From Sphagnum compactum (lineage: Eukaryota), in assembly GCA_965153455.1 (NCBI GenBank), contig OZ234493.1, positions 16,482,213-16,546,212 of the forward strand: a DNA stretch of 64,000 nucleotides, in the 5' to 3' direction. A program made the translations under genes and the position numbers. The notes under the pieces were generated by a model. It had not been told where the DNA came from and did no database searches. It was given only the letters and a program-made list of their open reading frames with translations. Positions 1 to 64,000 of this stretch are shown piece by piece (positions within the stretch are counted from its first letter, which is position 1; each line of letters begins with the position of its first letter).

Positions 1-291
1 TTATGTGTTCTCCTTCTTGGACTATAGTATGGTAATGGAACTTCTGGAGGATGAAAAGAGAGCTGAGAACTTGTTAGGGTTTTCTTGTTCAGGCAGTTCG
101 TGGACACGGAGCGAAACGATCCATAGATGAACATGTCGAGGTTTTTTCTTTTCTTTTCTTTTCAGACACCCATTTGGTTTTTTTGTGAAATATAGTCCTG
201 ATATGCTAGAGCATCATACTAGATTGAATTTGGATTTATTAATATTTTTTTAATTTTTTGGGTTTCATTTTTTTTCCTGTTGGAATTCTAG

Positions 292-820
292 GTACCTTTG
301 CCCAATTTTGGAGTTGCAGGAAAGTATGCCTTAGCCCTGTACATAACAACAGTGCGGAAAAATGCTTTGGAGCTTGTTGAGGCAGACCTGCAACAAGTTT
401 GTGGTGCTGCAGAGACCAATCTTTTGTTTGCTGATTTTCACAAGGACCCATCTGTTTTAAAAACAGTCAGGGTGAAAGCAATTGTGGACATTTTCAAGAA
501 CATCAAGTTCAATGATGTCATGGAGAACTTCCTAGGTATGGGATTGTACCTTTATCACACAAACCACTTCTTTTCTGGTCTTCATATAGCCAATTAGGGT
601 TTAAGGACAGCACATAAGCATATGCTTGTTGTGATGTGAAAATAGGAGATAGTTTAAGGGTAAGGGTAAGTCTCTCAGTTTAGTTTTTCCTCAGCTCAAC
701 AGGCCTTTGATGCATGTATTTTGCCTATTTTAGGGACTTACAAAACAAGAGTTGGAAGACATAAAGAATGCAATGAAGGGTTGTTTGAAGCCAGGCCGGA
801 CCCTTAAGATTGAGCAGAAG
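292..820 (+). pseudogene. Mitochondrial ATP synthase subunit O (OSCP/delta family) pseudogene, exons 2 and 4 only
   Basis: Exon 292-535 (AG..GT) reads VPLPNFGVAGKYALALY...DPSVLKTVRVKAI...NFL. Exon 734-820 reads GLTKQELEDIKNAMKGCLKPGRTLKIEQK. Exon 3, present in the other copy, is deleted, which shifts the frame. No final exon was recognised. Confidence 0.85.
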
Positions 821-2473
821 GTAATGTCCTGATGTGCCTAAAATACTGGCTGCATTTTCCCATCTGTACAATTGCACTTTCTGACATCTTGCTCAACTGT
901 CTGCCTACCTATCCTGAATAACTTGAAGCAGCAAATGGGCTTTGTAGATGGCTATTCCTTTCAGACATTTTACTGCCTCATGAACCAGTTCTTAGCATGC
1001 TAGACCCTTCTATTTGTGATGAAGTTGAATGATCTGATAGAATTGATTGCTCTCTCCTTTTTTCCAAAAACCATCTTGAATTGTTCAGGAGGGTTCTTGA
1101 GTATGGAGAATGCAAGAAAAACCAAAATGGTACTGGAAGTTGTCTCTAGGAGGTAAACTCTGTCCAACAAATGAATGAGACTCTCAAAGCAAAACAGTTT
1201 CCTTTCAGGATGTGGTGGAGGTTATGGCCACAAGAAGATCGATGAAGTAAGATGCATTGGTGATGGTGAGGGGAAAGGTGCAAAGCAAAGCCTCTGTGGA
1301 ATCCAAAGACAAGAACCATGACACAGGTGCACTCACAGCACAAAATGTCAATGAGAATGCGGTATACTTGGAGATGACGCAGACCATAAGCACCTATTCT
1401 TCTCTATCACATCTCTAATTTTTGATGAACCAGATGTTTTTCTATGGGAGCGAGGGGAAATTTTTCACAGAATTCTGAGATGTGGTGATGTTGATACCAA
1501 TCTGTCATAGTATCTTTTCTGTGTTCATACAAGGTATCTGAGTGGTATGCTCTCCATAATGTGCAGCAGAGAAGTTCACTATCGTTGATCCCTCTTCTTC
1601 TTTCAACCTGTGAGCCTGATGTTTACTGGCATGTTGCTGCAAGTGGATGTTGGTTTCAATGTACATGAATGGAGAGGCATCTTTGGGTGGAGTTACGAAT
1701 GGAGGGTGATTTTGGGATGGGGTTCTCGTAAGGAGCAAGTCACAGTTTTAAGGCGCAAGGTACTTCCACATTTTGCTTCCCATTCATTGTTTTTTTTGTC
1801 TGACCCAATTGGAAACCCTTATCTTACAGGTTTTTCCATTCTTCTTGCTTCATCCACTCTGCCTTTTCATCTTTGCCTTCTTTTGCATCAAAACTCCCAG
1901 AAACATAACCAGTTGGAGAAACCATCGATATCATGACATCCATCGGTAAATGTTATTTATGTGTGACTGATTTTCTTCTTCCTTCCTACTACCCCAATTG
2001 CTTATGTTTTTCATTGCAGGTGTTCATCTTCAGCGAACTGCTCAACCTGCAAGATTCAGTAGATTGTGAACCCATTGCTAGAATGTATTGTTTTGCTGTA
2101 ATCTAGGTGTCATTTGTACTGGTTGAGAGGGATGGCAAATGGGATCCGAAACTTGGCAAGCTAGCAGTATATGTCCATATCAACATGGAAGATGCAAAGC
2201 ATCCTGTACCACTTGTCACTGTCTACCATCAGCTCCACCCAGTGCTGTCCTTATCATGATACACTTTCTTGCAGGCCATGTTTGGGCAACGGTATTTGGT
2301 CTGAAGCTTTCTTTTCCTTACTCCATGCCTTTGTCTTTGAGTGTGGGTAGATCCATTGTGCTATGGTGAGAATGTCACCAATTCTCATGATTTCATACTT
2401 TTGGCCACCTAAGTCTTAATGCATAGCTGGATGTCTAGTGCTGGAATGTGATGCATTAAAATGCCTTTTTGCA

Positions 2474-2735
2474 AGTCTTCGAAATTCGTCCAGCTATAAC
2501 ACGGGATAAGGGCAAGGCTGTAGATTTTCTGCTAAGTTCACTTGGTGGGTACAACGGCAGCAGAAACCTCACAAAACAACAAACTCATATCCACACAAGG
2601 TTGGCAATGTCAAGTGCATGAATTTTAATACAAATAAGGAAGTTGGTTGTGGTGGACATGGCAGGGCGATCTGATTGCAGGGATGTATTCCCAGTCTATA
2701 TTGGAGATGATCGAATAGATGAATATGCCTTCAAA
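2474..2735 (+). pseudogene. TPP: Trehalose-6-phosphate phosphatase (HAD family) two-exon fragment
   Basis: VFEIRPAITRDKGKAVDFLLSSLG (2474-2544) and GRSDCRDVFPVYIGDDRIDEYAFK (2665-2735) match the plant TPP motifs EIRP..WDKGKA and PxYIGDDRTDEDAFK. The rest of the gene was not recognised. Confidence 0.85.
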
Positions 2736-5700
2736 GTAAGAGGCATTCTACTATATATGGTCTCATCTATCTTGGTTGTGATGTGTATTTATGTGGCTCT
2801 TGTCATCATGTCTGCATTTTCATTCATGAGGGTGGGTTCTTTACTTTGTGCACTTATCCATCTTTCGGGTCTTTGGAGTAAATTAGTCTTAGTTTGGATA
2901 TCATTGTAAGCTGTTGGGTTTGGTCATGTTGAAGACCTCTTGGCTGTTATGGGGCCTAAGAATTGATGCTAAATGGCAGCTTGTGATTGCTCAGAGACAG
3001 GTGTAAGAGCTGCAAAGCAAGTACCACAGCAGCTTTCACCTCAGCAGGCAAAGCATTTGGAGGAAACAACCAGTGATGCATATGTGTTGAGTGCAGTTTT
3101 TCTTTTGTGAGAAATGTATCCCTCAGTGAAGATGATCTGAAGAATGCTGACACATTTGATGTTTCAATGAGCTCATCTCGCTCCATAGTCAAACTTATTC
3201 CAATATGCATTCATTGACTTCATCAAATCTACATGGGTTCCAAACGAGGAAGTCTCATAAAGTCCTTTTGAAATTTCAACCCAAAAATTCACAAGACAAC
3301 ACAACAAAATCTAGGTGGTTTGAAAACTTGGAAATTCCACAGTACAAGAGTGATGTGTGGGAAAGATGTATCTTAAACTTTGACTCTGCACATGGAACTA
3401 CTCCATGTCCCTCACAGCTTGCTTGGACACTCCTCTAACAACATGGGCTTCTTCTCTATACTTATAAAAAAGATATTTGAACTGCTAGTATAGTCCAAGA
3501 TCTGCATGCTCAAGAATTAGACTCTACAGACTTTTGAATCACTCTACTGGAGTCCAAAATATCTGCATGTTTGAGTGTCAGAGCTGATCTTGCCTGCCTT
3601 TTGGCAAGTACTTCCCTTTCCCCCTTTGTGTTTCGTGACTTTTTATTCCCCACCCAAATAACTTCTTGGCCAGGCTTCCTCCCCATACTGAAGGAGGGAA
3701 ACTGATCTGAGCTCATTGGCAACAACAGGGTCTACCACTCCGCGCGAATAGTCCCACAGAGCTTTTAGTGGCTAATCATATTTGGTTTACAGCCATGCAG
3801 TGCAATATTTCCCATGGGTGCAAGCTTTGGATCAAGATTGTACCAGCTAGTGTTGGTCTGGTATAGAGGCTGGCATAGAGGCCTGCACCTGGTATCAATA
3901 ATGGTAGCAAGGACCCTACAAGACTGGTATGACCTGAGGCAACACCAGCCTGGTAAGGACCTGACGTAATACCAGTTTTATAATTAGTTTGAAGATCAGG
4001 GATTTACCAGTGTTGGGTGGTTTTTAGAACAAGGGATAGATATAACATGTAAATTATCAAACTGGGTATACATCCACTTACCTATTGATTCTCAAAATCT
4101 TCAAAAAATTGGTTTTGCTATATAACCCTGGTTCTCCAAAAATACGAAACAGTCAAAGAATCATCTAGAGAACTGTCAACTGGTTCTTTGATGGTTCTTT
4201 CATGAAAACCATTGGTTTTGTAAGGGTTTTGAAACAACCAGAACCAACAGTGTAATTTATTCATAAATCATTCAAAGAACCAGAACTGATGGTTCTTTTA
4301 AAAATTCAAAGAATTGCACCACACAAGCATATCTCTATCTCATACAAGTTAAAAACAGTCTTGAACCCAATACCAGGACCAGGCTAGATTGTTCAAAAGT
4401 GGATACCAAACAAATTTTATTTTTCCTTCATGTGTAGATGGGAAATGCATGAAAGCGTCCCACAAATATATATACATTGAAAGACGAATTAGGAAACCAA
4501 CTTGTACTTAGCAGGTGGACCTAAACTAACTAACTCACTTGCAATTGTGCAAAATACACTTTTGTTGTGAGCCCTTTTCCAGCTCAAGTGTATGCATGAA
4601 ATACACATGATGTGTTAGTTAGCTTTGGCCAAAAAATAGAAAACCTCACTTTTGCTGGGGAATGAGCATGGCACCATTACAGAAAAAGGGAACTGTAAAA
4701 GGGAGGACAATGGAACATACCTTTGTCACCCACCAAGTTTTATTAATAGGGTAGCAGATTCAAGCAAGGAATTGACATGTAATGTGGTGATGATCGTGGA
4801 CAACTTGGAGATGCTTGATTGTAAAAGCAAGTGCTCTTTTTTCATCTAGATGTTTTAGATCAGGTTCATTGGCAATAGTGTAATGGTCTGCAAATATTAA
4901 TTTGGATGAAGTTTAACCCCTAAACATTAGGGCTGACCAATTTGATCTGCTAAATTGGTCTGCTTTTGAGTGTATTGTTGTGTTTCCCTGACATTTAGGG
5001 GTTAAGCTTAAATAATATGTAACAAAATTTGGACATGTAAAATATGCAAAAAAAACTATGCTCTATTAAATTGTTCTTAAAAAAGGTATGATTGGCTATG
5101 ATGGCCTAGTCACAATGATTGGCCCTGTGGTGACATTTAACTTGTTGTTTAAGATGTTTAAGAGTTGAGCAAATAACTTGTAGATTATGTTGAATGTTAT
5201 AAATATTTGCAAAGGCTCACATATTGGATGTGCATAGATATGTTGTTACAAAGGTCAATTAATCAATGAAATGATGTTTTGAACCATCTATAGGTTACAT
5301 TCATTTGAACTTTTGTTACTGTCATTCCCCACTTATGTTGAGCAAAGAATTTGGTTTATATTTTAGTCGTTTAACCATAAACTAGAAAAATTATACTAAC
5401 TGCTGAGTATTATTTAATCCATAGACTCGACAATGTGTCATTGATTGCTCAAATGTCGATTGCAGGTCCCACCACTGGATATGGTCGGTTGGTCACAAGT
5501 TTGAGAATAATGGCCCCGCACCTAACAATGCTTATATTTCAATAGGCCAACCTTGACACATGAAACACCCAAACTATAAGCTCTTTGAGCAACTAGCTTT
5601 GCAAGAAACTTGGCATTTCTCCCAAGCAAGCAAGAATGTGTAAATTGATGGTTGACAACACTTGAATTGAAAGATGCAAAATTTGCAAACACCTACAGAA

Positions 5701-5856
5701 CAATCTGTTACAAACAAGCACTTCTTGTTACAATCAAGCCTATCTTGTTCTGTTTTCACCTGGAAAGGCAATCAACTGTCTGAAAGGGGTGTTCATTAAA
5801 CAGGGTTTCAAGTTTGAGGCTTTGAAGCTTGAACTATCATTTATATGTCACACTTG

Positions 5857-6271
5857 TGTTGGGATGGGCGGTTATTAGAAATGCCATTAAATGACAGGCA
5901 ATTTTCAAAGTGGTATATCTGGAGTTCTCAGAAAATCAAGGACCAATCCTGATATATAACCCAAGTTATGGAAAAATAAAGTAAAATTTGATATATGAGA
6001 GTGACTCTCAAGGTATTTAAGAACTGGTCAAATACCCTTCTATAAAACTGTCAATTTCTTTCATAAACCCACTGGTTCCTTGAGGGGTTTTGAAAAAGCT
6101 AGAACCTGGGGTTCTTTAATTCTGAAATTTTTTAATTAATAATAATTTTTAAAAAACAACAGCAACAACAATAGAGCCAGAGGTTTTTTGTTTCTTTCCA
6201 AATATTTTCAGAAAAAAAAAAAAAAAAACTTGAACCATAGGTTTTTCTTAAAATCAAACAACGGCCCAACA
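5857..6271. mobile_element. Degenerate MITE-like repeat (related pieces at ~4008-4330 and ~7620-7800)
   Basis: Short inverted ends gtgttggg...cccaacac. Internal motifs (ctggttctttga, agaacc, tatataaccc) are shared among the three regions. No clear TSD. Confidence 0.35.
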
Positions 6272-9200
6272 CCCATTCACACTTTCCTCTTGTTTCAAGT
6301 GCCATCAAAAAGCGTTGATGAAATAATTAGGCCAGTCCTCCAAGGGCCAAGCCTTTGGTTTTTAAGTGTAGGGTAAAGCCCAAGGCCAAGCCCATCACTG
6401 AAATGAGCACAAGCCTGATTGTGGTAATGATCTTGCCCGTGTGCTTTACATGGTGTACAATTTGATGCAACTTGTAAAGCAGGCGACTTTGTGTTTTTCA
6501 TAAATCATGTTGTGAAAACAAAATGCCCACTTGGGGGCAGAAGGATAATATAACATGTCCTCCAATTACAATATATGAATTATCAGAGTTTTTTAGAGAA
6601 TAGAGAAATTTGTAAAGTGAAGAAAACAAAATATGAGTACACTGAGTTTTGGTCAGATTTTAAATAATAATAATAATAATACATTGCATTTAAACTAGAA
6701 GTGAAGACATGGTGAAACTTATTAGATACTTTGATATTAGGTTGAACAACCCTGATTTAATTATAAAATTCACATAATTATTTCAAGCATTGTGCATTAC
6801 ATATTTTGATATTAAGTTTCAGCCCTGATTTAATATAAAAATTCACTTTCTGAATAAGAAAGTTTGCAATTGAAATAGGTGTAGGGGGATGAAAGAAGGA
6901 CCAAAAGGCAAAGGTCACTTTACAAATTTTGCAAATATCAACTTCCTCTAAGCAAGCACCCACAATGAAAATATTAAATGTTTCTGACCCCTTTAAATGG
7001 CAGACCTTGGTATATGGACTTTTGTAACATGTAAGTTGCCAATTGAGCAATTTAACAAAGCACATCATTAATGTACCATTGGATTCATGCTTGTAGTATT
7101 ACACTAATATTACACTAACATGCACAAGAAGCATTACTAAACAACACTAGGAACCATAAAAATAGAGTGGGTTTTTTGCAGAAGGAAAACATATATTATG
7201 TGTACCTTATTTTTAAAATGAAAATTCACTGAACCAAGTCAAGTTTTAAATTTTTCATTTGTATAATTGGTTGGTGTGAAATATAAAAACTATGGAGAAA
7301 ATTTTCTATGTTATTTGAGGGACCTGATTATAGGCAATAGCTAGTTCCCACTATGGGGTTTTTAAGCTGAAGAACCCACTCAAGGAGGGTTATCTGAAAG
7401 ATTGCATCTCAACCATTGATTTACGTCAATCTCAGCCGTCTCATGAGGGTTAGGGTGAACCAGCAGCTACACGGGTAGCTTCACCTTCTCCAGTGAGGCC
7501 ATATTTAACCTAGGAAAGGTTAAGTTTGGAGTTAGAGAACCCTGATTTTGCCTTAAGATGAGATACTTATAATATTTAGAACCAAATAAATTTAAGATTT
7601 GGTGGTTTCTAGTTTTTACCAATGTTGGGTGGTTCTTTGATTTTGTTATAGCCTTTGGTTTGGGGTTTTTGAAATTATCCAATTTAAATAGGCGGCTTTT
7701 CCGCAAGACTGGCAAAGGTCAAGGTAGGTTCTTTTACCGGTTCTTTGATTTTTTTGAGAACCACAGTTATGGGTCAAAATGATTCTTTGATTTTCGAGTA
7801 GCGCCTCTCACAAGTCCATACAAGCCCATCTATACTTAGCCCAACAGACAAAGATTCTTCTACCCACAAAGAAAAGATAGTTATTCAAACAAAACCCCCA
7901 ATCTAGCCCCCAAATCTGGGAAGAATTTGGAGAAGAGATCGAAGAAGATTTTTGTTGACTCTATATCATTCACTAGATGCCCTACAATCAACCAAAGTTT
8001 TTTTTTTTTTTTCTTCCAACTTTTTGGTGTAGCCCATGTGGTAATAATCCATAAGATGATTTAGCCAAATTTGGCTATAAATAAAATATGATAGTAAAAA
8101 AAAATTAAGCATTTTATTACAAATGTTGATGTAGAATTTAGTGATTTTTTGGTGTTGCCCGTATTGGTTATAATTTTCAACAAACCCCATCGATCCATTC
8201 CTTTTACTTTTCACTCTCCACCCATCACCACTTTCAACTGGAAGAAAAGAGCATCCAAAAATAATCATAATTATCTTGGCCAATAATCCATAAAGTAGGC
8301 AATTTAGGGGGTTCCTAGCCTAAGTTGGGCATGAGTGACAAAATGGTTGATGCAGGTGTGATGAAGGAAAATAATAGTGAGTCAAATTTGAAAACCCATT
8401 GAAATTAATAGTTGTTCATGTTTGATCTTGTGTCTTGTGTTTCCTTTGGCAATGGTGGTGAGGCCTTATGTTTGTGTTTGTGATTTGGAACAACCATAGT
8501 GACATGATTGATTTGCGATTTGGAGCAATGTGGATGAAATTTTACATTTGCAATTTGGAGCAATGGTGGTGAGGTTTTGTGTTTTAGTTGTGATTTGAAA
8601 CAACAATGGTAAGGTTTTGTGTTTTTGCAATATGTGTGTCCCAATTTTGTGTGTTAACTTATGGTAGAAATGTGTGCGTGCGCAAAGGTTTTTAGAAAGA
8701 GAAAGTTGGGAGAGAAGTTGTTTAGTTTTGGGTTATGGGAGAATAGTTTTGCTTCATGCCAAGTTTCAAATGTTGGTCCTAGGTGTGGAATCTTTGCAAT
8801 AAAGTTTGAATCTTGTAATAAAATTTGAAAAAATTAATTGTTTTTACAAAGAATGATTAGTCACAACAAACTTACTTGTTGTCTCAACTATGGATCCTAG
8901 CTGTAATCCAATATTACTAATCTTCTTGCAAATACGTAGCCTCCCCCAACTTGTCTTATGCTTGTTGAGAATTTTTGCTTTTACAAAAAAAAATGTGCAA
9001 CATTATCAAATGCAAACAAACATCCTTCTCACACATTTATTAACCAATTCTTATAAATTATCACATGAGCATCCAAATTCAAAATTTCAAGATGACATTA
9101 TTATGAGCTAATCAAAAAAATCACAATTGATTAAACAAAATTTCAATTTCAATTTGCAATTTAAGAATCCTTAAAATTTGTAAGGCAAAGAATGACACAT

Positions 9201-12200
9201 TCAAAGACCTCTCCACATGCTCCTTCCAACAAGTCAAAGGTTTCATTGCCTATGCATTCACAATAACAATGTGATGAAATACTCATAATTCAAAGGCCAT
9301 TATTGCATTGCTAACTTTGTTAACCAATGCCACAACATAAAAAATGGAGTTTACAATCAAATAATATGTAGGTTAAGGTGTGTTGGTGTTAGGAATTGGT
9401 TTCAAGAACCCATCAACCTTTACATGCATCAATATCTTGACCTTCTTGTCATATTCCAATATAAGACCTTAGTATTGTCCTTGCCCACAAACTTGATAAT
9501 ACGTTGTACTTTATAGGCTCTTGCAAATACGTGGGGTAAATAACATTAGAGTCAATATTTCATGCACTTTGTTGCTTTCAAAAGCACATGTAGACCAAAG
9601 GAAAGATTATAGAACATTCACCACCTCTATTGTCATCCAAACATAAAAGAATTTATAGCTCCAAGTTAGATTCCCCACAACAAATATAGGTGGTTGCGCC
9701 TCATTCAATGATTGCGCTCACCTTGCAACTTAATATTAATGGAATTAATTTGTGACATTCAACAAATAAAATAGGAACCAATATCCAAATGATTGGTTGA
9801 GTACACATTGTTGTACAAAAGGTGTGAATGTTTTTGTTATAACTCAACGAATTGCCCATGTTAGCCCACTTTGCACTTGTAATTAAAGACTATTTGTGGG
9901 AACAAATATTTATTGCATCTACATATTCAAGGTTTCCCTTTAAGAATACAAGCTTGTTAACAAAATGAGTCTTAATAAAAGTCTCTAATTTCTTGACAAG
10001 CAACCTTACTCTTTGCATATCTTGTCCCCCTTTTGCCTTTTTTTCATGACTTCTTAGCCAAAGTGATATTCTTTTACAAGGGTTATTGTGTCATCTTCAA
10101 AGAGACCTCTTTTATACCAACACATAGTTTTGTGTTTTTTGTTGCATATTGGCAAGACTTGTTTATCACATGCCCAAAACACCAATTTGCAAAGGGTGTT
10201 GCAAGTTGCAATGGGGCACACAATGTACTACAAAAGACAATGTTGTGGCAAGACTATTATTTAAGTTGGATCCCTCATCGTTTACATTTGTTATTATAAT
10301 GAAAAAATGGTAAATTAGACCCCAAAAAATACCAACTAAAATGCAGTTTTTAAATATGGAAAATTTCAACATAAACATAAGAAAGTAAATTCAAATCATT
10401 TTAAAGTGTCATTATGAAAATGTCTATGATTCCATTGAGTTTAATGCTAGTTGAATACAAAATTTGAATTGTAGTGTAGTAAAAATAAGTAACAAGTACA
10501 CCTGAAACTAATTGGTGAATATTGCATTTTTTCATACTTTTACATTAGAAGTTTAATGCATTTTGATAATAATAGGAAAAAGATGGAAGTTTACAAGTAC
10601 ATTGTAGTGCACCATTAACTTGAAAGTAGGAAAAATCTAATATTTCTTGTACTTGCAACATATCTTAGCTTACATGTAGTGAGCTCTTCAACCCCTCGAG
10701 CACCTTGTGTTTCCCCCTCCCCACCCATAAATAAGAAAAAATTAATGTGACAATGTAGGATGGGATTTTGGTGATCGTCATTGTGAAATTTTTAAGTCAC
10801 TCTGAATTATAATTCGTCATAGATCAAATTTCATTTTAGAATCATTTCTTGTTGTTTTTTTTTTTGGGCAACTTTTCAATGTTTTTGTATGTTTGTATCT
10901 TGTTGTTTATCTTACACCCTTTCAATGTTTTTTTCTTGGAGCCTATTTGTATCTTGTTGTGAACTTATATAATGAATCAGACATTTTGACAAGAATGAAA
11001 ATAAAAATAAAAATGAACAAAATGATATATAGTGAAATTTATAAAATTTATCTTTTGAAAAGACAAAATTGATTACAACAAAATTATTATGTCCACAAAA
11101 AATAATTTAATCATTGTCACTGGGTTGTGCAAAGTAAGTGGAGCCCAAATGGATAAATATAAAGTGAAAGTCAACTTGAATATCACCATTTGGGGCAATC
11201 ATGATTACGGTTGACTAATAAAGAAAACAATGAAAAACAATTTTTTTTGAATTAATGCATTCTTCTTCTAAGGACCTAAAATATGTGCATATTTTCATGT
11301 CCAATGCAATTTATTAATGAATCCATTAAATTTGATTGTTGTAAATATACATTTATTTCAAAAAGTTTAATAATTCCTACTTTTAGTCACATATTTATTT
11401 GTATTTGAAACAATTGTTTTTTTATTAATGTACATTGTCATGGAAATAACAAATATACTTCATGAAGGAAATTCAAAGTCACTAAATTATTTTGCACATT
11501 TGTGAATTAAAACCAAAATCTTGTCTAAGTGCAAGCATGGCAAAATAAACAACTCATTTATCCTTGTCACAAAAAAATATAAATAACCATTAAATAACTT
11601 TGATGTATTGAAAGTAAAAATATTATTTTATTATTGAAGAACCCCATATTGAAATATCTCTTTTACAAGATGGGTTGTAAATAAATGAAATATTGATTCA
11701 AAAAATATTCAAGTTAATTGAGGCTTAAAAACTACTTATGTATTATCAATTTATGCATATTGTAATCATAATATGTCAAACTTCTGATGTAATTTAGTAA
11801 TTTTGAACATTATTGACCAATTAATCTGAAACTTACTTGTAAATTATTTTGATCATATTATTTTTTTTCAAACTTTGTGTTCAACTTACCTTAATAGAGA
11901 AACCAATGATTTCATATTTTTATTTGTAAATTTTAGAATCTATTTCATTATTTATATAATAAATTCTCATTTTAAAATTAGAATATGGGCAAACTTTTTT
12001 AATTTGTGGGTTTTGCATGCTTTCACATGTCTGCAACAAGTACTTTTGAAACCAAGTTCGGTTTTCTCTTGTGCCCTTGGTGACACAAATAATGCATAGA
12101 AAAAAAAAGTGATATAGATTATACAAAACATCATTTGAAAAGTTTTGTTTGGTTGTAACTTGTTCACACCAACCTCACAATCAATGGAAAAGAAGGCGTG

Positions 12201-12777
12201 AAAATTCCAGATAATGTAATTCCTCATTTCGTATTTACAAGTATGCAAGGAACATCAAATCCGTGAAAAAATATTCAATAGAAATACCAACATGAAGATT
12301 GCTACCATAACATAAGTTCAATTTCTCTAAAAAGATAAGATTTCATTATTTGGATAATATGGTTGCTAATTCCACAAATACATAACTTCCAAGGTCCAAC
12401 CCCTCTACTTGTTCTAATCAAACTTACTTCCCTAAATTGACATGAACGAATATATGAATGTGTAGACTTTGTCTTCTTTGTTTACAAACTTACATTTCAA
12501 TATTAGTTCTCTCAAGTGGAGTTTTGTTTATTGATTAAAAAGGAAATGGTCAAGGTGCATTAGAAAAACATTATTTTGAAACTAAAATAAAAGAGATATG
12601 TAGATAGATACGTATCTCACATTGTCACGTGAGGACTCTTCTTTTGCAACCATTCATGCATTGGTTTTTGTACTTATCAAAAGGTTTTGTTCTATTGAGA
12701 CAAAAGCAAAAGCCTCATACTTGGAACAATAAAATGCCCCAAACCTGGAAAATCCCACTTTCTGAAGAACACGGAAA

Positions 12778-12893
12778 AAGAATTCCTTGAGTAACTCGAG
12801 CACCTTTAGTGGAGGACCCACATCTTAGGACGAGCATTTAAGAATTCCTTGAGTAACTTGAGCACCTTTAGAGGAGGACCCACATATCTTAGG
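12778..12893. repeat. ~62-bp direct tandem duplication
   Basis: aagaattccttgagtaact(c/t)gagcaccttta...ggacccacat..cttagg occurs twice in tandem. Confidence 0.85.
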
Positions 12894-13471
12894 CCGTGCA
12901 TTTTACGCGAGATAGGGTTGTCAAAAACGTGTCAACATGTATGCTCACACTTTCTCCCATTTTGCTCCTTGTCCATCACAAATTGGAGAGAGAACGTCTC
13001 CCAATGGTCCACCCCAATGAGGGATTGGAGACAACCAGTAAGTAAGTAGTTGCAAACTTGTCATCTCATCCAAATGCTTGTTTCAAGTACTAAGGAATTT
13101 TTTTTAAAAGCACAAAACCCAAAGACCCATTCCAAGCGGCCGGATTTCCTTCACCAAAATCCCATTCCATCATATTCTCTCCACATGTGTAGGGTCACAA
13201 ACCAATGTAATAATAAGTGGTCCCAACTCTATGGTTTTTGGTTTAGGCCTATTTTTGCATGATGGTAGTAGGGTCACAAATTGTAGTAGTGGGGCCCCCA
13301 ATCACCTTTGTTTTCCTTAGGATAATATTTAATTTCACTATAAATTAGGCTACATATAAATATTTATGGCATGGAACAGGACACGAATCCATGGGCTTCC
13401 ATAAATACCACACTGGAAAAAAAACAAAACAAAATCTAACAGACTAATTATCCTAGACTTTCTGACATCTC

Positions 13472-14086
13472 TTGTTGGTCTCGCCTACCAAGGCAAGGAT
13501 GTTGTGACTAGATTCATTACAGAGTATAGTAGCTTAAGGGATTTTGGTCCCTAGGTAATAATAGGTCTATTTTTATGTGAGGATTTCTGAAAGATGATAT
13601 TTTGGCTTGTGTTGAAACTTGAGATTAGTTATAGAGTTACAATATATTGAAGGATTTTGGTTTCTTTTAGACAATTTTTTCAAGATTATATATTTGCATG
13701 GTGAAATATGTGAGTTTTCATAATTCTTCTTTTGCATTAAGATAATTTAAAATGTAAATGGCAAGGCCACAGTGTGACACACCCCTGTTTTTATTGGCCT
13801 CGCCTACCAAGGCAAGGATGTTGAGATTCATTATAGAGTATAGTAGCTGAAGGGATTTTGGCCCGTAGGGAAGAGGTCTATTTTTATAGGAGGGATTTTT
13901 GAAAGATGATATTTTGGCTTGTGTTGAAACTTGAGATTAGTTATAGAGTTATAAAATCTTGAAGGATTTTGGTCTCTTTTAGAGGATTTTTTTGAAGATT
14001 ATATTTTTGCATGGTGAAATATTTGAGTTTCCTTAATTCTTCATTTGCCTTCAGATAAATGGCAAGGCCACAGTGACACACCCCTT
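13472..14086 (+). mobile_element. Head-to-tail dimer of a ~310-bp Helentron/DINE-like non-autonomous element
   Basis: Two copies (13472-13786, 13794-14086). Each has a 5' tggyctcgcc with an adjacent inverted repeat (ctcgcct-acca-aggcaag) and a 3' sub-terminal inverse ggcaaggcca. This is followed by a small palindrome (gtgtg-a-cacac in copy 1) and T-rich flanks. A third copy is at 56713-57029. Confidence 0.6.
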
Positions 14087-15664
14087 GGTTTTATTTTTGT
14101 ATGAATCTCATAGGTTTGTCTCCCAGATCTTTTCCAGCCAACTGGGACCGGCCGTTTCAAGGGGCCCACCCTACAATTCTTTCGCCAAAGCAATCTACTA
14201 ATGAGCGTCATTCCCTTTTACCCCCTCCCCCCTTATTTTAGAGGCTACCGCACCACCTGCTGCCATTATTATGACGGGTAGGTGGGTGGGTGGGTGGGTG
14301 ACTAATTACTCGTCTAGTGGGATCTGAGTATCATCAACCATGGCCGTAAAGGTCCGTACCTGCCAAATACGCGGCAGGTTTTCAGGAACTCTTAATTAAA
14401 TGGCAGAATCGGCAGCCCGGCCTAGTCAATTTTCCTACCTACCACATTGACCTACCTGCCAGACATAGTTTACAACTAGTATCCTACTTTACAATCTACG
14501 TAAGGACCTATATGATAAGGTACCTCCAAAGAATAGCGGCAAATTCACCCGCTCTGCTGCACCCTACCTACATTTTTGTGTAGGGTAAGGACCGACCATG
14601 GGGCTCTTTCAAATCATGGGCCTTATGCAAGATAGTGCATGGGATACAAATTCCCAAAACACCCTCATCCCAAGTTCCTTTACCTCACATGACGAACTTG
14701 AAAATTTTGTGCTTTTAAAAATGGATGGTGATGATTCGGTTTGAGAGGAGAGCATGGCACATGGCACCTTACTCATAAAGGTGGCATCATCAAGAATAAT
14801 ATTTACTGAGATTTTAAGGTGCCATCACGTACACTTAGAGAAGATTTCAAGTGTATTTGGAGGGCGCCTCGTCTTTGTAAATATCCCTCTGTAGAAAGAG
14901 GAGTGAGCTTATGCCTACTCCTTGATAGGTGTAAGAACCCCCCCCCCCTCTCCTGTTGAGTTAGTGTGTAAAGACTCGCACCATTCTACACCTTGTACTT
15001 CACCTATTTTAGGTTAGTATGAGGTTTCCCTCACGGTTTCTGATGGGTAAAGCTTGTGGCTGTGCGACATTTTCAAAGTATCACGCACCCACGGTCTCGG
15101 CAACCGCCTCATCATTAGCCCCTTATTTTGGGAATGCCCCGCCCCATCCTACCCTCAGGCTTTACCCAACACCTAACTATTTGTAATCCAGTGAAGGGCC
15201 CTCTGCAACCAGATGTTGCTCCGTTGGGGTAGGGCCAGCCTCGTCCTGCCAGGACCCAGACATCCTTAACCTAGCAGAACCCTAGGGCCCCTTGTGTAGT
15301 ACATTAAAGCAAGGGATCTTTACTGAGACTCCTCTCTTTGAGTTAATGGCAGGTAGAATCTGCACTTTTCTGCTAATTCTGCACGTCCAGCTTTTACCGA
15401 TTAAAAGCAAAGAATAGCCGGATTCTGCAGGGGTTCCCGGTCAATTCTGCAAGGTACAACTTCATTGGGGCCACTACCTTGGTAATGGCACACCTGGCAG
15501 AATAGGCTCTAGAGGGCCCATTTTCAGGACATAACTGGTTTGGGTGTGCTATTAAGGCACTTTTTCAGCCCTTTTTTCCATAGGTGAGACAACCAGCCAC
15601 CTACTCATTCCCTATTCAGTGCAGCCAGTTTCACGTGTAACGTCAATCTGGGTCTTGTTCTTTA

Positions 15665-16005
15665 GGCCCACTTTACACTAGGAGTAAAGGCCAATGTTCA
15701 ACCCAAATCCAACATTCCTATTGGTGAAAAAGTTGAAATCAGCCCCAAGTTCTTTACATTAGGATTCAAAGCTAAAATTTTAAAAAAAAATTCAATCTGC
15801 CCCAAGTCCTAATAAATGTTGAACTTTATGGCCTTGAAATGGTCCCAAGCTAACAAAAAGGATACCATCAAATTTGGGAGGCCTATTTGCAACCCTTGGG
15901 GCCAATGTTCTAGCATTTATTAGTAACTTGGGGCCAATTTGCAACCCAAAAGTACTCAAATTTGGCCCCAAGTTTTTGGCCCTAACTCTTAGTGTAAATA
16001 AGGCC
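15665..16005. mobile_element. PIF/Harbinger (Tourist-like) MITE
   Basis: Imperfect ~30-bp TIRs ggcccactttacactaggagtaaagggccaa / ttggccctaactcttagtgtaaataaggcc, flanked on both sides by TTA (15662-64, 16006-08). Confidence 0.75.
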
Positions 16006-19000
16006 TTATTATTATACAAATGTCTGCACAAGATCATCAATCCTTGGAGGTGTTACCGCTTTCTAATTGAGGCGAACACCACATGTAGTGAATTACTTAA
16101 CTAATTTTAACTTAAACATTTCATAATTTCAAAAAATTAAGTGCATAAAACATCAATATCTAAAATTTTAAATAACTTGGTAAAAGTAACCTATTAAGAT
16201 ATTGACATTCAACACAAAAGACGACACCTAAAGTTTCAGGAACAAAACTCAAACAAAAAGAATTGAAGGACAAATGAAAACTCAACATTTAAAACCAAAC
16301 AAGAAACTAATATTTTTCAAAGCTCAATGGCATGTGAAGAATGAACAATAAAACAATCAAACAAGGAAAAAGAATTCCAAGGTTGAACGACAAGTCCAAG
16401 AATTTTGTAAACAAACTTTAAATTGATTCATAAAATTGTAGTTCACTTTCAAAAGTATTTTTTAAAAATCATATGAACATTTATAAATTACATTTAACAT
16501 AATGTTCTTTAATAAGTTTTGAGATCAATTTTTTATTTGCTTCATTTGAACAAATTTGAAAAAAAAAAAAGGTTGTCAAAGTTTGGATTTCAAATGATTT
16601 TTCATCAAACATGATAAAAACAAATTTTTGATCTTTCATCACAAGTGGTTTGTTTGGTTTGACAGCAAAAATGTTGGCATAAATAAGGTCCTTTTTTTTC
16701 AAATGATGTGGAAAAATATATAAGGTGCAACTTATTCGGGAAAAAAATAATTCATAATTTACATAAATGTAAATGCATTTCTTAGTTTTTTCCCAATTTT
16801 GTGAAGTAGCTGGGTTGATGACCATATGCAAGTGGGCTTAGCCAAATTTGGGTAATAGGTCAAATTCATTAAAAAGAGAAGTAGAATTTCTTGGGGATTC
16901 CTCATAAGTTGTGATGACAAGATAAACCGTAATGTCCAAATGTGTTTTTTGTGATGAAATTTCATCACTTGGCAACAAAAAATTAGGGATGGGAAAGGGC
17001 TTTAAAAAACAAATTGGGAAATTTTCCAAAAACACTAGTGCTTGGAATTGGATTATGAAAATATATTTAAAATTTCACTTAAAATATTTTCTTATGCCAT
17101 AACATACCCAAAAAAAACTCCTTTATTTTTTTGTTCCATAACAAAATACAAACAATAACTTCCCCTATATATGTATATATCATTTTAAAAAAATACATTC
17201 ACACTACAACATGTGGTTGAGATTCAAAGACATAATGTTTTTTGGAATTTCATGAAAAAAATTCAGAGATATTTTCCACAAGTATTTTCACAAAATATCA
17301 ACAAATGAACATGCCCAAAGTTTCTCATCACTTCCTACAAATAGTACAACTACACGTTGATTCCTAGTTTGATTCAATTGCATTCAACAATTAAACCAAA
17401 ATTTTCACAGTTTTAGTAGTAAGTACATAAACATGGTGTTCCATGGTCTTAAATGAATCCTTTGCTTTTAAAAAAGGTTGAAACATTAACACATAGACTA
17501 GATGTGAAGAAAGATGAGCACAACCATATCCAAATTTCTCAACAAATGTGTAAAATTCATAGAGGGAAATGTACATTCTAAAATGGTGGCGTGTGTATTT
17601 TTGTGGAATCTAGATAAAGGAGCCCATTATCTATACAATTTTTTACATCCTATGTTAATGAAACATCAAAGGTTATTAGATCATCTTGTGCATTGCACTT
17701 TCAAGGAGATGGTAAAAAATGATTTTATGTGTTTGTTAGGCCCTACTCCTAGAGGGAGAGGGAATATTGCTTCTAACAAGCTAACATTGGTCAAAATTGT
17801 TGTTTTCTTAATCATATTTGTGTTCATGTGTTCTCATTTTTTGGGTTGTTCACATTTCTTCTTGAGCCCAACAATCTGAATTTCAAACTTGAAACTTTTT
17901 TTTTCGTAGGGTGGGGATTTACCATCAATTTAATTGCAACAAGCTCATTGTTGGAAGCAGAATGCAATCGTACTTGTTGCCTGGAGTGAACATTTAACAT
18001 CGACATTCTATTCAAGTCCTATTGCCAACATCGTTGAATGAATAATTGTTCAAGCTTGCAAGGAGAAGGGGAGTGTGTAAACTAATAACTCCAAAGTTGT
18101 ATGGAAACATATAATCTTAAAGCATTTAAGCTTGCAATCTAATTGAACGAATTTTGCCAATGCAAGTTTGCACTTATGCAAATCTAAACCCAACCATAAA
18201 ACTTGAAAAATACAAAAGAAAATCTGATAATTCAATTCCAAGATTTCCTTGAGAAAGGGGTTTTGCCTAGAAAGGGGATTTGTTGTTATACCCATTTTAT
18301 TACACATGTAGAAGTTTCTAGCCAAATATTTAAACATTCATTACCTCCAAGATAAGTAACATTTACCAATTTTCACATCCCATTTATTTCCAAGTGGAAG
18401 AGTGAGGCTCTTCCCATCAAAATTTAAAACTTTACACATGAAAAGCTTACCCAAAAGTGTAATAACTTGTACAAAATTACCCCCTTTCAGGGATAGGTGT
18501 TATAGGTTTCAATTTATTAATGGTTAGTCATTGGTATAGTTGATAGTGAAATAGGTTCATCTGGCTACCCCAATCATCCCCATTCCTAACAATATCAAGG
18601 GTGAGACTATGTTGGTAATAGTGAAATTGATGAATGGACAAGTTGAGGACAAAACATCAAGGTCAACCTCCTCCTCTCCACCGTTTTTTGAATCTTTTCA
18701 ATTTTGTTATCATCATTTATGAGAGGGCGGATTGCTCATTTTAGTGATAGAAAAATATCAACCCTAGAATATCTAGCAACTTAATATGCAAATGAATTTG
18801 GATTGACAACAGATCAAACTCAAGAACCTCAAAAACCAATTAGCTATTCAAACCATTGAAGGTAGTAAGGTATAAAGTTTATAAACTCACTTGAAGATCC
18901 AAGGTAATGAAAAAAAGTTGGCAAATTGAATTAAAGAATTGAACTTGCTACTCTAGACTATTGATAAAACAAGTGGAGGAGTTATTTGTTCCAATCCTTG

Positions 19001-21760
19001 AACTAGTTGCAAAATCTGAATGGGAACAAGAGGAGCACAATGAAAAGAAGGCCTTTAATTGAAGACTTGTTGTGGTTGTTGAACTATTTGAGGTGAAATC
19101 AAGGCAAGTTCAATTAAATGGTAGAGTTTTTTGTTGGTGGTCATTAGTGGTTGTGTTGGAGGTGCATTGAACTTGTTGAATTTTCATGGAGTGTTTCAAG
19201 GCTCATCATGTTGAATTGTTTGGTGATGTGTTGGCCTAGAATTTGTTTGTTACATTTCAAGTTTTTGATCTATAATGAATCCTTCAAATGACAATATGCC
19301 ATTACATTGATCTAGGCATTGCAAACATATATTGATTTAAAGAACAATTTCTTTTTTGAATTTTGTTTCAAGAATGTTTTCCCTTTTTAACAACTAGTCA
19401 TTAGTTATTATGAACCTTTCTTTTGGTATCAATAGGGCTTCACTAAGTGCATGAATAAATATCCTTTGGGTGGATGGCATTGCCTATAATTTCACCTAGA
19501 CACATCTATGTGGAAATATTACAAAATTGACTTTCATTTTTCAGTGGCACAAAAATTTCAAGTAAAACATGCAATATCAAGTGAATGTTATTGAAGAATC
19601 TAACACAAACAATCCAATGTAAGAATGATATTTTTCATGATTAGATATATGTCTATCAGATTTTTGGGAAACAATACTACAATTAGGTTTGGAAAATTCA
19701 TTTCCTCACTTAGTCGATCCCTTTATCTTCAATAGAATCAACAAATTTTAAAGTCTCATGGCCACCATGTGAGGTCCGGAGAATGATGGTGTTTTCCTTG
19801 GCACAATGCTTGTGATAACACTCATACACAATAAAACAATTCAAAATACATCATTGTAGCCTACATTAAATACACAATTTTTGGTCAAAATTAATATAGT
19901 TTATTGTATTGCCAAGGATTATGAACTTGATATTGAAACAAGGCATTTTAAAGGTGTGTCATTGATGTTTTTGGGGGAGTTAAGCAAATTTTTAAGAATT
20001 TTGATATTTAAATATAATTGCCCTAAAATCACCTAAGTTGAGGAAGCAAATTCACCTTGTTTGTAACAATTGCTCCCCAGTCACTAGGTGGGAGGTTGCT
20101 TTGATTGCAACAATATGAGTGACATTTTTGACATGACAACCCAATGAAAGGTGTATTAATGTGGACCACATCTCCACCAAATTTTTACATTATATAAGCC
20201 ACTTTATTAATCATAAAGCAAACCATTTTTTATTTCTATGTGAAGGGTATGGTGTATGGTGTCCAATAGAAATAAATGTATTGAAAACTTACTTTAGTTA
20301 AAGTGCATGATTCAAAAATTGAATATATTACATAAAAGGCCATGACTTTTGCTATGAAACTCCGTGCATGTCTGTAAAAAAAATTCAAAATTTGTCCCTG
20401 AATATTTAGTCACTTCCATTATCAAAATGTCCTTTGAAAATGAATAAAAGTAAAACATCCATTTGTGGAAAAACCTAATCTGATTAGCAAAGAACTCTCC
20501 ACTATTGTAAGGTTTGTAAAATTTGAAAAGTTCTTTACATAAAATAATGAACATTTCTTTTGAGCTCATCCTTGGTTTATAATGAACTTGCCAATTTGGT
20601 TTTAGAAATTGATTTCAGGATAACTTATTTGCACAAGATATGGTGGGTGGTAAAAGCCATTGCATAGTATAAATCCTAAAGTGAATTGGCTAGATCATTT
20701 GATTGGTCCCCATGGCACAATCTCTTGTTATTATTGATTAAGTTATCTGAGTGGTCCACTTGCTTTGTTATTAGTGGCCTCCCACTTTTTAAGGTCCCAC
20801 TTTCAAGTTTATGGATGGGGCGTGAAATATGTAAATAAGTAGTAAGGGAGGTGAGAAAAGTTGATGTAGATCTCAATATTCAGTATGTGTGGGGATGCTT
20901 TAAAAATTCATAGAAAATCATATAGTGTATTACAATAAAAATACTTATAAAATAAAATAGTTACAATGAATGGGCATTAAATTAAATCTTCAAATACTCA
21001 ACATGTGATTGTATAAGTACATGAGTGAAACTTGTACATAAGATTCAACCAAAAAATTACAAAAACCAAAAGTCAAAACAAACATGGTCAAGAAATGTAG
21101 GAAGTAGAATTAAGAAACTTTTGACAACCAAAACCATTCAGATAAGTGATTGAAACCATCATACATGAAATTGAACGTGCGAGTGAAAAACATTATTTCT
21201 ATGTGTAACAAAAAATTCAACACAAGAACAAAAGGTGAAAATCAATTAAATTTTGAGTTTTTATGTGTGAGTGAAAGTTTAACACATACAAACAACAATA
21301 AAAATCAATAAAAACGTTAATTACTATGTGTGATTAAAATTTTAATACATGCAACTAAATATTGAAAAAAATAAAATCAATTGTTCATAATGTATGTATT
21401 TAATTTCTTGTAGTTCAAAGACTTCTTAATTAAATTAACTTCAATAGCTGTATATTGTCTTTAAGGAACATGTAACAAGTAAAATATTTAAGTTTGTTTT
21501 ATCATCATCAAATTTGATTTTGCATCAACTTCAACCAAAAGGTTGATACAACACTAGTGTTTCAACAAACATGAAAACAACTTATCATGTATATTGATTG
21601 GAACAACCTCCTGAAAAATGAAACGATTAGTAGCATAGGATGTTTGAAGTATCGATCCAGCGATGTTGCTGCTGCCTTAATCATGAAAAGTGGTAGTAAG
21701 CAATAGGATCTGCAGAAGGTAAATTAGCGGTGAGCAAAGAGTGCTTGCAGTTTGGAAAGT

Positions 21761-24170
21761 ATGGCAAGTGCAGGGTGTTATGCAACTTCTTCATGCATCG
21801 AGCGTGTTTGAAAGGAGAAGATTGCATGTTCTCTCATAGCTGGAGTGACCAGGCTAGCCAGGTAAGTAAAGCGCATCGTCTCTCCTCTAACAAGCTTCGT
21901 GCATCAAAGTGTTTCCTTTCTGGAAAAAGATTATGCTCACAGCTTTCAGTTTGCGCATGACTTTGTTTTTCCCCTCAATTAGAACATTGTTTTTTCAGTG
22001 GTCCTGTCATGTGTGTGTACTGATTGTTGTACGATCATGTGCAGGTATGCACATTTTATCAGCGTGGCCTTTGTTCTTATGGCAGTCGTTGCAGGTATGA
22101 GCATGTAAAACTGTCCCGTCCAGTGTCAAATAATCCTCTCCCTCCCCTACCAAGACCTTCAGTGGTAGCTCTTAACTCATCTCCAGACACAAGTAGGGCA
22201 GAAGAGAGCTCAAGCAATACCCCTACACAAAGTGCCTGGCAACTCACAGAAGGCAAGGCTAATCTGGGTCCCCGATTTCTGGAAGAAGATGATGAAAAGG
22301 ATGTTGAAGAGATTGAAATGCCAACGTCCAACGACCCCAGTGAGACCCCAATCTGCGCGTTTGCAGCTGCTGGCATATGCCCTCGGGGTGATAACTGCCC
22401 GCAGATTCATGGTGACTTCTCCCCAACTTGTGGGAAGCATTGTTTGCATCCCTTTCGTCCATGAGAATGTGATAACCACAGGCAGCAGTGTGAACGTAAC
22501 CAGAAGAAGCTTGAGGCACTTCGCAAGAGCCAAGATATTGAAGGCAGTGTCTGTCTGGAACGGGTGCTTTCAAAAACAACAGTTGCTGAGCGGAAATTTG
22601 GATTAATGTCAGGTCATCCATTTTGTGTTGGCTGTATACGGGGTTGGCGGAGTGGTTCTCATGCACCAGGGATGGACATTGATACTGTTGTGCGGGCCTG
22701 CCCAGTTTGTCGAGTAACTTCACATTTTATAGTCCCAAGTGTTGTTTGGTACTCAAGTTCTGAAGAAAAGGAGGATATAATCAACGGCTATAAGAACAAG
22801 CTCAGGTGTGTGCATGAGACCTAAAGCTGTTTGTTCTATTTGATGTGCCTCTCACAACTGGAGGTTTTATTACCCATCTGACATACTACTTGACAGATGG
22901 TGACCTGATACATAATTGTCCTTTAAGGTTATACTCACCCTATTATGGACCTGTCTAATGACCAGCCAGCTGGTTGGATTTTGACTTGCAAGATTGGCGC
23001 TGCCATTCTGGTAGGCTTGTCATGTGGCTGCACCCAGCTGTGACCATCAGTCTTTTATCTGGTCGGGTGCCTGATTTGTCAATATTTGTGTATATAGATT
23101 GTGCTCTGATTTGTCATAGGTGGGTGGTGTGTTGCACATTAAATGACTGGTGTACGACCTCCTTTTCCATCCCTTCAACAATTCAAGCAATCAAGGAGAT
23201 CAAGTGGACATGGAGGCATAAGGGGTGACCCCAAAGTCCTTATTGGTCTCTAGGTGTTTGCATTCTTATGTGAGAACATATAGAATGCTTTACCTTAGCT
23301 CCTGATCCACAGACGTGTAAAAATACACGCACAATGTTTTTTGTAATTGAATGTTAGCGGTGTATTTGTGTGTGCGGTGATGTTGATTGTAAGTATTTTG
23401 ACTATGGAAATGGAACATGTCCCTTTGGAACTAGCTGCTTCTACAAGGTAAGGAAACCAGCTTTTTTTGTTCTCTGTCCTCTGTGCAACTCAAATTGTCA
23501 TGTCAGAGTGTAGCTGACCCCCATGTGACCATGTTGTCTTAACACATTTGACAATTCCGGTTGGCATCAGATGCTCCTGCTCAGGATTTTGCATATTTAG
23601 CTGGTTTCATATGTTGAATTTCCTTCATCTGCAGCATATGTTTAGCGATGGAAGTAGGGAGGAGGTGAAGTTACGGCACCTTGGTGCTGCTGATGGGAAC
23701 ACTGTCATTGCCAAAAATGTTCGGTAAGCTTTTCAGGCTCCCCTTGCTGAAAGGTTTTCTCCTTTGTTTTTGACCGATCCTTAGGAGCTTTGTGGTTTTC
23801 ATGAAATTATTAACATCTTTGGTCAGGATGTAAGATGACCAAAGATGTTCAAGATGCATACATCATTTTAAGCTCAAGACTACCCTGCCGTGATTTTTTG
23901 TGGCTTCCTGACTGCAATTGTCCATGTCCTTTGATATCAGACCTTAAATGTGTTGCTGGCTGGTCAAGGGAGAAATTATTCTGGCAGATAAAGGGTTTGA
24001 GTGTTGCAACTTCTGAAAGCTTCTGCCCTCTCTAATGTTGGAGAAGGATTTCATTCTATTCTGCATTTTGAACGTTATGTGCCACTTGTTGTAATGGTTT
24101 GCAGTTTTTGAATCCAATGTTGTTTTGATTTTCTCTTGATATGGACAGGTTATCGGACTTCCTGGACTGA
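21761..24170 (+). pseudogene. MKRN: Makorin (CCCH zinc fingers + RING E3 ligase) pseudogene, copy 1
   Basis: Exons read [42 protein letters not shown]...[21 protein letters not shown]...RING...[45 protein letters not shown]...; RLSDFL. Defects: in-frame TGA at 22462-64, first RING Cys to Gly (EGSVC), loss of CD before HPFC, and a mutated acceptor (gcgg) near 23377. Confidence 0.9.
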
Positions 24171-24695
24171 TTGGTTAATGCCAGGTGAACTGGATGGATG
24201 AGAATGCAAGCGGGAACCAACATGGAGACTTAGCTTGCCAAAAATACTAATATGACAGGAAGGACCAAGTATTTAAGGGCTCTTGACACAAGGACTGCAC
24301 ACAACATGTGCATTCATAATCTGTAAGCTTTTACTTTGCCCCAGCAATTCTACCCGCACTCAAACGGGTTGCCTGACTGATCTATGGGGTAGTAAAGATT
24401 CATACCCTGTTGTCCAGATATCATGATCTGGGCAGAGATGGTAGTTGTGTTATCAAATAAGTTCCAGGGTTGTCTGACTGATCAATGTGGTAATTGGATT
24501 GTTATATATACTTCCCTACACCCACTATTGGGAGCTGACGAAGTGAGTAGGGTGTTGTGGCAGCTAGTCATTGCTATTCATAGTGAAGTTGATTGTCTGA
24601 TACTTTGCAAGTGACACTTGTCATGTTATGACCATACTGAATTTCATCATCTGAGTTTTGCTTGTACTAGAATTGACCCAATGCTTACACCTTCA

Positions 24696-27462
24696 GATTA
24701 TGCTCACAGCTTTCAGTTTGCGCATGACTTTGTTTTTCCCCTCAATTAGAACATTGTTTTTTCAGTGGTCCTGTCATGTGTGTGTAGTGATTGTTGTATG
24801 ATCATGTGCAGGTATGCACATTTTATCAGCGTGGCCTTTGTTCTTATGGCAGTCGTTGCAGGTATGAGCATGTAAAACTGTCCCGTCCAGTGTCAAATAA
24901 TCCTCTCCCTCCCCTACCAAGACCTTCAGTGGTAACTCTTACCTCATCTCCAGACACAAGTAGGGCAGAAGAGAGCTCAAGCAATACCCCTACACAAAGT
25001 GCCTGGCAACTCACAGAAGGCAAGGCTAATTTGGGTCCCCGATTTCTGGAAGAAGATGATGAAAAGGATGTTGAAGAGATTGAAATGCCAACGTCCAACG
25101 ACCCCAGTGAGACCCCAATCTGCGCGTTTGCAGCTGCTGGCATATGCCCTCGGGGTGATAACTGCCCGCAGATTCATGGTGACTTCTCCCCAACTTGTGG
25201 GAAGCATTGTTTGCATCCCTTTCGTCCATGAGAATGTGATAACCACAGGCAGCAGTGTGAACGTAACCAGAAGAAGCTTGAGGCACTTCGCAAGAGCCAA
25301 GATATTGAAGGCAGTGTCTGTCTGGAACGGGTGCTTTCAAAAACAACAGTTGCTGAGCGGAAATTTGGATTAATGTCAGGTCATCCATTTTGTGTTGGCT
25401 GTATACGGGGTTGGCGGAGTGGTTCTCATGCACCAGGGATGGACATTGATACTGTTGTGCGGGCCTGCCCAGTTTGTCGAGTAACTTCACATTTTATAGT
25501 CCCAAGTGTTGTTTGGTACTCAAGTTCTGAAGTAAAGGAGGATATAATCAACGGCTATAAGAACAAGCTCAGGTGTGTGCATGAGACCTAAAGCTGTTTG
25601 TTCTATTTGATGTCCCTCTCACAACTTGAGGTTTTATTACCCATCTGACATACTACTTGACAGATGGTGACCTGATACATAATTGTCCTTTAAGATTATA
25701 CTCACCCTATTATGGACCTGTCTAATGACCAGCCAGCTGGTTGGATTTTGACTTGCAAGATTGGCGCAGCCATTCTGGTAGGCTTGTCTTGTGGCTGCAC
25801 CCAGCTGTGACCATCAGTCTTTTATCTGGTCGGGTGCCTGATTTGTCAATATTTGTGTATATAGATTGTGCTCTGATTTGTCATAGGTGGGTGGTGTGTT
25901 GCACATTAAATGACTGGAATACGACCTCCTTTTCCATCCCTTCAACAATTCAAGCAATCAAGGAGATCAAGTGGACATGGAGGCATAAGGGGTGACCCCA
26001 AAGTCCTTATTGGTCTCTAGGTGTTTGCATTCTTATGTGAGAACATATAGAATGCTTTACCTTAGCTCCTGATCCACAGACGTGTAAAAATACACGCACA
26101 ATGTTTTTGTAATTGAATGTTAGCGGTGTATTTGTGTGTGCGGTGATGTTGATTGTAAGTATTTTGACTATGGAAATGGAACATGTCCCTTTGGAACTAG
26201 CTGCTTCTACAAGGTAAGGAAACCAGCTTTTTTTGTTCTCTGTCCTCTGTGCAACTCAAATTGTCATGTCAGAGTGTAGCTGACCCCCATGTGACCATGT
26301 TGTCTTAACACATTTGACAATTCCGGTTGGCATCAGATGCTCCTGCTCAGGATTTTGCATATTTAGCCGGTTTCATATGTTGACTTTCCTTCATCTGCAG
26401 CATATGTTTAGAGATGGAAGTAGGGAGGAGGTGAAGTTACGGCACCTTGGTGCTGCTGATGGGAACACTGTCATTGCCAAAAATGCTCGGTAAGCTTTTC
26501 AGGCTCCCCTTGCTGAAAGGTTTTCTCCTTTGTTTTTGACCGATCCTTAGGAGCTTTGTGGTTTTCATGAAATTATTAACATCTTTGGTCAGGATGTAAG
26601 ATGACCAAAGATGTTCAAGATGCATACATCATTTTAAGCTCAAGACTACCCTGCCGTGATTTTTTGTGGCTTCCTGACTGCAATTGTCCATGTCCTTTGA
26701 TATCAGACCTTAAATGTGTTGCTGGCAGGTCAAGGGAGAAATTATTCTGGCAGATAAAGGGTTTGAGTGTTGCAACTTCTGAAAGCTTCTGTCCTCTCTA
26801 ATGCTGGAGAAGGATTTCATTCTATTCTGCATTTTGAACGTTATGTGCCACTTGTTGTAATGGTTTGCAGTTTTTGAATCCAATGTTGTTTTGATATTCT
26901 CTTGATATGGACAGGTTATCGGACTTCCTGGACAGATTGGTTAATGCCAGGGGAACTGGATGGATGAGAATGCAAGCGGGAACCAACATGGAGACTTAGC
27001 TTGCCAAAAATACTAATATGACAGGAAGGACCAAGTATTTAAGGGCCCTTGACACAAAGGACTGCACACAACATGTGCATTCATAATCTGTAAGCTTTTA
27101 CTTTGCCCCAGCAATTCTACCTGCACTCAAACGGGTTGCCTGACTGATCTATGGGGTAGTAAAGATTCATACCCTGTTGTCCAGATATCATGATCTGTGC
27201 AGAGATGGTAGTTGTGTTATCAAGTAAGTTCCAGGGTTGTCTGACTGATCAATGGGGTAATTGGATTGTTATATATACTTCCCTACACCCACTATTGGGA
27301 GCTGATGAAGTGAGTAGGGTGTTGTGGCAGCTAGTCATTGCTATTCATAGTGAAATTGATTGTCTGATACTTTGCAAGTGACACTTGTCATGTTATGACC
27401 ATACTGAATTTCATCATCTGAGTTTTGCTTGTACTAGAATTGACCCAATGGTTAGGCCTTCA
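24696..27462 (+). pseudogene. MKRN: 2767-bp tandem duplicate of the makorin pseudogene lacking the first zinc-finger exon
   Basis: Near-identical to 21929-24695 at offset 2767 (ORFs 22024/24791, 22564/25331). It carries the same stop codon and RING lesions. Confidence 0.92.
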
Positions 27463-30400
27463 CAGTGTTGCTGTGGAGTTTTCTTTGCATTCTCATAGAG
27501 ATGTCATCTTCCTACTGATAAGAACATATTGCTGGCTCATGTTGATAATGGCTCACCTCTAGCAGTTGGTCAGCCTTGACTTGGACGGATAGTCTTTGAA
27601 TTCATCTGAAATCATCCTGGTGATATTTGCTTGTTTTAGATATGATCTGAGGATGTGAATTTGCGAACAAGGAGGGGAGAATATTAAAGGCCTCGGAAGT
27701 ACTTTGTTTGCAACTACCAAAGAACTTGAATAGACAGCGAGATGTGCAGTTGACATTGACACTTAAGGTGTGTTGTATTCAATGTATTCATTGAACTTTT
27801 GTTGTCTAATCCACCTGAAATGTCAGGTGTCAGTATACTATCTGAGCTATTACAGTAAAAAAACTCTTCAAATCTGTGTCAGCTTCTCTGCAATGAAAAT
27901 GCCAGTGTGCATTGCACCTTCAAAAGTTAGTTTCTTGGATGGAGCACATTCTTTTATCTCTTCAGAAGAATGGAATGTTAGTAGTATGAGATGTTTTATG
28001 ACCTCGTCATTTGATTCATTGCTAGGATATCGGACTCAGAAGTTTGGTTCTACTGAATTTAGAAGCACACTTGTTGTGTCAGCATGGACATCTAAAATTA
28101 TTTTACAGGATCTTCAACCTTGCAGGCCTTAGCAAGATTGCGTAATTCTTAGGGTGTTGAAACAAAGTTGGATGACTCAGACACCCAGTACCTCGTGACC
28201 CCAACTCCATTAGAACAAGGTTGGCTACAATGTTCAAACATCCAGAATGACAATTGTACAATGGTGAATTTGGGTATTTTTCTAAGTATTGTGAAGCCAT
28301 CTCCACCAAGATAGAATATCCCTTGCACTATGTTTTAATTTGTGGATTTATGTCCCAATTCACCTATCCCACCAAATCTGGTCCAACCTCTAAAGCCCTA
28401 GATTGGAATGGGTGAAAATCTCTCTTTTGCCTCCAAATTGTAACTCAATTCAAGATTAGCCACCATGGCCATGGAATTCGAATTCATGAAATCACATTGC
28501 CCTTAATGAGCATCCATGGCATCAACAATTTTAGTTGTTTTGGACATGGTTCACATATGCCCTTATTTCAAGGGAAAAACATTTTTTTGTTACAGAAGAA
28601 TGCCAACTTTGTTGCAAGTTCCTTCACAATAACATGAGGGATTGACAAAGAAGCAACACATTCTAGGATGGGGTGTGACGACTACAAGTTAAAAGAACAT
28701 ATTTGTTGGGCTGCGACACCTACTTTCCCATAAGGAAGTGAGGAATGCTAAAACATGACATTGCAAAGTTTTATGGTTATGTGGTTGTGTTGAATGAATC
28801 TATGAACTAATTTGAAAAAGACACTCTACATAAAGTGGTGGACATTCTCCAAGCTTGGTGATTTAATGAAAATCTTTAGTTGTTGTCTTTAGAATGTTAT
28901 AGGAATATAGTGTAGGTTGCACTTCTCTATTCAAGAACTTTGCAAAATAATGACTTGTAAACTTAATACACATCACAAATTGTCAATAACTATATTACAA
29001 ATGATACAAAATGTTTTGTAAATTCAAGGTTGTGATAATTACTCATACAAATATTTTTCTAAAACATATTTTAGCCACAACTCTAATTCAAGATTTATGT
29101 TCTAAGCTTTCAATCTAATATGCACAAATGGAAACTTTTGGATTTAGAAGTTGTCTTACCATATTGGATTTCACATAAAATTATCATATTTGCATGATAT
29201 TTCCAAAATGTGATTGCAAATATGATACTTCCCACAATCACAAAAAAGAGAAGTATTGTTGATAGTGTCCATTTTAACATCTAGTCATTTGTTTAGGGGG
29301 GGATGAGGGGGGGGGGGGTCCCTAAGTAAATTGATGATACCTTGTTACCACGTATAGTTGGACATTCATATTGAATCTTTCGATAACCTTGTTAACATGT
29401 TTGTGTTGTAACATATGTACATATATAGATTATAATAACTTCAACATAAACTTAGAAATATTTCAAATCTAGTTGAAGAATTGTGGATAAGTTGTATGCT
29501 TGATGTAAACTTTTTGAAAACCCATTTACATATAACATTATTCTAGTGATGTAGGAATTGATTATATGGGGTTCTTTGCAAAAGGTTTTGTATGTCACTT
29601 TTACATGACCATTCTAGTCGTATGGTCGTCCTTGGAACCATTCCAAAGACAATTTCGAAATAACTACCTCATTTTCAAGCTTAACTACTTCATAACTACT
29701 TTCTTTCCTATTAACTTTCATAATAAGTATTTCTCACCTTTCCTAATAACTACTTCTATTTTATAACTACCTCACTCCTTTTTCCTATCCACCAACATGG
29801 ATTTTAAAATAAAAATTAACATGTGTCTTTTCATGTCCATGAATTTTAGATTAATTTAAATTAAATTTGATATTGACATAAATACATGAAAACATTTATT
29901 TAAAAAATAGTTGAATGTCACTAGTAGTGTGCAACAACGTGGAAGTCAAATGTAATACATATGATTAGTTATTATAAAAATTTGAGACAATGGTTACAAC
30001 ATGGATTCCTTTCAAATCTATGAATAATATGACTATCATTCCGAGTTTTAGTAATCTTCAAACCCATAATTAAAAAAATATTAATTTCCAAGAAAATTGT
30101 TTCTAATGTCATGAAATTTAATGTAAATTTCCATGCAATACAATCTATTCAAATAGTTGCACATTACAAACATTTCAAAGTATAACCTTTTTTTAAAAAA
30201 TTGTTTACAAATATGTATGTGACCTTGGATGCAAGTAAGAATGGATACTTACAAAACCAATGAATAGGTGCCATTTTCCCAAGGCGAGATGTATTTATTT
30301 ATATTATTATCCACAACATATATCCCCCCCCCCCCCCCCCCACCCGCTAAATGTGGTGTGTTTATATTTGTCTCATTGAAGATTCCATTAAAGTTGCTTT

Positions 30401-30736
30401 GATCAATTGCATCAATAATTTTGAATAAATGATATTTCAAATTCCATGCGCCAAAACATGAACTATTGTAGCATTGAAATGGAAGTACTTTAAATCCTAT
30501 AAAAATTCTAAAAGATTTATGAAAAGTAAGTGTGATAAGCAAATGATTAAGAAGGCCAAATCCTAGTAATAACAATTGTGTTGAATGACAACATATATTA
30601 TAAAGAATTGTGAAACTTTGAGTTTATGGACCTATTGGAATACCTTTCCACATTTACAAAAACGATAAATTAATTAAATGGACAAATGTTACATTAAATA
30701 TACATGTTGAATTTAATCATATAATGAATATACAAA

Positions 30737-33700
30737 TCACATCCTTTTGGAAGTGGAGTCGAATCTTTTCCATAGTGCGTTGAAAGGTTCTTGGATTAAT
30801 GTGGCAATATATTGCAATCCTTTCTTTTTGTTCAATCCTTCCAAACGTTGCAAAACTTCTTGCATTTCTGGTCTTTGATTTGGGTCTTCCTATAAGAAAC
30901 AAGCGTCATAAAAGTTAGATGTTTATTATGTAATTGTTATACATTACAATCAAACCATGGCAAAATGCTCCAATAAATAGGACCATATGTTCATGTCTCA
31001 ATTTTCATAACATAATTTGAACATATATTCTTCAAAAAGGAGTGTAGAAACCAACTTATATTTGTATTCAACAACATAATTTTATGTTATTTGAAACTAG
31101 GATACTCAAATTGACTTTACATATCAATCATGCAAATGGTTTAAGGAATTCCAAATGAAATTGAATGTACCATTTGCATGTGCAAACCTTCTTAAGAAGT
31201 TTTACATTCATTAATCAATCCAATTTAACTTATTTCACTAGTAAAAGCGTGGTTTATGACTAAATTTTAGTCACAAACAACATTTGCCACTAAAAGTTAG
31301 CCTAGTAGCAAATGACAAATTAGGAACGACGCTAGTTGCAAACAACAGATGAAATATTTGTTTTCATAGAATACACATATGACAATTTTACACATGTATC
31401 CAAGGATGAGCTCTTGCGACTACACTTACAACTACAATGTACAGCAATATGTTGAATGTTGAAGTTGTTTACATTGTAGTTGTAATATGTGCCATGTGGT
31501 GGCTTAAGATTGAAGGACGTGACAACTTAAAATTTATAATCATTTAAGGTTAATTTAAGGTTGGACCACTTATGATAGGCCAATTGGCACTTGAGCTAAG
31601 CCTAGGTTAGGCCACCTAACCTAATTAAGTGCCTAATGTACGTAACCTAATTTCAAGGTAAACCATTTAAAATAGGCCATGTGGCACCTAGGCTATGCCT
31701 AGGCCACCTAGCCATTGTCTAGCTTAGGTAGGTAGGTACTTAGGTCTAGGTCTAAATTGTTACAACAAAATCCAATTTTATTTTTAATTTAACCTATTAT
31801 GTGGAGCGTATGTGATTAGCTCCTCCCATATGGCAACTAAAAAAATTTAATGTGTTTACACCAAATCAACCTATTTATATAGTTTGTAAATTTGAAATGG
31901 AAGACAAACAATATGGGATAAAATTTTATCTATAGCTCTTAGTCGCATAGTTCTAACCTAGTTGCAACTATTCCTTAAGATATACTATTACATAGCCTAC
32001 CTACTAGGTAGCATAAGTTTTTACTAGGTAATCATTTAGATAATATTTATTTGAAGTCAAAATTCAAATAGTTTAAAAATAATTATTTATTTAAAATACC
32101 TATTTAGATAGCCTCTAAATAAATATTTATAATTCAATAGGCCTATTAAGTAGCTAGTGGATACGTAGGTATATATGTAGATACCTAATAAATAGCTAGG
32201 TAGCTAGGTAGATAAATGGTATATAGGTAGGTGTACAAAGTAGGTAGGTAGGGTATATGCACCTAGTAAATAAATAGGTAGGTAGTAGGTAGGTATTTAG
32301 TAATTATGTAGGTAGGGATGTAAGTGGTATGTACATAAATACATAACAGGTAGGTATATGGTACATATGTGGGTACCTAGTAATTAAGTAGGTAGGTAGG
32401 TAATTAAGTAGGTAAACATTTAGTAGGTAGGTATAAACATATAGATAAATATGTATTATTAAATAATCTATATGTGTAGTTACTAGGTAACATATGTACC
32501 TTATGTACTTATAATGTAACTATTTTGGTTGCATGTGCAACTGAATGTATATATGATGTTGTAAAAATAAAAAGACATCATGAAAAATCAACCTATTGAA
32601 AAGATGAAATAGGTCATAATTACAACCTAGTTGAAAAGAAGACCAAAATCCATCCAAATTTGAAAATTAGTTTCAGAGGCAACCATTCATAGTCATAAGC
32701 GACATTTAGTCGCACATAGTCACACAAGGAATGGTTGCAAATGACAAGATTTCTATTAGTGTTTCATATTGTTTCAAATATTACATTGAATCCATGATTT
32801 TAGGTTTTTGAAATTTGCTTGACCACAAATTGAATGATAAAATAAAAGATTTGGCACAAGATTTACCTTGATGCATTGAAGGGAAATTTGCAAAAATGAT
32901 TTGGCTTCATTTCGATCAAACCCAACAATTGAATTATTAATTGCAACATCAAAAATTTGTTGAAATCCATCTTCTTCCTCTTGAACCTCTTGTACCCATT
33001 GGATAAAGTGGCGAATGTGAATTTCATTTCCATCTAAAGTCAATGGTGACCCATTCACAAGTCGAATCAACAATACTCCAAAGCTATACACATCACTTTT
33101 TGTCAATGCTTGATTTGAATGAATTTCTGGTGCCATATATCCGCTTGTTCCTGGCCTAGAAGTTGAAGCTAATGCAATCTGAATTTAAAAATTCAAAAAT
33201 ATCAATAATTTCAATGTGCGTTGCATGCATTGAATATACATGTCAAAATTCATAAAACCCATACCCAATATGGTATAATACCAATAGGAAACTTGATTTT
33301 TTTTTAATCACAAAAGTCGCAATCCTTTTGTTATTACTTGTGCACACATAAAAATAAATTTTGTAATATAAAATTTGTAATTTCATGAATTATTACATTA
33401 AGTGTTTTTCAAATATTCATTTTACATTGTGATTGTTTATCATATTATTCCATGACCTATAATAATGAAAATATAAAATTATTAAATTGTGGCACACAAG
33501 AGTGTTCAAATTTGCAAAGTTCATAATTGCACTAAGATATAATGCCCATGCATTTAATCAACAAAAAAATAATGGTGGGGCACATACCACATTTTCATCC
33601 CTGCCATGTAAAATTTTTGCCAACCCAAAATCAGCCAATTTTGGGGTGTAATCCTTATCCAAAAGGATATTTCCTGGTTTGATGTCAAGATGAACAATGG

Positions 33701-36700
33701 TTGGATCACATTTATGATGCAAATGTGCCAATCCTCGAGCGACCCCTATAATGATGCATATTCGTTTGTCCCAATCCAAACGTTTATCTCCATCGAGCCA
33801 TTTGTCAAGAGATGAATTTGAAATGTATTCATACACCAACATGTGTTTTAAACCTTTGATACAATAGCCCAAAAGACGAACCAAATTCATATGTCGAATT
33901 GATCCCAAGGTGTTCATTTCTGATACGAAAGATTTTTTTGCACCTTCATTATGTTCACCACTCCATTCCAAAACTTTAATCGCAATTGTAATGCCTTTCC
34001 AACAACTTTGATACACCTCACCATAGGCTCCTCTCCCCAAACTTGGTCCGAAATTCAATTCATCGTATGTAAAAGATCGAATACTCGAATTTAATGGCAA
34101 CGATTCTATTATCGGTTGGTATTCATCGAACATCCATTTCAACCATTTTCGATCTTGTTCATCATTTGGTGTGAGATTATGAAGTTTATCGATCGCTTCC
34201 AATGCTGCTTGATATTTGTTTAAACTCCAACTCATGTGGGCATGAACTGTTAAAGTGAATGCATCATTTGGTTCAAGAACATCAGCCTTGTCAAGATCCT
34301 CGAAGGTTCCTTGATAGTCACCCAGGTTCCTTTTGATAGCTCCACGAACACTCAAAGTGAATGCATTGTTTGGTTCAAGAACATCAGCTTCATCAAGATC
34401 CTCCAAGGCTCCTTGATAGTCATGCAACATCCTTTTGACATCTCCACGAACACTCAAAATGAATGCATTGATTGGTTCAAGAACATGACCCTTGTCAAAG
34501 TCCTCCAAGGCTCCTTGATAGTCATCCAACATCCTTTTGACATCTCCACGACGTCGCAAAGTGAATGCATTGTTTGGTTCAAGAACATCAGCCTTGTCAA
34601 GGTCCTCCAAGGCTCCTTGATAGTCATCCAATATCCTTTTGACATTTCCACGACGTCGCAAAGTGAATGCATTGTTTGGTTCAAGAACATCAGCCTTGTC
34701 AAGGTCCTCCAAGGCTCCTTGATAGTCATTCAACATCCTTTTGACCTCTCCACGACTCCTCAAAATGAATGCATCATTTGGTTCAAGAACATCAGCCTTG
34801 TTAAGGTCCTCCACGGCTCCTTGATAGTCATGCAACATCCTTTTGACCTCTCCACGAACACTCAAAGTGAATGCATTGTTTGGTTCAAGAACATGAGCCT
34901 TGTCAAGGTCGTCCAAGGCTCCTTGATAGTCATGCAACATCCTTTTGACCTCTCCACGAACACTCAAAGTGAATGCATTGTTTGGTTTAAGAACATGACC
35001 CTTGTCAAGGTCCTCCAAGGCTCCTTGATAGTCATCCAACATCTTTTTGACCTCTCCACGAACACTAAAAGTGAATGCATTGTTTGGTTCAAGAACATCA
35101 GCCTTGTCAAGGTCCTCCAAGGCTCCTTGATAGTCATGCAACATCCTTTTGACCTCTCCACGAACACTCAAAGTGAATGCATTGTTTGGTTCAAGAACAT
35201 GAGCCTTGTCAAGGTCCTCCAAGGCTCCTTGATAGTCATCCAACTTCTTTTTGATCTCTCCACGACTCCTCAAAGTGAATGCATCGTTTGGTTCAAGAAC
35301 ATGAGCCTTGTCAACGTCCTCCAAGGCTCCTTGATAGTCATGGAACATCCTTTTGACCTCTCCACGAATTCGCAAAGTGAATGCATCGTTTGGTTCAAGA
35401 ACATGAGCCTTGTCAAGGTCCTCCAAGGCTCCTTGATAGTCATCCAATATCCTTTTAACATCTCCACGATTCCTCAAAGTGAATGCATTGTTTGGTTCAA
35501 GAACATCAGCCTTGTCAAGGTCCTCCAAGGCTCCTTGATAGTCATCCAACATTCTTTTGACATCTCCACGATGTCGCAAAGTGAATGCATTGTTTGGTTC
35601 AAGAACATGAGCCTTGTCAAGGTCGTCCAAGGCTCCTTGATAGTCATGCAACATCCTTTTGACCTCTCCACGAACACTCAAAGTGAATGCATTGTTTGGT
35701 TCAAGAACATGACCCTTGTCAAGGTCCTCCAAGGCTCCTTGATAGTCATCCAACATCTTTTTGACCTCTCCACGAACACTCAAAGTGAATGCATTGTTTG
35801 GTTCAAGAACATCAGCCTTGTCAAGGTCCTCCAAGGCTCCTTGATAGTCATGCAACATCCTTTTGACCTCTCCACGAACACTCAAAGTGAATGCATTGTT
35901 TGGTTCAAGAACATGAGCCTTGTCAAGGTCCTCCAAGGCTCCTTGATAGTCATCCAACTTCTTTTTGATCTCTCCACGACTCCTCAAAGTGAATGCATCG
36001 TTTGGTTCAAGAACATGAGCCTTGTCAACGTCCTCCAAGGCTCCTTGATAGTCATGGAACATCCTTTTGACCTCTCCACGAATTCGCAAAGTGAATGCAT
36101 CGTTTGGTTCAAGAACATGAGCCTTGTCAAGGTCCTCCAAGGCTCCTTGATAGTCATCCAATATCCTTTTGACATCTCCACGATTCCTCAAAGTGAATGC
36201 ATTGTTTGGTTCAAGAACATCAGCCTTGTCAAGGTCCTCCAAGGCTCCTTGATAGTCATCCAGGATCCTTTTGATAGCTCCATGACTCCTCAAAGTGAAT
36301 GCATCGTTTGGTTCAAGAACATCAGTTTCATGAAGATCCTCCAAGGCTCCTTGATAGTCATCCAACTTCTTTTTGATCTCTCCACGACTCCTCAAAGTGA
36401 ATGCATCGTTTGGTTCAAGAACATGAGCCTTGTCAAGGTCCTCCAAGGCTCCTTGATAGTCATGGAACATCCTTTTGACCTCTCCACGAATTCGCAAAGT
36501 GAATGCATTGTTTGGTTCAAGAACGTCAGCCTTGTCAAGGTCCTCCAAGGCTCCTTGATAGTCATCCAATATCCTTTTGACATCTCCACGATTCCTCAAA
36601 GTGAATGCATTGTTTGGTTCAAGAACATCAGCCTTGTCAAGGTCCTCCAAGGCTCCTTGATAGTCATGCAACATCCTTTTGACATCTCCACGAGTCCTCA

Positions 36701-37388
36701 AAGTGAATGTATTGTTTGGTTCAAGAACATCAGCCTTGTTAAGGTCCTCCAAGGCTCCTTGATAATCATGCAACATCCTTTTGACCTCTCCACGAACACT
36801 CAAAGTGAATGCACTATTTGGTTCAAGAACATCAGCTCCGTCAAGATCCTCCAAGGCTCCTTGATAGTCATGCAAGATTATTTTGAAAGTTCCACGAACA
36901 CTCAAAGTGAATGCATCATTTGGTGCAAGAACATCAGCCTTGTGAAGAGCCTCTAAGGCTCCTTGATAGTCATCCAACATCGTTTTGACCTCTCCACGAA
37001 TAGTCAAAGTGACTACATTGTTTGGTTCAAGAACATCAACTTTGTCAAGGTCCTCCAAGGCTCTTTGAAAGTCATGCAACATCTTTTTGACATTTCCACA
37101 AATCTTCAAAGTGATTACATTGCTTGGCGCAAGAACATCACCCTTGTGAAGGTCCTTCAATGCTCCTTGATACTCATCTAACATCTTTTTAACCTTTGCA
37201 CGAATTCGCAAAATGAATGCATTGTTTGGTTGAAGAATATCAACCTCGTCAATGTTCTCCAAAGCTCCTTGATAGTCATTTGACATCCCTTTTACATTTT
37301 CATGAGTCTTCAAAGGGATTGCATTGTTTTGTTCAAGAACATCAACCTTGTCGAACTCCTCCAAAGCTCCTTGATAATCATCCAACAT
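30737..37388 (-). CDS. TPR-array / non-RD RLK-Pelle protein kinase fusion, ~1421 aa; exons 37388-33588, 33178-32867, 30889-30737
   Basis: About 31 34-aa TPRs (G8, Y17, A20, L24, A27, P32), then RSFTYDEL, GRGAYG, IAIK, EMNTL, HLDIKPGN and DFG. Two canonical phase-0 GT-AG introns join ENV|IALASTSRPGTSGYMAPE...DVYSFG...CIK|EDPNQRPEMQEVLQRLEG...KRM*. The true start codon is uncertain. Confidence 0.88.
31236..32761. mobile_element. Non-autonomous CACTA element in intron 2 of the TPR-kinase
   Basis: Begins CACTAgtaaaa at 31236 and ends tttctatTAGTG at 32761, with a 3-bp TTT duplication on both sides. It has sub-terminal agtcgca/gttgcaa repeats and an internal (AGGT)n-rich tract. Confidence 0.8.
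34161..37388 (-). repeat. 102-bp coding tandem array (~31.5 TPR units)
   Basis: Consensus AFTLxxRGxVKRMLxDYQGALEDLDKAxVLEPNN repeated with no indels. Confidence 0.97.
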
Positions 37389-37800
37389 TCTTTTGACCTT
37401 TGCACGAGTTCACAAAGAGAGTGCATCGTTTGGTTCAAGAACATGAACCTTGTCAAGGTCCTTGAAAGCTCTTTCATAATTGTTTAACACATGTTTGACA
37501 TATTAATAAAAATCCCTAAAATATGTGCAATGCTTGGTTTAATAACATCATGTTTGTCAAAGTCTTCAAAAGTTTTTTCATCTTCCTTAAAGACCTTTTT
37601 TTTCATGTGCACAAGTTCTTAAACTTAATGCACTTTTGGTTCATTGAACATAAACCTTGTCAAGGTTTTTCAAGGCTACTTGATAATCTTTCAATACCTT
37701 TTTTTCACATTTTTCACATGTGTTATTTAAATGATTCCATTGTTTAATTCATGAACACTAGCCTTGTGAAGGTCGTCCATGGTTTTTTCATAAGCATTTC
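37389..37800 (-). pseudogene. About 4 decayed TPR units upstream of the ORF
   Basis: VKHVLNNYERAFKDLDKVHVLEPNDALSL*TRAKVKR lies in frame immediately upstream. Further units (gattatcaagtagccttgaaaaaccttgacaagg, gacgaccttcacaaggct) contain stops and frameshifts in poly-A runs. Confidence 0.8.
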
Positions 37801-39020
37801 ATTTGTCAAGAACATGAAATAATGATATATATATATATATAGATATTGATTGAACATGAAACAAAATAATTGTGATAGAGATTTTTTTTGGGGGATATTC
37901 CACCAACCTATGCCACCTTACTTTCGTATAGATTTGAAATGTAATCATTACTTACATAATGATTAGGATACATAATTCTTATCATTGATGATTATTCCAC
38001 TTAGTTTAAAGAATGTGATTTGGTAATAAACATTTCATTACATTATGCAATTTGTTCAATTCAATAAATGTAGATAAAAGATGTGCGTCCACATCAATAT
38101 ATATTTTTCCACTTTTTGATGGAGCTAAGGTGGCAAGCATTCTTAGGCAAAATTTGATTTAACTAACAACATTGTTTCAAGGAACTTTTAATTGTTGCAA
38201 AACTATTTTGAATAGCTAGCTAATGCGAATTCAACTTTGTTCAAATTAAACTTTTTAATATAATCCCGTTTGAAATCTAAAAATATCGTATTCATGTTTT
38301 AGTTATTCACTCATTCCATTCATCACAACCTTCATACCTTTCACATCCTTGATTAAGAACACAAACTTAGTTTTGACGTTGCAAGACATATTGAGTTCAA
38401 GATGATAGAAGTTTGTGTGTGAAACACATACCTACAAGTTTTGAGAAATTGCAAAATATGTGATGTTCAAATGACCTTGATAGTTTTTGTTGTCTTTTAG
38501 CGTTGGTTGCTAGCCCAATGAAATGCATGTGAACACTATGGCAATCAAGAAAAACACCAAGTTAACCCACCTTAATAGAAAATCATGGTAGATGAGCATT
38601 TGTGCAAATTTGAATCATGATACAATCGTTACTTGAGGTCAAACATTCATAACATTACTAATGCGTTCAAGGACATGGAACCAAAGTTTTGGTGTTTGAG
38701 ACCTACCAAGTTTGACATAAAAGACATGATGATATGTGAAAAGCATTTGCACGTGGTGATTGGATGATGAACACTTCTCTTGTTGTTGCGTTGAGCCACA
38801 AAGCCGTATGAACATATGTGAAGAGATTGATGGCAATAGTGCAAGAAGGGAACCAACCTCGATAAAAGTTTGTAGCAAACTCGGGGATACAAATTTGGGC
38901 CAAGGGAGAATTAGTCCATTGGATTCCTTGCATTTATGCCAGACTCGCGAACATCTTGGAAGGTGGTTCTGATTAGAGGTTGAGAGAAAGGATCCAAGTG
39001 GTCCTTCCAGGACGGTGCAA

Positions 39021-41322
39021 ACCGTGTACCATAATTTAGGCTGGTTAAAGGTTTCTGTGCTACCCGCTCAGAACTTTACTCGGGAATATATTATTGCAGC
39101 TGGATGCTTTTCTGTCTTTTCTCTTGTCGTCTTGTGCTTTCACATTGCTCAAGATTGGAAGTCTTTAATAAAGCGATGCAGTCTGTGCGTGAGTACTAGA
39201 CCTGCAACTTCCTGTGATCACTGATTTTTCTGGCTATAAGATAATGGATGCAAGTGGTCATTGATGGATTGCATCGTGTGTCAGCAAAGAAAAGTGAGGC
39301 CCGTTAGCAATCCTCAGTCGGAACTTTCCTCTTGTATAGAGTATATCAACTCATTGCTTTGTGTAGCTTTTTCTCCCCCTCATTACCTGCCGGGAAACAT
39401 TGTTCATAATTTCATTTACCATAAAGTCATGGCACGTGCCCCATGTTGGTGCTTGGCCCCAAACTTGAGCATGTGTAGGTTTTAGACTTGAAAATTTTCC
39501 TGTGACCGGTGCTTTTCAGGCATTACAGAATTGATGGATTTGGTCATTGTTTGATAATGCACAACCTGAGTCAGCAGATATAATTGGGGTTGTTAGAGCT
39601 GGACCTAGTGAAATTGTCATGGCTGAAATTCGCCATTTTGCTATAAATGAAAGTCCCAAGCAACATGGTCGAGGGAACTTTTTGAAAAAATCCTAAAAAA
39701 ATTGTCACATTTTGAGGAAGAAGAGAGTTATGAAATAGCCAAAACAAAAAAAATTGAAGGATGTGGGCAGATTTCTAACTTTCTTCTTTTGAAATCCCCA
39801 TATTTAGTTAATAGGTTCTATTGGTTTGCCAACATGTAATAAGATTGCCATAATTTTTACTTCTTTATTTGTCTTGTAATCAGATCTGACTAAATCCTCT
39901 CGTGGCTGATTGCCTGTTTTGATGCGACATGACAAAATTGAAAAAAAGGACCACCGGCTGGACCCTCTGAATTGATCGTTTGTCAGCAAAGAAGACTTAT
40001 CGGCTCTTTGAAGTGCTCCCCAAGCAAAGTGGCCCATTTGAGAACTTGCCTTTGGAATGCATACAATATACTAAGGCAACAGAAATGGTTTGCTGACATG
40101 TGAGCTGTTGAATCTTCATCACATGCTCACTGGTCATGCCTGTAATGGAGTTGGGCATACGTTAGAGAAATCGGTAAATTCAGGGGGAGTTTCACAGGGT
40201 GTGTCATACCCTATTAACTTTTTCGCCTTGAGTTCAGTGCTCCATAAAGTCACCCTGACTGTGGTCGGTTTTGTAAAAAGACGGGCTGGGAAGGGGTTGC
40301 CCACGTGGATGCGCATTTAACTGGCTTAAAATGGGGTGGACAGTTCAAGACTGGCTTGAATAGCTGGACAGTCTAAGAAGTTGAAAATATCAACTTTTGG
40401 ATTGGGGAGGGGAGGCGAGGGTGTTGGGGGAGGCATTTTTGGGATTTGCAGGGTGGGTGAGGGGATTTGGGTGCGGTTTTTTCTTTCCTGAAGGATGGGT
40501 GGGTTAGGGGTTTAGGAGGGTCATGATTTTATTTTTATTTTAAGTTTTTTTTTTGGAGGTGGGGAGGGGGTGGGGTTCTAGGGGTCTTAATAGGTGGAGG
40601 TGGGAAAGGGTGTTTTTTTTCCAGAGTGGGTGGGTTCGAGCCTTTAAATATTTATTTTTCGTTGTTGGAGGTGTAGGGGGATACTTGGATTTATCCCAAA
40701 TTTTGCATTTTTTAAATAATTGGTTGTGGGTTCATGTTCTAGGGTTTAGAGTTAAGGGGGTTGGGGGAGGTTTTCATTTGATGCCCCTGTGCTAAGTGCA
40801 TTGGAGATCATTGGAAATTTGAGAAGAAAGAAAGCAGGATCATTTCTGAAAGTAGCACCATTTGCATTCAGAAACAGAGGTCAAGAGTGTGGTATTCAGA
40901 TTGGTTGATTTCTAGCATCCACCCACACCAAAAGAACTTCTTTTTGAGCATCAATGTTCCTCATAATCATGTTGCAACTTAATGTCTTTGCTCTCAATAC
41001 TTGACATCCATTGTTGATTTTCTGGTTCGTGATTTAGGGCTTTCATGTTGTTAAGCTCCTAAGTCTCAAATTTGAGATGCACACCATCAAAGTCTTCCTT
41101 TGCAAAGGTCCCTTTTGCAATGTCTTGGTCACACACCATTGCTATTAACTTGCTTTAGAGCTCATTCAGCTCATAATTCTTTATACCTGAAGACTTTTGC
41201 CTACCTAACATGTCTTCTGTCGACCCTACCATTTTTGTGTTAATTATGCTGCTCATGGTGTTTAATTCTTTAGTCAATTGTACATCTTCAATGTTTGCAT
41301 TTGTGATAGCGTTTTTCTTCAT
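39021..41322 (-). repeat. Segmental duplicate module B (inverted copy at 61714-64000), including a decayed coiled-coil-like coding fragment
   Basis: ORFs 39015..39224(+) and 63796..63996(-) are near-identical. The MKK.AITNANIE.VQLTKELN...*...IAMVCDQDIAKG fragment with a shared stop occurs in both copies. The left boundary is set by the window end of the partner copy. Confidence 0.93.
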
Positions 41323-41577
41323 GTAATCGCAAGCTGCCATTTAGGACCCATTCTTAGGCCTCATAGCAGCCAAGAGGTCTTCAACATGACCAAACCCAAC
41401 AGCTTACAATGATATCCAAACTAAGACTAATTTACTACAAAGGCCAGAAAGATTGATAAATGCACAAAGTAAAGAACCCACCCTCATGAAGGAAGATGTG
41501 GACATGATGACAAGAGCCACATAAATACACATGGCAACCAAGATAGATGAGACCATATATAGTAGAACGCCTCTTAC

Positions 41578-41840
41578 TTTGAAGGCATCTTCATCTATTC
41601 AATCATCTCCAATATAGACTGGGAATACATCCCTGCAGTCAGATAGCCCTGCCATGTCGACCACAACGAACTTCCTTATTTGTATCAAAATTCATGCACT
41701 TGACATTGCCAACCTTGTGTGGATATGAGTTTGTTGTTTTGTGAGGTTTCTGCTGCAGTTGTACTCACCAAGTGAACTTAGCAGAAAATCTACAGCCTTG
41801 GCCTTATCCCATGCTATATAGCTGGACGAATTTCCAAGAC
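41578..41840 (-). pseudogene. TPP: TPP two-exon fragment, copy 2
   Basis: VLEIRPAI(frameshift)...DFLLSSLG and GLSDCRDVFPVYIGDD*IDEDAFK. Confidence 0.85.
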
Positions 41841-43499
41841 TTGCAAAAAGGCATTTAATGCATCACATTCCAGCACTAGACATCCAGCTACGCATTAAGA
41901 CTTAGGTGGCCAAAAGTATGAAGTCATGAGAATTGGTGACATTCTCACCATAGCACAATGGATCTACCCACACTCAAAGACAAAGCCATGGGGTAAAGAA
42001 AAGAAAGCTTCAGACCAGATACCGTCGCCCAAACATGGCCTGCAAGAAAGTGTATCATGATGAGGACGGCACTGGGTGGAGCTGATGGTAGACAGTGACA
42101 AGTGGTACAGGATGCTTTGCATCTTCCATGTTGATATGGACATATACTGCTAGCTTGCCAAGTTTCTGATCCCATTCACCATCCCTCTCAACCAGTGCAA
42201 ATGGCACCTAGATGACAGCAAAATAATACATTCTAGCGATCGGTTCACAATCTACTGAATCTTGCAGGTTGAGCAGTTCGCTGAAGATGAACATCTGCAA
42301 TGAAAACATAAGCAATTGGAGTAGTACGAAGCAAGAAGAAAATCAGTCACACATAAATAACATTTACCAATGGATGTCATGATATTGATGGTTTCTCCAA
42401 CTGGTTATGTTTCTGGGAGTTTTGATGCAAAAGAAGGCAAAGATCAAAAGCCAGAGTGAATGAAGCAAGAAGAATGGAAAAACCTGTAAGATTAGGGTTT
42501 CCAATTGGGTCAGACAAAACAAACAATGAATGGGAAGCAAAATGTGAAAGTACCTTGCGCCTTAAAACCGTGACTTGCTCCTTATGAGAACCCCATCCCA
42601 AAATTGCCCTCCATTTGTAACTCCACCCAAAGATGCCTCTCCATTCATTGCATAGACACTGAAACCTACATCCACTTGCAGCAACACGCCAGTAAAACAT
42701 CAGGCTCACAGGGTGAAAGAAGAAGAGGGATCAACCATAGTGAACTTCTCTGCAGCACATTATGCAGAGCATACCACTCAGATACCTTGTATGAACACAG
42801 AAAAGATACTATGACAGATTGGTATCAACATCTCCACATCTCAGAATTCTGTGAAAAATTTCCCCTCGCTCCCATAGAAAGACATCTGGTTCATAAAAAA
42901 TTAGAGATGTGATAGAGAAGAACAGGTGCTTACTGTCTGCGTCCTCTCCAAGTATACCGCATTCCCATTGACATTTTGTGCTGTGAGTGCACCTGTGTCA
43001 TGGTTCTTGTCTTTGGATTCCACAAAGGCTTTGCTTTGCATCTTTCCCCTCACTATCACCAATGCATCTTACTTCATTGATACTTCTTGTGGCCATAAAC
43101 TCCACCACATCCTGAAAGGAAACTGTTTTGCTTCGTGAGTATCATTCATTTGTTGGACAGAGTTTACCTCCTAGAGACAACTTCCAATACCATTTTGGTT
43201 TTTCTTGCATTCTCCATACTCGAGAACCCTGCTGAACAATTCAAGATGGTCTTTGGAAAAAAGGAGAGAGCAATCAACTCTATCAGATTATTCAACTTCA
43301 TCACAAATAGAAGTGTCTAGCATGCTAAGAACCGGTTCATGAGGCAGTAAAATGTGGGAAAGGAATAGACATCTGCAAAGTCCATTTGCTGCTTCAAGTT
43401 ATTCAGGATAGGTAGGCAGACAGTTGAGCAAGATGTCAGAAAGTGCAATTGTACAGATGGGAAAATGGAGCCAGTATTTTAGGCACATGAGGACATTAC

Positions 43500-44732
43500 C
43501 TTCTGCTCAATCTTAAGGGTCTGGCCTGACTTCAAACAACCCTTCATTGCATTCTTTATGTCTTCCAACTCTTGTTTTGTAAGTCCCTAAAATAGGCAAA
43601 ATACATGCATCAAAGGCCTGTTGAGTTGAAAAAAAACTAAAATGAGAGACTTACCCTTACCCTTAAACTATCTCCTATTTTCACATCACAACAAGCATAT
43701 GCTTATGTGCTGTCCTTGAACCCTAATTGGCTGTATTAAGACCAGAGTGCCTGACTGGTTTCTTTGCAAAATGATAACCAAGACAGGGTCAAGTGTAGGA
43801 CTAGTATTCTTACAAGAGCTGCACTTACCACAACTAAAACTTTTCCTCGATGAGCCAACAGAAGTTGTATATGTAGAAATGATCTGTGGCAGCCGTGAGA
43901 GCTTTCCATTCTCTGCCAATACAACTGTAGAATGCAAATCTCAAGAGTATGAAACTCTTTCCTTGTACACAAAAAACACAGCCAAGTATGTTAGCGCTTG
44001 CACTTAACAAAAAGAAATGGTTTGTGCAATAAAGGTACAATCCCATACCTAGGAAGTTCTTCATGACATCATTGAACTTGATGTTCTTGAAAATTCTACA
44101 ATTGCTTTCACCCTGACTGTTTTCGAAACAGATGGGTCCTTGTGAAAATCATCAAACACAAGATTGGTCTCTGCAGCACCACAATGCAGCTCTGCCTCAA
44201 CAAGCTCCAAAGCATTTTTCCGTACTGTTGTTATGTACAGGGCTAAGGCATACTTTCCTGCAACTCCATAATTGGGCAAAGGTACCTAAAATTCCAACAA
44301 GAAAAAAAATGAAACCCAATAATAATAATAATAATAATAAATCCAAATTCAATCTAGTATGATGCTCTAGCACTTCACGACTATATTTCCCAAAAAACCA
44401 AATGGGTGTCTGAAAAGAAAAGAAAAGAAAAAACCTCGACATGTTCATCTATGGATCATTTCGCTCCGTATCCACGAACTGCCTGCACAAGAAAATCCTA
44501 ACAAGTTCTCAGCTCTCTTTTATTCCTCCAGAAGTTCCATTACCATACTATAGTCCAAGAAGGAGAAGACACATAAGAATTTTACCTTACAAGCAGCGGA
44601 AGAGACCACAGCGACGGCGCCCATTTCATTGGCATTAGTAAAGATAGAAGGAGACGCAAAGGCCAATGACGATGCCGATACCGATGCAATAACACCCAGA
44701 AAACCTCTCAATGCTCGACTTGATCGCAACAT
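43500..44732 (-). pseudogene. ATP synthase subunit O (OSCP) pseudogene, exons 1-4
   Basis: Exon 1 has a transit-peptide-like MLRSSRALRGFLG... (ATG at 44732). Exon 2 VPLPNYGVAGKYALALY... has a 1-bp deletion near 44095. Exon 3 VLAENGKLSRLPQII...QLLLAHRGKVLVVV has a frameshift. Exon 4 ends ...LKIEQK. No C-terminal exon was recognised. Confidence 0.88.
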
Positions 44733-45488
44733 TGAGCCTCCTTCTTTCTCTGCAAATCTGAACTCTTCCTCTCCTCTTTCCACCAATCACAGAACACTTT
44801 TCAGAACTCCAACAAATTCTTTATCCTCGCAAACAAATTGAGGAACCCAAAATTTTCCGATCTTGATAAACAACCCTAAAAGTCTTGCTTACATCCGAAC
44901 TGTTGTTGCTGGTGCCTGTTTGCGCTCCATCAGGACACTTGCCGTATCTGTCAAGACCTTCTTTCTCCTCCTACTAGAAAATGTAATTGCGAAAAAAAAA
45001 TCTCTTGAAACTTGGTGCTTCTTCAGAGGCTAAAAAGGAAATACAAGCCCGGTGGACTCTGCAGAAAATGAATTCTGTATACAACTGCCAATTTGCAATT
45101 ATTAGTGTCTGACTCACCTCTGACTCACTTCTGACATTTGCTCATTCTTCATGTTCAAGATCGGTTCTCTCCTTCCTCATCACAGCAACAGGGATAATTT
45201 AGGAGTTGGCACAGACACTTTTTTCTATTGACCAATCCATACACAGTGCATCTGCCAGACGCCCATTGCCACCTAAAATTTGGCCAAACACCCAAAAAAA
45301 TTTCTTTCAAAACACTTCTTACCGTCGCCCACACAATCTGTCGTTGTGTTACCGTTGTGTTAATCGCTCTCACACAGTCTGTCATTGTGTTGATCGCTCT
45401 CACACAATCTGCCGTCACTTAACAAACCTCAAACAACTTTCAAAAACTTTTTTTTAGTGTACATCTTAAGATAACGCAAGCACTGAAC

Positions 45489-46022
45489 ATGGCTCCACCG
45501 AAAATTGCAGATTATGGCGCGCTGCTCAAGAAGTTGAAGAAGGAGCTCATCGAATCCATCCTTGCGTCGATTGACAAAAAAGCAAAGAAAGACCAACAAA
45601 CTTATCATCAGACCGACAGCCAGTTCCAACTTCTGAATGTGTGCGGTTACAAAGGATATATTGTGCCCCTCGTCTTCCATCGAAGCGAATCAATTTGTGG
45701 ATAGCTACGTTGTGAAGAAAACCAAATTCGTGGAACAACGTAACAAGATGCCGGCACCTGGTATTCATTTTTTTCGAATTTACAAATTCATTTTTTAAAA
45801 TTATGTTTTCATATAGCCATTCATTTTTGTTTGATTCTTGCCATTCTAGGAAATGTAAAGTTACTCATGGACGCCTTGCACATCCCGTATGCGGACATCA
45901 AAGTTGAACTCAAGATGTACACAGCCACAGGCTTGATTCACAAAGTTCTGCCTGGCATTTTAGCACCATACCAAATGGTTTGGTTTGTGGTCGAATTCAA
46001 CATCATCAACGCTACCATATGA
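45489..46022 (+). pseudogene. Decayed two-exon coding-like sequence of unknown family
   Basis: MAPPKIADYGALLKKLKKELIESIL... with an internal stop. A GT..AG AT-rich intron-like gap lies at ~45761-45850, then NVKLLMDALHIPYADIKVELK.... It is CpG-richer than its surroundings. Confidence 0.35.
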
Positions 46023-47289
46023 TCAGATCTTTCTTTTGACCAAGCGCAAAAAATCGCTCGAAAACCTACAAAATAATGATGCACAACTTTAAGAAGCGAC
46101 CAAAAAACGCGATGCACCAAGCAACAACATTGCCAATGTCCCCCACCTAAACGTGTCACCATTGACAACAAAAGCAACACGGTTGAAGGGAGAAAACATG
46201 GTTCACCAATGAAACAACAACACCATGTGTACACAGTCACATGCATACCCACTGTGAAGATCTATGTCGAGCAAAGCATCGATCCGTTACGTAAATTTCA
46301 ACAGCACAAACCCACCATTTCATATGAAATCCGATGCGAAATTTTTTCAACCTTTTGAAAACCATTTCAAACTACATGTGATCTTTAGTAGCTTTCGTAA
46401 GTACCTAGTTGATAGGTTTGAATATAAACAAATAGCCACCCTGCAAACCACCGGACCTAAAGGCTACAATAACCTATGAGGCAAACCTTCGTCAGACTGC
46501 AAGTACTAGCCAGGATTTTTCAAAAATATTACAAAATTTGATAAAAAAAACAATATGAGTGGAGATGACTACATGATTGTTAGTCCATAACACCACGTTG
46601 TAAATATGATTAGTCGCATTTATTGCAGCCACATTAACGACTATGACTTGCCATGACTATAGTTGCAAAGGACATAGTCTTGGATTGAACAAGACACATG
46701 GTAGCCTCACAAAGTGTCACGTGTCACAAGTTTAAAAAAAATAAAAAAATGTAAATATATTTCTTTCTAATCAAATATTGCAACGTGCTAATTTCTTAAC
46801 CTAAAGAACCCGGTTTAGAAAGCCTAACCTAGGCCACCTAGCCTAGAAAGCCTATTATAAGCAATTTAACTTAGGCACAAAAAAAGCTTCTTAGGTTAAG
46901 CAAGCCACCAAGGTATTTAAACATTTAAGCCTTTAGGTGCCTAGGTGTTTTGGCTTGCAAATGGGAGGACATGAATTCCCCCACCTCCACTTTGGGGAAT
47001 AAGTCCTTAACCATGGCATCACATTATTTATTAATTATACCTATTATTTATCACTAATCTATAAACAATAATGTTTTTAGCTAAAGTTAACCTAATTCAC
47101 CTTAAGTTAACCTAGTTTGACTTAGGCTAATATAGTCTATTTAATAGATTAGCCTTGGTTAACATAAATTAACTTAGACTAACTCAGGCATTCCTAACCT
47201 AAATGTAGGCCTACTAAGTAATAAACTAATATAGACTTAGACTAGGCTAAAATAAATTAAACTTTGACTAAACTAACATAAATTAAGCT

Positions 47290-49000
47290 AAACACAATTG
47301 TTTAGGTTAAACTTAACCAAACTTGGCAAAACTTGACAAAATTAATATCATAATACATTGGCCATTTGAACACTTGTTCCTTGAATAATTAATTAATTTT
47401 GAAATTTTCATTTCACAAACAGAATATTTTTAAATATTCATTATTTCTTTCACAATATTTTTTTGATTTAAAAGAATTTTTTTTTTGAAACTTTCAACAT
47501 TTTTGAAAATAATATAATTAATGTTGAATTAACTAAAGTACTAGGGTATTAGTTAGAATAAACTAGACAATCAATTTAACTAAACTTGGCAAAATTAGGT
47601 TAAATTAGAACATTAAAATAAAACTTGGCAAAACCTAATCACATTTAACAAAACTTTGATAAATTAGGCTAAACTAGGCTATTGAAGCAAAACTTGGCAA
47701 AGATTGAATAGACATAGTTGTTTAAGATAAACTTGGCTAAATTTGGCAAAACTTGACAAAATTTGGCTCAACATGCCTATTTAAATTGAACTTGGTAAAA
47801 TTGGGCAAAACTTAACAAAACTTGGTTAAACATGGTTATTTTGGTTAAACTTGGTTAAACTTAGCAAAACTTAACAAAACTTGGCTAAACATGAAACCCT
47901 ATTTTGATTAAACTTGGTTAGAATTTGGCTAAATTTGGCAAAACTTGGTTAAACATGGCTATTTAGGTTAAACTTGGTTAGATTTGGCAAAATTTAGCTA
48001 AACTTAGTTAAACATGGTTATTTTCATTAAATTTGATTAAAATTTGGCTAAACTTGACAAAATTTGGTTAAACATGGCTATTTAAGTTAAACTTGGTTAG
48101 ATTTGACAAAACTTGGTAAAAATTAGATAAATTAAGCTAAGTTAGAACATTGATGTTAAACTTGGCAAAAATTGATTAAACATGACCATTTAGACTAAAT
48201 TTGGCAAAATTTGGCAAAATTGGCGAAACATGGTTATTTAAATGAAACTTGGTTAGACTTGGCAAAAATTAGTTACTTAAGTTAAACATGGCTTCATTTG
48301 GCAAAACTTAAATAAATTCGACTAAAATAGGGTATTGAAAATAAACTTGGCAAAATTTAGATAAATTAGGTTAAACTAAGGTAGTAAGGCAAAACTTGGC
48401 AAAAATTAGCTATACATGGCTAAACATGGTTATTTAGGTTAAATGGCTAAACCTGGCAAAATTTGGATAAATTAGGCTAAATTATGATATTGAGGCAAAA
48501 CTTGGCAAAATTTGGTTAAACATGATTACTTAAGTTAAATTTAACTAAACTTGGCAAAACTTGGATAAATTAGGATAAACTAGGGTATTGTGGCTAAAAG
48601 TGGTTACTTATGTTAAACTTGGCAAAACTTAAATAAATTGGGCTAAATTAGGGTATTGAAGTTAAACTTGGTAAAAAAATGGCTAGAACCAAAATTAACC
48701 CAAATTTAACCAAGTTTAGCCTAAGTGGTTTAATTAAGCCATGTCTAGCCATGTTTTGCCAAGTCTATTCATGTTTAACATAAGTAGCCATGTTTAACCA
48801 AATTTAATCAAGTTTAACGTCATACCTTATTTTAGCCTAACTTATCCAAGTTTTGCCAAGTTTAGCTAGGTTTAATTTTAAAATAATCGTGTTTAGCCAA
48901 ATATAGTTTCAATATTCTAATTTAACCTACTTTTCCAAGTTTTATTGAGTCTAACCAATTGAAAATTAAGGAACCATGTTTAGCTAAGTTTAACCAAAAT
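47290..49000. repeat. Low-complexity ~10-bp (aaacttggca/aaacttggtt) array that reverses orientation at ~48690
   Basis: Dozens of aaacttggc/aaacatggtt units up to ~48680, then their complements (gccaagttt, agccatgttt) to ~49000. The flanks have gactac/tagtc motifs like those of the intronic CACTA. Confidence 0.8.
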
Positions 49001-50479
49001 TTGCCTTAATATTTTAATTTAATCTAAATTATCCAAGTCTAAGGTAAACTAAATTATTTATATATATTTAGGTTAAAATTAAAATAATTAAATGAAAATA
49101 AATTATATTAAATTATTAAATTAGGTTACATTAAGCTAAATTATATTAAATTATGTTATTTAATCTAAAGTAAAATAAAAATAAGTTAAATTGTGTTAAA
49201 GTAGGTCAATCTAAATTATGGTAAATTAAAATAAACTACTTAAACATTTGTTGGTCCATTTCAAAATAAATTGAATTTGGTTATACTATTTCAAATTCAA
49301 ATATTACTTCAATATGAATTCACCAATTGTGTAGTCATATTTTGTCATGATTATTTTTAATTTTAATTATAGTCATATGTATAGTGAAGTAATTATCAGT
49401 TTGACCATAGTTATTAATATGGTAATGACTAAAGGCCACCTATGAGTACATGACTATGTTTGAACATTAGTCACAAGATGTCCTAGTCATAAAAATCACA
49501 TTTTGGCATTGTGTAATTAAATGACTAAATGACATCTGGAATTTTTGATATTTCAATTCCAAGTGTACAAATTAATTTATTGATTAATAGGTTGCTAAAA
49601 AAGGTTATTGTAACCTAGTAGGTAAACTAAGTTAGGTAAGTTTAATAGGTTAAATTAAACTAGGTAAGCCAAAGTACATTGGTAGCCTAGTTTATATATT
49701 TAATTAATTGGCCTAAGTTATCTATAGGTAGTAATAGGTTAGTTTACTAGGCATAGCTAGTAGGTTAGGCTATGAAGGTTAAACTTAGTTAGGCTATGTA
49801 ATCTAGGTAGGTAGTTAGTAGGCTAGGTCATTAATTAATTAGTAGACTTGGTAGTAGGTAGTAAGTGGGGTAGGTAGTAGGTAAGTTAATTCTTTTATTG
49901 TGTGGATATGTGATCATGTTTTTGTATTAATTAATTACGCTAGGTAATAGGTAATAAATAAGATAGGTACTACATATTTAATTTTTATAATTACATATTT
50001 AATTATTTTAATACAATATTTAGTTATTATAATTATAATATTTAACTATTGTAATCATATTATATCTTTCTTAAATAAATGGAAAATTGCCACATGTTTT
50101 ATTGGAATTGGCTCTTTAAACTACCACATGGTTAAATCCAAACCACCCATCAATGGGACATTTGGTAGCATGTGGCTATCCCAAATGTAGTCACACATGT
50201 AGTTACAAAATGGGGTTTCACATCATACTAAGGGTCATCCATGGCAATAGATGATAAATTCTGGCCTAGTTGTAAGGTTTGTGACTACATTTTCAACTTC
50301 ATGGCCATGTCATGTTTTTTGCGACTAACTATCTTATGGCACTTATCTGAGGCAACTAATTTATTTATAATCATATGTGTCCATTATGATTACAAATGAA
50401 TCACAAATTTGGTCATTGATTTTCAAATTTCTTTTAATATCACCTAGTTAATTTTCTTATGAGCTGATCTAATTCCATC

Positions 50480-51430
50480 AAAATTTTGAATAACTGGTGA
50501 TTAATAACCAAAATAATTGGGCTGCCATAAAAATAACATCTAAATGATCACACATCCCAAACAATTGCAAGGCACTCCTTTCACATGAGTTGTATTTGGC
50601 CTTCATGTTAGTATTGAACTGATTGGCATATGCCATCACATTTCAACCATCATCAACAAGTTGGATAAGTATAATCCCCAACCTTAAACTATTTTAATTA
50701 ATGTGTAATTGAAATGGTCGTCCTTAGATGGCTTTCAATTCTTGAAAAGTTTGTTCTTATGCTTCACCCCAAATGAATTCCCAATTTGTGTTAATTGCAT
50801 CATAGGTTTGGCTATGCTACTAAAACCTTTCACAACTTTCGGTAGTAGTTACACAAGCCTAGAAAAGTTCGTAACCAATTCACGTCTGTAGGTTGGGAAA
50901 CTTGTGAAATAGCCTTAACCTTGGCCTTTTGAACCTTTAATCCACTTCAATAAATCATATGACCTAGATATTCCACTTGAGTATGAAAGAATCAACAATT
51001 GTGTAGATGAAGCTTAACGTTATGTTCTTTAAGTCTTCCAAACACCTCCTACAAATGATGCATGTGACGTCTTAGGGTTAGGCTAAAAACAATGATGTTA
51101 TCAACGTAGGACTTGGAAAAATCAAGACATGCTAACATTTTTCATCCATGACCCTTTTAAACTTTACAAAGGTGTTCTTCAAACAAAATGACAAAAACTT
51201 CAATTTATACAAATAATCCTTCCTATGATGATCAATTCCCCAAAATGTTGTTTTGATTTTATATCACCCTCCCTCAATGGCAATTGATGGTAGCCCGACC
51301 TCAATCCAAAGTATTGAAAACCTTGGCTTGACCAAGGGCATCAAAAATCTCCTCAATAGGGGCATGGCATATTTGTCCAAATGGGTCCATTTATTCATTA
51401 GATGGTACTCCCCACACATGTTGTGTTCAA
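50480..51430 (-). mobile_element. Ty3/Gypsy reverse transcriptase-RNaseH remnant
   Basis: Minus-strand reads across stops and frameshifts: NKWTHLDKYAMP, IFDALGQAKVFNTLD, SGYHQLPL, SYVDNIIVFS, VEYLGH, and RNaseH KECLAIVW...FYGSPIILVINHQ. Confidence 0.88.
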
Positions 51431-51730
51431 TTGAATTACTAAAAGATGTTTCACATTATTTACCAACATAGTTGAACGTTCAACTTGGAGATATTTGTTG
51501 ATGTTGGGAATATTTGACAAATGACCACCTAGTTGAAAAATGTTTTTGAACAACTATATACCAATATAGTAGACGAGTCGACTTAATTGATAATTGTCAT
51601 AATTTTATTTTTAAATTAAAAAACTCCAGTTGACACATATTACAAATGTCATGTAGTTGAAAACTTTTGGTTACAAAATGGGGGGTTTTACTAATGTCCA
51701 ACGGCCTAAATCCCTGAATCTTGTCCCACC

Positions 51731-52460
51731 ATCTTAATGGCCAAGACTTTTGGTCAACCAATCCACACCTCAGTCATAGTCTAGTGACCAAAATTCAATC
51801 ACCAATGTGGGAAAAAAATTGAAAAAATCTAAATTGTTAAAAAATGATGATTTGGTTTCGGTCGTCATCTCAATGGTTAGGATTTTTTGGTTGACATGTC
51901 CACATCTTGGTTGTAATTTGACAACCTACGTCCAATTGCTTATGCAAAAATAAATTGAAAAAAAATCTGGACCATTAAAAAATGGCAACCTAATTTCGGT
52001 CGCCATCTTAAAGGCCATGGTTTTTTGGTCAACTAGTCCACACCCCTATCACAATTTGGCAACCTAAATCCAATCGCTAGTGCGAAAAAAAATGGCAACT
52101 AGATTTCAGGTGCTATCTTAATGGTTAAGATTTTTTAGTTGACCTATCCACACCCTGCTTGGCAACTTAATCCAATTGTTAGTGTGAAAAAAAATTGAAA
52201 AAAAATCATGATCATTAAAAAATGGGGACCTAATTTTTGCTGCCATATCAATAGCCAAGATTTTTTCGTCAACTAGTCGGCACCTTGGTCATAATTAGGC
52301 AACCTAAATATGGTCACAAGTGCAAAATTAAAAAACTAAGAAAAAATTAGGACCATTGAAAAATGGCGACTTGATTTTAGTCACCATTTCAACAACAAGG
52401 ATTTTTAATTACAACTGGTCCACAACCCAATCAATGTCCAGTGACTGAAATCTAGTTGCA
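51731..52460. repeat. Degenerate tandem repeat, ~6 units of ~110-140 bp
   Basis: Units begin atct(t/c)aatgg..aagatttttt at about 51731, 51867, 52005, 52114, 52245 and 52385. They share tccacac, ggcaaccta and gaccattaaaaaatggc. Confidence 0.8.
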
Positions 52461-53489
52461 AAATGATTTATTGATGAATTTTTTAATATAATGATTAAAT
52501 TAATTAATAGTAGTCTCACACAAGGTTATTTGATTGGTTCATCCATTGTTCAGAACCATGATTATCTTTCATACAGAACTACAGAGAACTGCCGAGTATT
52601 TTTGTACTGTTGCTCATCACTGGTAAAATCTGAATGTCAATTTGAGATGGAATTGTTTATTGGAGTGTAAAGTATTTTTCAGAAGAAATCAAGGTCCAAC
52701 AATAGGATGTCCAAATAACAGTTTTACAAAGTTCTTGAGAGAATTTGCATGGAGTTTTCCCCTAATTATTAAGCTCTCATCAATAGAAAGGAGACTCCTG
52801 ATGTTCGTTCTTGCACCTTGTTCCAATTCTCTCATCATTGCTTCTTGTTCTTATTTAGAAAGTTAAAGTAAGCCATAGTTGATATAAGAGAGCTCTTAAT
52901 CAAGTTGGAGATCCGTTCTTTGCATAAGAATAGGAGCACCTCAAAATCCAAGTTAATTGCATTTTAATTTTGTTGGTCAAAACATCCAATGTACCTGTTG
53001 AATTCATAAGATTTTCTTTGGAGCACTTAGAAAAACTATGTCAAATGCTATTTGCTGATCATCCACTCCATCACTTGTAGTGTTGGACTCAGCTTTCATT
53101 CTCACATTGACAAAAGCATCCAAGAGTATCAGTTCAAGTCAAGCTCAACCCAAGAAACCCAAAGAGTTGAGTGCCATTATATTTGCTTGACCTTTCTCAT
53201 CAAGAGCTTGTCCTTTATCACCATCTACCTATACAAGCACTAGCAAGGGTTTCCAATTGCACATCTAGCTATGGCTCCTCAACAGCTTTCAACAAGATTG
53301 CAAATTGTCACATAGTCCCTTAACACGAAAACATAATCCTGCTGCATTACTTTTGGCACACTGTAATTGCTCAATGCAGGTTGCAGTTGCCACCAAAAGA
53401 AAAATTGGAAATCTTTGAGACTGCACCACTTACTTTATTGGGCATCCTTGTCTTGAGCAGCATTGTCACAAACACAAACATCAAAGCAA

Positions 53490-54160
53490 CATGCATCAAC
53501 CCCCCAGACCACCACCACATATGGTTTACAGGACATCTCCTTGATATATTCTCTGTCTCCTATAGACTGTCAGCATGGCCAAGAAGGTTGCCATGGAGGT
53601 GTAGTGTCCCAATTTTGCATCAATCATGTAACCTGTGCTCATTGCTTCATCCACCAAACCTGCATCATGGTAAAGAAGCTGTGAAACATATTGAAGAACT
53701 GTGTGAAAATGGTACACTTTGTTTCAAAATGTTTCAGAGCTTCCTTACTGTAATAGAGGTTTGGTGGATAAAGGCCTGTGGTGTTATTCTGCAATGAGCA
53801 CATTGTGTACCATTTTCACACATTTGTTTTAAATGTTTCAGAGCTTCCTTACCATGATGCAGGTTTGGTGGATGGATGCCTGCGGTGTGTTATTCTGCAA
53901 TGAGATCACGAGGTGGAAGCTTGTGGAACACCTTCATGCTCCCACTACTGGCATACATAACTGGCTGTTCTGCACAAAATAATCTGAATGTATGTCTCAG
54001 CATTGTCGCATTTGAAGGGGAGCTCACAAGCAGATGATTGAAATTTGGTGATGCTCCAGGAGAGTTCAACAAGATGCCCACAACAAGTGTCTGTCTGTTT
54101 GTTTGGAATTCTATGCTTTTGAAGGATGCGTCATGCATGGGCAATAGTGAGGAAGCAAAA
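53490..54160. pseudogene. Scrambled PLS-class pentatricopeptide-repeat (PPR) gene fragments on both strands
   Basis: Minus strand: AGLVDEAMSTGYMIDAKLGHYTSM..LLGHA..IKEMSCKPYV.VWG, and MYASSGSMKVFHKLPPRDL. Plus strand: HHGKEAVKHIEELCENG, GLVDKGLWCYSAMST, and FNKMPT...WNSML. All are typical PLS-PPR motifs. Confidence 0.8.
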
Positions 54161-56534
54161 AGAAATTTATTGACAGACCAACCTCTGATTATGAAGAGCT
54201 TGCAATCAAAATACTACTGTCAACTACTGAATTATGTTGGTGATTTCGGAGTTATGATATGTGAAACATTACACCTGATTTGAGTTGCTGATGTCTGAAA
54301 CATCACGCCACCTCAGGGCATTAGCACACTTCACAATGATGCTCGTGGTCATGATTCCTCTGTAAATTTCTGGAAAGACCAAAGTACTGAATAGCTTCAA
54401 ATCCACTTGAAGGACATGATGAGTCGAGAAACAGCTCTGACTTTTGTAGGAAAATCTGGAAACAGCTATGGCTTCTGTATAACTTAGATCAAATAGAAGA
54501 CCAAGGTCAATCAATCAACAAAACATATATGTGCATTTCTTAAGAATTTCTAAAATCACAATAACATTTTGGAGAAGGGTTTAAGATTGTACAGCAGAAA
54601 ATGTCTTTTCATTCATCAGTGTCTCCAAGTGTAGAGTTGCTGCATAGAGAATGTTGTAACACTACTATTTTTGTGGCTAGAAGAGGCAGATTTACAACAG
54701 TGATTCACCTGAACTAATGAGTAGCATAGTGCAAACACAGAGCTAACTGGCTATCAAGACTGTGCACACAGTCTTGGATCAACTGCCTTTCCCAGGTTGC
54801 AATATTGGTGAAGCCATGATCAGGTAAGACTCAAAGCTCTCCTGCTTGTTGGGATCTGATTTAGCAAGATCACAGGTGGCTCCATGAATAGCTTCTTTCT
54901 TTGGGCCACACAGTCTCTTGGCTGCGAGGAATTTATATCCAGTCTCCATCTGGAATGGCAGAGACATTTGATTAGATGATCATACATGCTGTTCATATCC
55001 CATGAAGAGCAGAAAGCACCTTCCATATGCACTCTTCTTTTGTTGCAAACTTGTAAACTACTAGTGTTTCCAAATTTGCTGACATTAAAACTATGATATA
55101 AACACCTGCCCTGAGGAAGCAAGCACATGCATTTGGCACTTTTTTAGCCACATTTGAACCATCAGGATCTCACAAATACATCACAAACACAGGAGTGACA
55201 GCATCAGTTATGTAGAGCAGAGGAGACTTTTTTTGCAAGTAGCATGCAAGGGTGTGGAATCTGAAACTCACATCCATGTCATGAAACCAGTAGTAGACTG
55301 AGACCTGCAGTGCAATGTGCATATCTTTCCCTTTGAATATATGGCCCATTCACACGTTGGCACTGCCGCATTTTGAAAGTACACATGTTGAAAGCTCTTC
55401 AATGCTGGAAAATTTAGTGGTAGAATTTACACCTTCTATGCTAGTGCAACCAAATTATTGCACCACCTTCAAAACCACCTCCTATTAGGCATCATCCACA
55501 TCAAACTTTGCCACTAGACTACTTTGATTTAACTAGAATCATGAATTTTATAAACTCATGAAACAAATGCATAAATAAATTATGCATGAACCATGCAAAA
55601 TGAAGGGCTTCCAAACTATACTGGTCTATGATATCCAAAACTATCAAAACTTGATGCCATATCTATGCCATGAATTGTGCCTTGAAGATCATATGTTTCA
55701 TTCCACTCAACATAAAGTTGTTGTAATGCCGCTACTATACATACAAATCAAATGGTATAATTGCAATATAGATCAGTACAACCTTTAGGGGAAAATCTAA
55801 CTGAACATTACCTACTTCTAAATGAAGTAGGTAACTTTATGAAAAAATCAAAATTTCAAAGCCAAGAGACCATTTCATTATTTGGAACTGCAAATGAATT
55901 TTGAATTTGACTAACAGAACACACCATTTGCAAGATTAATTCGGCCCTTGCAGTTTACCATTTGAGATAGAACACCCATGAACAGTTGGATTATAATCAT
56001 GAAGACAAACATTAGAACAATAAAATGAAAATGACCAATAGGAATTGTCGTTGCAAGCTATGAGCCAACCATCACTAGAAGCAAAACTTTGAAAGACTAC
56101 CCACCATTGACCACTTCAAGCACAAACCCAAACAAGCGTGGCTTAGTATTCTCAACATCAATTGAAAACAACATAACTTGCCAAGTCTAGTATATGCTGA
56201 ATGCAAAAGAACTCTAATAAATTACAATATTTAACTTTGGTAAGGACATAAGTAAAATTAGAGAGATATTGTGAAGTGTTTATATTTCGCTGGCACCTAG
56301 TTCAAATTTCCTCTGCATGGACACTTCCTGTAACGTTTAGTCACTTTGAAAGTCAAGCCAAACGCTGAAATTGCTAGGGCCAGATGTTCACAAAAGCGTT
56401 GAAAGCAATAGACAAAAGCGTTGAAATTGGCCAAATTGCCACCAATTGAATATTGAAGGGAAAACTTCTTTTTCTTCGAGCTCTTGGCACGGGGTTTATG
56501 TTAGTTGGGTAGCCATGTCAAAGTTTCTCAGAGT

Positions 56535-57175
56535 CCCAGTGAACCAGCACCCACGAGTGCACCATGCAAAATGAATGGGAAGTGCTCTGGAAGCAGTTTT
56601 CTATTGGGCTCCAGTTCCCTTGCTGACAATGGTAGTTAGTTCAATTACTTTTTTAAAAAACAGCCCTTACCTATGTACAAATCATTTACTTACATACTAG
56701 TTATCTGTTTTATTGTTGGCATTGCCTAGCAAGGCAAGGATATTGTGTTTAGATTCATTATAGAGTATAGTAGTTTAAAGGGATTTTGGTTCCTAGATAC
56801 TAGGTTTATTTTCATATGAGGATTTTTGAAGGATGATATTTTGGCTCGTGTTGAAACTTGAGATTAGTTATAGAGTTATAATATCTTGAAGGATTTTGAT
56901 TTCTTTTAAAAGAATTTTGAAGATTATATTTTTGCACGGTGAAATATTTGAGTTTCCATAATTCTTCTTTTGCCTTAGGATACTTTTTAATGTAACCGGC
57001 ACGTTCACACAGTGGAGGACACACCCCTTGTTATCTATCTACCAACATATGGACAACACCTACTTCTCACAAAGTGGGTTACCAAGGTGAAACTAGATAG
57101 TAATTCACTAGAGGTCCACCCACAACTTAGCCATCACAGGGATCCAGTTGATGGTGCGTTGGTGAATGACTGATT
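56535..57175. mobile_element. Older, opposite-orientation copy of the 59617-59975 MITE, interrupted by a Helentron-like element
   Basis: cagtgaaccagcacccacgagtgcaccat at the left and gatggtgcgttggtg at the right. Internal parts match the reverse complement of ~59640-59970. Confidence 0.75.
56713..57029 (+). mobile_element. Third copy of the ~310-bp Helentron-like element
   Basis: Colinear with 13472-13786 (aaggcaaggat...gattcattatagagtatagtag...gtgttgaaacttgagattagttatagagtt...cacacccctt). Confidence 0.7.
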
Positions 57176-58996
57176 TGGTCTAGACCTTGGAACATGCCCT
57201 GGCAAAGCCCATTACCGCGTAATGAGATTTGGGTTCACCCTACCAGCTTTGGTGCATTCATAAATATACCACAGCTGTTCCAAGTTGGTGACTTCTTTTG
57301 GTGTCCTATAAAGGACCCATATATATAGGTTTTAGATTTTTTCCTTGGGTGGGACAGGCTGCTGCTTCCACTTGTGATGTTGCCATCAATGGTGGAGAGC
57401 AACTTGCATAATGTGAATCGACAATGAGGAGCACCAAGGAACATTAGTTACATTTTAAAACAAACCCTCAACTAGAAACCATTTACCACCCAACTAAACA
57501 TCATCAACTCAACACATTCCCAGGTGGAATGGTCCCACCTAAATGGACGGTTTGAAGTAAGTTCATATTTTATGCATGCATGACTGTATCAGAGCTTGGA
57601 CTGGGGGAACCATGTTTGGAAATGTCAATAGAAGTGCGTAGGATTAATTTTTAATTACATCATGGTTGCAAAGAATGTCAAAACATGTACCTAGGATTTG
57701 TGCAACTTATGCTAGCATGTCCATATTTGTCAAATCCACAATTGATTTCTGGTATCTCTCAAAACTCGAACATCACAATAATTGTCCAATTGCTGAGAAA
57801 TTTTTGTGCTTGAGATTGTACCAACACTCAACCTAGGCCCAGTCGTCAACAGAGTTTAGCTTAGTGCCATATAAGATACATTAATTAATAAGTTAAGTTA
57901 GGTTGATAGTTAAATAATAATTAAAAGTAAGTAGTTAACTAAATAGTTGTTAATAGATAAAGGTAATAGTTGCAATGAAGTTGTAATTGAATCACAAGGT
58001 TATGGCCATGTTCATTCTTGTTGGGTTTCTTTGGGTTTGTTTCATGCTAACAATTAAACCATTCCTAAAAGGTTTGATAACTGAATTTTCTTAATATTGT
58101 GCAATCTCATAATCATATAATACTAAAGGCTAATTATCTAGTTTCAATCTACTAATGAGAATACCAAATTGATTGTTATGATGGGTTATTGGATGAATGT
58201 TTTAGAAGTGTACAAATTTGCCACATGTGGAAAAAGGTGCAGATTCCAAAAAATTCGGCCTATTATGTTCCTACAGTAGTCAGTAAGCATAAAAAAGATT
58301 TTTTTGTCATTTTCTTATTGATAGAAGTGAGTGGCCATGGCTTAGGGTTTGCACTAGTGTTGGCCAATTATTGCTTCATGGCACATACCGGCCGACCTAG
58401 GTTATAAAAAAAAATTTAAAATTTAGATAGGCTACTTTGTTGATCCAATGAAATTCTTGTTCTCTAGTTCATTGGCAATATAGTATTAGTTTGATTCTAA
58501 AATGTCCACATGATTTCAAGTTGATTTGCACATCTAGTTGATCAAATAATTTTGATCAACTACGTATATTTTATGGGACTTGCTTTAGAGATTTACTTGC
58601 ATTCCCAAGCATGACTGAAGTTTGTTGAAAATGTGATGTATTACATTTATGGATGTGTTGATAAGACAAAACTACAAGAAATGTTGACATTATATGAAAT
58701 CTGGCCAAGTCTACAAACATTTTGTCAAGAATGTGAAGATACTAATAGTAGATGTTGCCAAGGAAAGAGTAATACACAGTTGATAATATTTGGAGGAAAT
58801 ACTCATAACCTTTGATAGAAAACTGAAACCTTTGTGTTGCAAAATCAATAATAAACTATCATCAACAATCCAAACGTTTGTTGACAAGTCCAACAAAACC
58901 AATTTTACTATATTTCTTTGAGAAAAACTTGGAAATTTTAACATGTTTTAGGGTGTAAAATGCGGGTTTTCAACAAAAAATTACCACTTTGCCAAA

Positions 58997-59486
58997 TCTT
59001 ATATATAAATTGCCTTAGTCTATCTGTCTGTCTGTCTGTCCGGGTCAGTCAGTTTTGGTCTTGGTCAGTAAAACGGTTGCTATCCAGGGGTGGGGAATGA
59101 AAGGCACGGCAAGAATCACGGCAATCTCACGGTCAGCAGCGGTTGCCACGCGGTCAGGTTTGTTTTTACTTTTTATCGCACTGGGGAAGACAAGTTGGTA
59201 AAAACAAGAAAATTTTCTGTAGATTTTCTTTTGACTGTTGGGCTCCTTTTTCCCGGCGACACATCAAAACTGGCAACTTTCGCATTCACACTCGACCAAC
59301 CTTTTTTTTGTACCCAAAGGTCGCTTAATTCATTTTCAGTTGGCTCCTTTTTTGCGGAGATTTCAAACCTGGCAACTTCCGCATTCACACTTACTAACTG
59401 AAGTGCTGAAGAGCTATGGCAGTCATCAAATCGACCATAGCGCGTCAGATGCCGTGCCGTGCCTTGCAGGCACAGGTTACCACTAA
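58997..59486 (+). mobile_element. 490-bp non-autonomous Helitron
   Basis: A|TC 5' end (tcttatatataaat), a (TCTG)n tract, a GC-rich hairpin gtgcc-ttgca-ggcac at 59459-59473, and CTAA|T 9 nt downstream. No TSD. Confidence 0.85.
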
Positions 59487-59616
59487 TGAAAATTAGTTTG
59501 AAAAGAACAGCACAAACCCATACAAAGCAAGAGAATTGTTGTAGTATGACCCAATGCTTACTAAACACTTGTGATGTATGTCACAGAGAACAGACATAAT
59601 AGATGACTCTAGAAAG

Positions 59617-59975
59617 GGCCACAGTGAACCAGCACCCACCAGTGCACCATCCACTGGATGCCTGTAATGACTCAGTTGTGGATGATCCTCAACTGAGTTA
59701 CTACCCGGTTTCATCTTGGTAACCCATTCTATAAGAAGTAGGTTTAACATATAGACATGAAGGTAACAAAATAGGGGACTACTAGGTATGTAGATAGTTT
59801 ATAGATAGTAGGTAGGGGCTGTTTTTACTACCTACCTAGTTGGTAGGTAGTAAATAAACCAACTGAGCTAACCACCATGGTTAGCTAGGGAACTGGAACC
59901 CAACAGAAAACTGTTTCCTGATCACATATCATCCATCCTTGATGGTGCACTGGTGGGTGCTGGTTCACTGTGGCC
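59617..59975. mobile_element. MITE with perfect 35-bp TIRs (Mutator-like?)
   Basis: ggccacagtgaaccagcacccaccagtgcaccatc / gatggtgcactggtgggtgctggttcactgtggcc. The flanks tctagaaag and gatagaaag resemble a 9-bp TSD (7/9 match). Confidence 0.8.
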
Positions 59976-60629
59976 GATAGAAAGTATTCTTCTATTGGGG
60001 AAAGTCCTCTTCCCAATGGAATTGGTGAACTTCCTTATCGCCCTTGTTGGCAGGACCTCCCTCGAGGAAGTCCTGTGAAGAGGACATCGTGTGCATAAAG
60101 ATTTTTCAGCTGAAATGATTTATCATTTTCAATGGCCTGGGTTGTATGGCGTAATGTCATGGTTCCCATAAGAACCCTGTAACATCTCAGGACAGCAGAC
60201 CCTTGTGAGGTGGTACGGAAAGACAAGCAAAAGATAAAAGTTGTTTTAAATGCTTTAAAATCTTTTCACAAGGGGAGGGCATTTTCTTGGGCGGGTCAAG
60301 TCAGGGTCAGTGAGTGTGACTCAGGCTCCACCCTCATCTTACACACCTCACGGCTAGGGTGAACTAGCTCCTGGCACTGATACCTGCACCTTTTTTAGCG
60401 AGGCCACTTAGTGACCGTCTTAAGCCCAAAAAATCTTAGATTTGATCTCACAGACCCTATTTTAACCTAAGCATGGGTATTTGTAATATTCGGAAGCAAC
60501 TTAAATGAAAATTTGGCTTCTTACCATGCTACCAGTGTGGGTGCTGGGTCACCCAACACAAGAAATTGTGGGGGATACTCTGTTGGAAAATCTGAGAATC
60601 TCAAGGAATCCTCTTTGCAATTGAATGGG

Positions 60630-61040
60630 AAATGCAAATTCCCTATTCTTTTTTCATTTAGGGGAAAGGAAGGAAGGGTTTTTACACAGTATTGAAGCTG
60701 AAGCAGGGGAAATTGGTGCAGACCCTGGGAACAAAATGAAATTTCCTTTTGTACATTTTTGTTTCGATCACCTTTCAGGGAAAATAAAGATTTTTTTGAA
60801 GTGCGATGTCTGAAGAGGGCAAAGCTCTTGAAGAAGGCCATGCTAATAAAATGCAATTCCCCTGTGTACATTTTAGCATCTGTCACCTTGCAGAGAAAAT
60901 AAGGCTTTTCTTTTGAGCAAGAAACCTGAAGAGGGGAAGGGACTTGAATGCATCTTCCCTCTTACCATTTTTGCCTCCAACACCTTGCAGGGTAAATAAG
61001 GTTTTCTTTTCATAGTTGGGAACTCAAAGCAGGGAAAGGC
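60630..61040. repeat. Degenerate ~100-115-bp tandem repeat (3-4 units)
   Basis: Recurrent atgcaattccc...catttt...cacctt(g/t)cag.gaaaataa.g...tgaagaggg. Confidence 0.6.
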
Positions 61041-61713
61041 AGTGCAGGGGAGAGGATGGAGGGAGATTGCACAATACCATTTATGTCATTTTTCAAATGA
61101 TTCTACATTTGAAGAATCCTATATCCTTAGTTTTCCAGCATATGTTGAATCCCAAATTCTAGCACCCTCTGGCTGCTCTTATGTCAAACTGCAACAGCTT
61201 CTTCTCATGACAGATCCCTTCACAAATTTTTTCCTCCAAATCTTTACACACCGACATGGGTTGTCCCAATCTGGGTCGAAATTTTTCACCCACAGTCTAA
61301 GCAATATGCTTTTTATAAGCTGGTAATCTGAAAAGTCTTGCAACCTGAATGATTTAATCTCTATGTATTGTGCCATTAAGAAAGTGTCAAACAGGGTGGG
61401 AAATAATTAATTCGTAGGATTTCCGTAGTACTTGGGATCCTTGGTATGTTTCACCAAACCCCAAGTTGGGAGGTGCCACATCCATGGATGTTCAAGTGTG
61501 ACTGGCACCAGTGGTGACCATGAAGGACTCCCACAATCATGGAAAGACGACTTTGATATCCAAAACTAAGCAATGCAAAAATATCCCAATGTAACTCCAG
61601 TGTACTCCAACAGCAAAATGAAGCTTAGTTGTTGAAGGTCATAGCTCCTCATTGCAATATAAAAAGCCTAGGACACGCATATTTCACATCTACTAGAAAT
61701 CTTGATGGTAGAA

Positions 61714-64000
61714 ATGAAGAAAAAGGCTATCACAAATGCAAACATTGAAGTTGTACAATTGACTAAAGAATTAAACACCATGAGCACCATAGTTAATACA
61801 AAAATCATAGGGTTGACAGAATACATGTTAGCTATGCAAAAGTCTTCAGATATAAAGAATTATGAGCTCAATGAGATCTAAAGCATGTTAATAGCAATGG
61901 TGTGTGACCAAGACATCGCAAAAGGGACCTTTGCGAAGGCAGACTTTGATGAGGTGCATTTCAAATTTGAGACTCAGGAGCTTAACAACATGAAAGCCCT
62001 AAATCACCAACCAGAAAATCAACAATGGATATCAAATATTGAGAGCAAAGACATCAAGTTGCAACACGGTTGCGAGGAACATTGATGCTCAAAAAGAAAG
62101 TTCTTTTGGTGGAGTGGGATGCTAGAAATCAACCAATCTGAATACCACACTCTTGACCTCTGTTTCTGAATGCAAATGGTGCTACTTTCAGAAATGTTCC
62201 TACTTTCTTTCTTCTCAAATTTCCAATGATCTCCAATGCAATTAGCAAAGGTGTAAACATCTCCAATGATCTCCAATGCACTTAGCACAGGGGCATTAAA
62301 TGAAAACCTCCCCCAACCCACTTAACTCTAAACCCTAGAACATGAACCCTCAACCAGTTATAAAAAATATACAAAATGTAAGATAAATCCAAGTATCCCC
62401 TACACCTCCAATAACCAAAAATAAATATTTAAAGGCTAGAACCCACCCACTCCGGAAGAAAAGCAAACCCTTTCCCACTCCACCTATTAAGACCCCTAGA
62501 ATCCCACCCCCTCCCCCCCTCCACGAAAAAAATAAAAATAAAATCGTGACCCTCCTAAACCCCCTAGCCCATCCATCCTTCAGGAAAGAAAAAACCGGAC
62601 CCAAATCCCCTCACCCACCCTCCAAATCCCAAAAAAGCCTCCCCCAACACCCTCGCCTCCCCTCCGCAATCCAAAAGTTGATATTTTCAACTTCTTAGAC
62701 TGTCCACCTATTCAAGCCAGTCTTGGACTGTCCACCCTATTTTAAGCCAGTTACATGCGCACCCACCACAGTCAGGGTGACTTTATGGACCACTGGGACT
62801 CAAGGCGAAAAATTTAATAGGGTATGACACACCCTGTGAAACTCCTGCTGAATTTACCGATTTCTTTAATGTATGCCCAACACCACTACAGGCATGAGCA
62901 GCGAGCATGTGATGAAGATTCAACAGCTCACATGACAGCAAACCATTTCTGTTGCCTTAGTATATTGTATGTATGGCAAAGGCAAGTTCTCAAATGGGCC
63001 ACTTTACTTTGGGAGCACTTCAATGGGCCGATAAGTCTTCTTGGCTGACAAACGATCAATTCAGAGGGTCCAGCCAGTGTTTCTTTTTCTCAATTTCTCA
63101 TGTCACATCAAAACTGGCGATCAGCCACAAGGGGATGTAGTCAGGTATGGTTACAAGACAAATAAAAAAGTAAAAATTATGGCAATCTTATTACATGTTG
63201 GCAAACCAATAAAACCTATTAACCAAATATGGGGATTTCACAAAAAGAAAGCTAGAAATCTGCCCAAGTCTTTCAAAAAAATTTGGCTATTTCATAACTC
63301 TCTTCTTCCTGAAAATGTTACAATTGTTTTAGGATTTTTCCAAAAAGTTCCCCTGACCATCTTGCTTGGGAGTTTCATCTATAGCAAAATGGCGAATTTC
63401 AGCAACTAAAATTTCACTGGTTCCAGCTCTAACAACCCCAATTATATCTGCTGACTCAGGTTGTGCATTATCAAACAATGACCAAATACATCAATTTTGT
63501 ACGCCTGAAAAGCACCGGTCACAGGAAAATATTCAAGTCTAAAACCTACACATGCTCAATTTTGGGGCCAAGCACCAACATGGGGCACGTGCCATGACTT
63601 TATGGTAAATGAAATTATGAACAATGTTTCCCAGCAGGTAATGAGGGGAGAAAAAGCTACACAGAGCAAAGAGTTGATATATTCTATATAAGAGGAAAGT
63701 TCTGACTAAGGACCAGCCTCACTTTTCTTTGCTGACACATGGACGGTGCAATCCATCAATGACCACTTGCATCCATTATCTTGTAGCCAGAAAAATCAGT
63801 GATCACAGGAAGTTGCAGGTCTAGTACTCACGCACAGACTGCATCGCTTTATTAAAGACTTCCAATCTTGAGCAATGTGAAAGCACAAGACGACAAGAGA
63901 AAAGACAGAAAAGCATCCAGCTGCAATAATATATTCCTGAGTAAAGTTCTGAGCAGGTAGCACAGAAAACTTTAACCAGCCTAAATTATGGCACACAGTA
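61714..64000 (+). repeat. Module B copy (runs off window end)
   Basis: Reverse complement of 39021-41322, starting at atgaagaaaaa (61714). Confidence 0.93.

Follow-up and report, generated by a model that had tools for sequence, protein, structure and literature searches.

Intracellular immunity in plants is mostly framed in terms of NLRs, and resistance proteins built as kinase fusions are known mainly from cereals. Sphagnum represents an early-diverging moss lineage, which dominates peatlands and carries a dense microbiome. Soluble kinases of the RLK/Pelle group that hold TPRs in the same chain are familiar from land plants as BSKs (RLCK-XII); in these, the kinase is N-terminal to a short TPR domain, for which Pfam has the model TPR_BSK1_C. 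Lr9, Sr43, Pm4 and the WTK family of cereals are described as kinase fusion or tandem kinase resistance proteins (PMC10260399, PMC10260397, PMC12830362). Repeats that are conserved internally but vary at concave positions are presented as a hallmark of fungal NLR sensors and as rare in plants (0.4%) (PMC4986451), and mosses are reported to carry TIR-NBS-LRR proteins with C-terminal TPRs as well as kinase-NLRs (PMC3991678, PMC7145615, 10.1101/2022.10.19.512840).

Investigating a 64-kb stretch of the Sphagnum compactum genome (in the following, the window, at its full length), we characterised a minus-strand gene in which a long TPR array stands directly N-terminal to a kinase, with the motif RSFTYDEL between them, just as the initial annotation had described it. 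An ORF scan of the window returned a stop-free frame of 1283 codons (33558..37409, minus strand). The predicted gene consists of three exons (37388-33588, 33178-32867 and 30889-30737), which join in phase 0 across two introns, both with GT..AG ends, and give 1421 amino acids plus stop, in agreement with the gene model first proposed (Table 1). The encoded protein has 161 kDa and is predicted to be soluble. A second copy of the gene is absent within the 64-kb window, where no gene cluster was seen. That the gene and its architecture are real we consider practically certain.

Table 1 Features of the predicted gene and its flanks, in the direction of transcription (positions within the window)
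Feature	Position	Strand	Evidence or remark
Four decayed TPR units	37389..37782	-	5' of predicted ATG
Predicted start codon (37388-37386), then TPR units of 34 aa, 31 of them in frame, residues 1-1054	34227..37388	-	
Degenerate 32nd TPR and conserved linker ending RSFTYDEL, residues 1055-1104	34077..34226	-	
Kinase, exon 1 portion, residues 1105-1267: Gly-loop, catalytic Lys, HLD loop, DFG; exon end 33588	33588..34076	-	
Intron 1, 409 nt, GT..AG	33179..33587	-	RNA reads
Exon 2, 104 aa: activation segment, APE, kinase subdomains IX-X	32867..33178	-	Pfam, RNA reads
Intron 2, 1977 nt, GT..AG	30890..32866	-	RNA reads
Exon 3, 50 aa and TGA stop at 30737-30739: DPNQRP motif, C-terminal tail	30737..30889	-	RNA reads
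Probable 3' UTR	30610..30736	-	RNA depth runs to ~30610, where 5 molecules end

Mapping RNA reads to the junctions 33588/33178 and 32867/30889 had been suggested as a check of this model, and both junctions were recovered in reads from a related plant. The reads, mapped over 30600-34350 (kinase exons, introns and the 3' edge of the array), come from another genome with fixed differences; only 145 of the 826 are at least 99% alike, and part of them may derive from paralogues. In the stranded polyA RNA-seq run X24, exon depth was ~14-84 compared to 0-9 in the introns, and first mates lay nearly all on the plus strand, which places the RNA on the minus strand. The joint of intron 1 was crossed by 34 raw X24 reads (first mate plus in 33, minus in 1; 16 starts) and occurred in a single contig from each of X1, X2 and X4; the joint of intron 2, which skips 1977 nt, was found in 31 raw X24 reads (20 starts) and one X1 contig. 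We conclude that the gene is intact and that its transcripts are spliced at the predicted junctions.

Tandem Repeats Finder placed the array at 34252-37462 (31.5 copies of period 102 with 88% matches and 0% indels; score 4686), of which 31 units are in frame, followed by a degenerate one. The predicted protein matches the Pfam families TPR_2 (E 1.2e-81) and TPR_1 (E 6.4e-78); its 34-residue units fit these profiles, and the period of 102 nt is kept without indels. The earlier description of about 31 homogenised TPRs therefore holds for the count, and for the homogenisation only in units 7-30: mean unit identity across the array is 87% in DNA and 73% in protein, and only these interior units reach 92-100% identity to their nearest neighbour. 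The DNA of units 13-17 matches that of units 20-24 at 99-100% identity, reflecting the duplication of a 7-unit block. For comparison, Dyrka et al. 2014 speak of highly internally conserved repeats where these share more than 85% identity across 100 aa or more; protein identity here is 73% over the 31 units and 81% over units 7-30, by a different measure from theirs. The array edges are collinear with the related locus L012, and interior units are 93-100% alike among themselves compared to 89-96% to any unit of locus L004 and 91-97% to any unit of L012. Strong concerted evolution was considered and rejected, as mean identity within the array (0.873) hardly differs from that between the window and L004 (0.864); it is the nearest-neighbour pattern of the interior units, and this only, which shows array-specific expansion.

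Upstream of the predicted ATG, the nearest decayed unit is identical to the array consensus at 80 of 102 positions and carries a TGA at 37410-37412, while the remaining ones contain indels and stops; these units are probably 5' UTR or dead sequence. Within the array, the 31 units differ from their consensus 251 times, yet contain neither a stop nor an indel; given 93 distinct variants and a share of 4.2% stops among substitutions, the probability of finding no stop is ~0.018, which suggests that the reading frame of the array has been maintained. The array (residues 1-1054) has a net charge of -75 and a pI of 4.8, and IFIT-type nucleic-acid sensing was set aside owing to this strong acidity.

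Pfam Pkinase covers residues 1115-1263 in exon 1 (E 2.5e-29) and resumes in exon 2 (profile 155-241, E 2.9e-9), PK_Tyr_Ser-Thr likewise matching in both exons. With GRGAYG at 1118, IAIK at 1135, HLDIKPGN at 1233, DFG at 1253, APE at 1283 and DPNQRP at 1373 (the alphaC Glu was assigned by eye), the catalytic motifs of a eukaryotic protein kinase are complete, and no Arg precedes the catalytic Asp at 1233. Judged by its motifs, Pfam matches and phylogenetic position, the kinase is catalytically complete, non-RD and a member of the RLK/Pelle (IRAK) group, as originally assigned. The non-RD trait had also been taken as a mark of pattern-recognition receptors, a reading that the comparison with relatives does not support: 98 of 101 HxD motifs in matches P0021-P0120 are HCD or HLD, so the trait is common to the nearest relatives in general and was inherited. 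Among 117 family proteins scanned, 107 yielded the motif (105 HLD, 2 HFD) and 10 gave no motif match.

The hydropathy profile bears out the claimed lack of a signal peptide and membrane helix: the highest 19-residue Kyte-Doolittle mean, 1.31, lies within the kinase, and the N-terminus is hydrophilic. In the strict sense the protein is therefore not a receptor-like kinase, and it is by definition a receptor-like cytoplasmic kinase. Neither NB-ARC nor NACHT is among the 17 Pfam families matched by the protein, which sets it apart from NLR/STAND proteins; TIR is likewise absent from these matches, and NB-ARC (PF00931) occurs in none of the 120 matches listed for this TPR type, leaving no direct tie to NLRs. 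An ESM Atlas search with residues 900-1267 returned generic kinase clusters only, all <0.9.

The initial annotation had envisaged a receptor kinase whose ectodomain was replaced by the repeats. In a quick IQ-TREE phylogeny, thinly sampled and without bootstrap (33 rows, the window and 32 of 411 proteins chosen by label), the Sphagnum proteins form a clade (SH-aLRT 99) whose sister group comprises all sampled RLK/Pelle kinases; it joins these 22 RLK/Pelle rows (SH-aLRT 91), apart from TKL-type rows. Since the clade is nested neither among G-lectin/SD-2b nor among LRR or other receptor kinases on this tree, descent from a true receptor kinase is unsupported, and the kinase would rather form a separate RLK/Pelle lineage. 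The highest kinase identities outside Sphagnum among the listed matches (44-49%) are to G-type lectin kinases (S-domain, SD-2b/ZmPK1-like), which share the non-RD loop (HCD or HLD). Despite these top pairwise identities, an SD-2b/G-lectin origin was rejected on the tree; B-lectin, S-locus and PAN domains are absent among the Pfam matches, and the Sphagnum protein, unlike these kinases, lacks both a membrane helix and an ectodomain of lectin, EGF or PAN type.

The linker and kinase are common to at least 120 protein clusters, the 120 listed being 53-93% identical. All matches with an organism name are from Sphagnum, namely 20 among those listed (7 species, including four S. fallax loci on different chromosomes) and, in addition, P0004, P0006, P0196 and P0288. 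The public annotation calls family members 'hypothetical protein', and its models span 311 to 722 aa, which illustrates how repeat arrays defeat gene annotation. The proposal of an uncharacterised family thus stands in that we found no TPR-RLK/Pelle kinase of Sphagnum or other bryophytes described in the literature, and has to be amended in that the gene is no lone oddity but one of a large Sphagnum family; it should also be noted that the supplementary tables of kinome and RLK surveys, such as metaRLK 2.0 (PMC13174206) or a survey of PRRs (10.1101/2023.07.04.547604), might list such proteins. In 40 related metagenome loci, the number of in-frame TPR units varies from 0 to ~38 (the maximum, in L017); at least 15 of them are joined to the kinase in 11 loci, a stop or frameshift interrupts kinase exon 1 in 10, and neither a second kinase nor a cluster was seen in any. 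Kinase dN/dS against 38 loci is 0.32-0.79, and 0.32-0.48 against the closest ones. By these comparisons the kinase is under purifying selection, and the array appears to grow, shrink and decay fast through duplication and loss of whole units. The family itself appears large, young and, among named matches so far, confined to Sphagnum, a set of statements in which we have high confidence; its members would be soluble kinases of fast turnover, which apart from the kinase domain contain a single module, a long array of repeats whose binding face varies.

The variability of the units follows their canonical positions. Within the window array the most variable positions are 6, 9, 5, 12, 15 and 13. 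A set of 187 units taken from 122 proteins of the family gives 9, 5, 6, 12, 15 and 13, and 290 DNA units give 6, 12, 9 and 5. The structural TPR positions are invariant in the window array and the unit framework is strongly conserved across the family. In HOP, ligand contacts on the concave face are reported at TPR positions 2, 5, 6, 9, 12 and 13 (PMC1261162). Using this pre-defined set on the 290 units, pN was 0.364 compared to 0.112 elsewhere, a value reached by 3 of 5000 random six-column sets, and nearly all amino-acid variation seems to lie on the concave helix-A face, at known ligand-lining positions. The corresponding test for positive selection was not significant (omega 0.95 vs 0.53 elsewhere, matched by 1391 of 5000 random sets), and positive selection from a window-only test with columns chosen post hoc (omega 1.13 vs 0.86) was not accepted. 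With pN/pS within the window array at ~1 overall, the data appear to fit relaxed constraint as well as diversifying selection.

For P0006, a relative from S. fallax, AlphaFold2 predicts a helix-pair solenoid, followed by a 27-residue helix and the kinase (pLDDT 84.8, pTM 0.75). In the modelled TPR part, helices of 13-14 residues each alternate, and the linker region is predicted as one long helix running into the kinase N-lobe; the closest solved folds (BAK1, IRAK4, BRI1) agree with the RLK/Pelle assignment. Taken together, the protein may be understood as consisting of 31 TPRs that form an acidic superhelix, a linker that is conserved and helical, and a kinase of the non-RD RLK/Pelle type. 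The superhelix would serve as binding module, its specificity residing on the concave helix-A face; that the array is a specificity-bearing binding surface we consider rather probable. A bound ligand might control the kinase by way of the rigid linker, in that it relieves autoinhibition or, if multivalent, gathers several kinases into a cluster, whereupon the kinase would phosphorylate downstream substrates; we infer these binding and control steps from the sequence. The variable ligands would most likely be biotic, that is, proteins of pathogens or of the microbiome. As an overall explanation, we give a cytosolic repeat-sensor kinase of a fast-evolving family an even chance. An immune or other biotic sensing role is plausible, though we would put it somewhat below that; the argument for immunity is circumstantial, consisting of repeat numbers that differ, of the variability of the concave face, and of the birth and death of genes.

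In comparison to BSKs, the domain order is reversed, with ~32 TPRs preceding the kinase; the Pfam search of this protein gave no match to TPR_BSK1_C, and the sampled RLCKs lie apart from the Sphagnum clade in the quick phylogeny, so that the protein falls outside BSK/RLCK-XII. With the cereal kinase fusion proteins it shares an intracellular kinase joined to a non-kinase domain, and theirs are described as immune receptors without NB-ARC; none of those named in the sources cited above is presented there with a TPR array, and they are grass-derived and genetically defined, in contrast to a case built on sequence. The fungal TPR, ANK and WD NLRs resemble it in their near-identical long arrays, polymorphic repeat number and variable concave residues, but are described with NACHT or NB-ARC, an effector domain at the N-terminus and TPRs mostly of 42 aa (PMC4986451), whereas here 34-aa repeats and a kinase output are found, and positive selection did not reach significance. 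A TPR module in moss immune-type proteins is also known from the TNP family (TIR-NBARC-TPR) and from the C-terminal TPRs of P. patens TNL1 and TNL2 (10.1101/2022.10.19.512840, PMC3991678), a likeness in the presence of TPRs to a protein that itself has neither NB-ARC nor TIR.

Other explanations have to be weighed against a sensor. The protein could be a scaffold or regulatory kinase of ordinary signalling, whose TPRs serve as docking site for a conserved partner, for instance a chaperone or signalling complex (compare BSK and PP5-type TPR enzymes) and whose repeat number matters little. TPRs commonly are docking or autoinhibitory modules, as exemplified by PAPP5 (PMC8551457), and the conserved unit framework, expression in an ordinary polyA library and a position outside any cluster, in the window as in the 40 loci, would suit such a role. 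A single conserved partner does not, however, lead one to expect variation focused on ligand-contact positions, and confinement to Sphagnum among named matches, the many paralogues with a quarter of the sampled loci broken and 0 to 38 units, and the missing BSK-type TPR match speak against it as well; we regard this explanation as unlikely. Sphagnum lives with a rich microbiome, and the same machinery could serve another purpose, sensing non-pathogen partners (cyanobacteria, methanotrophs) or self, the latter in allorecognition between gametophytes. The sequence evidence for this is the same as for immune sensing, from which the present data do not separate it, and fungal repeat sensors of such style are described as acting in non-self or incompatibility recognition (PMC4986451); its probability we rate as low.

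Equally low we rate the probability that a recently expanded array on a young kinase gene is drifting towards a pseudogene, expressed and with little or no function. The pN/pS near 1 among window units, the decayed units upstream of the predicted ATG and the broken related loci (10 of 40) would be in line with such drift. The same applies to the closest relatives, L003 and L027 (dS 0.07), which have only ~4 units each and a kinase with a stop, to the transcript-like paralogue contig L025 with a premature stop at the exon 1/2 junction, and to the annotated S. fallax relative P0418, which is short (470 aa) and contains 2 TPR-core motifs. Yet the frame of 1421 codons is intact over 3.2 kb of repeats without an indel, all catalytic motifs are present, the structural TPR positions are invariant, the gene is expressed and correctly spliced, kinase dN/dS against the closest loci stays at 0.32-0.48, and there are eleven independent arrays that are long and intact.

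Returning to the repeat-sensor kinase, such a family would be an independent solution to the recognition of diverse ligands, a natural system in which to study how repeat shuffling makes specificity, and a handle on the interactions of Sphagnum with microbes. A more far-reaching version, which we put forward tentatively and consider rather doubtful, holds that intracellular immune receptors lacking NB-ARC have evolved in Sphagnum as a class of their own, in which TPR units are shuffled, duplicated and lost to create new concave surfaces and are connected by a rigid helix to a non-RD RLK/Pelle kinase, and that in other mosses TKL kinases acquired the TPR cassette independently, one of them with an MLKL-like N-terminus. 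If true, the 'TPR array plus kinase' would be the moss counterpart of fungal repeat-NLRs and of cereal kinase-fusion resistance proteins.

The TKL kinases in question are known from Ceratodon purpureus (M758_1G286800, P0298) and from metagenomes (P0295, P0305, P0310, P0318, P0325). They likewise combine long arrays of the same 34-aa TPR type with a kinase (44-56% identity over 340 aa in P0298, P0295 and P0310), but their kinases are RD and TKL-like, only 26-30% identical to that of the window, and form a clade of their own (SH-aLRT 100). The N-terminus of P0298 has a sub-threshold Pfam match to MLKL_N (E 8.8e-4, 19.2 bits vs a cut-off of 27); against PDB sequences it gave three weak matches (E 0.033-1.5), MLKL not among them, the N-terminus of P0295 gave no match, and BLAST between the two N-termini found none, so that an MLKL-like N-terminus in moss relatives is to be treated as a lead only. 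One TPR type thus seems to have been fused to unrelated kinases, RLK/Pelle in Sphagnum and TKL in other mosses, which even if the family had no sensor role would still be a clear domain capture, one cassette on two unrelated kinase groups. In P0298, there is a kinase on each side of the array.

Reading of the minus strand gave a gene model of three exons (see table), in which a frame of 1283 codons without stop is followed by two short exons. Every junction is in phase 0. Of the predicted 1421-aa product, residues 1-1054 consist of 31 TPR units in a 34-residue register, followed by a degenerate unit 32, a linker, the juxta-kinase motif RSFTYDEL and the kinase. Pfam recognised TPR_2 (E 1.2e-81), TPR_1 (E 6.4e-78) and Pkinase (residues 1115-1263, running on into exon 2), no other domain type being credible in this search, and the kinase motifs are complete (Gly-loop, IAIK, HLDIKPGN, DFG, APE, DPNQRP). 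Frame, repeats, Pfam matches and motifs bear out the initial annotation of a TPR array joined to an intact RLK-type kinase. The hydropathy maximum over 19 residues is only 1.31 and lies within the kinase; this hydropathy scan thus gives no sign of a signal peptide or membrane helix. The array is strongly acidic (pI 4.8, net charge -75). We rate the protein as a receptor-like cytoplasmic kinase, or a kinase-fusion protein, whose N-terminal TPR array is without precedent.

Features of the gene and its surroundings (window positions)
Feature	Position	Strand	Remarks
Exon 1	37388-33588	minus	first ATG, predicted start, at 37388; donor GTATGT directly after
Exon 2	33178-32867	minus	CAG acceptor before, GTAAAT after
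Exon 3	30889-30737	minus	TAG acceptor before, TGA at end
Stop-free frame	33558-37409	minus	1283 codons
Tandem array	34252-37462		period 102 nt, 31.5 copies, 88% matches, no indels, score 4686 (Tandem Repeats Finder)
Last degenerate TPR/linker	34125-34160		3 residues shorter than in relatives
Antisense open frame	34254-36956	plus	900 aa, across the TPR array
Two near-identical ORF copies	22024-22824, 24791-25591	plus	2767 nt apart, Cys/His-rich stretches
74-aa ORF	44061-44285	minus	by eye like N-terminal part of mitochondrial ATP synthase subunit O/OSCP
Inverted, closely similar ORF-bearing pair	1589-1936, 42377-42730	plus, minus
Inverted, closely similar ORF-bearing pair	39804-40070, 63035-63409	minus, plus
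AT-rich satellite-like tandem repeats	47569-48640		periods 10, 49, 59, 98, 119, 182 nt

RNA and DNA runs containing parts of 30600-34250 were identified and four of them mapped onto 30600-34350, which is the kinase end; this region excludes the 5' end and most of the repeats, and the start codon is a predicted one. In X24, a stranded polyA run from a related plant (raw reads, about 12% of the run sampled), depth was about 14-84 in exon bins versus 0-9 in intron bins, and RNA coverage runs without a gap between the kinase and the last TPRs, both of them in one exon. First mates lay almost all on the plus strand, which in usual stranded libraries denotes RNA from the minus strand. The predicted splice junctions, 33588/33178 and 32867/30889, were confirmed by 34 spanning reads (16 starts) for intron 1 and 31 (20 starts) for intron 2 of 1977 nt, both reading CT..AC on the plus strand, i.e. 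GT..AG in gene orientation; the first joint was also found in contigs of the runs X1, X2 and X4, the second also in X1. The RNA reads carry fixed differences from the window (145/826 are at least 99% alike), the mapped reads stem from a related plant and in part perhaps from paralogues. The long antisense frame stems from the lack of a stop codon in that frame of the repeat unit; as antisense reads are almost absent from the mapped part of the stranded RNA, we consider it a repeat artefact.

The closest named proteins to the kinase, which was searched separately among proteins of 696-2218 aa and among shorter ones, all come from Sphagnum. P0006 (S. fallax BDL97_05G115300, 722 aa) combines 11 TPRs with the same linker and kinase at 70% identity, and the partial P0004 (S. 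balticum) combines LRRs and one TPR with them at 77%; the next matches are angiosperm G-lectin receptor kinases (44-49% identity). In P0004 about 400 aa of LRRs, including matches to NLR-type LRR Pfam families, precede the TPR, which would reflect either another exchange of domains in this family or a fused gene model. Among shorter proteins there are at least 120 matches to the kinase part, those listed being 53-93% identical; the 20 listed with an organism name are all Sphagnum (tenellum, fallax, magellanicum, jensenii, compactum, balticum, troendelagicum) and the others are metagenome proteins without one. Searched exhaustively with HMMER, 1.84 billion representatives contained nothing closer outside Sphagnum; the matches above 60% identity are short fragments from clusters of Sphagnum or without organism name. 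S. fallax carries family loci on chromosomes 05, 07, 11 and 18. Family members are already public as hypothetical proteins; annotated ones have 0-11 TPR-core motifs and several models begin in an alternative frame of the repeat, and array annotation should therefore be regarded as poor.

The kinase was initially regarded as that of a receptor whose ectodomain had given way to a TPR sensor. A quick tree was made from 33 kinase domains, namely that of the window and 32 chosen by label from 411 proteins, with SH-aLRT as its only measure of support. In it the five Sphagnum rows group together (99) at the end of a long stem. Their clade is the sister group of the full set of 22 sampled RLK/Pelle rows (91), and TKL-type rows stand apart; this tree did not nest the clade within the G-lectin kinases, and ectodomain loss is therefore not shown. 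The non-RD loop is indeed present (HLD 105, HFD 2 within the family), but this state is common to the nearest relatives (HCD 86, HLD 12 versus HRD 2 in matches P0021-P0120). The AlphaFold2 model of P0006 (pLDDT 84.8, pTM 0.75, 73-row alignment) predicts regular helix pairs, a 27-residue helix over the conserved linker and the kinase; the best matching solved structures are BAK1, IRAK4 and BRI1.

Scanning metagenome contigs yielded 41 related loci, 40 with a kinase exon, these counts not being independent, as several loci are the same sequence in different assemblies. Eleven join at least 15 in-frame TPR units to the kinase: L001 (29), L004 (33), L012 (24), L013 (20), L014 (25), L017 (38), L020 (19), L023 (20), L039 (19), and L002 and L026, which reach the contig end with at least 15 each. 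Near relatives of the window kinase also occur with short arrays (4 units in L003 and L027, 9 in L006 and L007). Compared with 38 loci, the window kinase shows a dN/dS of 0.32-0.79 at dS 0.05-0.47, by which measure the family is young and its kinase under moderate purifying selection. L025:1-1693, a transcript-like contig without introns, comes from a paralogue (78% identity) and joins about 5 TPRs to all three kinase exons. A TAG stop lies at its exon 1/2 junction, two codons into exon 2; the contig represents either a pseudogene transcript or an isoform yielding a truncated kinase.

The units of the window array share on average 87% identity in DNA and 73% in protein; in the interior (units 7-30) each matches its nearest neighbour at 92-100%, and units 13-17 recur as units 20-24 at 99-100%, a block duplication of 714 nt. 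The edges are collinear with L012 (97, 95, 91 and 89% for units 1-4), and the interior units are closer to one another than to any unit of L004 or L012, so the interior expanded after the genes diverged. Calling the repeats 'homogenised', as was done initially, suits this interior but is too strong for the whole, since mean unit identity is 0.873 within and 0.864 between arrays. At 34125-34160 the window protein is 3 residues shorter than L004, L017, L003 and the S. fallax relative, which shifts the repeat register between loci.

Variation is unevenly placed. In the Pfam register (residue 467 = profile position 3), the most variable canonical TPR positions of the window array are 6, 9, 5, 12, 15 and 13; the identical set emerges from 187 units of 122 family proteins, and pN is highest at positions 6, 12, 9 and 5 (290 distinct DNA units). 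In HOP TPR domains, the ligand contacts lie on the concave face at positions 2, 5, 6, 9, 12 and 13, as reported by Magliery and Regan (PMC1261162). On this pre-defined set pN is 0.364 versus 0.112 elsewhere, a value reached by 3/5000 random six-column sets, while omega is 0.95 versus 0.53 elsewhere, reached by 1391/5000. Variation is strongly focused on the predicted binding face, positive selection not being demonstrated.

The same TPR type extends beyond Sphagnum: units 6-15 retrieved arrays 44-56% identical in other moss-type proteins. P0298 (Ceratodon purpureus M758_1G286800) has an N-terminal region, a non-RD kinase (HYD), a long TPR array (about 25 units by eye) and a second, RD kinase; P0295 an N-terminal helical region, a kinase and TPRs; P0305, P0310, P0318 and P0325 TPRs followed by a kinase. 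Kinases of these moss TPR-kinase proteins are RD, 26-30% identical to the window kinase and form a separate clade, so one TPR cassette was joined to two unrelated kinase groups. Residues 28-109 of P0298 gave one sub-threshold match to MLKL_N (E 8.8e-4, 19.2 bits versus a cut-off of 27), the four-helix-bundle family of the MLKL N-terminus; Pfam found no such match in P0295 and a PDB sequence search nothing meaningful, and this MLKL-like N-terminus is only a lead. NB-ARC occurs in 0 of the 120 matches listed to this TPR type. TPRs with a protein kinase were also seen among the TPR matches in P0317 and P0341 (Glomeromycota, arbuscular-mycorrhizal fungi) and in P0348, P0382, P0395 and P0400 (Planctomycetes); given 23-30% kinase identity in the three compared (P0317, P0341, P0348), convergence is likely.

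As to function, which is predicted, the concave face of the TPR superhelix would bind variable, probably basic, protein ligands, and binding would be relayed via a rigid linker to an active non-RD kinase, controlled through relief of autoinhibition or through clustering. The immune role proposed initially, or other biotic sensing, is plausible, though we hold it with less than even confidence. The pattern resembles that of the repeat domains of fungal NLRs, which have internally conserved repeats and variable concave sites, a type of repeat rare in plants (0.4%; PMC4986451); it also resembles cereal kinase-fusion resistance proteins and moss immune-type proteins using TPRs and kinases as modules (PMC3991678, PMC7145615 and 10.1101/2022.10.19.512840). 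A housekeeping scaffold seems unlikely. Near-neutral evolutionary froth, which we hold to be rather improbable, has to be read next to both decay and preservation: kinase exon 1 is broken in 10/40 loci, by a stop (L003, L013, L019, L027) or a frameshift (L029, L033, L034, L035, L037, L038), and upstream of the ATG lie four decayed TPR units, the nearest identical to the array consensus at 80/102 positions and carrying a TGA, the remaining ones carrying indels; although the 31 units deviate from the array consensus 251 times, they hold zero stops and zero indels (P of no stop about 0.018 given 93 distinct variants). Our literature search met no description of an N-terminal TPR array with an RLK/Pelle kinase; supplementary kinome tables, outside its coverage, may list such proteins. 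The interest of the gene lies chiefly in the family dynamics and the focused variation.

Among the neighbouring features, the two near-identical ORFs on the plus strand form a tandem gene duplication; by eye they look makorin-like, with what we take to be CCCH zinc fingers and a RING finger. The 74-aa ORF probably represents a single exon of an adjacent housekeeping gene, and both inverted pairs look like dispersed transposable-element copies flanking the gene region.

Follow-up and report, generated by a model that had tools for sequence, protein, structure and literature searches.

The locus raises the question of what is gained from a long run of 102-bp units that are nearly identical to one another save at particular codons. 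The original prediction, made from the window (the whole 64,000-nucleotide stretch of Sphagnum compactum DNA that was analysed), held that these codons specify the ligand groove of TPR units, that adjacent variable residues form a di-residue "code", and that the array is a modular, reprogrammable binding surface under diversifying selection. We asked what kind of gene contains the array, how its units vary and are renewed, and which explanation of the variation fits best.

An intact, transcribed TPR-kinase gene

The array is part of an intact, transcribed and spliced gene of a Sphagnum-type moss, all of whose exons lie on the minus strand. Exon 1 (33588..37388) is an open reading frame with Pfam TPR_1/TPR_2 and Pkinase matches, for which RNA joints place the splice donor at 33588|33587; it begins in a partial unit, whose position 13 is the start Met, and continues through 31 TPR units, a cap helix with a linker and the N-lobe of a kinase. 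Intron 1 (33179..33587, minus strand, 409 nt, GT..AG) is removed at the joint 33178|33588, which is spanned by 33 polyA RNA reads and by metatranscriptome contigs. Exon 2 (32867..33178), identified by tblastn with the relative P0128 (90%), encodes the kinase from the activation segment to the C-lobe and has an RNA depth of 53-73x vs. <16x in the introns. Intron 2 (30890..32866, minus strand, 1977 nt, GT..AG) is spliced out in 61 polyA RNA reads, its joint being ambiguous by at most 3 letters, and exon 3 (30737..30889; tblastn with residues 421-470 of P0128, 78%) encodes the end of the kinase and a C-terminal tail, with the stop codon at 30737-30739. The spliced product has 1421 aa, and the S. 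fallax protein BDL97_07G003500 matches it at 85.9% across the cap and the kinase. In stranded polyA data the exons reach a depth of 50-150x and the introns <16x, with 77x carrying on into the TPR array; some of this depth stems from paralogues, since the reads come from a related individual and just 145 of the 875 are at least 99% alike.

The region upstream of the reading frame (37412..37900, minus strand) contains decayed TPR-like units that are interrupted by stops and shifted in frame. Position 5 of the unit preceding the frame is occupied by the in-frame stop at 37410-37412; the "*TKRM" unit of the decayed region also occurs in the related loci L010 and L008/L003, and this gene agrees with L010 and L008 in its start position and in the stop upstream of it. 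On the antisense strand the array contains an ORF of 881 aa, and therefore long ORFs in the array are partly a by-product of its periodicity.

The kinase domain is recognised by the Pkinase (104 bits) and PK_Tyr_Ser-Thr (101 bits) profiles, its best named matches outside Sphagnum are plant RLKs (37-51% identity), and the spliced product carries the Gly loop, AIK, HLDIKPGN, DFG and APE. Assigned by these profiles, motifs and best matches, it is a putative non-RD (HLD) kinase of the RLK/Pelle type. Scanned against Pfam, the 1276-aa product of exon 1 matched only TPR-type and kinase families and a spurious coiled coil, with no NB-ARC or NACHT domain, and an identity as an NLR was rejected on that ground; tblastn with the relatives found nothing else in the 64-kb window. 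Nor does the product show the receptor-type layout of signal peptide, ectodomain and membrane segment, as the ORF begins inside a TPR unit. Because of this start, and because only the cap helix and linker stand before the kinase, the protein appears to be of a cytoplasmic, RLCK-like form, and the gene is predicted to encode a cytoplasmic receptor-like kinase of 1421 aa, judged from this layout.

Register and remodelling of the array

TRF reported a single array at 34252-37462 (period 102, 31.5 copies, 88% matches, 0% indels, score 4686). In the register of Pfam TPR_2, with position 1 at the A of AFTL, it resolves into units 1-31 of 102 bp each, without indels (34161..37322, minus strand), and the interval originally marked, 34161-36914 on the same strand, is exactly units 5-31. 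Core units 5-30 (34263..36914, minus strand) are highly similar, while edge units 1-4 and 31 are diverged from them; units 5-29 show on average 9.4 nt differences per 102, i.e. ~91% DNA identity. The internal conservation of the array exceeds the 85% threshold of PMC4986451, as judged by the ~91% central identity and the 88% of TRF. One block is visibly duplicated: units 12-17 (35589..36200) and units 19-24 (34875..35486), both on the minus strand and related by a register shift of 7 units (714 bp), differ in the assembled sequence by 1, 0, 0, 0, 2 and 0 nt, giving four identical unit pairs at lag 7. The C-terminal cap helix and linker between array and kinase (34056..34160, minus strand; helix 273-292 of the AF2 model) are conserved in the relatives P0003, P0128 and P0002.

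The present array has 31 units, compared with ~3 (annotated) in P0128, 25 in the ortholog-like locus L010 and a maximum of 51 among relatives. Comparison with L010 supports the expectation that the array is remodelled between relatives, the edges being kept and the centre changed: edge units differ from their 1:1 partners by 4-11 nt, whereas the central units (25 here vs. 17 in L010) have their nearest matches within their own array, so that repeat number differs (31 vs. 25, in relatives rather than alleles) with the edges conserved. The edge units alone stay orthologous between relatives and the central units are remodelled and homogenised; the latter apparently change by duplication of units and blocks, by loss and by homogenisation, the 7-unit register duplication being a visible instance. 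Among 11 same-locus pairs from different metagenome samples (several of them cut contigs), internal unit indels were absent in most, and nothing suggested that near-identical alleles are rapidly shuffled; L033 and L031 are distinguished by one 1-unit difference.

Fold, variable positions and selection

Pfam scores for the array are high (TPR_2: 262.3 bits, cut-off 27; TPR_1: 253.8 bits, cut-off 27.8), and it aligns without gaps to the consensus CTPR in the canonical register. The AF2 model calculated with alignment A1 (pLDDT 91.8) gives every unit a helix A spanning positions 2-13 and a helix B spanning 17-30, while a model of units 8-17 from the single sequence (pLDDT 54.6) was unusable. Foldseek reported the CTPR8 superhelix (8chy; TM 0.80, 272 columns, 28% identity) and the TPR domain of OGT (1w3b) as best matches, together with 9qhb; APC/C and BBSome subunits are also among the matches. 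The four analyses agree with the initial identification of the repeats as canonical TPRs, and the predicted arrangement of the 31 units is an unbroken right-handed TPR superhelix, which shares its modelled fold and register with 8chy and 1w3b. So long an array should form a lumen lined by helix A.

The TPR signature is W4-L7-G8-Y11-A20-F24-A27-P32. In the core units G8 and P32 are invariant, A20 is retained in 25 and A27 in 22 of the 26 units, and positions 4 and 24 are hydrophobic (L4, L24). The moss array departs from canonical TPRs at positions 7 and 11, where the signature L and Y are replaced by an invariant or near-invariant R and K, and at position 6, which is the most variable site here.

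Variation was tallied over core units 5-30, which are 26 in number and comprise 22 distinct DNA sequences. Positions 5-6 read SV in 11 units, RS in 5, RN and RI in 3 each, RR in 2, and RT and RH in 1 each, with TV occurring in unit 31; position 9 is E (15), D (7), A (2), T (1) or N (1); and positions 12-13 are RM, RI, KK, KM or RN, with II once. All residues that the original prediction listed for these positions were thereby recovered. Positions 16-26 and 29-33 show few variants at most, and codons 17, 18, 19, 29, 30 and 32 are represented by one single codon in 26/26 units, so that the segments DYQGALEDLDK and VLEPN are nearly invariant even at the DNA level, as had been noticed at the outset. 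Variation is highest at positions 6, 9, 13, 15, 34, 28, 5, 12 and 10; four of these, missing from the earlier list, are as variable as 5 and 12 (15: H12/D12; 28: D14/H12; 34: N17/D8; 10: V20/I5). Codons 5/6/9/12/13, a set chosen post hoc, account for 46.5% of nonsynonymous pair differences, a share reached by 7 of 100,000 random five-codon sets. Two position sets taken beforehand from the literature are likewise enriched in summed entropy: the Hop contact set 2, 5, 6, 9, 12, 13 holds 41.8% (17.6% expected; reached by 186 of 200,000 random sets) and the published variable/contact set 2, 5, 6, 9, 12, 13, 33, 34 holds 49.4% (23.5% expected; 223 of 200,000).

According to PMC1261162, positions 2, 5, 6, 9, 12 and 13 contact the peptide in Hop TPR1/TPR2A, the contact positions are the most variable ones in TPRs generally, and position 6 is often an Asn that contacts the peptide backbone. 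On the helix-A wheel the variable set of the moss array lies at 180 degrees, the packing set at 30 degrees and the Hop contact set at 184 degrees. The published contacts and the wheel thus agree with the proposal that positions 5, 6, 9, 12 and 13 occupy the peptide-contacting face of helix A, and the amino-acid differences among units cluster on the helix-A face predicted to line the concave lumen, a mapping based on register, helix limits, published contacts and the wheel. The lumen face carries acidic residues at positions 9 and 16.

Tests of selection within this single array are equivocal. On unit trees that ignore recombination and with the crude NG86 counting, pairwise dN/dS is 1.02 at codons 5/6/9/12/13 vs. 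0.93 elsewhere, event-count dN/dS is 1.32 vs. 0.76 (Fisher p = 0.17), and the whole-array value is 1.04. The five codons have 2.23 nonsynonymous events per site vs. 0.87 synonymous events per site array-wide (2.6-fold, p = 7.5e-4). Their dN/dS is 1.0-1.3 on local dS and 2.6-3.7 on array-wide dS; both are given because the local dS rests on ~2.7 synonymous sites, with the AGG/CGA Arg codons of position 5 predominating. The high local dS may reflect changes back to Arg, at positions 5 and 12, that use another of its six codons.

Moss and peat metagenomes supplied 33 related arrays for the same comparison; these are paralogues, possibly of several species, and hence non-independent, and short-read metagenome assembly may have misordered some of their units. 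At codons 5/6/9/12/13 dN exceeds array dS in 32/33 arrays (median ratio 2.0) and local dS in just 19/33, while at the remaining codons dN is below array dS in 31/33 (median 0.50). Site by site, dN is above array dS at position 5 in 31/33 arrays, at positions 6, 9 and 12 in 30/33 each and at position 15 in 25/33, and the helix-B positions 18, 22, 25, 26 and 29 are below 1. Position 13 is neither above 1 per site nor hypervariable across the 33 arrays. The proposed diversifying selection therefore finds partial support: the signal is seen relative to array-wide dS, here and in 32 of the 33 relatives, but not as a nonsynonymous enrichment over synonymous change at the five codons of this array alone (p = 0.17); likewise, of the sites originally named, 5, 6, 9 and 12 apply family-wide and 13 to this array only, and 15 had been left out. 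The residues at the lumen positions form a set particular to each paralogue, and among the 754 units of the family there are 442 five-site signatures and 90 distinct pairs at positions 5-6; with so many pairs, the notion of a discrete di-residue "code" finds no support.

Explanations of the variation and comparison with known systems

The overall explanation that we favour, with moderate confidence, is a TPR-kinase in which the array is homogenised, lumen residues are under selection and the kinase is controlled by a ligand. The lumen would be the surface that binds a ligand, most probably an extended polypeptide; selection would favour diversity at positions 5, 6, 9 and 12 (with 13 in this array and 15 family-wide) on a homogenised scaffold, each paralogue would therefore carry its own binding surface, and binding would control the kinase. 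Recognition of non-self or microbial molecules would be the most likely use, and is the least supported step. Relaxed constraint with concerted evolution and no positive selection, the variable sites being exposed, non-structural and tolerated by any TPR, is to our mind rather unlikely, although it accommodates an N:S at the five codons that is not significantly different from that at the others (Fisher p = 0.17), a local dN/dS of ~1 with 1.04 for the whole array, and the statement in PMC1261162 that the same positions are the most variable in TPRs generally. Such relaxation predicts omega <=1, against a dN of ~2x array dS in 32/33 arrays and 2.6-fold here; exposed helix-B positions remain below 1, and gene conversion should erase neutral differences at the five codons as it does elsewhere.

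That the TPRs are merely structural, a rod that spaces or oligomerises an otherwise ordinary signalling kinase and whose variation plays no part in recognition, we consider improbable. Many TPR proteins are scaffolds, among them the APC/C and BBSome subunits matched in fold, and the kinase part has changed little relative to S. fallax (85.9%); speaking against a rod are the shifts in unit number from ~3 (P0128) through 25 (L010) and 31 (here) to as many as 51 and the residue sets at lumen positions that are specific to each paralogue, and the conserved positions are the scaffold ones. Transcription, correct splicing and a complete 1421-aa kinase product speak against a decaying or recently amplified pseudo-array, kept open simply because every unit copies an open unit, as do purifying selection on non-groove codons in 31/33 related arrays and the upstream stop and start position in common with L010 and L008; the antisense ORF of 881 aa, the stop-bearing units directly upstream and the whole-array dN/dS of ~1 would fit it, but we regard it as very improbable.

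The least credible alternative is a TALE- or PPR-like nucleic-acid reader that would recognise one base per 34-aa unit through a variable di-residue. TAL effector repeats consist of a short helix, an RVD loop at residues 12-13 and a long kinked helix, with hypervariability confined to the RVD. Like the moss units, they (3ugm, 2ypf) are helical, 34 residues long and near-identical save for a few hypervariable residues, and there is weak periodic similarity: phmmer against PDB sequences reported TAL effectors with E = 1.4e-35 (126 bits), with 147 bits for the engineered CTPR, and variation at positions 5-6 resembles a di-residue. The moss array is nevertheless predicted to have a TPR fold, with helix limits unlike the short-plus-long helices of TALEs; the Foldseek matches listed are TPR proteins only, with no TALE; the phmmer alignment puts the RVD on the near-invariant R7 and the invariant G8, so that the hypervariable sites at 5-6 are not aligned with it; and the 90 different 5-6 pairs and the acidic lumen residues at 9 and 16 also argue against base reading. 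The TALE-like reading, which the phmmer matches had raised, was rejected on the AF2 helix limits and the Foldseek results.

Intracellular recognition in plants is attributed almost wholly to NLRs with LRRs, and the main known examples of a homogenised repeat array with a hypervariable binding face come from fungal NLRs, the NB-ARC-TPRs of brown algae and the VLRs of jawless fish. Plant BSK kinases are RLCKs with few, diverged C-terminal TPR units; the moss protein, compared by architecture, resembles them in joining a cytoplasmic RLK/Pelle-type kinase to TPRs, and differs in that BSKs have the kinase before the TPRs and no homogenised array. A full-text literature search, whose scope excluded subscription journals, retrieved no description of the moss TPR-kinase family. 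We view the peat-moss TPR-kinase as an instance of the highly-internally-conserved-repeat receptor theme, newly seen on a plant kinase: a land-plant family of dozens of paralogues in which arrays 20-50 units long are coupled directly to a non-RD RLK/Pelle kinase. We tentatively raise the possibility, itself doubtful, that cytoplasmic receptor kinases form a large repertoire specific to the peat-moss lineage, with very long, homogenised TPR sensors of up to ~50 units and a positively selected lumen, serving microbial or non-self recognition independently of NLRs and LRRs. If so, the evolutionary logic of fungal NLR repeats and lamprey VLRs would here be wired directly to a non-RD RLK/Pelle kinase, and a diversifying receptor repertoire would have been independently invented a further time. 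This opens the question of microbe sensing by early-diverging plants such as Sphagnum with its dense microbial partners, and the family offers a natural system for studying ligand binding by a TPR lumen several superhelical turns long.

As to the fungal precedent, PMC4986451 (Dyrka et al. 2014) bears out what the original prediction said of fungal NLRs, namely that those with highly internally conserved repeats diversify recognition in this way. Like the moss array, the fungal NLR repeats, which are of the TPR, ANK and WD types, are near-identical in tandem, change in number and evolve in concert, and the concave face of their TPRs contains sites that are variable or under positive selection; the signalling part is NACHT/NB-ARC there and a C-terminal RLK/Pelle kinase here. 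The same paper gives 2 to >14 TPR units for Podospora, vs. the 31 of this array and as many as 51 in its relatives, and puts the share of Viridiplantae repeat proteins with highly internally conserved repeats at just 0.4%. The NB-ARC-TPR proteins of Ectocarpus (PMC3341825, Zambounis et al. 2012) are alike in forming a multigene family with TPR units diversifying under selection and a proposed role in recognition; each TPR is there a separate 42-aa exon, shuffled as an exon and partnered with NB-ARC, whereas the whole moss array occupies a single exon, changes by unequal exchange and has a kinase as its partner.

Gene structure and domain composition

Tandem Repeats Finder reported a single tandem array (34252-37462; period 102 bp, 31.5 copies, 88% matches, 0 indels, score 4686), and the TPR array is contained in an ORF of 1276 codons on the minus strand (33558-37388), whose product scores far over threshold with Pfam TPR_2 (262 bits) and TPR_1 (254 bits); residues 1112-1265 of the product match a protein kinase domain. 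In the Pfam register, where unit position 1 is the A of AFTL, the region 34161-36914 encompasses exactly units 5-31 of 31. Position 5 of the TPR unit in which the reading frame begins is a stop codon (an in-frame stop is found just upstream of the ORF, at 37410-37412); the frame is open from position 6 onward, and the first Met corresponds to position 13. A stop-bearing unit '*TKRM' also precedes the arrays of related loci on metagenome contigs (L010 and L008/L003); since at least two other loci share the position-5 stop with the window, the gene start inside a TPR unit seems to be conserved rather than a recent break. Further upstream, decayed TPR units with stops and frame shifts are found (37412-37900). 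The 102-bp periodicity also gives rise to an 881-aa ORF antisense to the array (34311-36956, plus strand), which shows that an open frame in this kind of array, even a long one, is by itself weak evidence of coding.

Two more exons (33178-32849 and 30889-30740) were identified by tblastn with the S. fallax protein BDL97_07G003500 (P0128). In stranded polyA RNA sequencing of a related individual (run X24), read depth is 50-150x over the exons and below 16x in the introns, and reads that join 33178|33588 (33 reads) and 30888|32866 (61 reads) support splicing of GT..AG introns. The first mates map to the plus strand, which in most stranded libraries indicates minus-strand RNA, and a depth of 77x extends into the last TPR units; only 145 of the 875 aligned reads are at least 99% alike, therefore part of this depth comes from another strain or from paralogues. 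Splicing of the three exons yields an open product of 1421 aa, 85.9% identical to P0128 across the cap and kinase, with the kinase motifs Gly loop, AIK, HLDIKPGN (non-RD), DFG and APE. No NB-ARC domain, signal peptide region or membrane segment is seen in the Pfam scan of the exon-1 product and in the domain layout. The best matches of the kinase part are Sphagnum proteins (S. balticum, 75% identity; S. fallax BDL97_05G115300, 69%), followed by plant RLKs (37-51%). Altogether, the protein is most likely a cytoplasmic receptor-like kinase, in which the very long TPR lumen serves as a diversifying ligand-binding surface; a putative role in the recognition of non-self is plausible.

The S. balticum relative P0002 (kinase part 75% identical) shares the cap helix, linker and kinase with the window gene, preceded by LRRs in place of TPRs, which suggests that sensor repeats have been exchanged on a single kinase chassis. 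Among NCBI's Sphagnum gene models, two (P0123 and P0128) start with MTIKEPWRT(L/S)TRLMFLNQTMH, a TPR unit in another frame, and residues 1-23 of P0128 match nearly every unit by tblastn (e.g. 34454-34729, minus strand). These starts look like an artefact of annotation by which the arrays are cut short, with only ~3 units left in P0128.

Variable positions and the TPR groove

The original prediction described variation among the units at positions 5-6, 9 and 12-13. A tally of the 26 core units (5-30; 22 distinct at the DNA level) found its residue lists correct at all these positions, and this observation is confirmed and extended here. Ranked by Shannon entropy, position 6 comes first (2.35 bits), followed by positions 9 (1.61), 13 (1.46), 15 (1.39), 34 (1.10), 28 (1.00), 5 (0.98), and 12 and 10 (0.93 each); the variable positions 15 (H/D), 28 (D/H), 34 (N/D) and 10 (V/I) are new. 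Residues are invariant at positions 2, 8, 11, 16-19, 23, 29, 30 and 32, and at 17, 18, 19, 29, 30 and 32 even the codon is the same in each of the 26 units. Codons 5/6/9/12/13 carry 46.5% of the nonsynonymous pair differences, a share matched by 7 of 100,000 random five-codon sets; this set was picked after seeing the data, and therefore position sets taken in advance from the literature were tested. Positions described there as variable or as contacts (2, 5, 6, 9, 12, 13, 33, 34) account for 49.4% of the summed entropy vs 23.5% expected (223 of 200,000 random sets), and the Hop contact positions (2, 5, 6, 9, 12, 13) for 41.8% vs 17.6% (186 of 200,000). At the protein level, 85 units of 18 database proteins vary most at positions 6, 5, 15, 9, 12 and 13, and their variability by position correlates with that in the window (Spearman 0.57, p = 5e-4).

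An ungapped alignment, in canonical numbering, is obtained between the array and engineered consensus TPR proteins. AlphaFold reached a pLDDT of only 54.6 from the single sequence of units 8-17; the model of units 24-31 plus linker, made with an alignment of 34 rows (A1), reached 91.8 (pTM 0.80) and predicts helix A at positions 2-13 and helix B at 17-30 in every modelled unit, followed by a long cap helix. Its Foldseek neighbours include an 8-repeat CTPR superhelix (8chy; TM 0.80, 272 columns), 9qhb, the OGT TPR domain (1w3b), SPY and APC/C subunits. According to PMC1261162, Hop TPR1 and TPR2A bind peptides through positions 2, 5, 6, 9, 12 and 13. On a helical wheel, the variable set of the window points to 180 degrees, the Hop set to 184, and the packing set (4, 7, 8, 11) to 30. 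The proposed mapping of the variable positions to the binding groove is thus supported by register, published contacts and wheel direction, and it rests on register and literature positions, not on measured exposure.

A phmmer search of PDB sequences with units 8-15 (35793-36608) also matched TAL effectors (E = 1e-35 to 1e-22, best 1.4e-35), with E-values nearly equal to those of engineered consensus TPRs, as a periodic low-identity match between 34-residue helical repeats. A TALE-like reading of the array is disfavoured by the fold evidence and by the RVD falling on the near-invariant R7 and the invariant G8 in the alignment.

Tests of selection in the window array and across the family

Pairwise Nei-Gojobori counts (325 unit pairs) gave dN 0.104, dS 0.100 and dN/dS 1.04 for the whole unit, 0.375, 0.368 and 1.02 for codons 5/6/9/12/13, and 0.064, 0.069 and 0.93 for all other codons. 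The high local dS of the five codons is based on ~2.7 synonymous sites and comes mostly from position 5, where Arg is encoded by AGG or CGA. When events were counted on an ML tree built from the 22 distinct units, the five codons had 27.5 nonsynonymous and 4.5 synonymous ones (ratio 1.32), and the others 39 and 14 (0.76). The predicted enrichment of nonsynonymous over synonymous change at the five codons was not borne out by this contrast in the window array alone (Fisher p = 0.17). Against a common neutral rate the array does show nonsynonymous enrichment there, with 2.23 changes per site, 2.6x the array-wide synonymous 0.87 per site (binomial p = 7.5e-4); this ratio becomes 3.24 when position 5 is left out.

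Scanning of metagenome contigs brought up 74 loci of this family, which come from moss and peat samples; 72 of them hold 1517 units that match a 102-bp profile without gaps, in runs of up to 51. Longer uninterrupted arrays of 51, 37, 37 and 37 units are found at L041, L020, L039 and L001, respectively; with 8 units per turn of the TPR superhelix, such runs would make up to more than 6 superhelical turns. Ten or more good units were present in 41 arrays, and removal of 8 near-duplicates left 33 arrays (754 units). These are not independent because they are paralogues, perhaps of several species; short-read assembly may have misplaced some of their units, and they were compared by counting statistics rather than a likelihood model. 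In 32 of the 33, dN at the five codons exceeds the array-wide dS (median ratio 2.03, Wilcoxon p = 4.7e-10), and at the other codons dN is below dS in 31 (median 0.50); against their own local dS, the five codons show higher dN in only 19 (median 1.18). By position, pN exceeds the array pS at position 5 in 31/33 arrays (median ratio 2.08), at 6, 9 and 12 in 30/33 each (2.2, 2.0 and 1.87), at 15 in 25/33 (1.56), at 34 in 17/33 (1.1), at 28 in 14/33 (0.96) and at 13 in 10/33 (0.68); at every other position the median is below 1 across the 33 arrays. Diversifying selection at the groove codons, as originally proposed, is therefore suggested mainly by family-wide replication and only weakly by the window array. 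The notion of a di-residue 'code' did not hold: among the 754 units, 90 pairs are found at positions 5-6 and 442 signatures over the five sites, a diversity that points to a combinatorial surface rather than to a small code, and the typical residues at variable sites differ paralogue by paralogue.

Array turnover and related systems

Units 12-17 and 19-24 differ by 1, 0, 0, 0, 2 and 0 nucleotides, which indicates that a block was probably duplicated, with the register shifted by 7 units (714 bp). In the ortholog-like locus L010, where the frame opens at the same place as in the window gene, four N-terminal and two C-terminal units have 1:1 partners in the window, 4-11 nt apart; the central units (25 in the window vs 17 in L010) differ in order and have their nearest relatives within their own array (0-8 nt). 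This pattern is what would be expected of classic concerted evolution with conserved edge repeats. Among 11 same-locus pairs from different samples (several contigs cut), one showed a one-unit difference, and an internal unit indel was not seen in most.

PMC4986451 describes fungal NLRs whose highly conserved TPR, ANK and WD repeats are polymorphic in number and carry sites under selection on their concave face; among the repeat proteins of Viridiplantae, it reports repeats of this kind in only 0.4%. PMC3341825 describes Ectocarpus NB-ARC-TPR genes whose TPRs diversify via exon shuffling. The moss protein may resemble both in its way of working, but it is a member of neither group: in place of a nucleotide-binding domain, which it lacks, it has an RLK/Pelle kinase, and it comes from a moss. 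Full-text searches, which covered literature outside subscription journals, turned up no account of the moss family. According to precomputed Pfam lists, related TPR units (32-49% identical; P0151, P0159, P0178, P0201 and others) occur with NB-ARC in a Botryococcus protein and with trypsin-like protease, caspase-like or TIR domains in cyanobacteria.

Elsewhere in the window, a tandem duplication of ~2767 bp (21928-27356; 98-99% identity) holds two 154-aa ORFs one residue apart (22259-22723 and 25026-25490, minus strand), and AT-rich nested tandem repeats with periods 10, 49, 59, 98, 119 and 182 are arranged around the motif TAAACTTGGC at 47569-48639.
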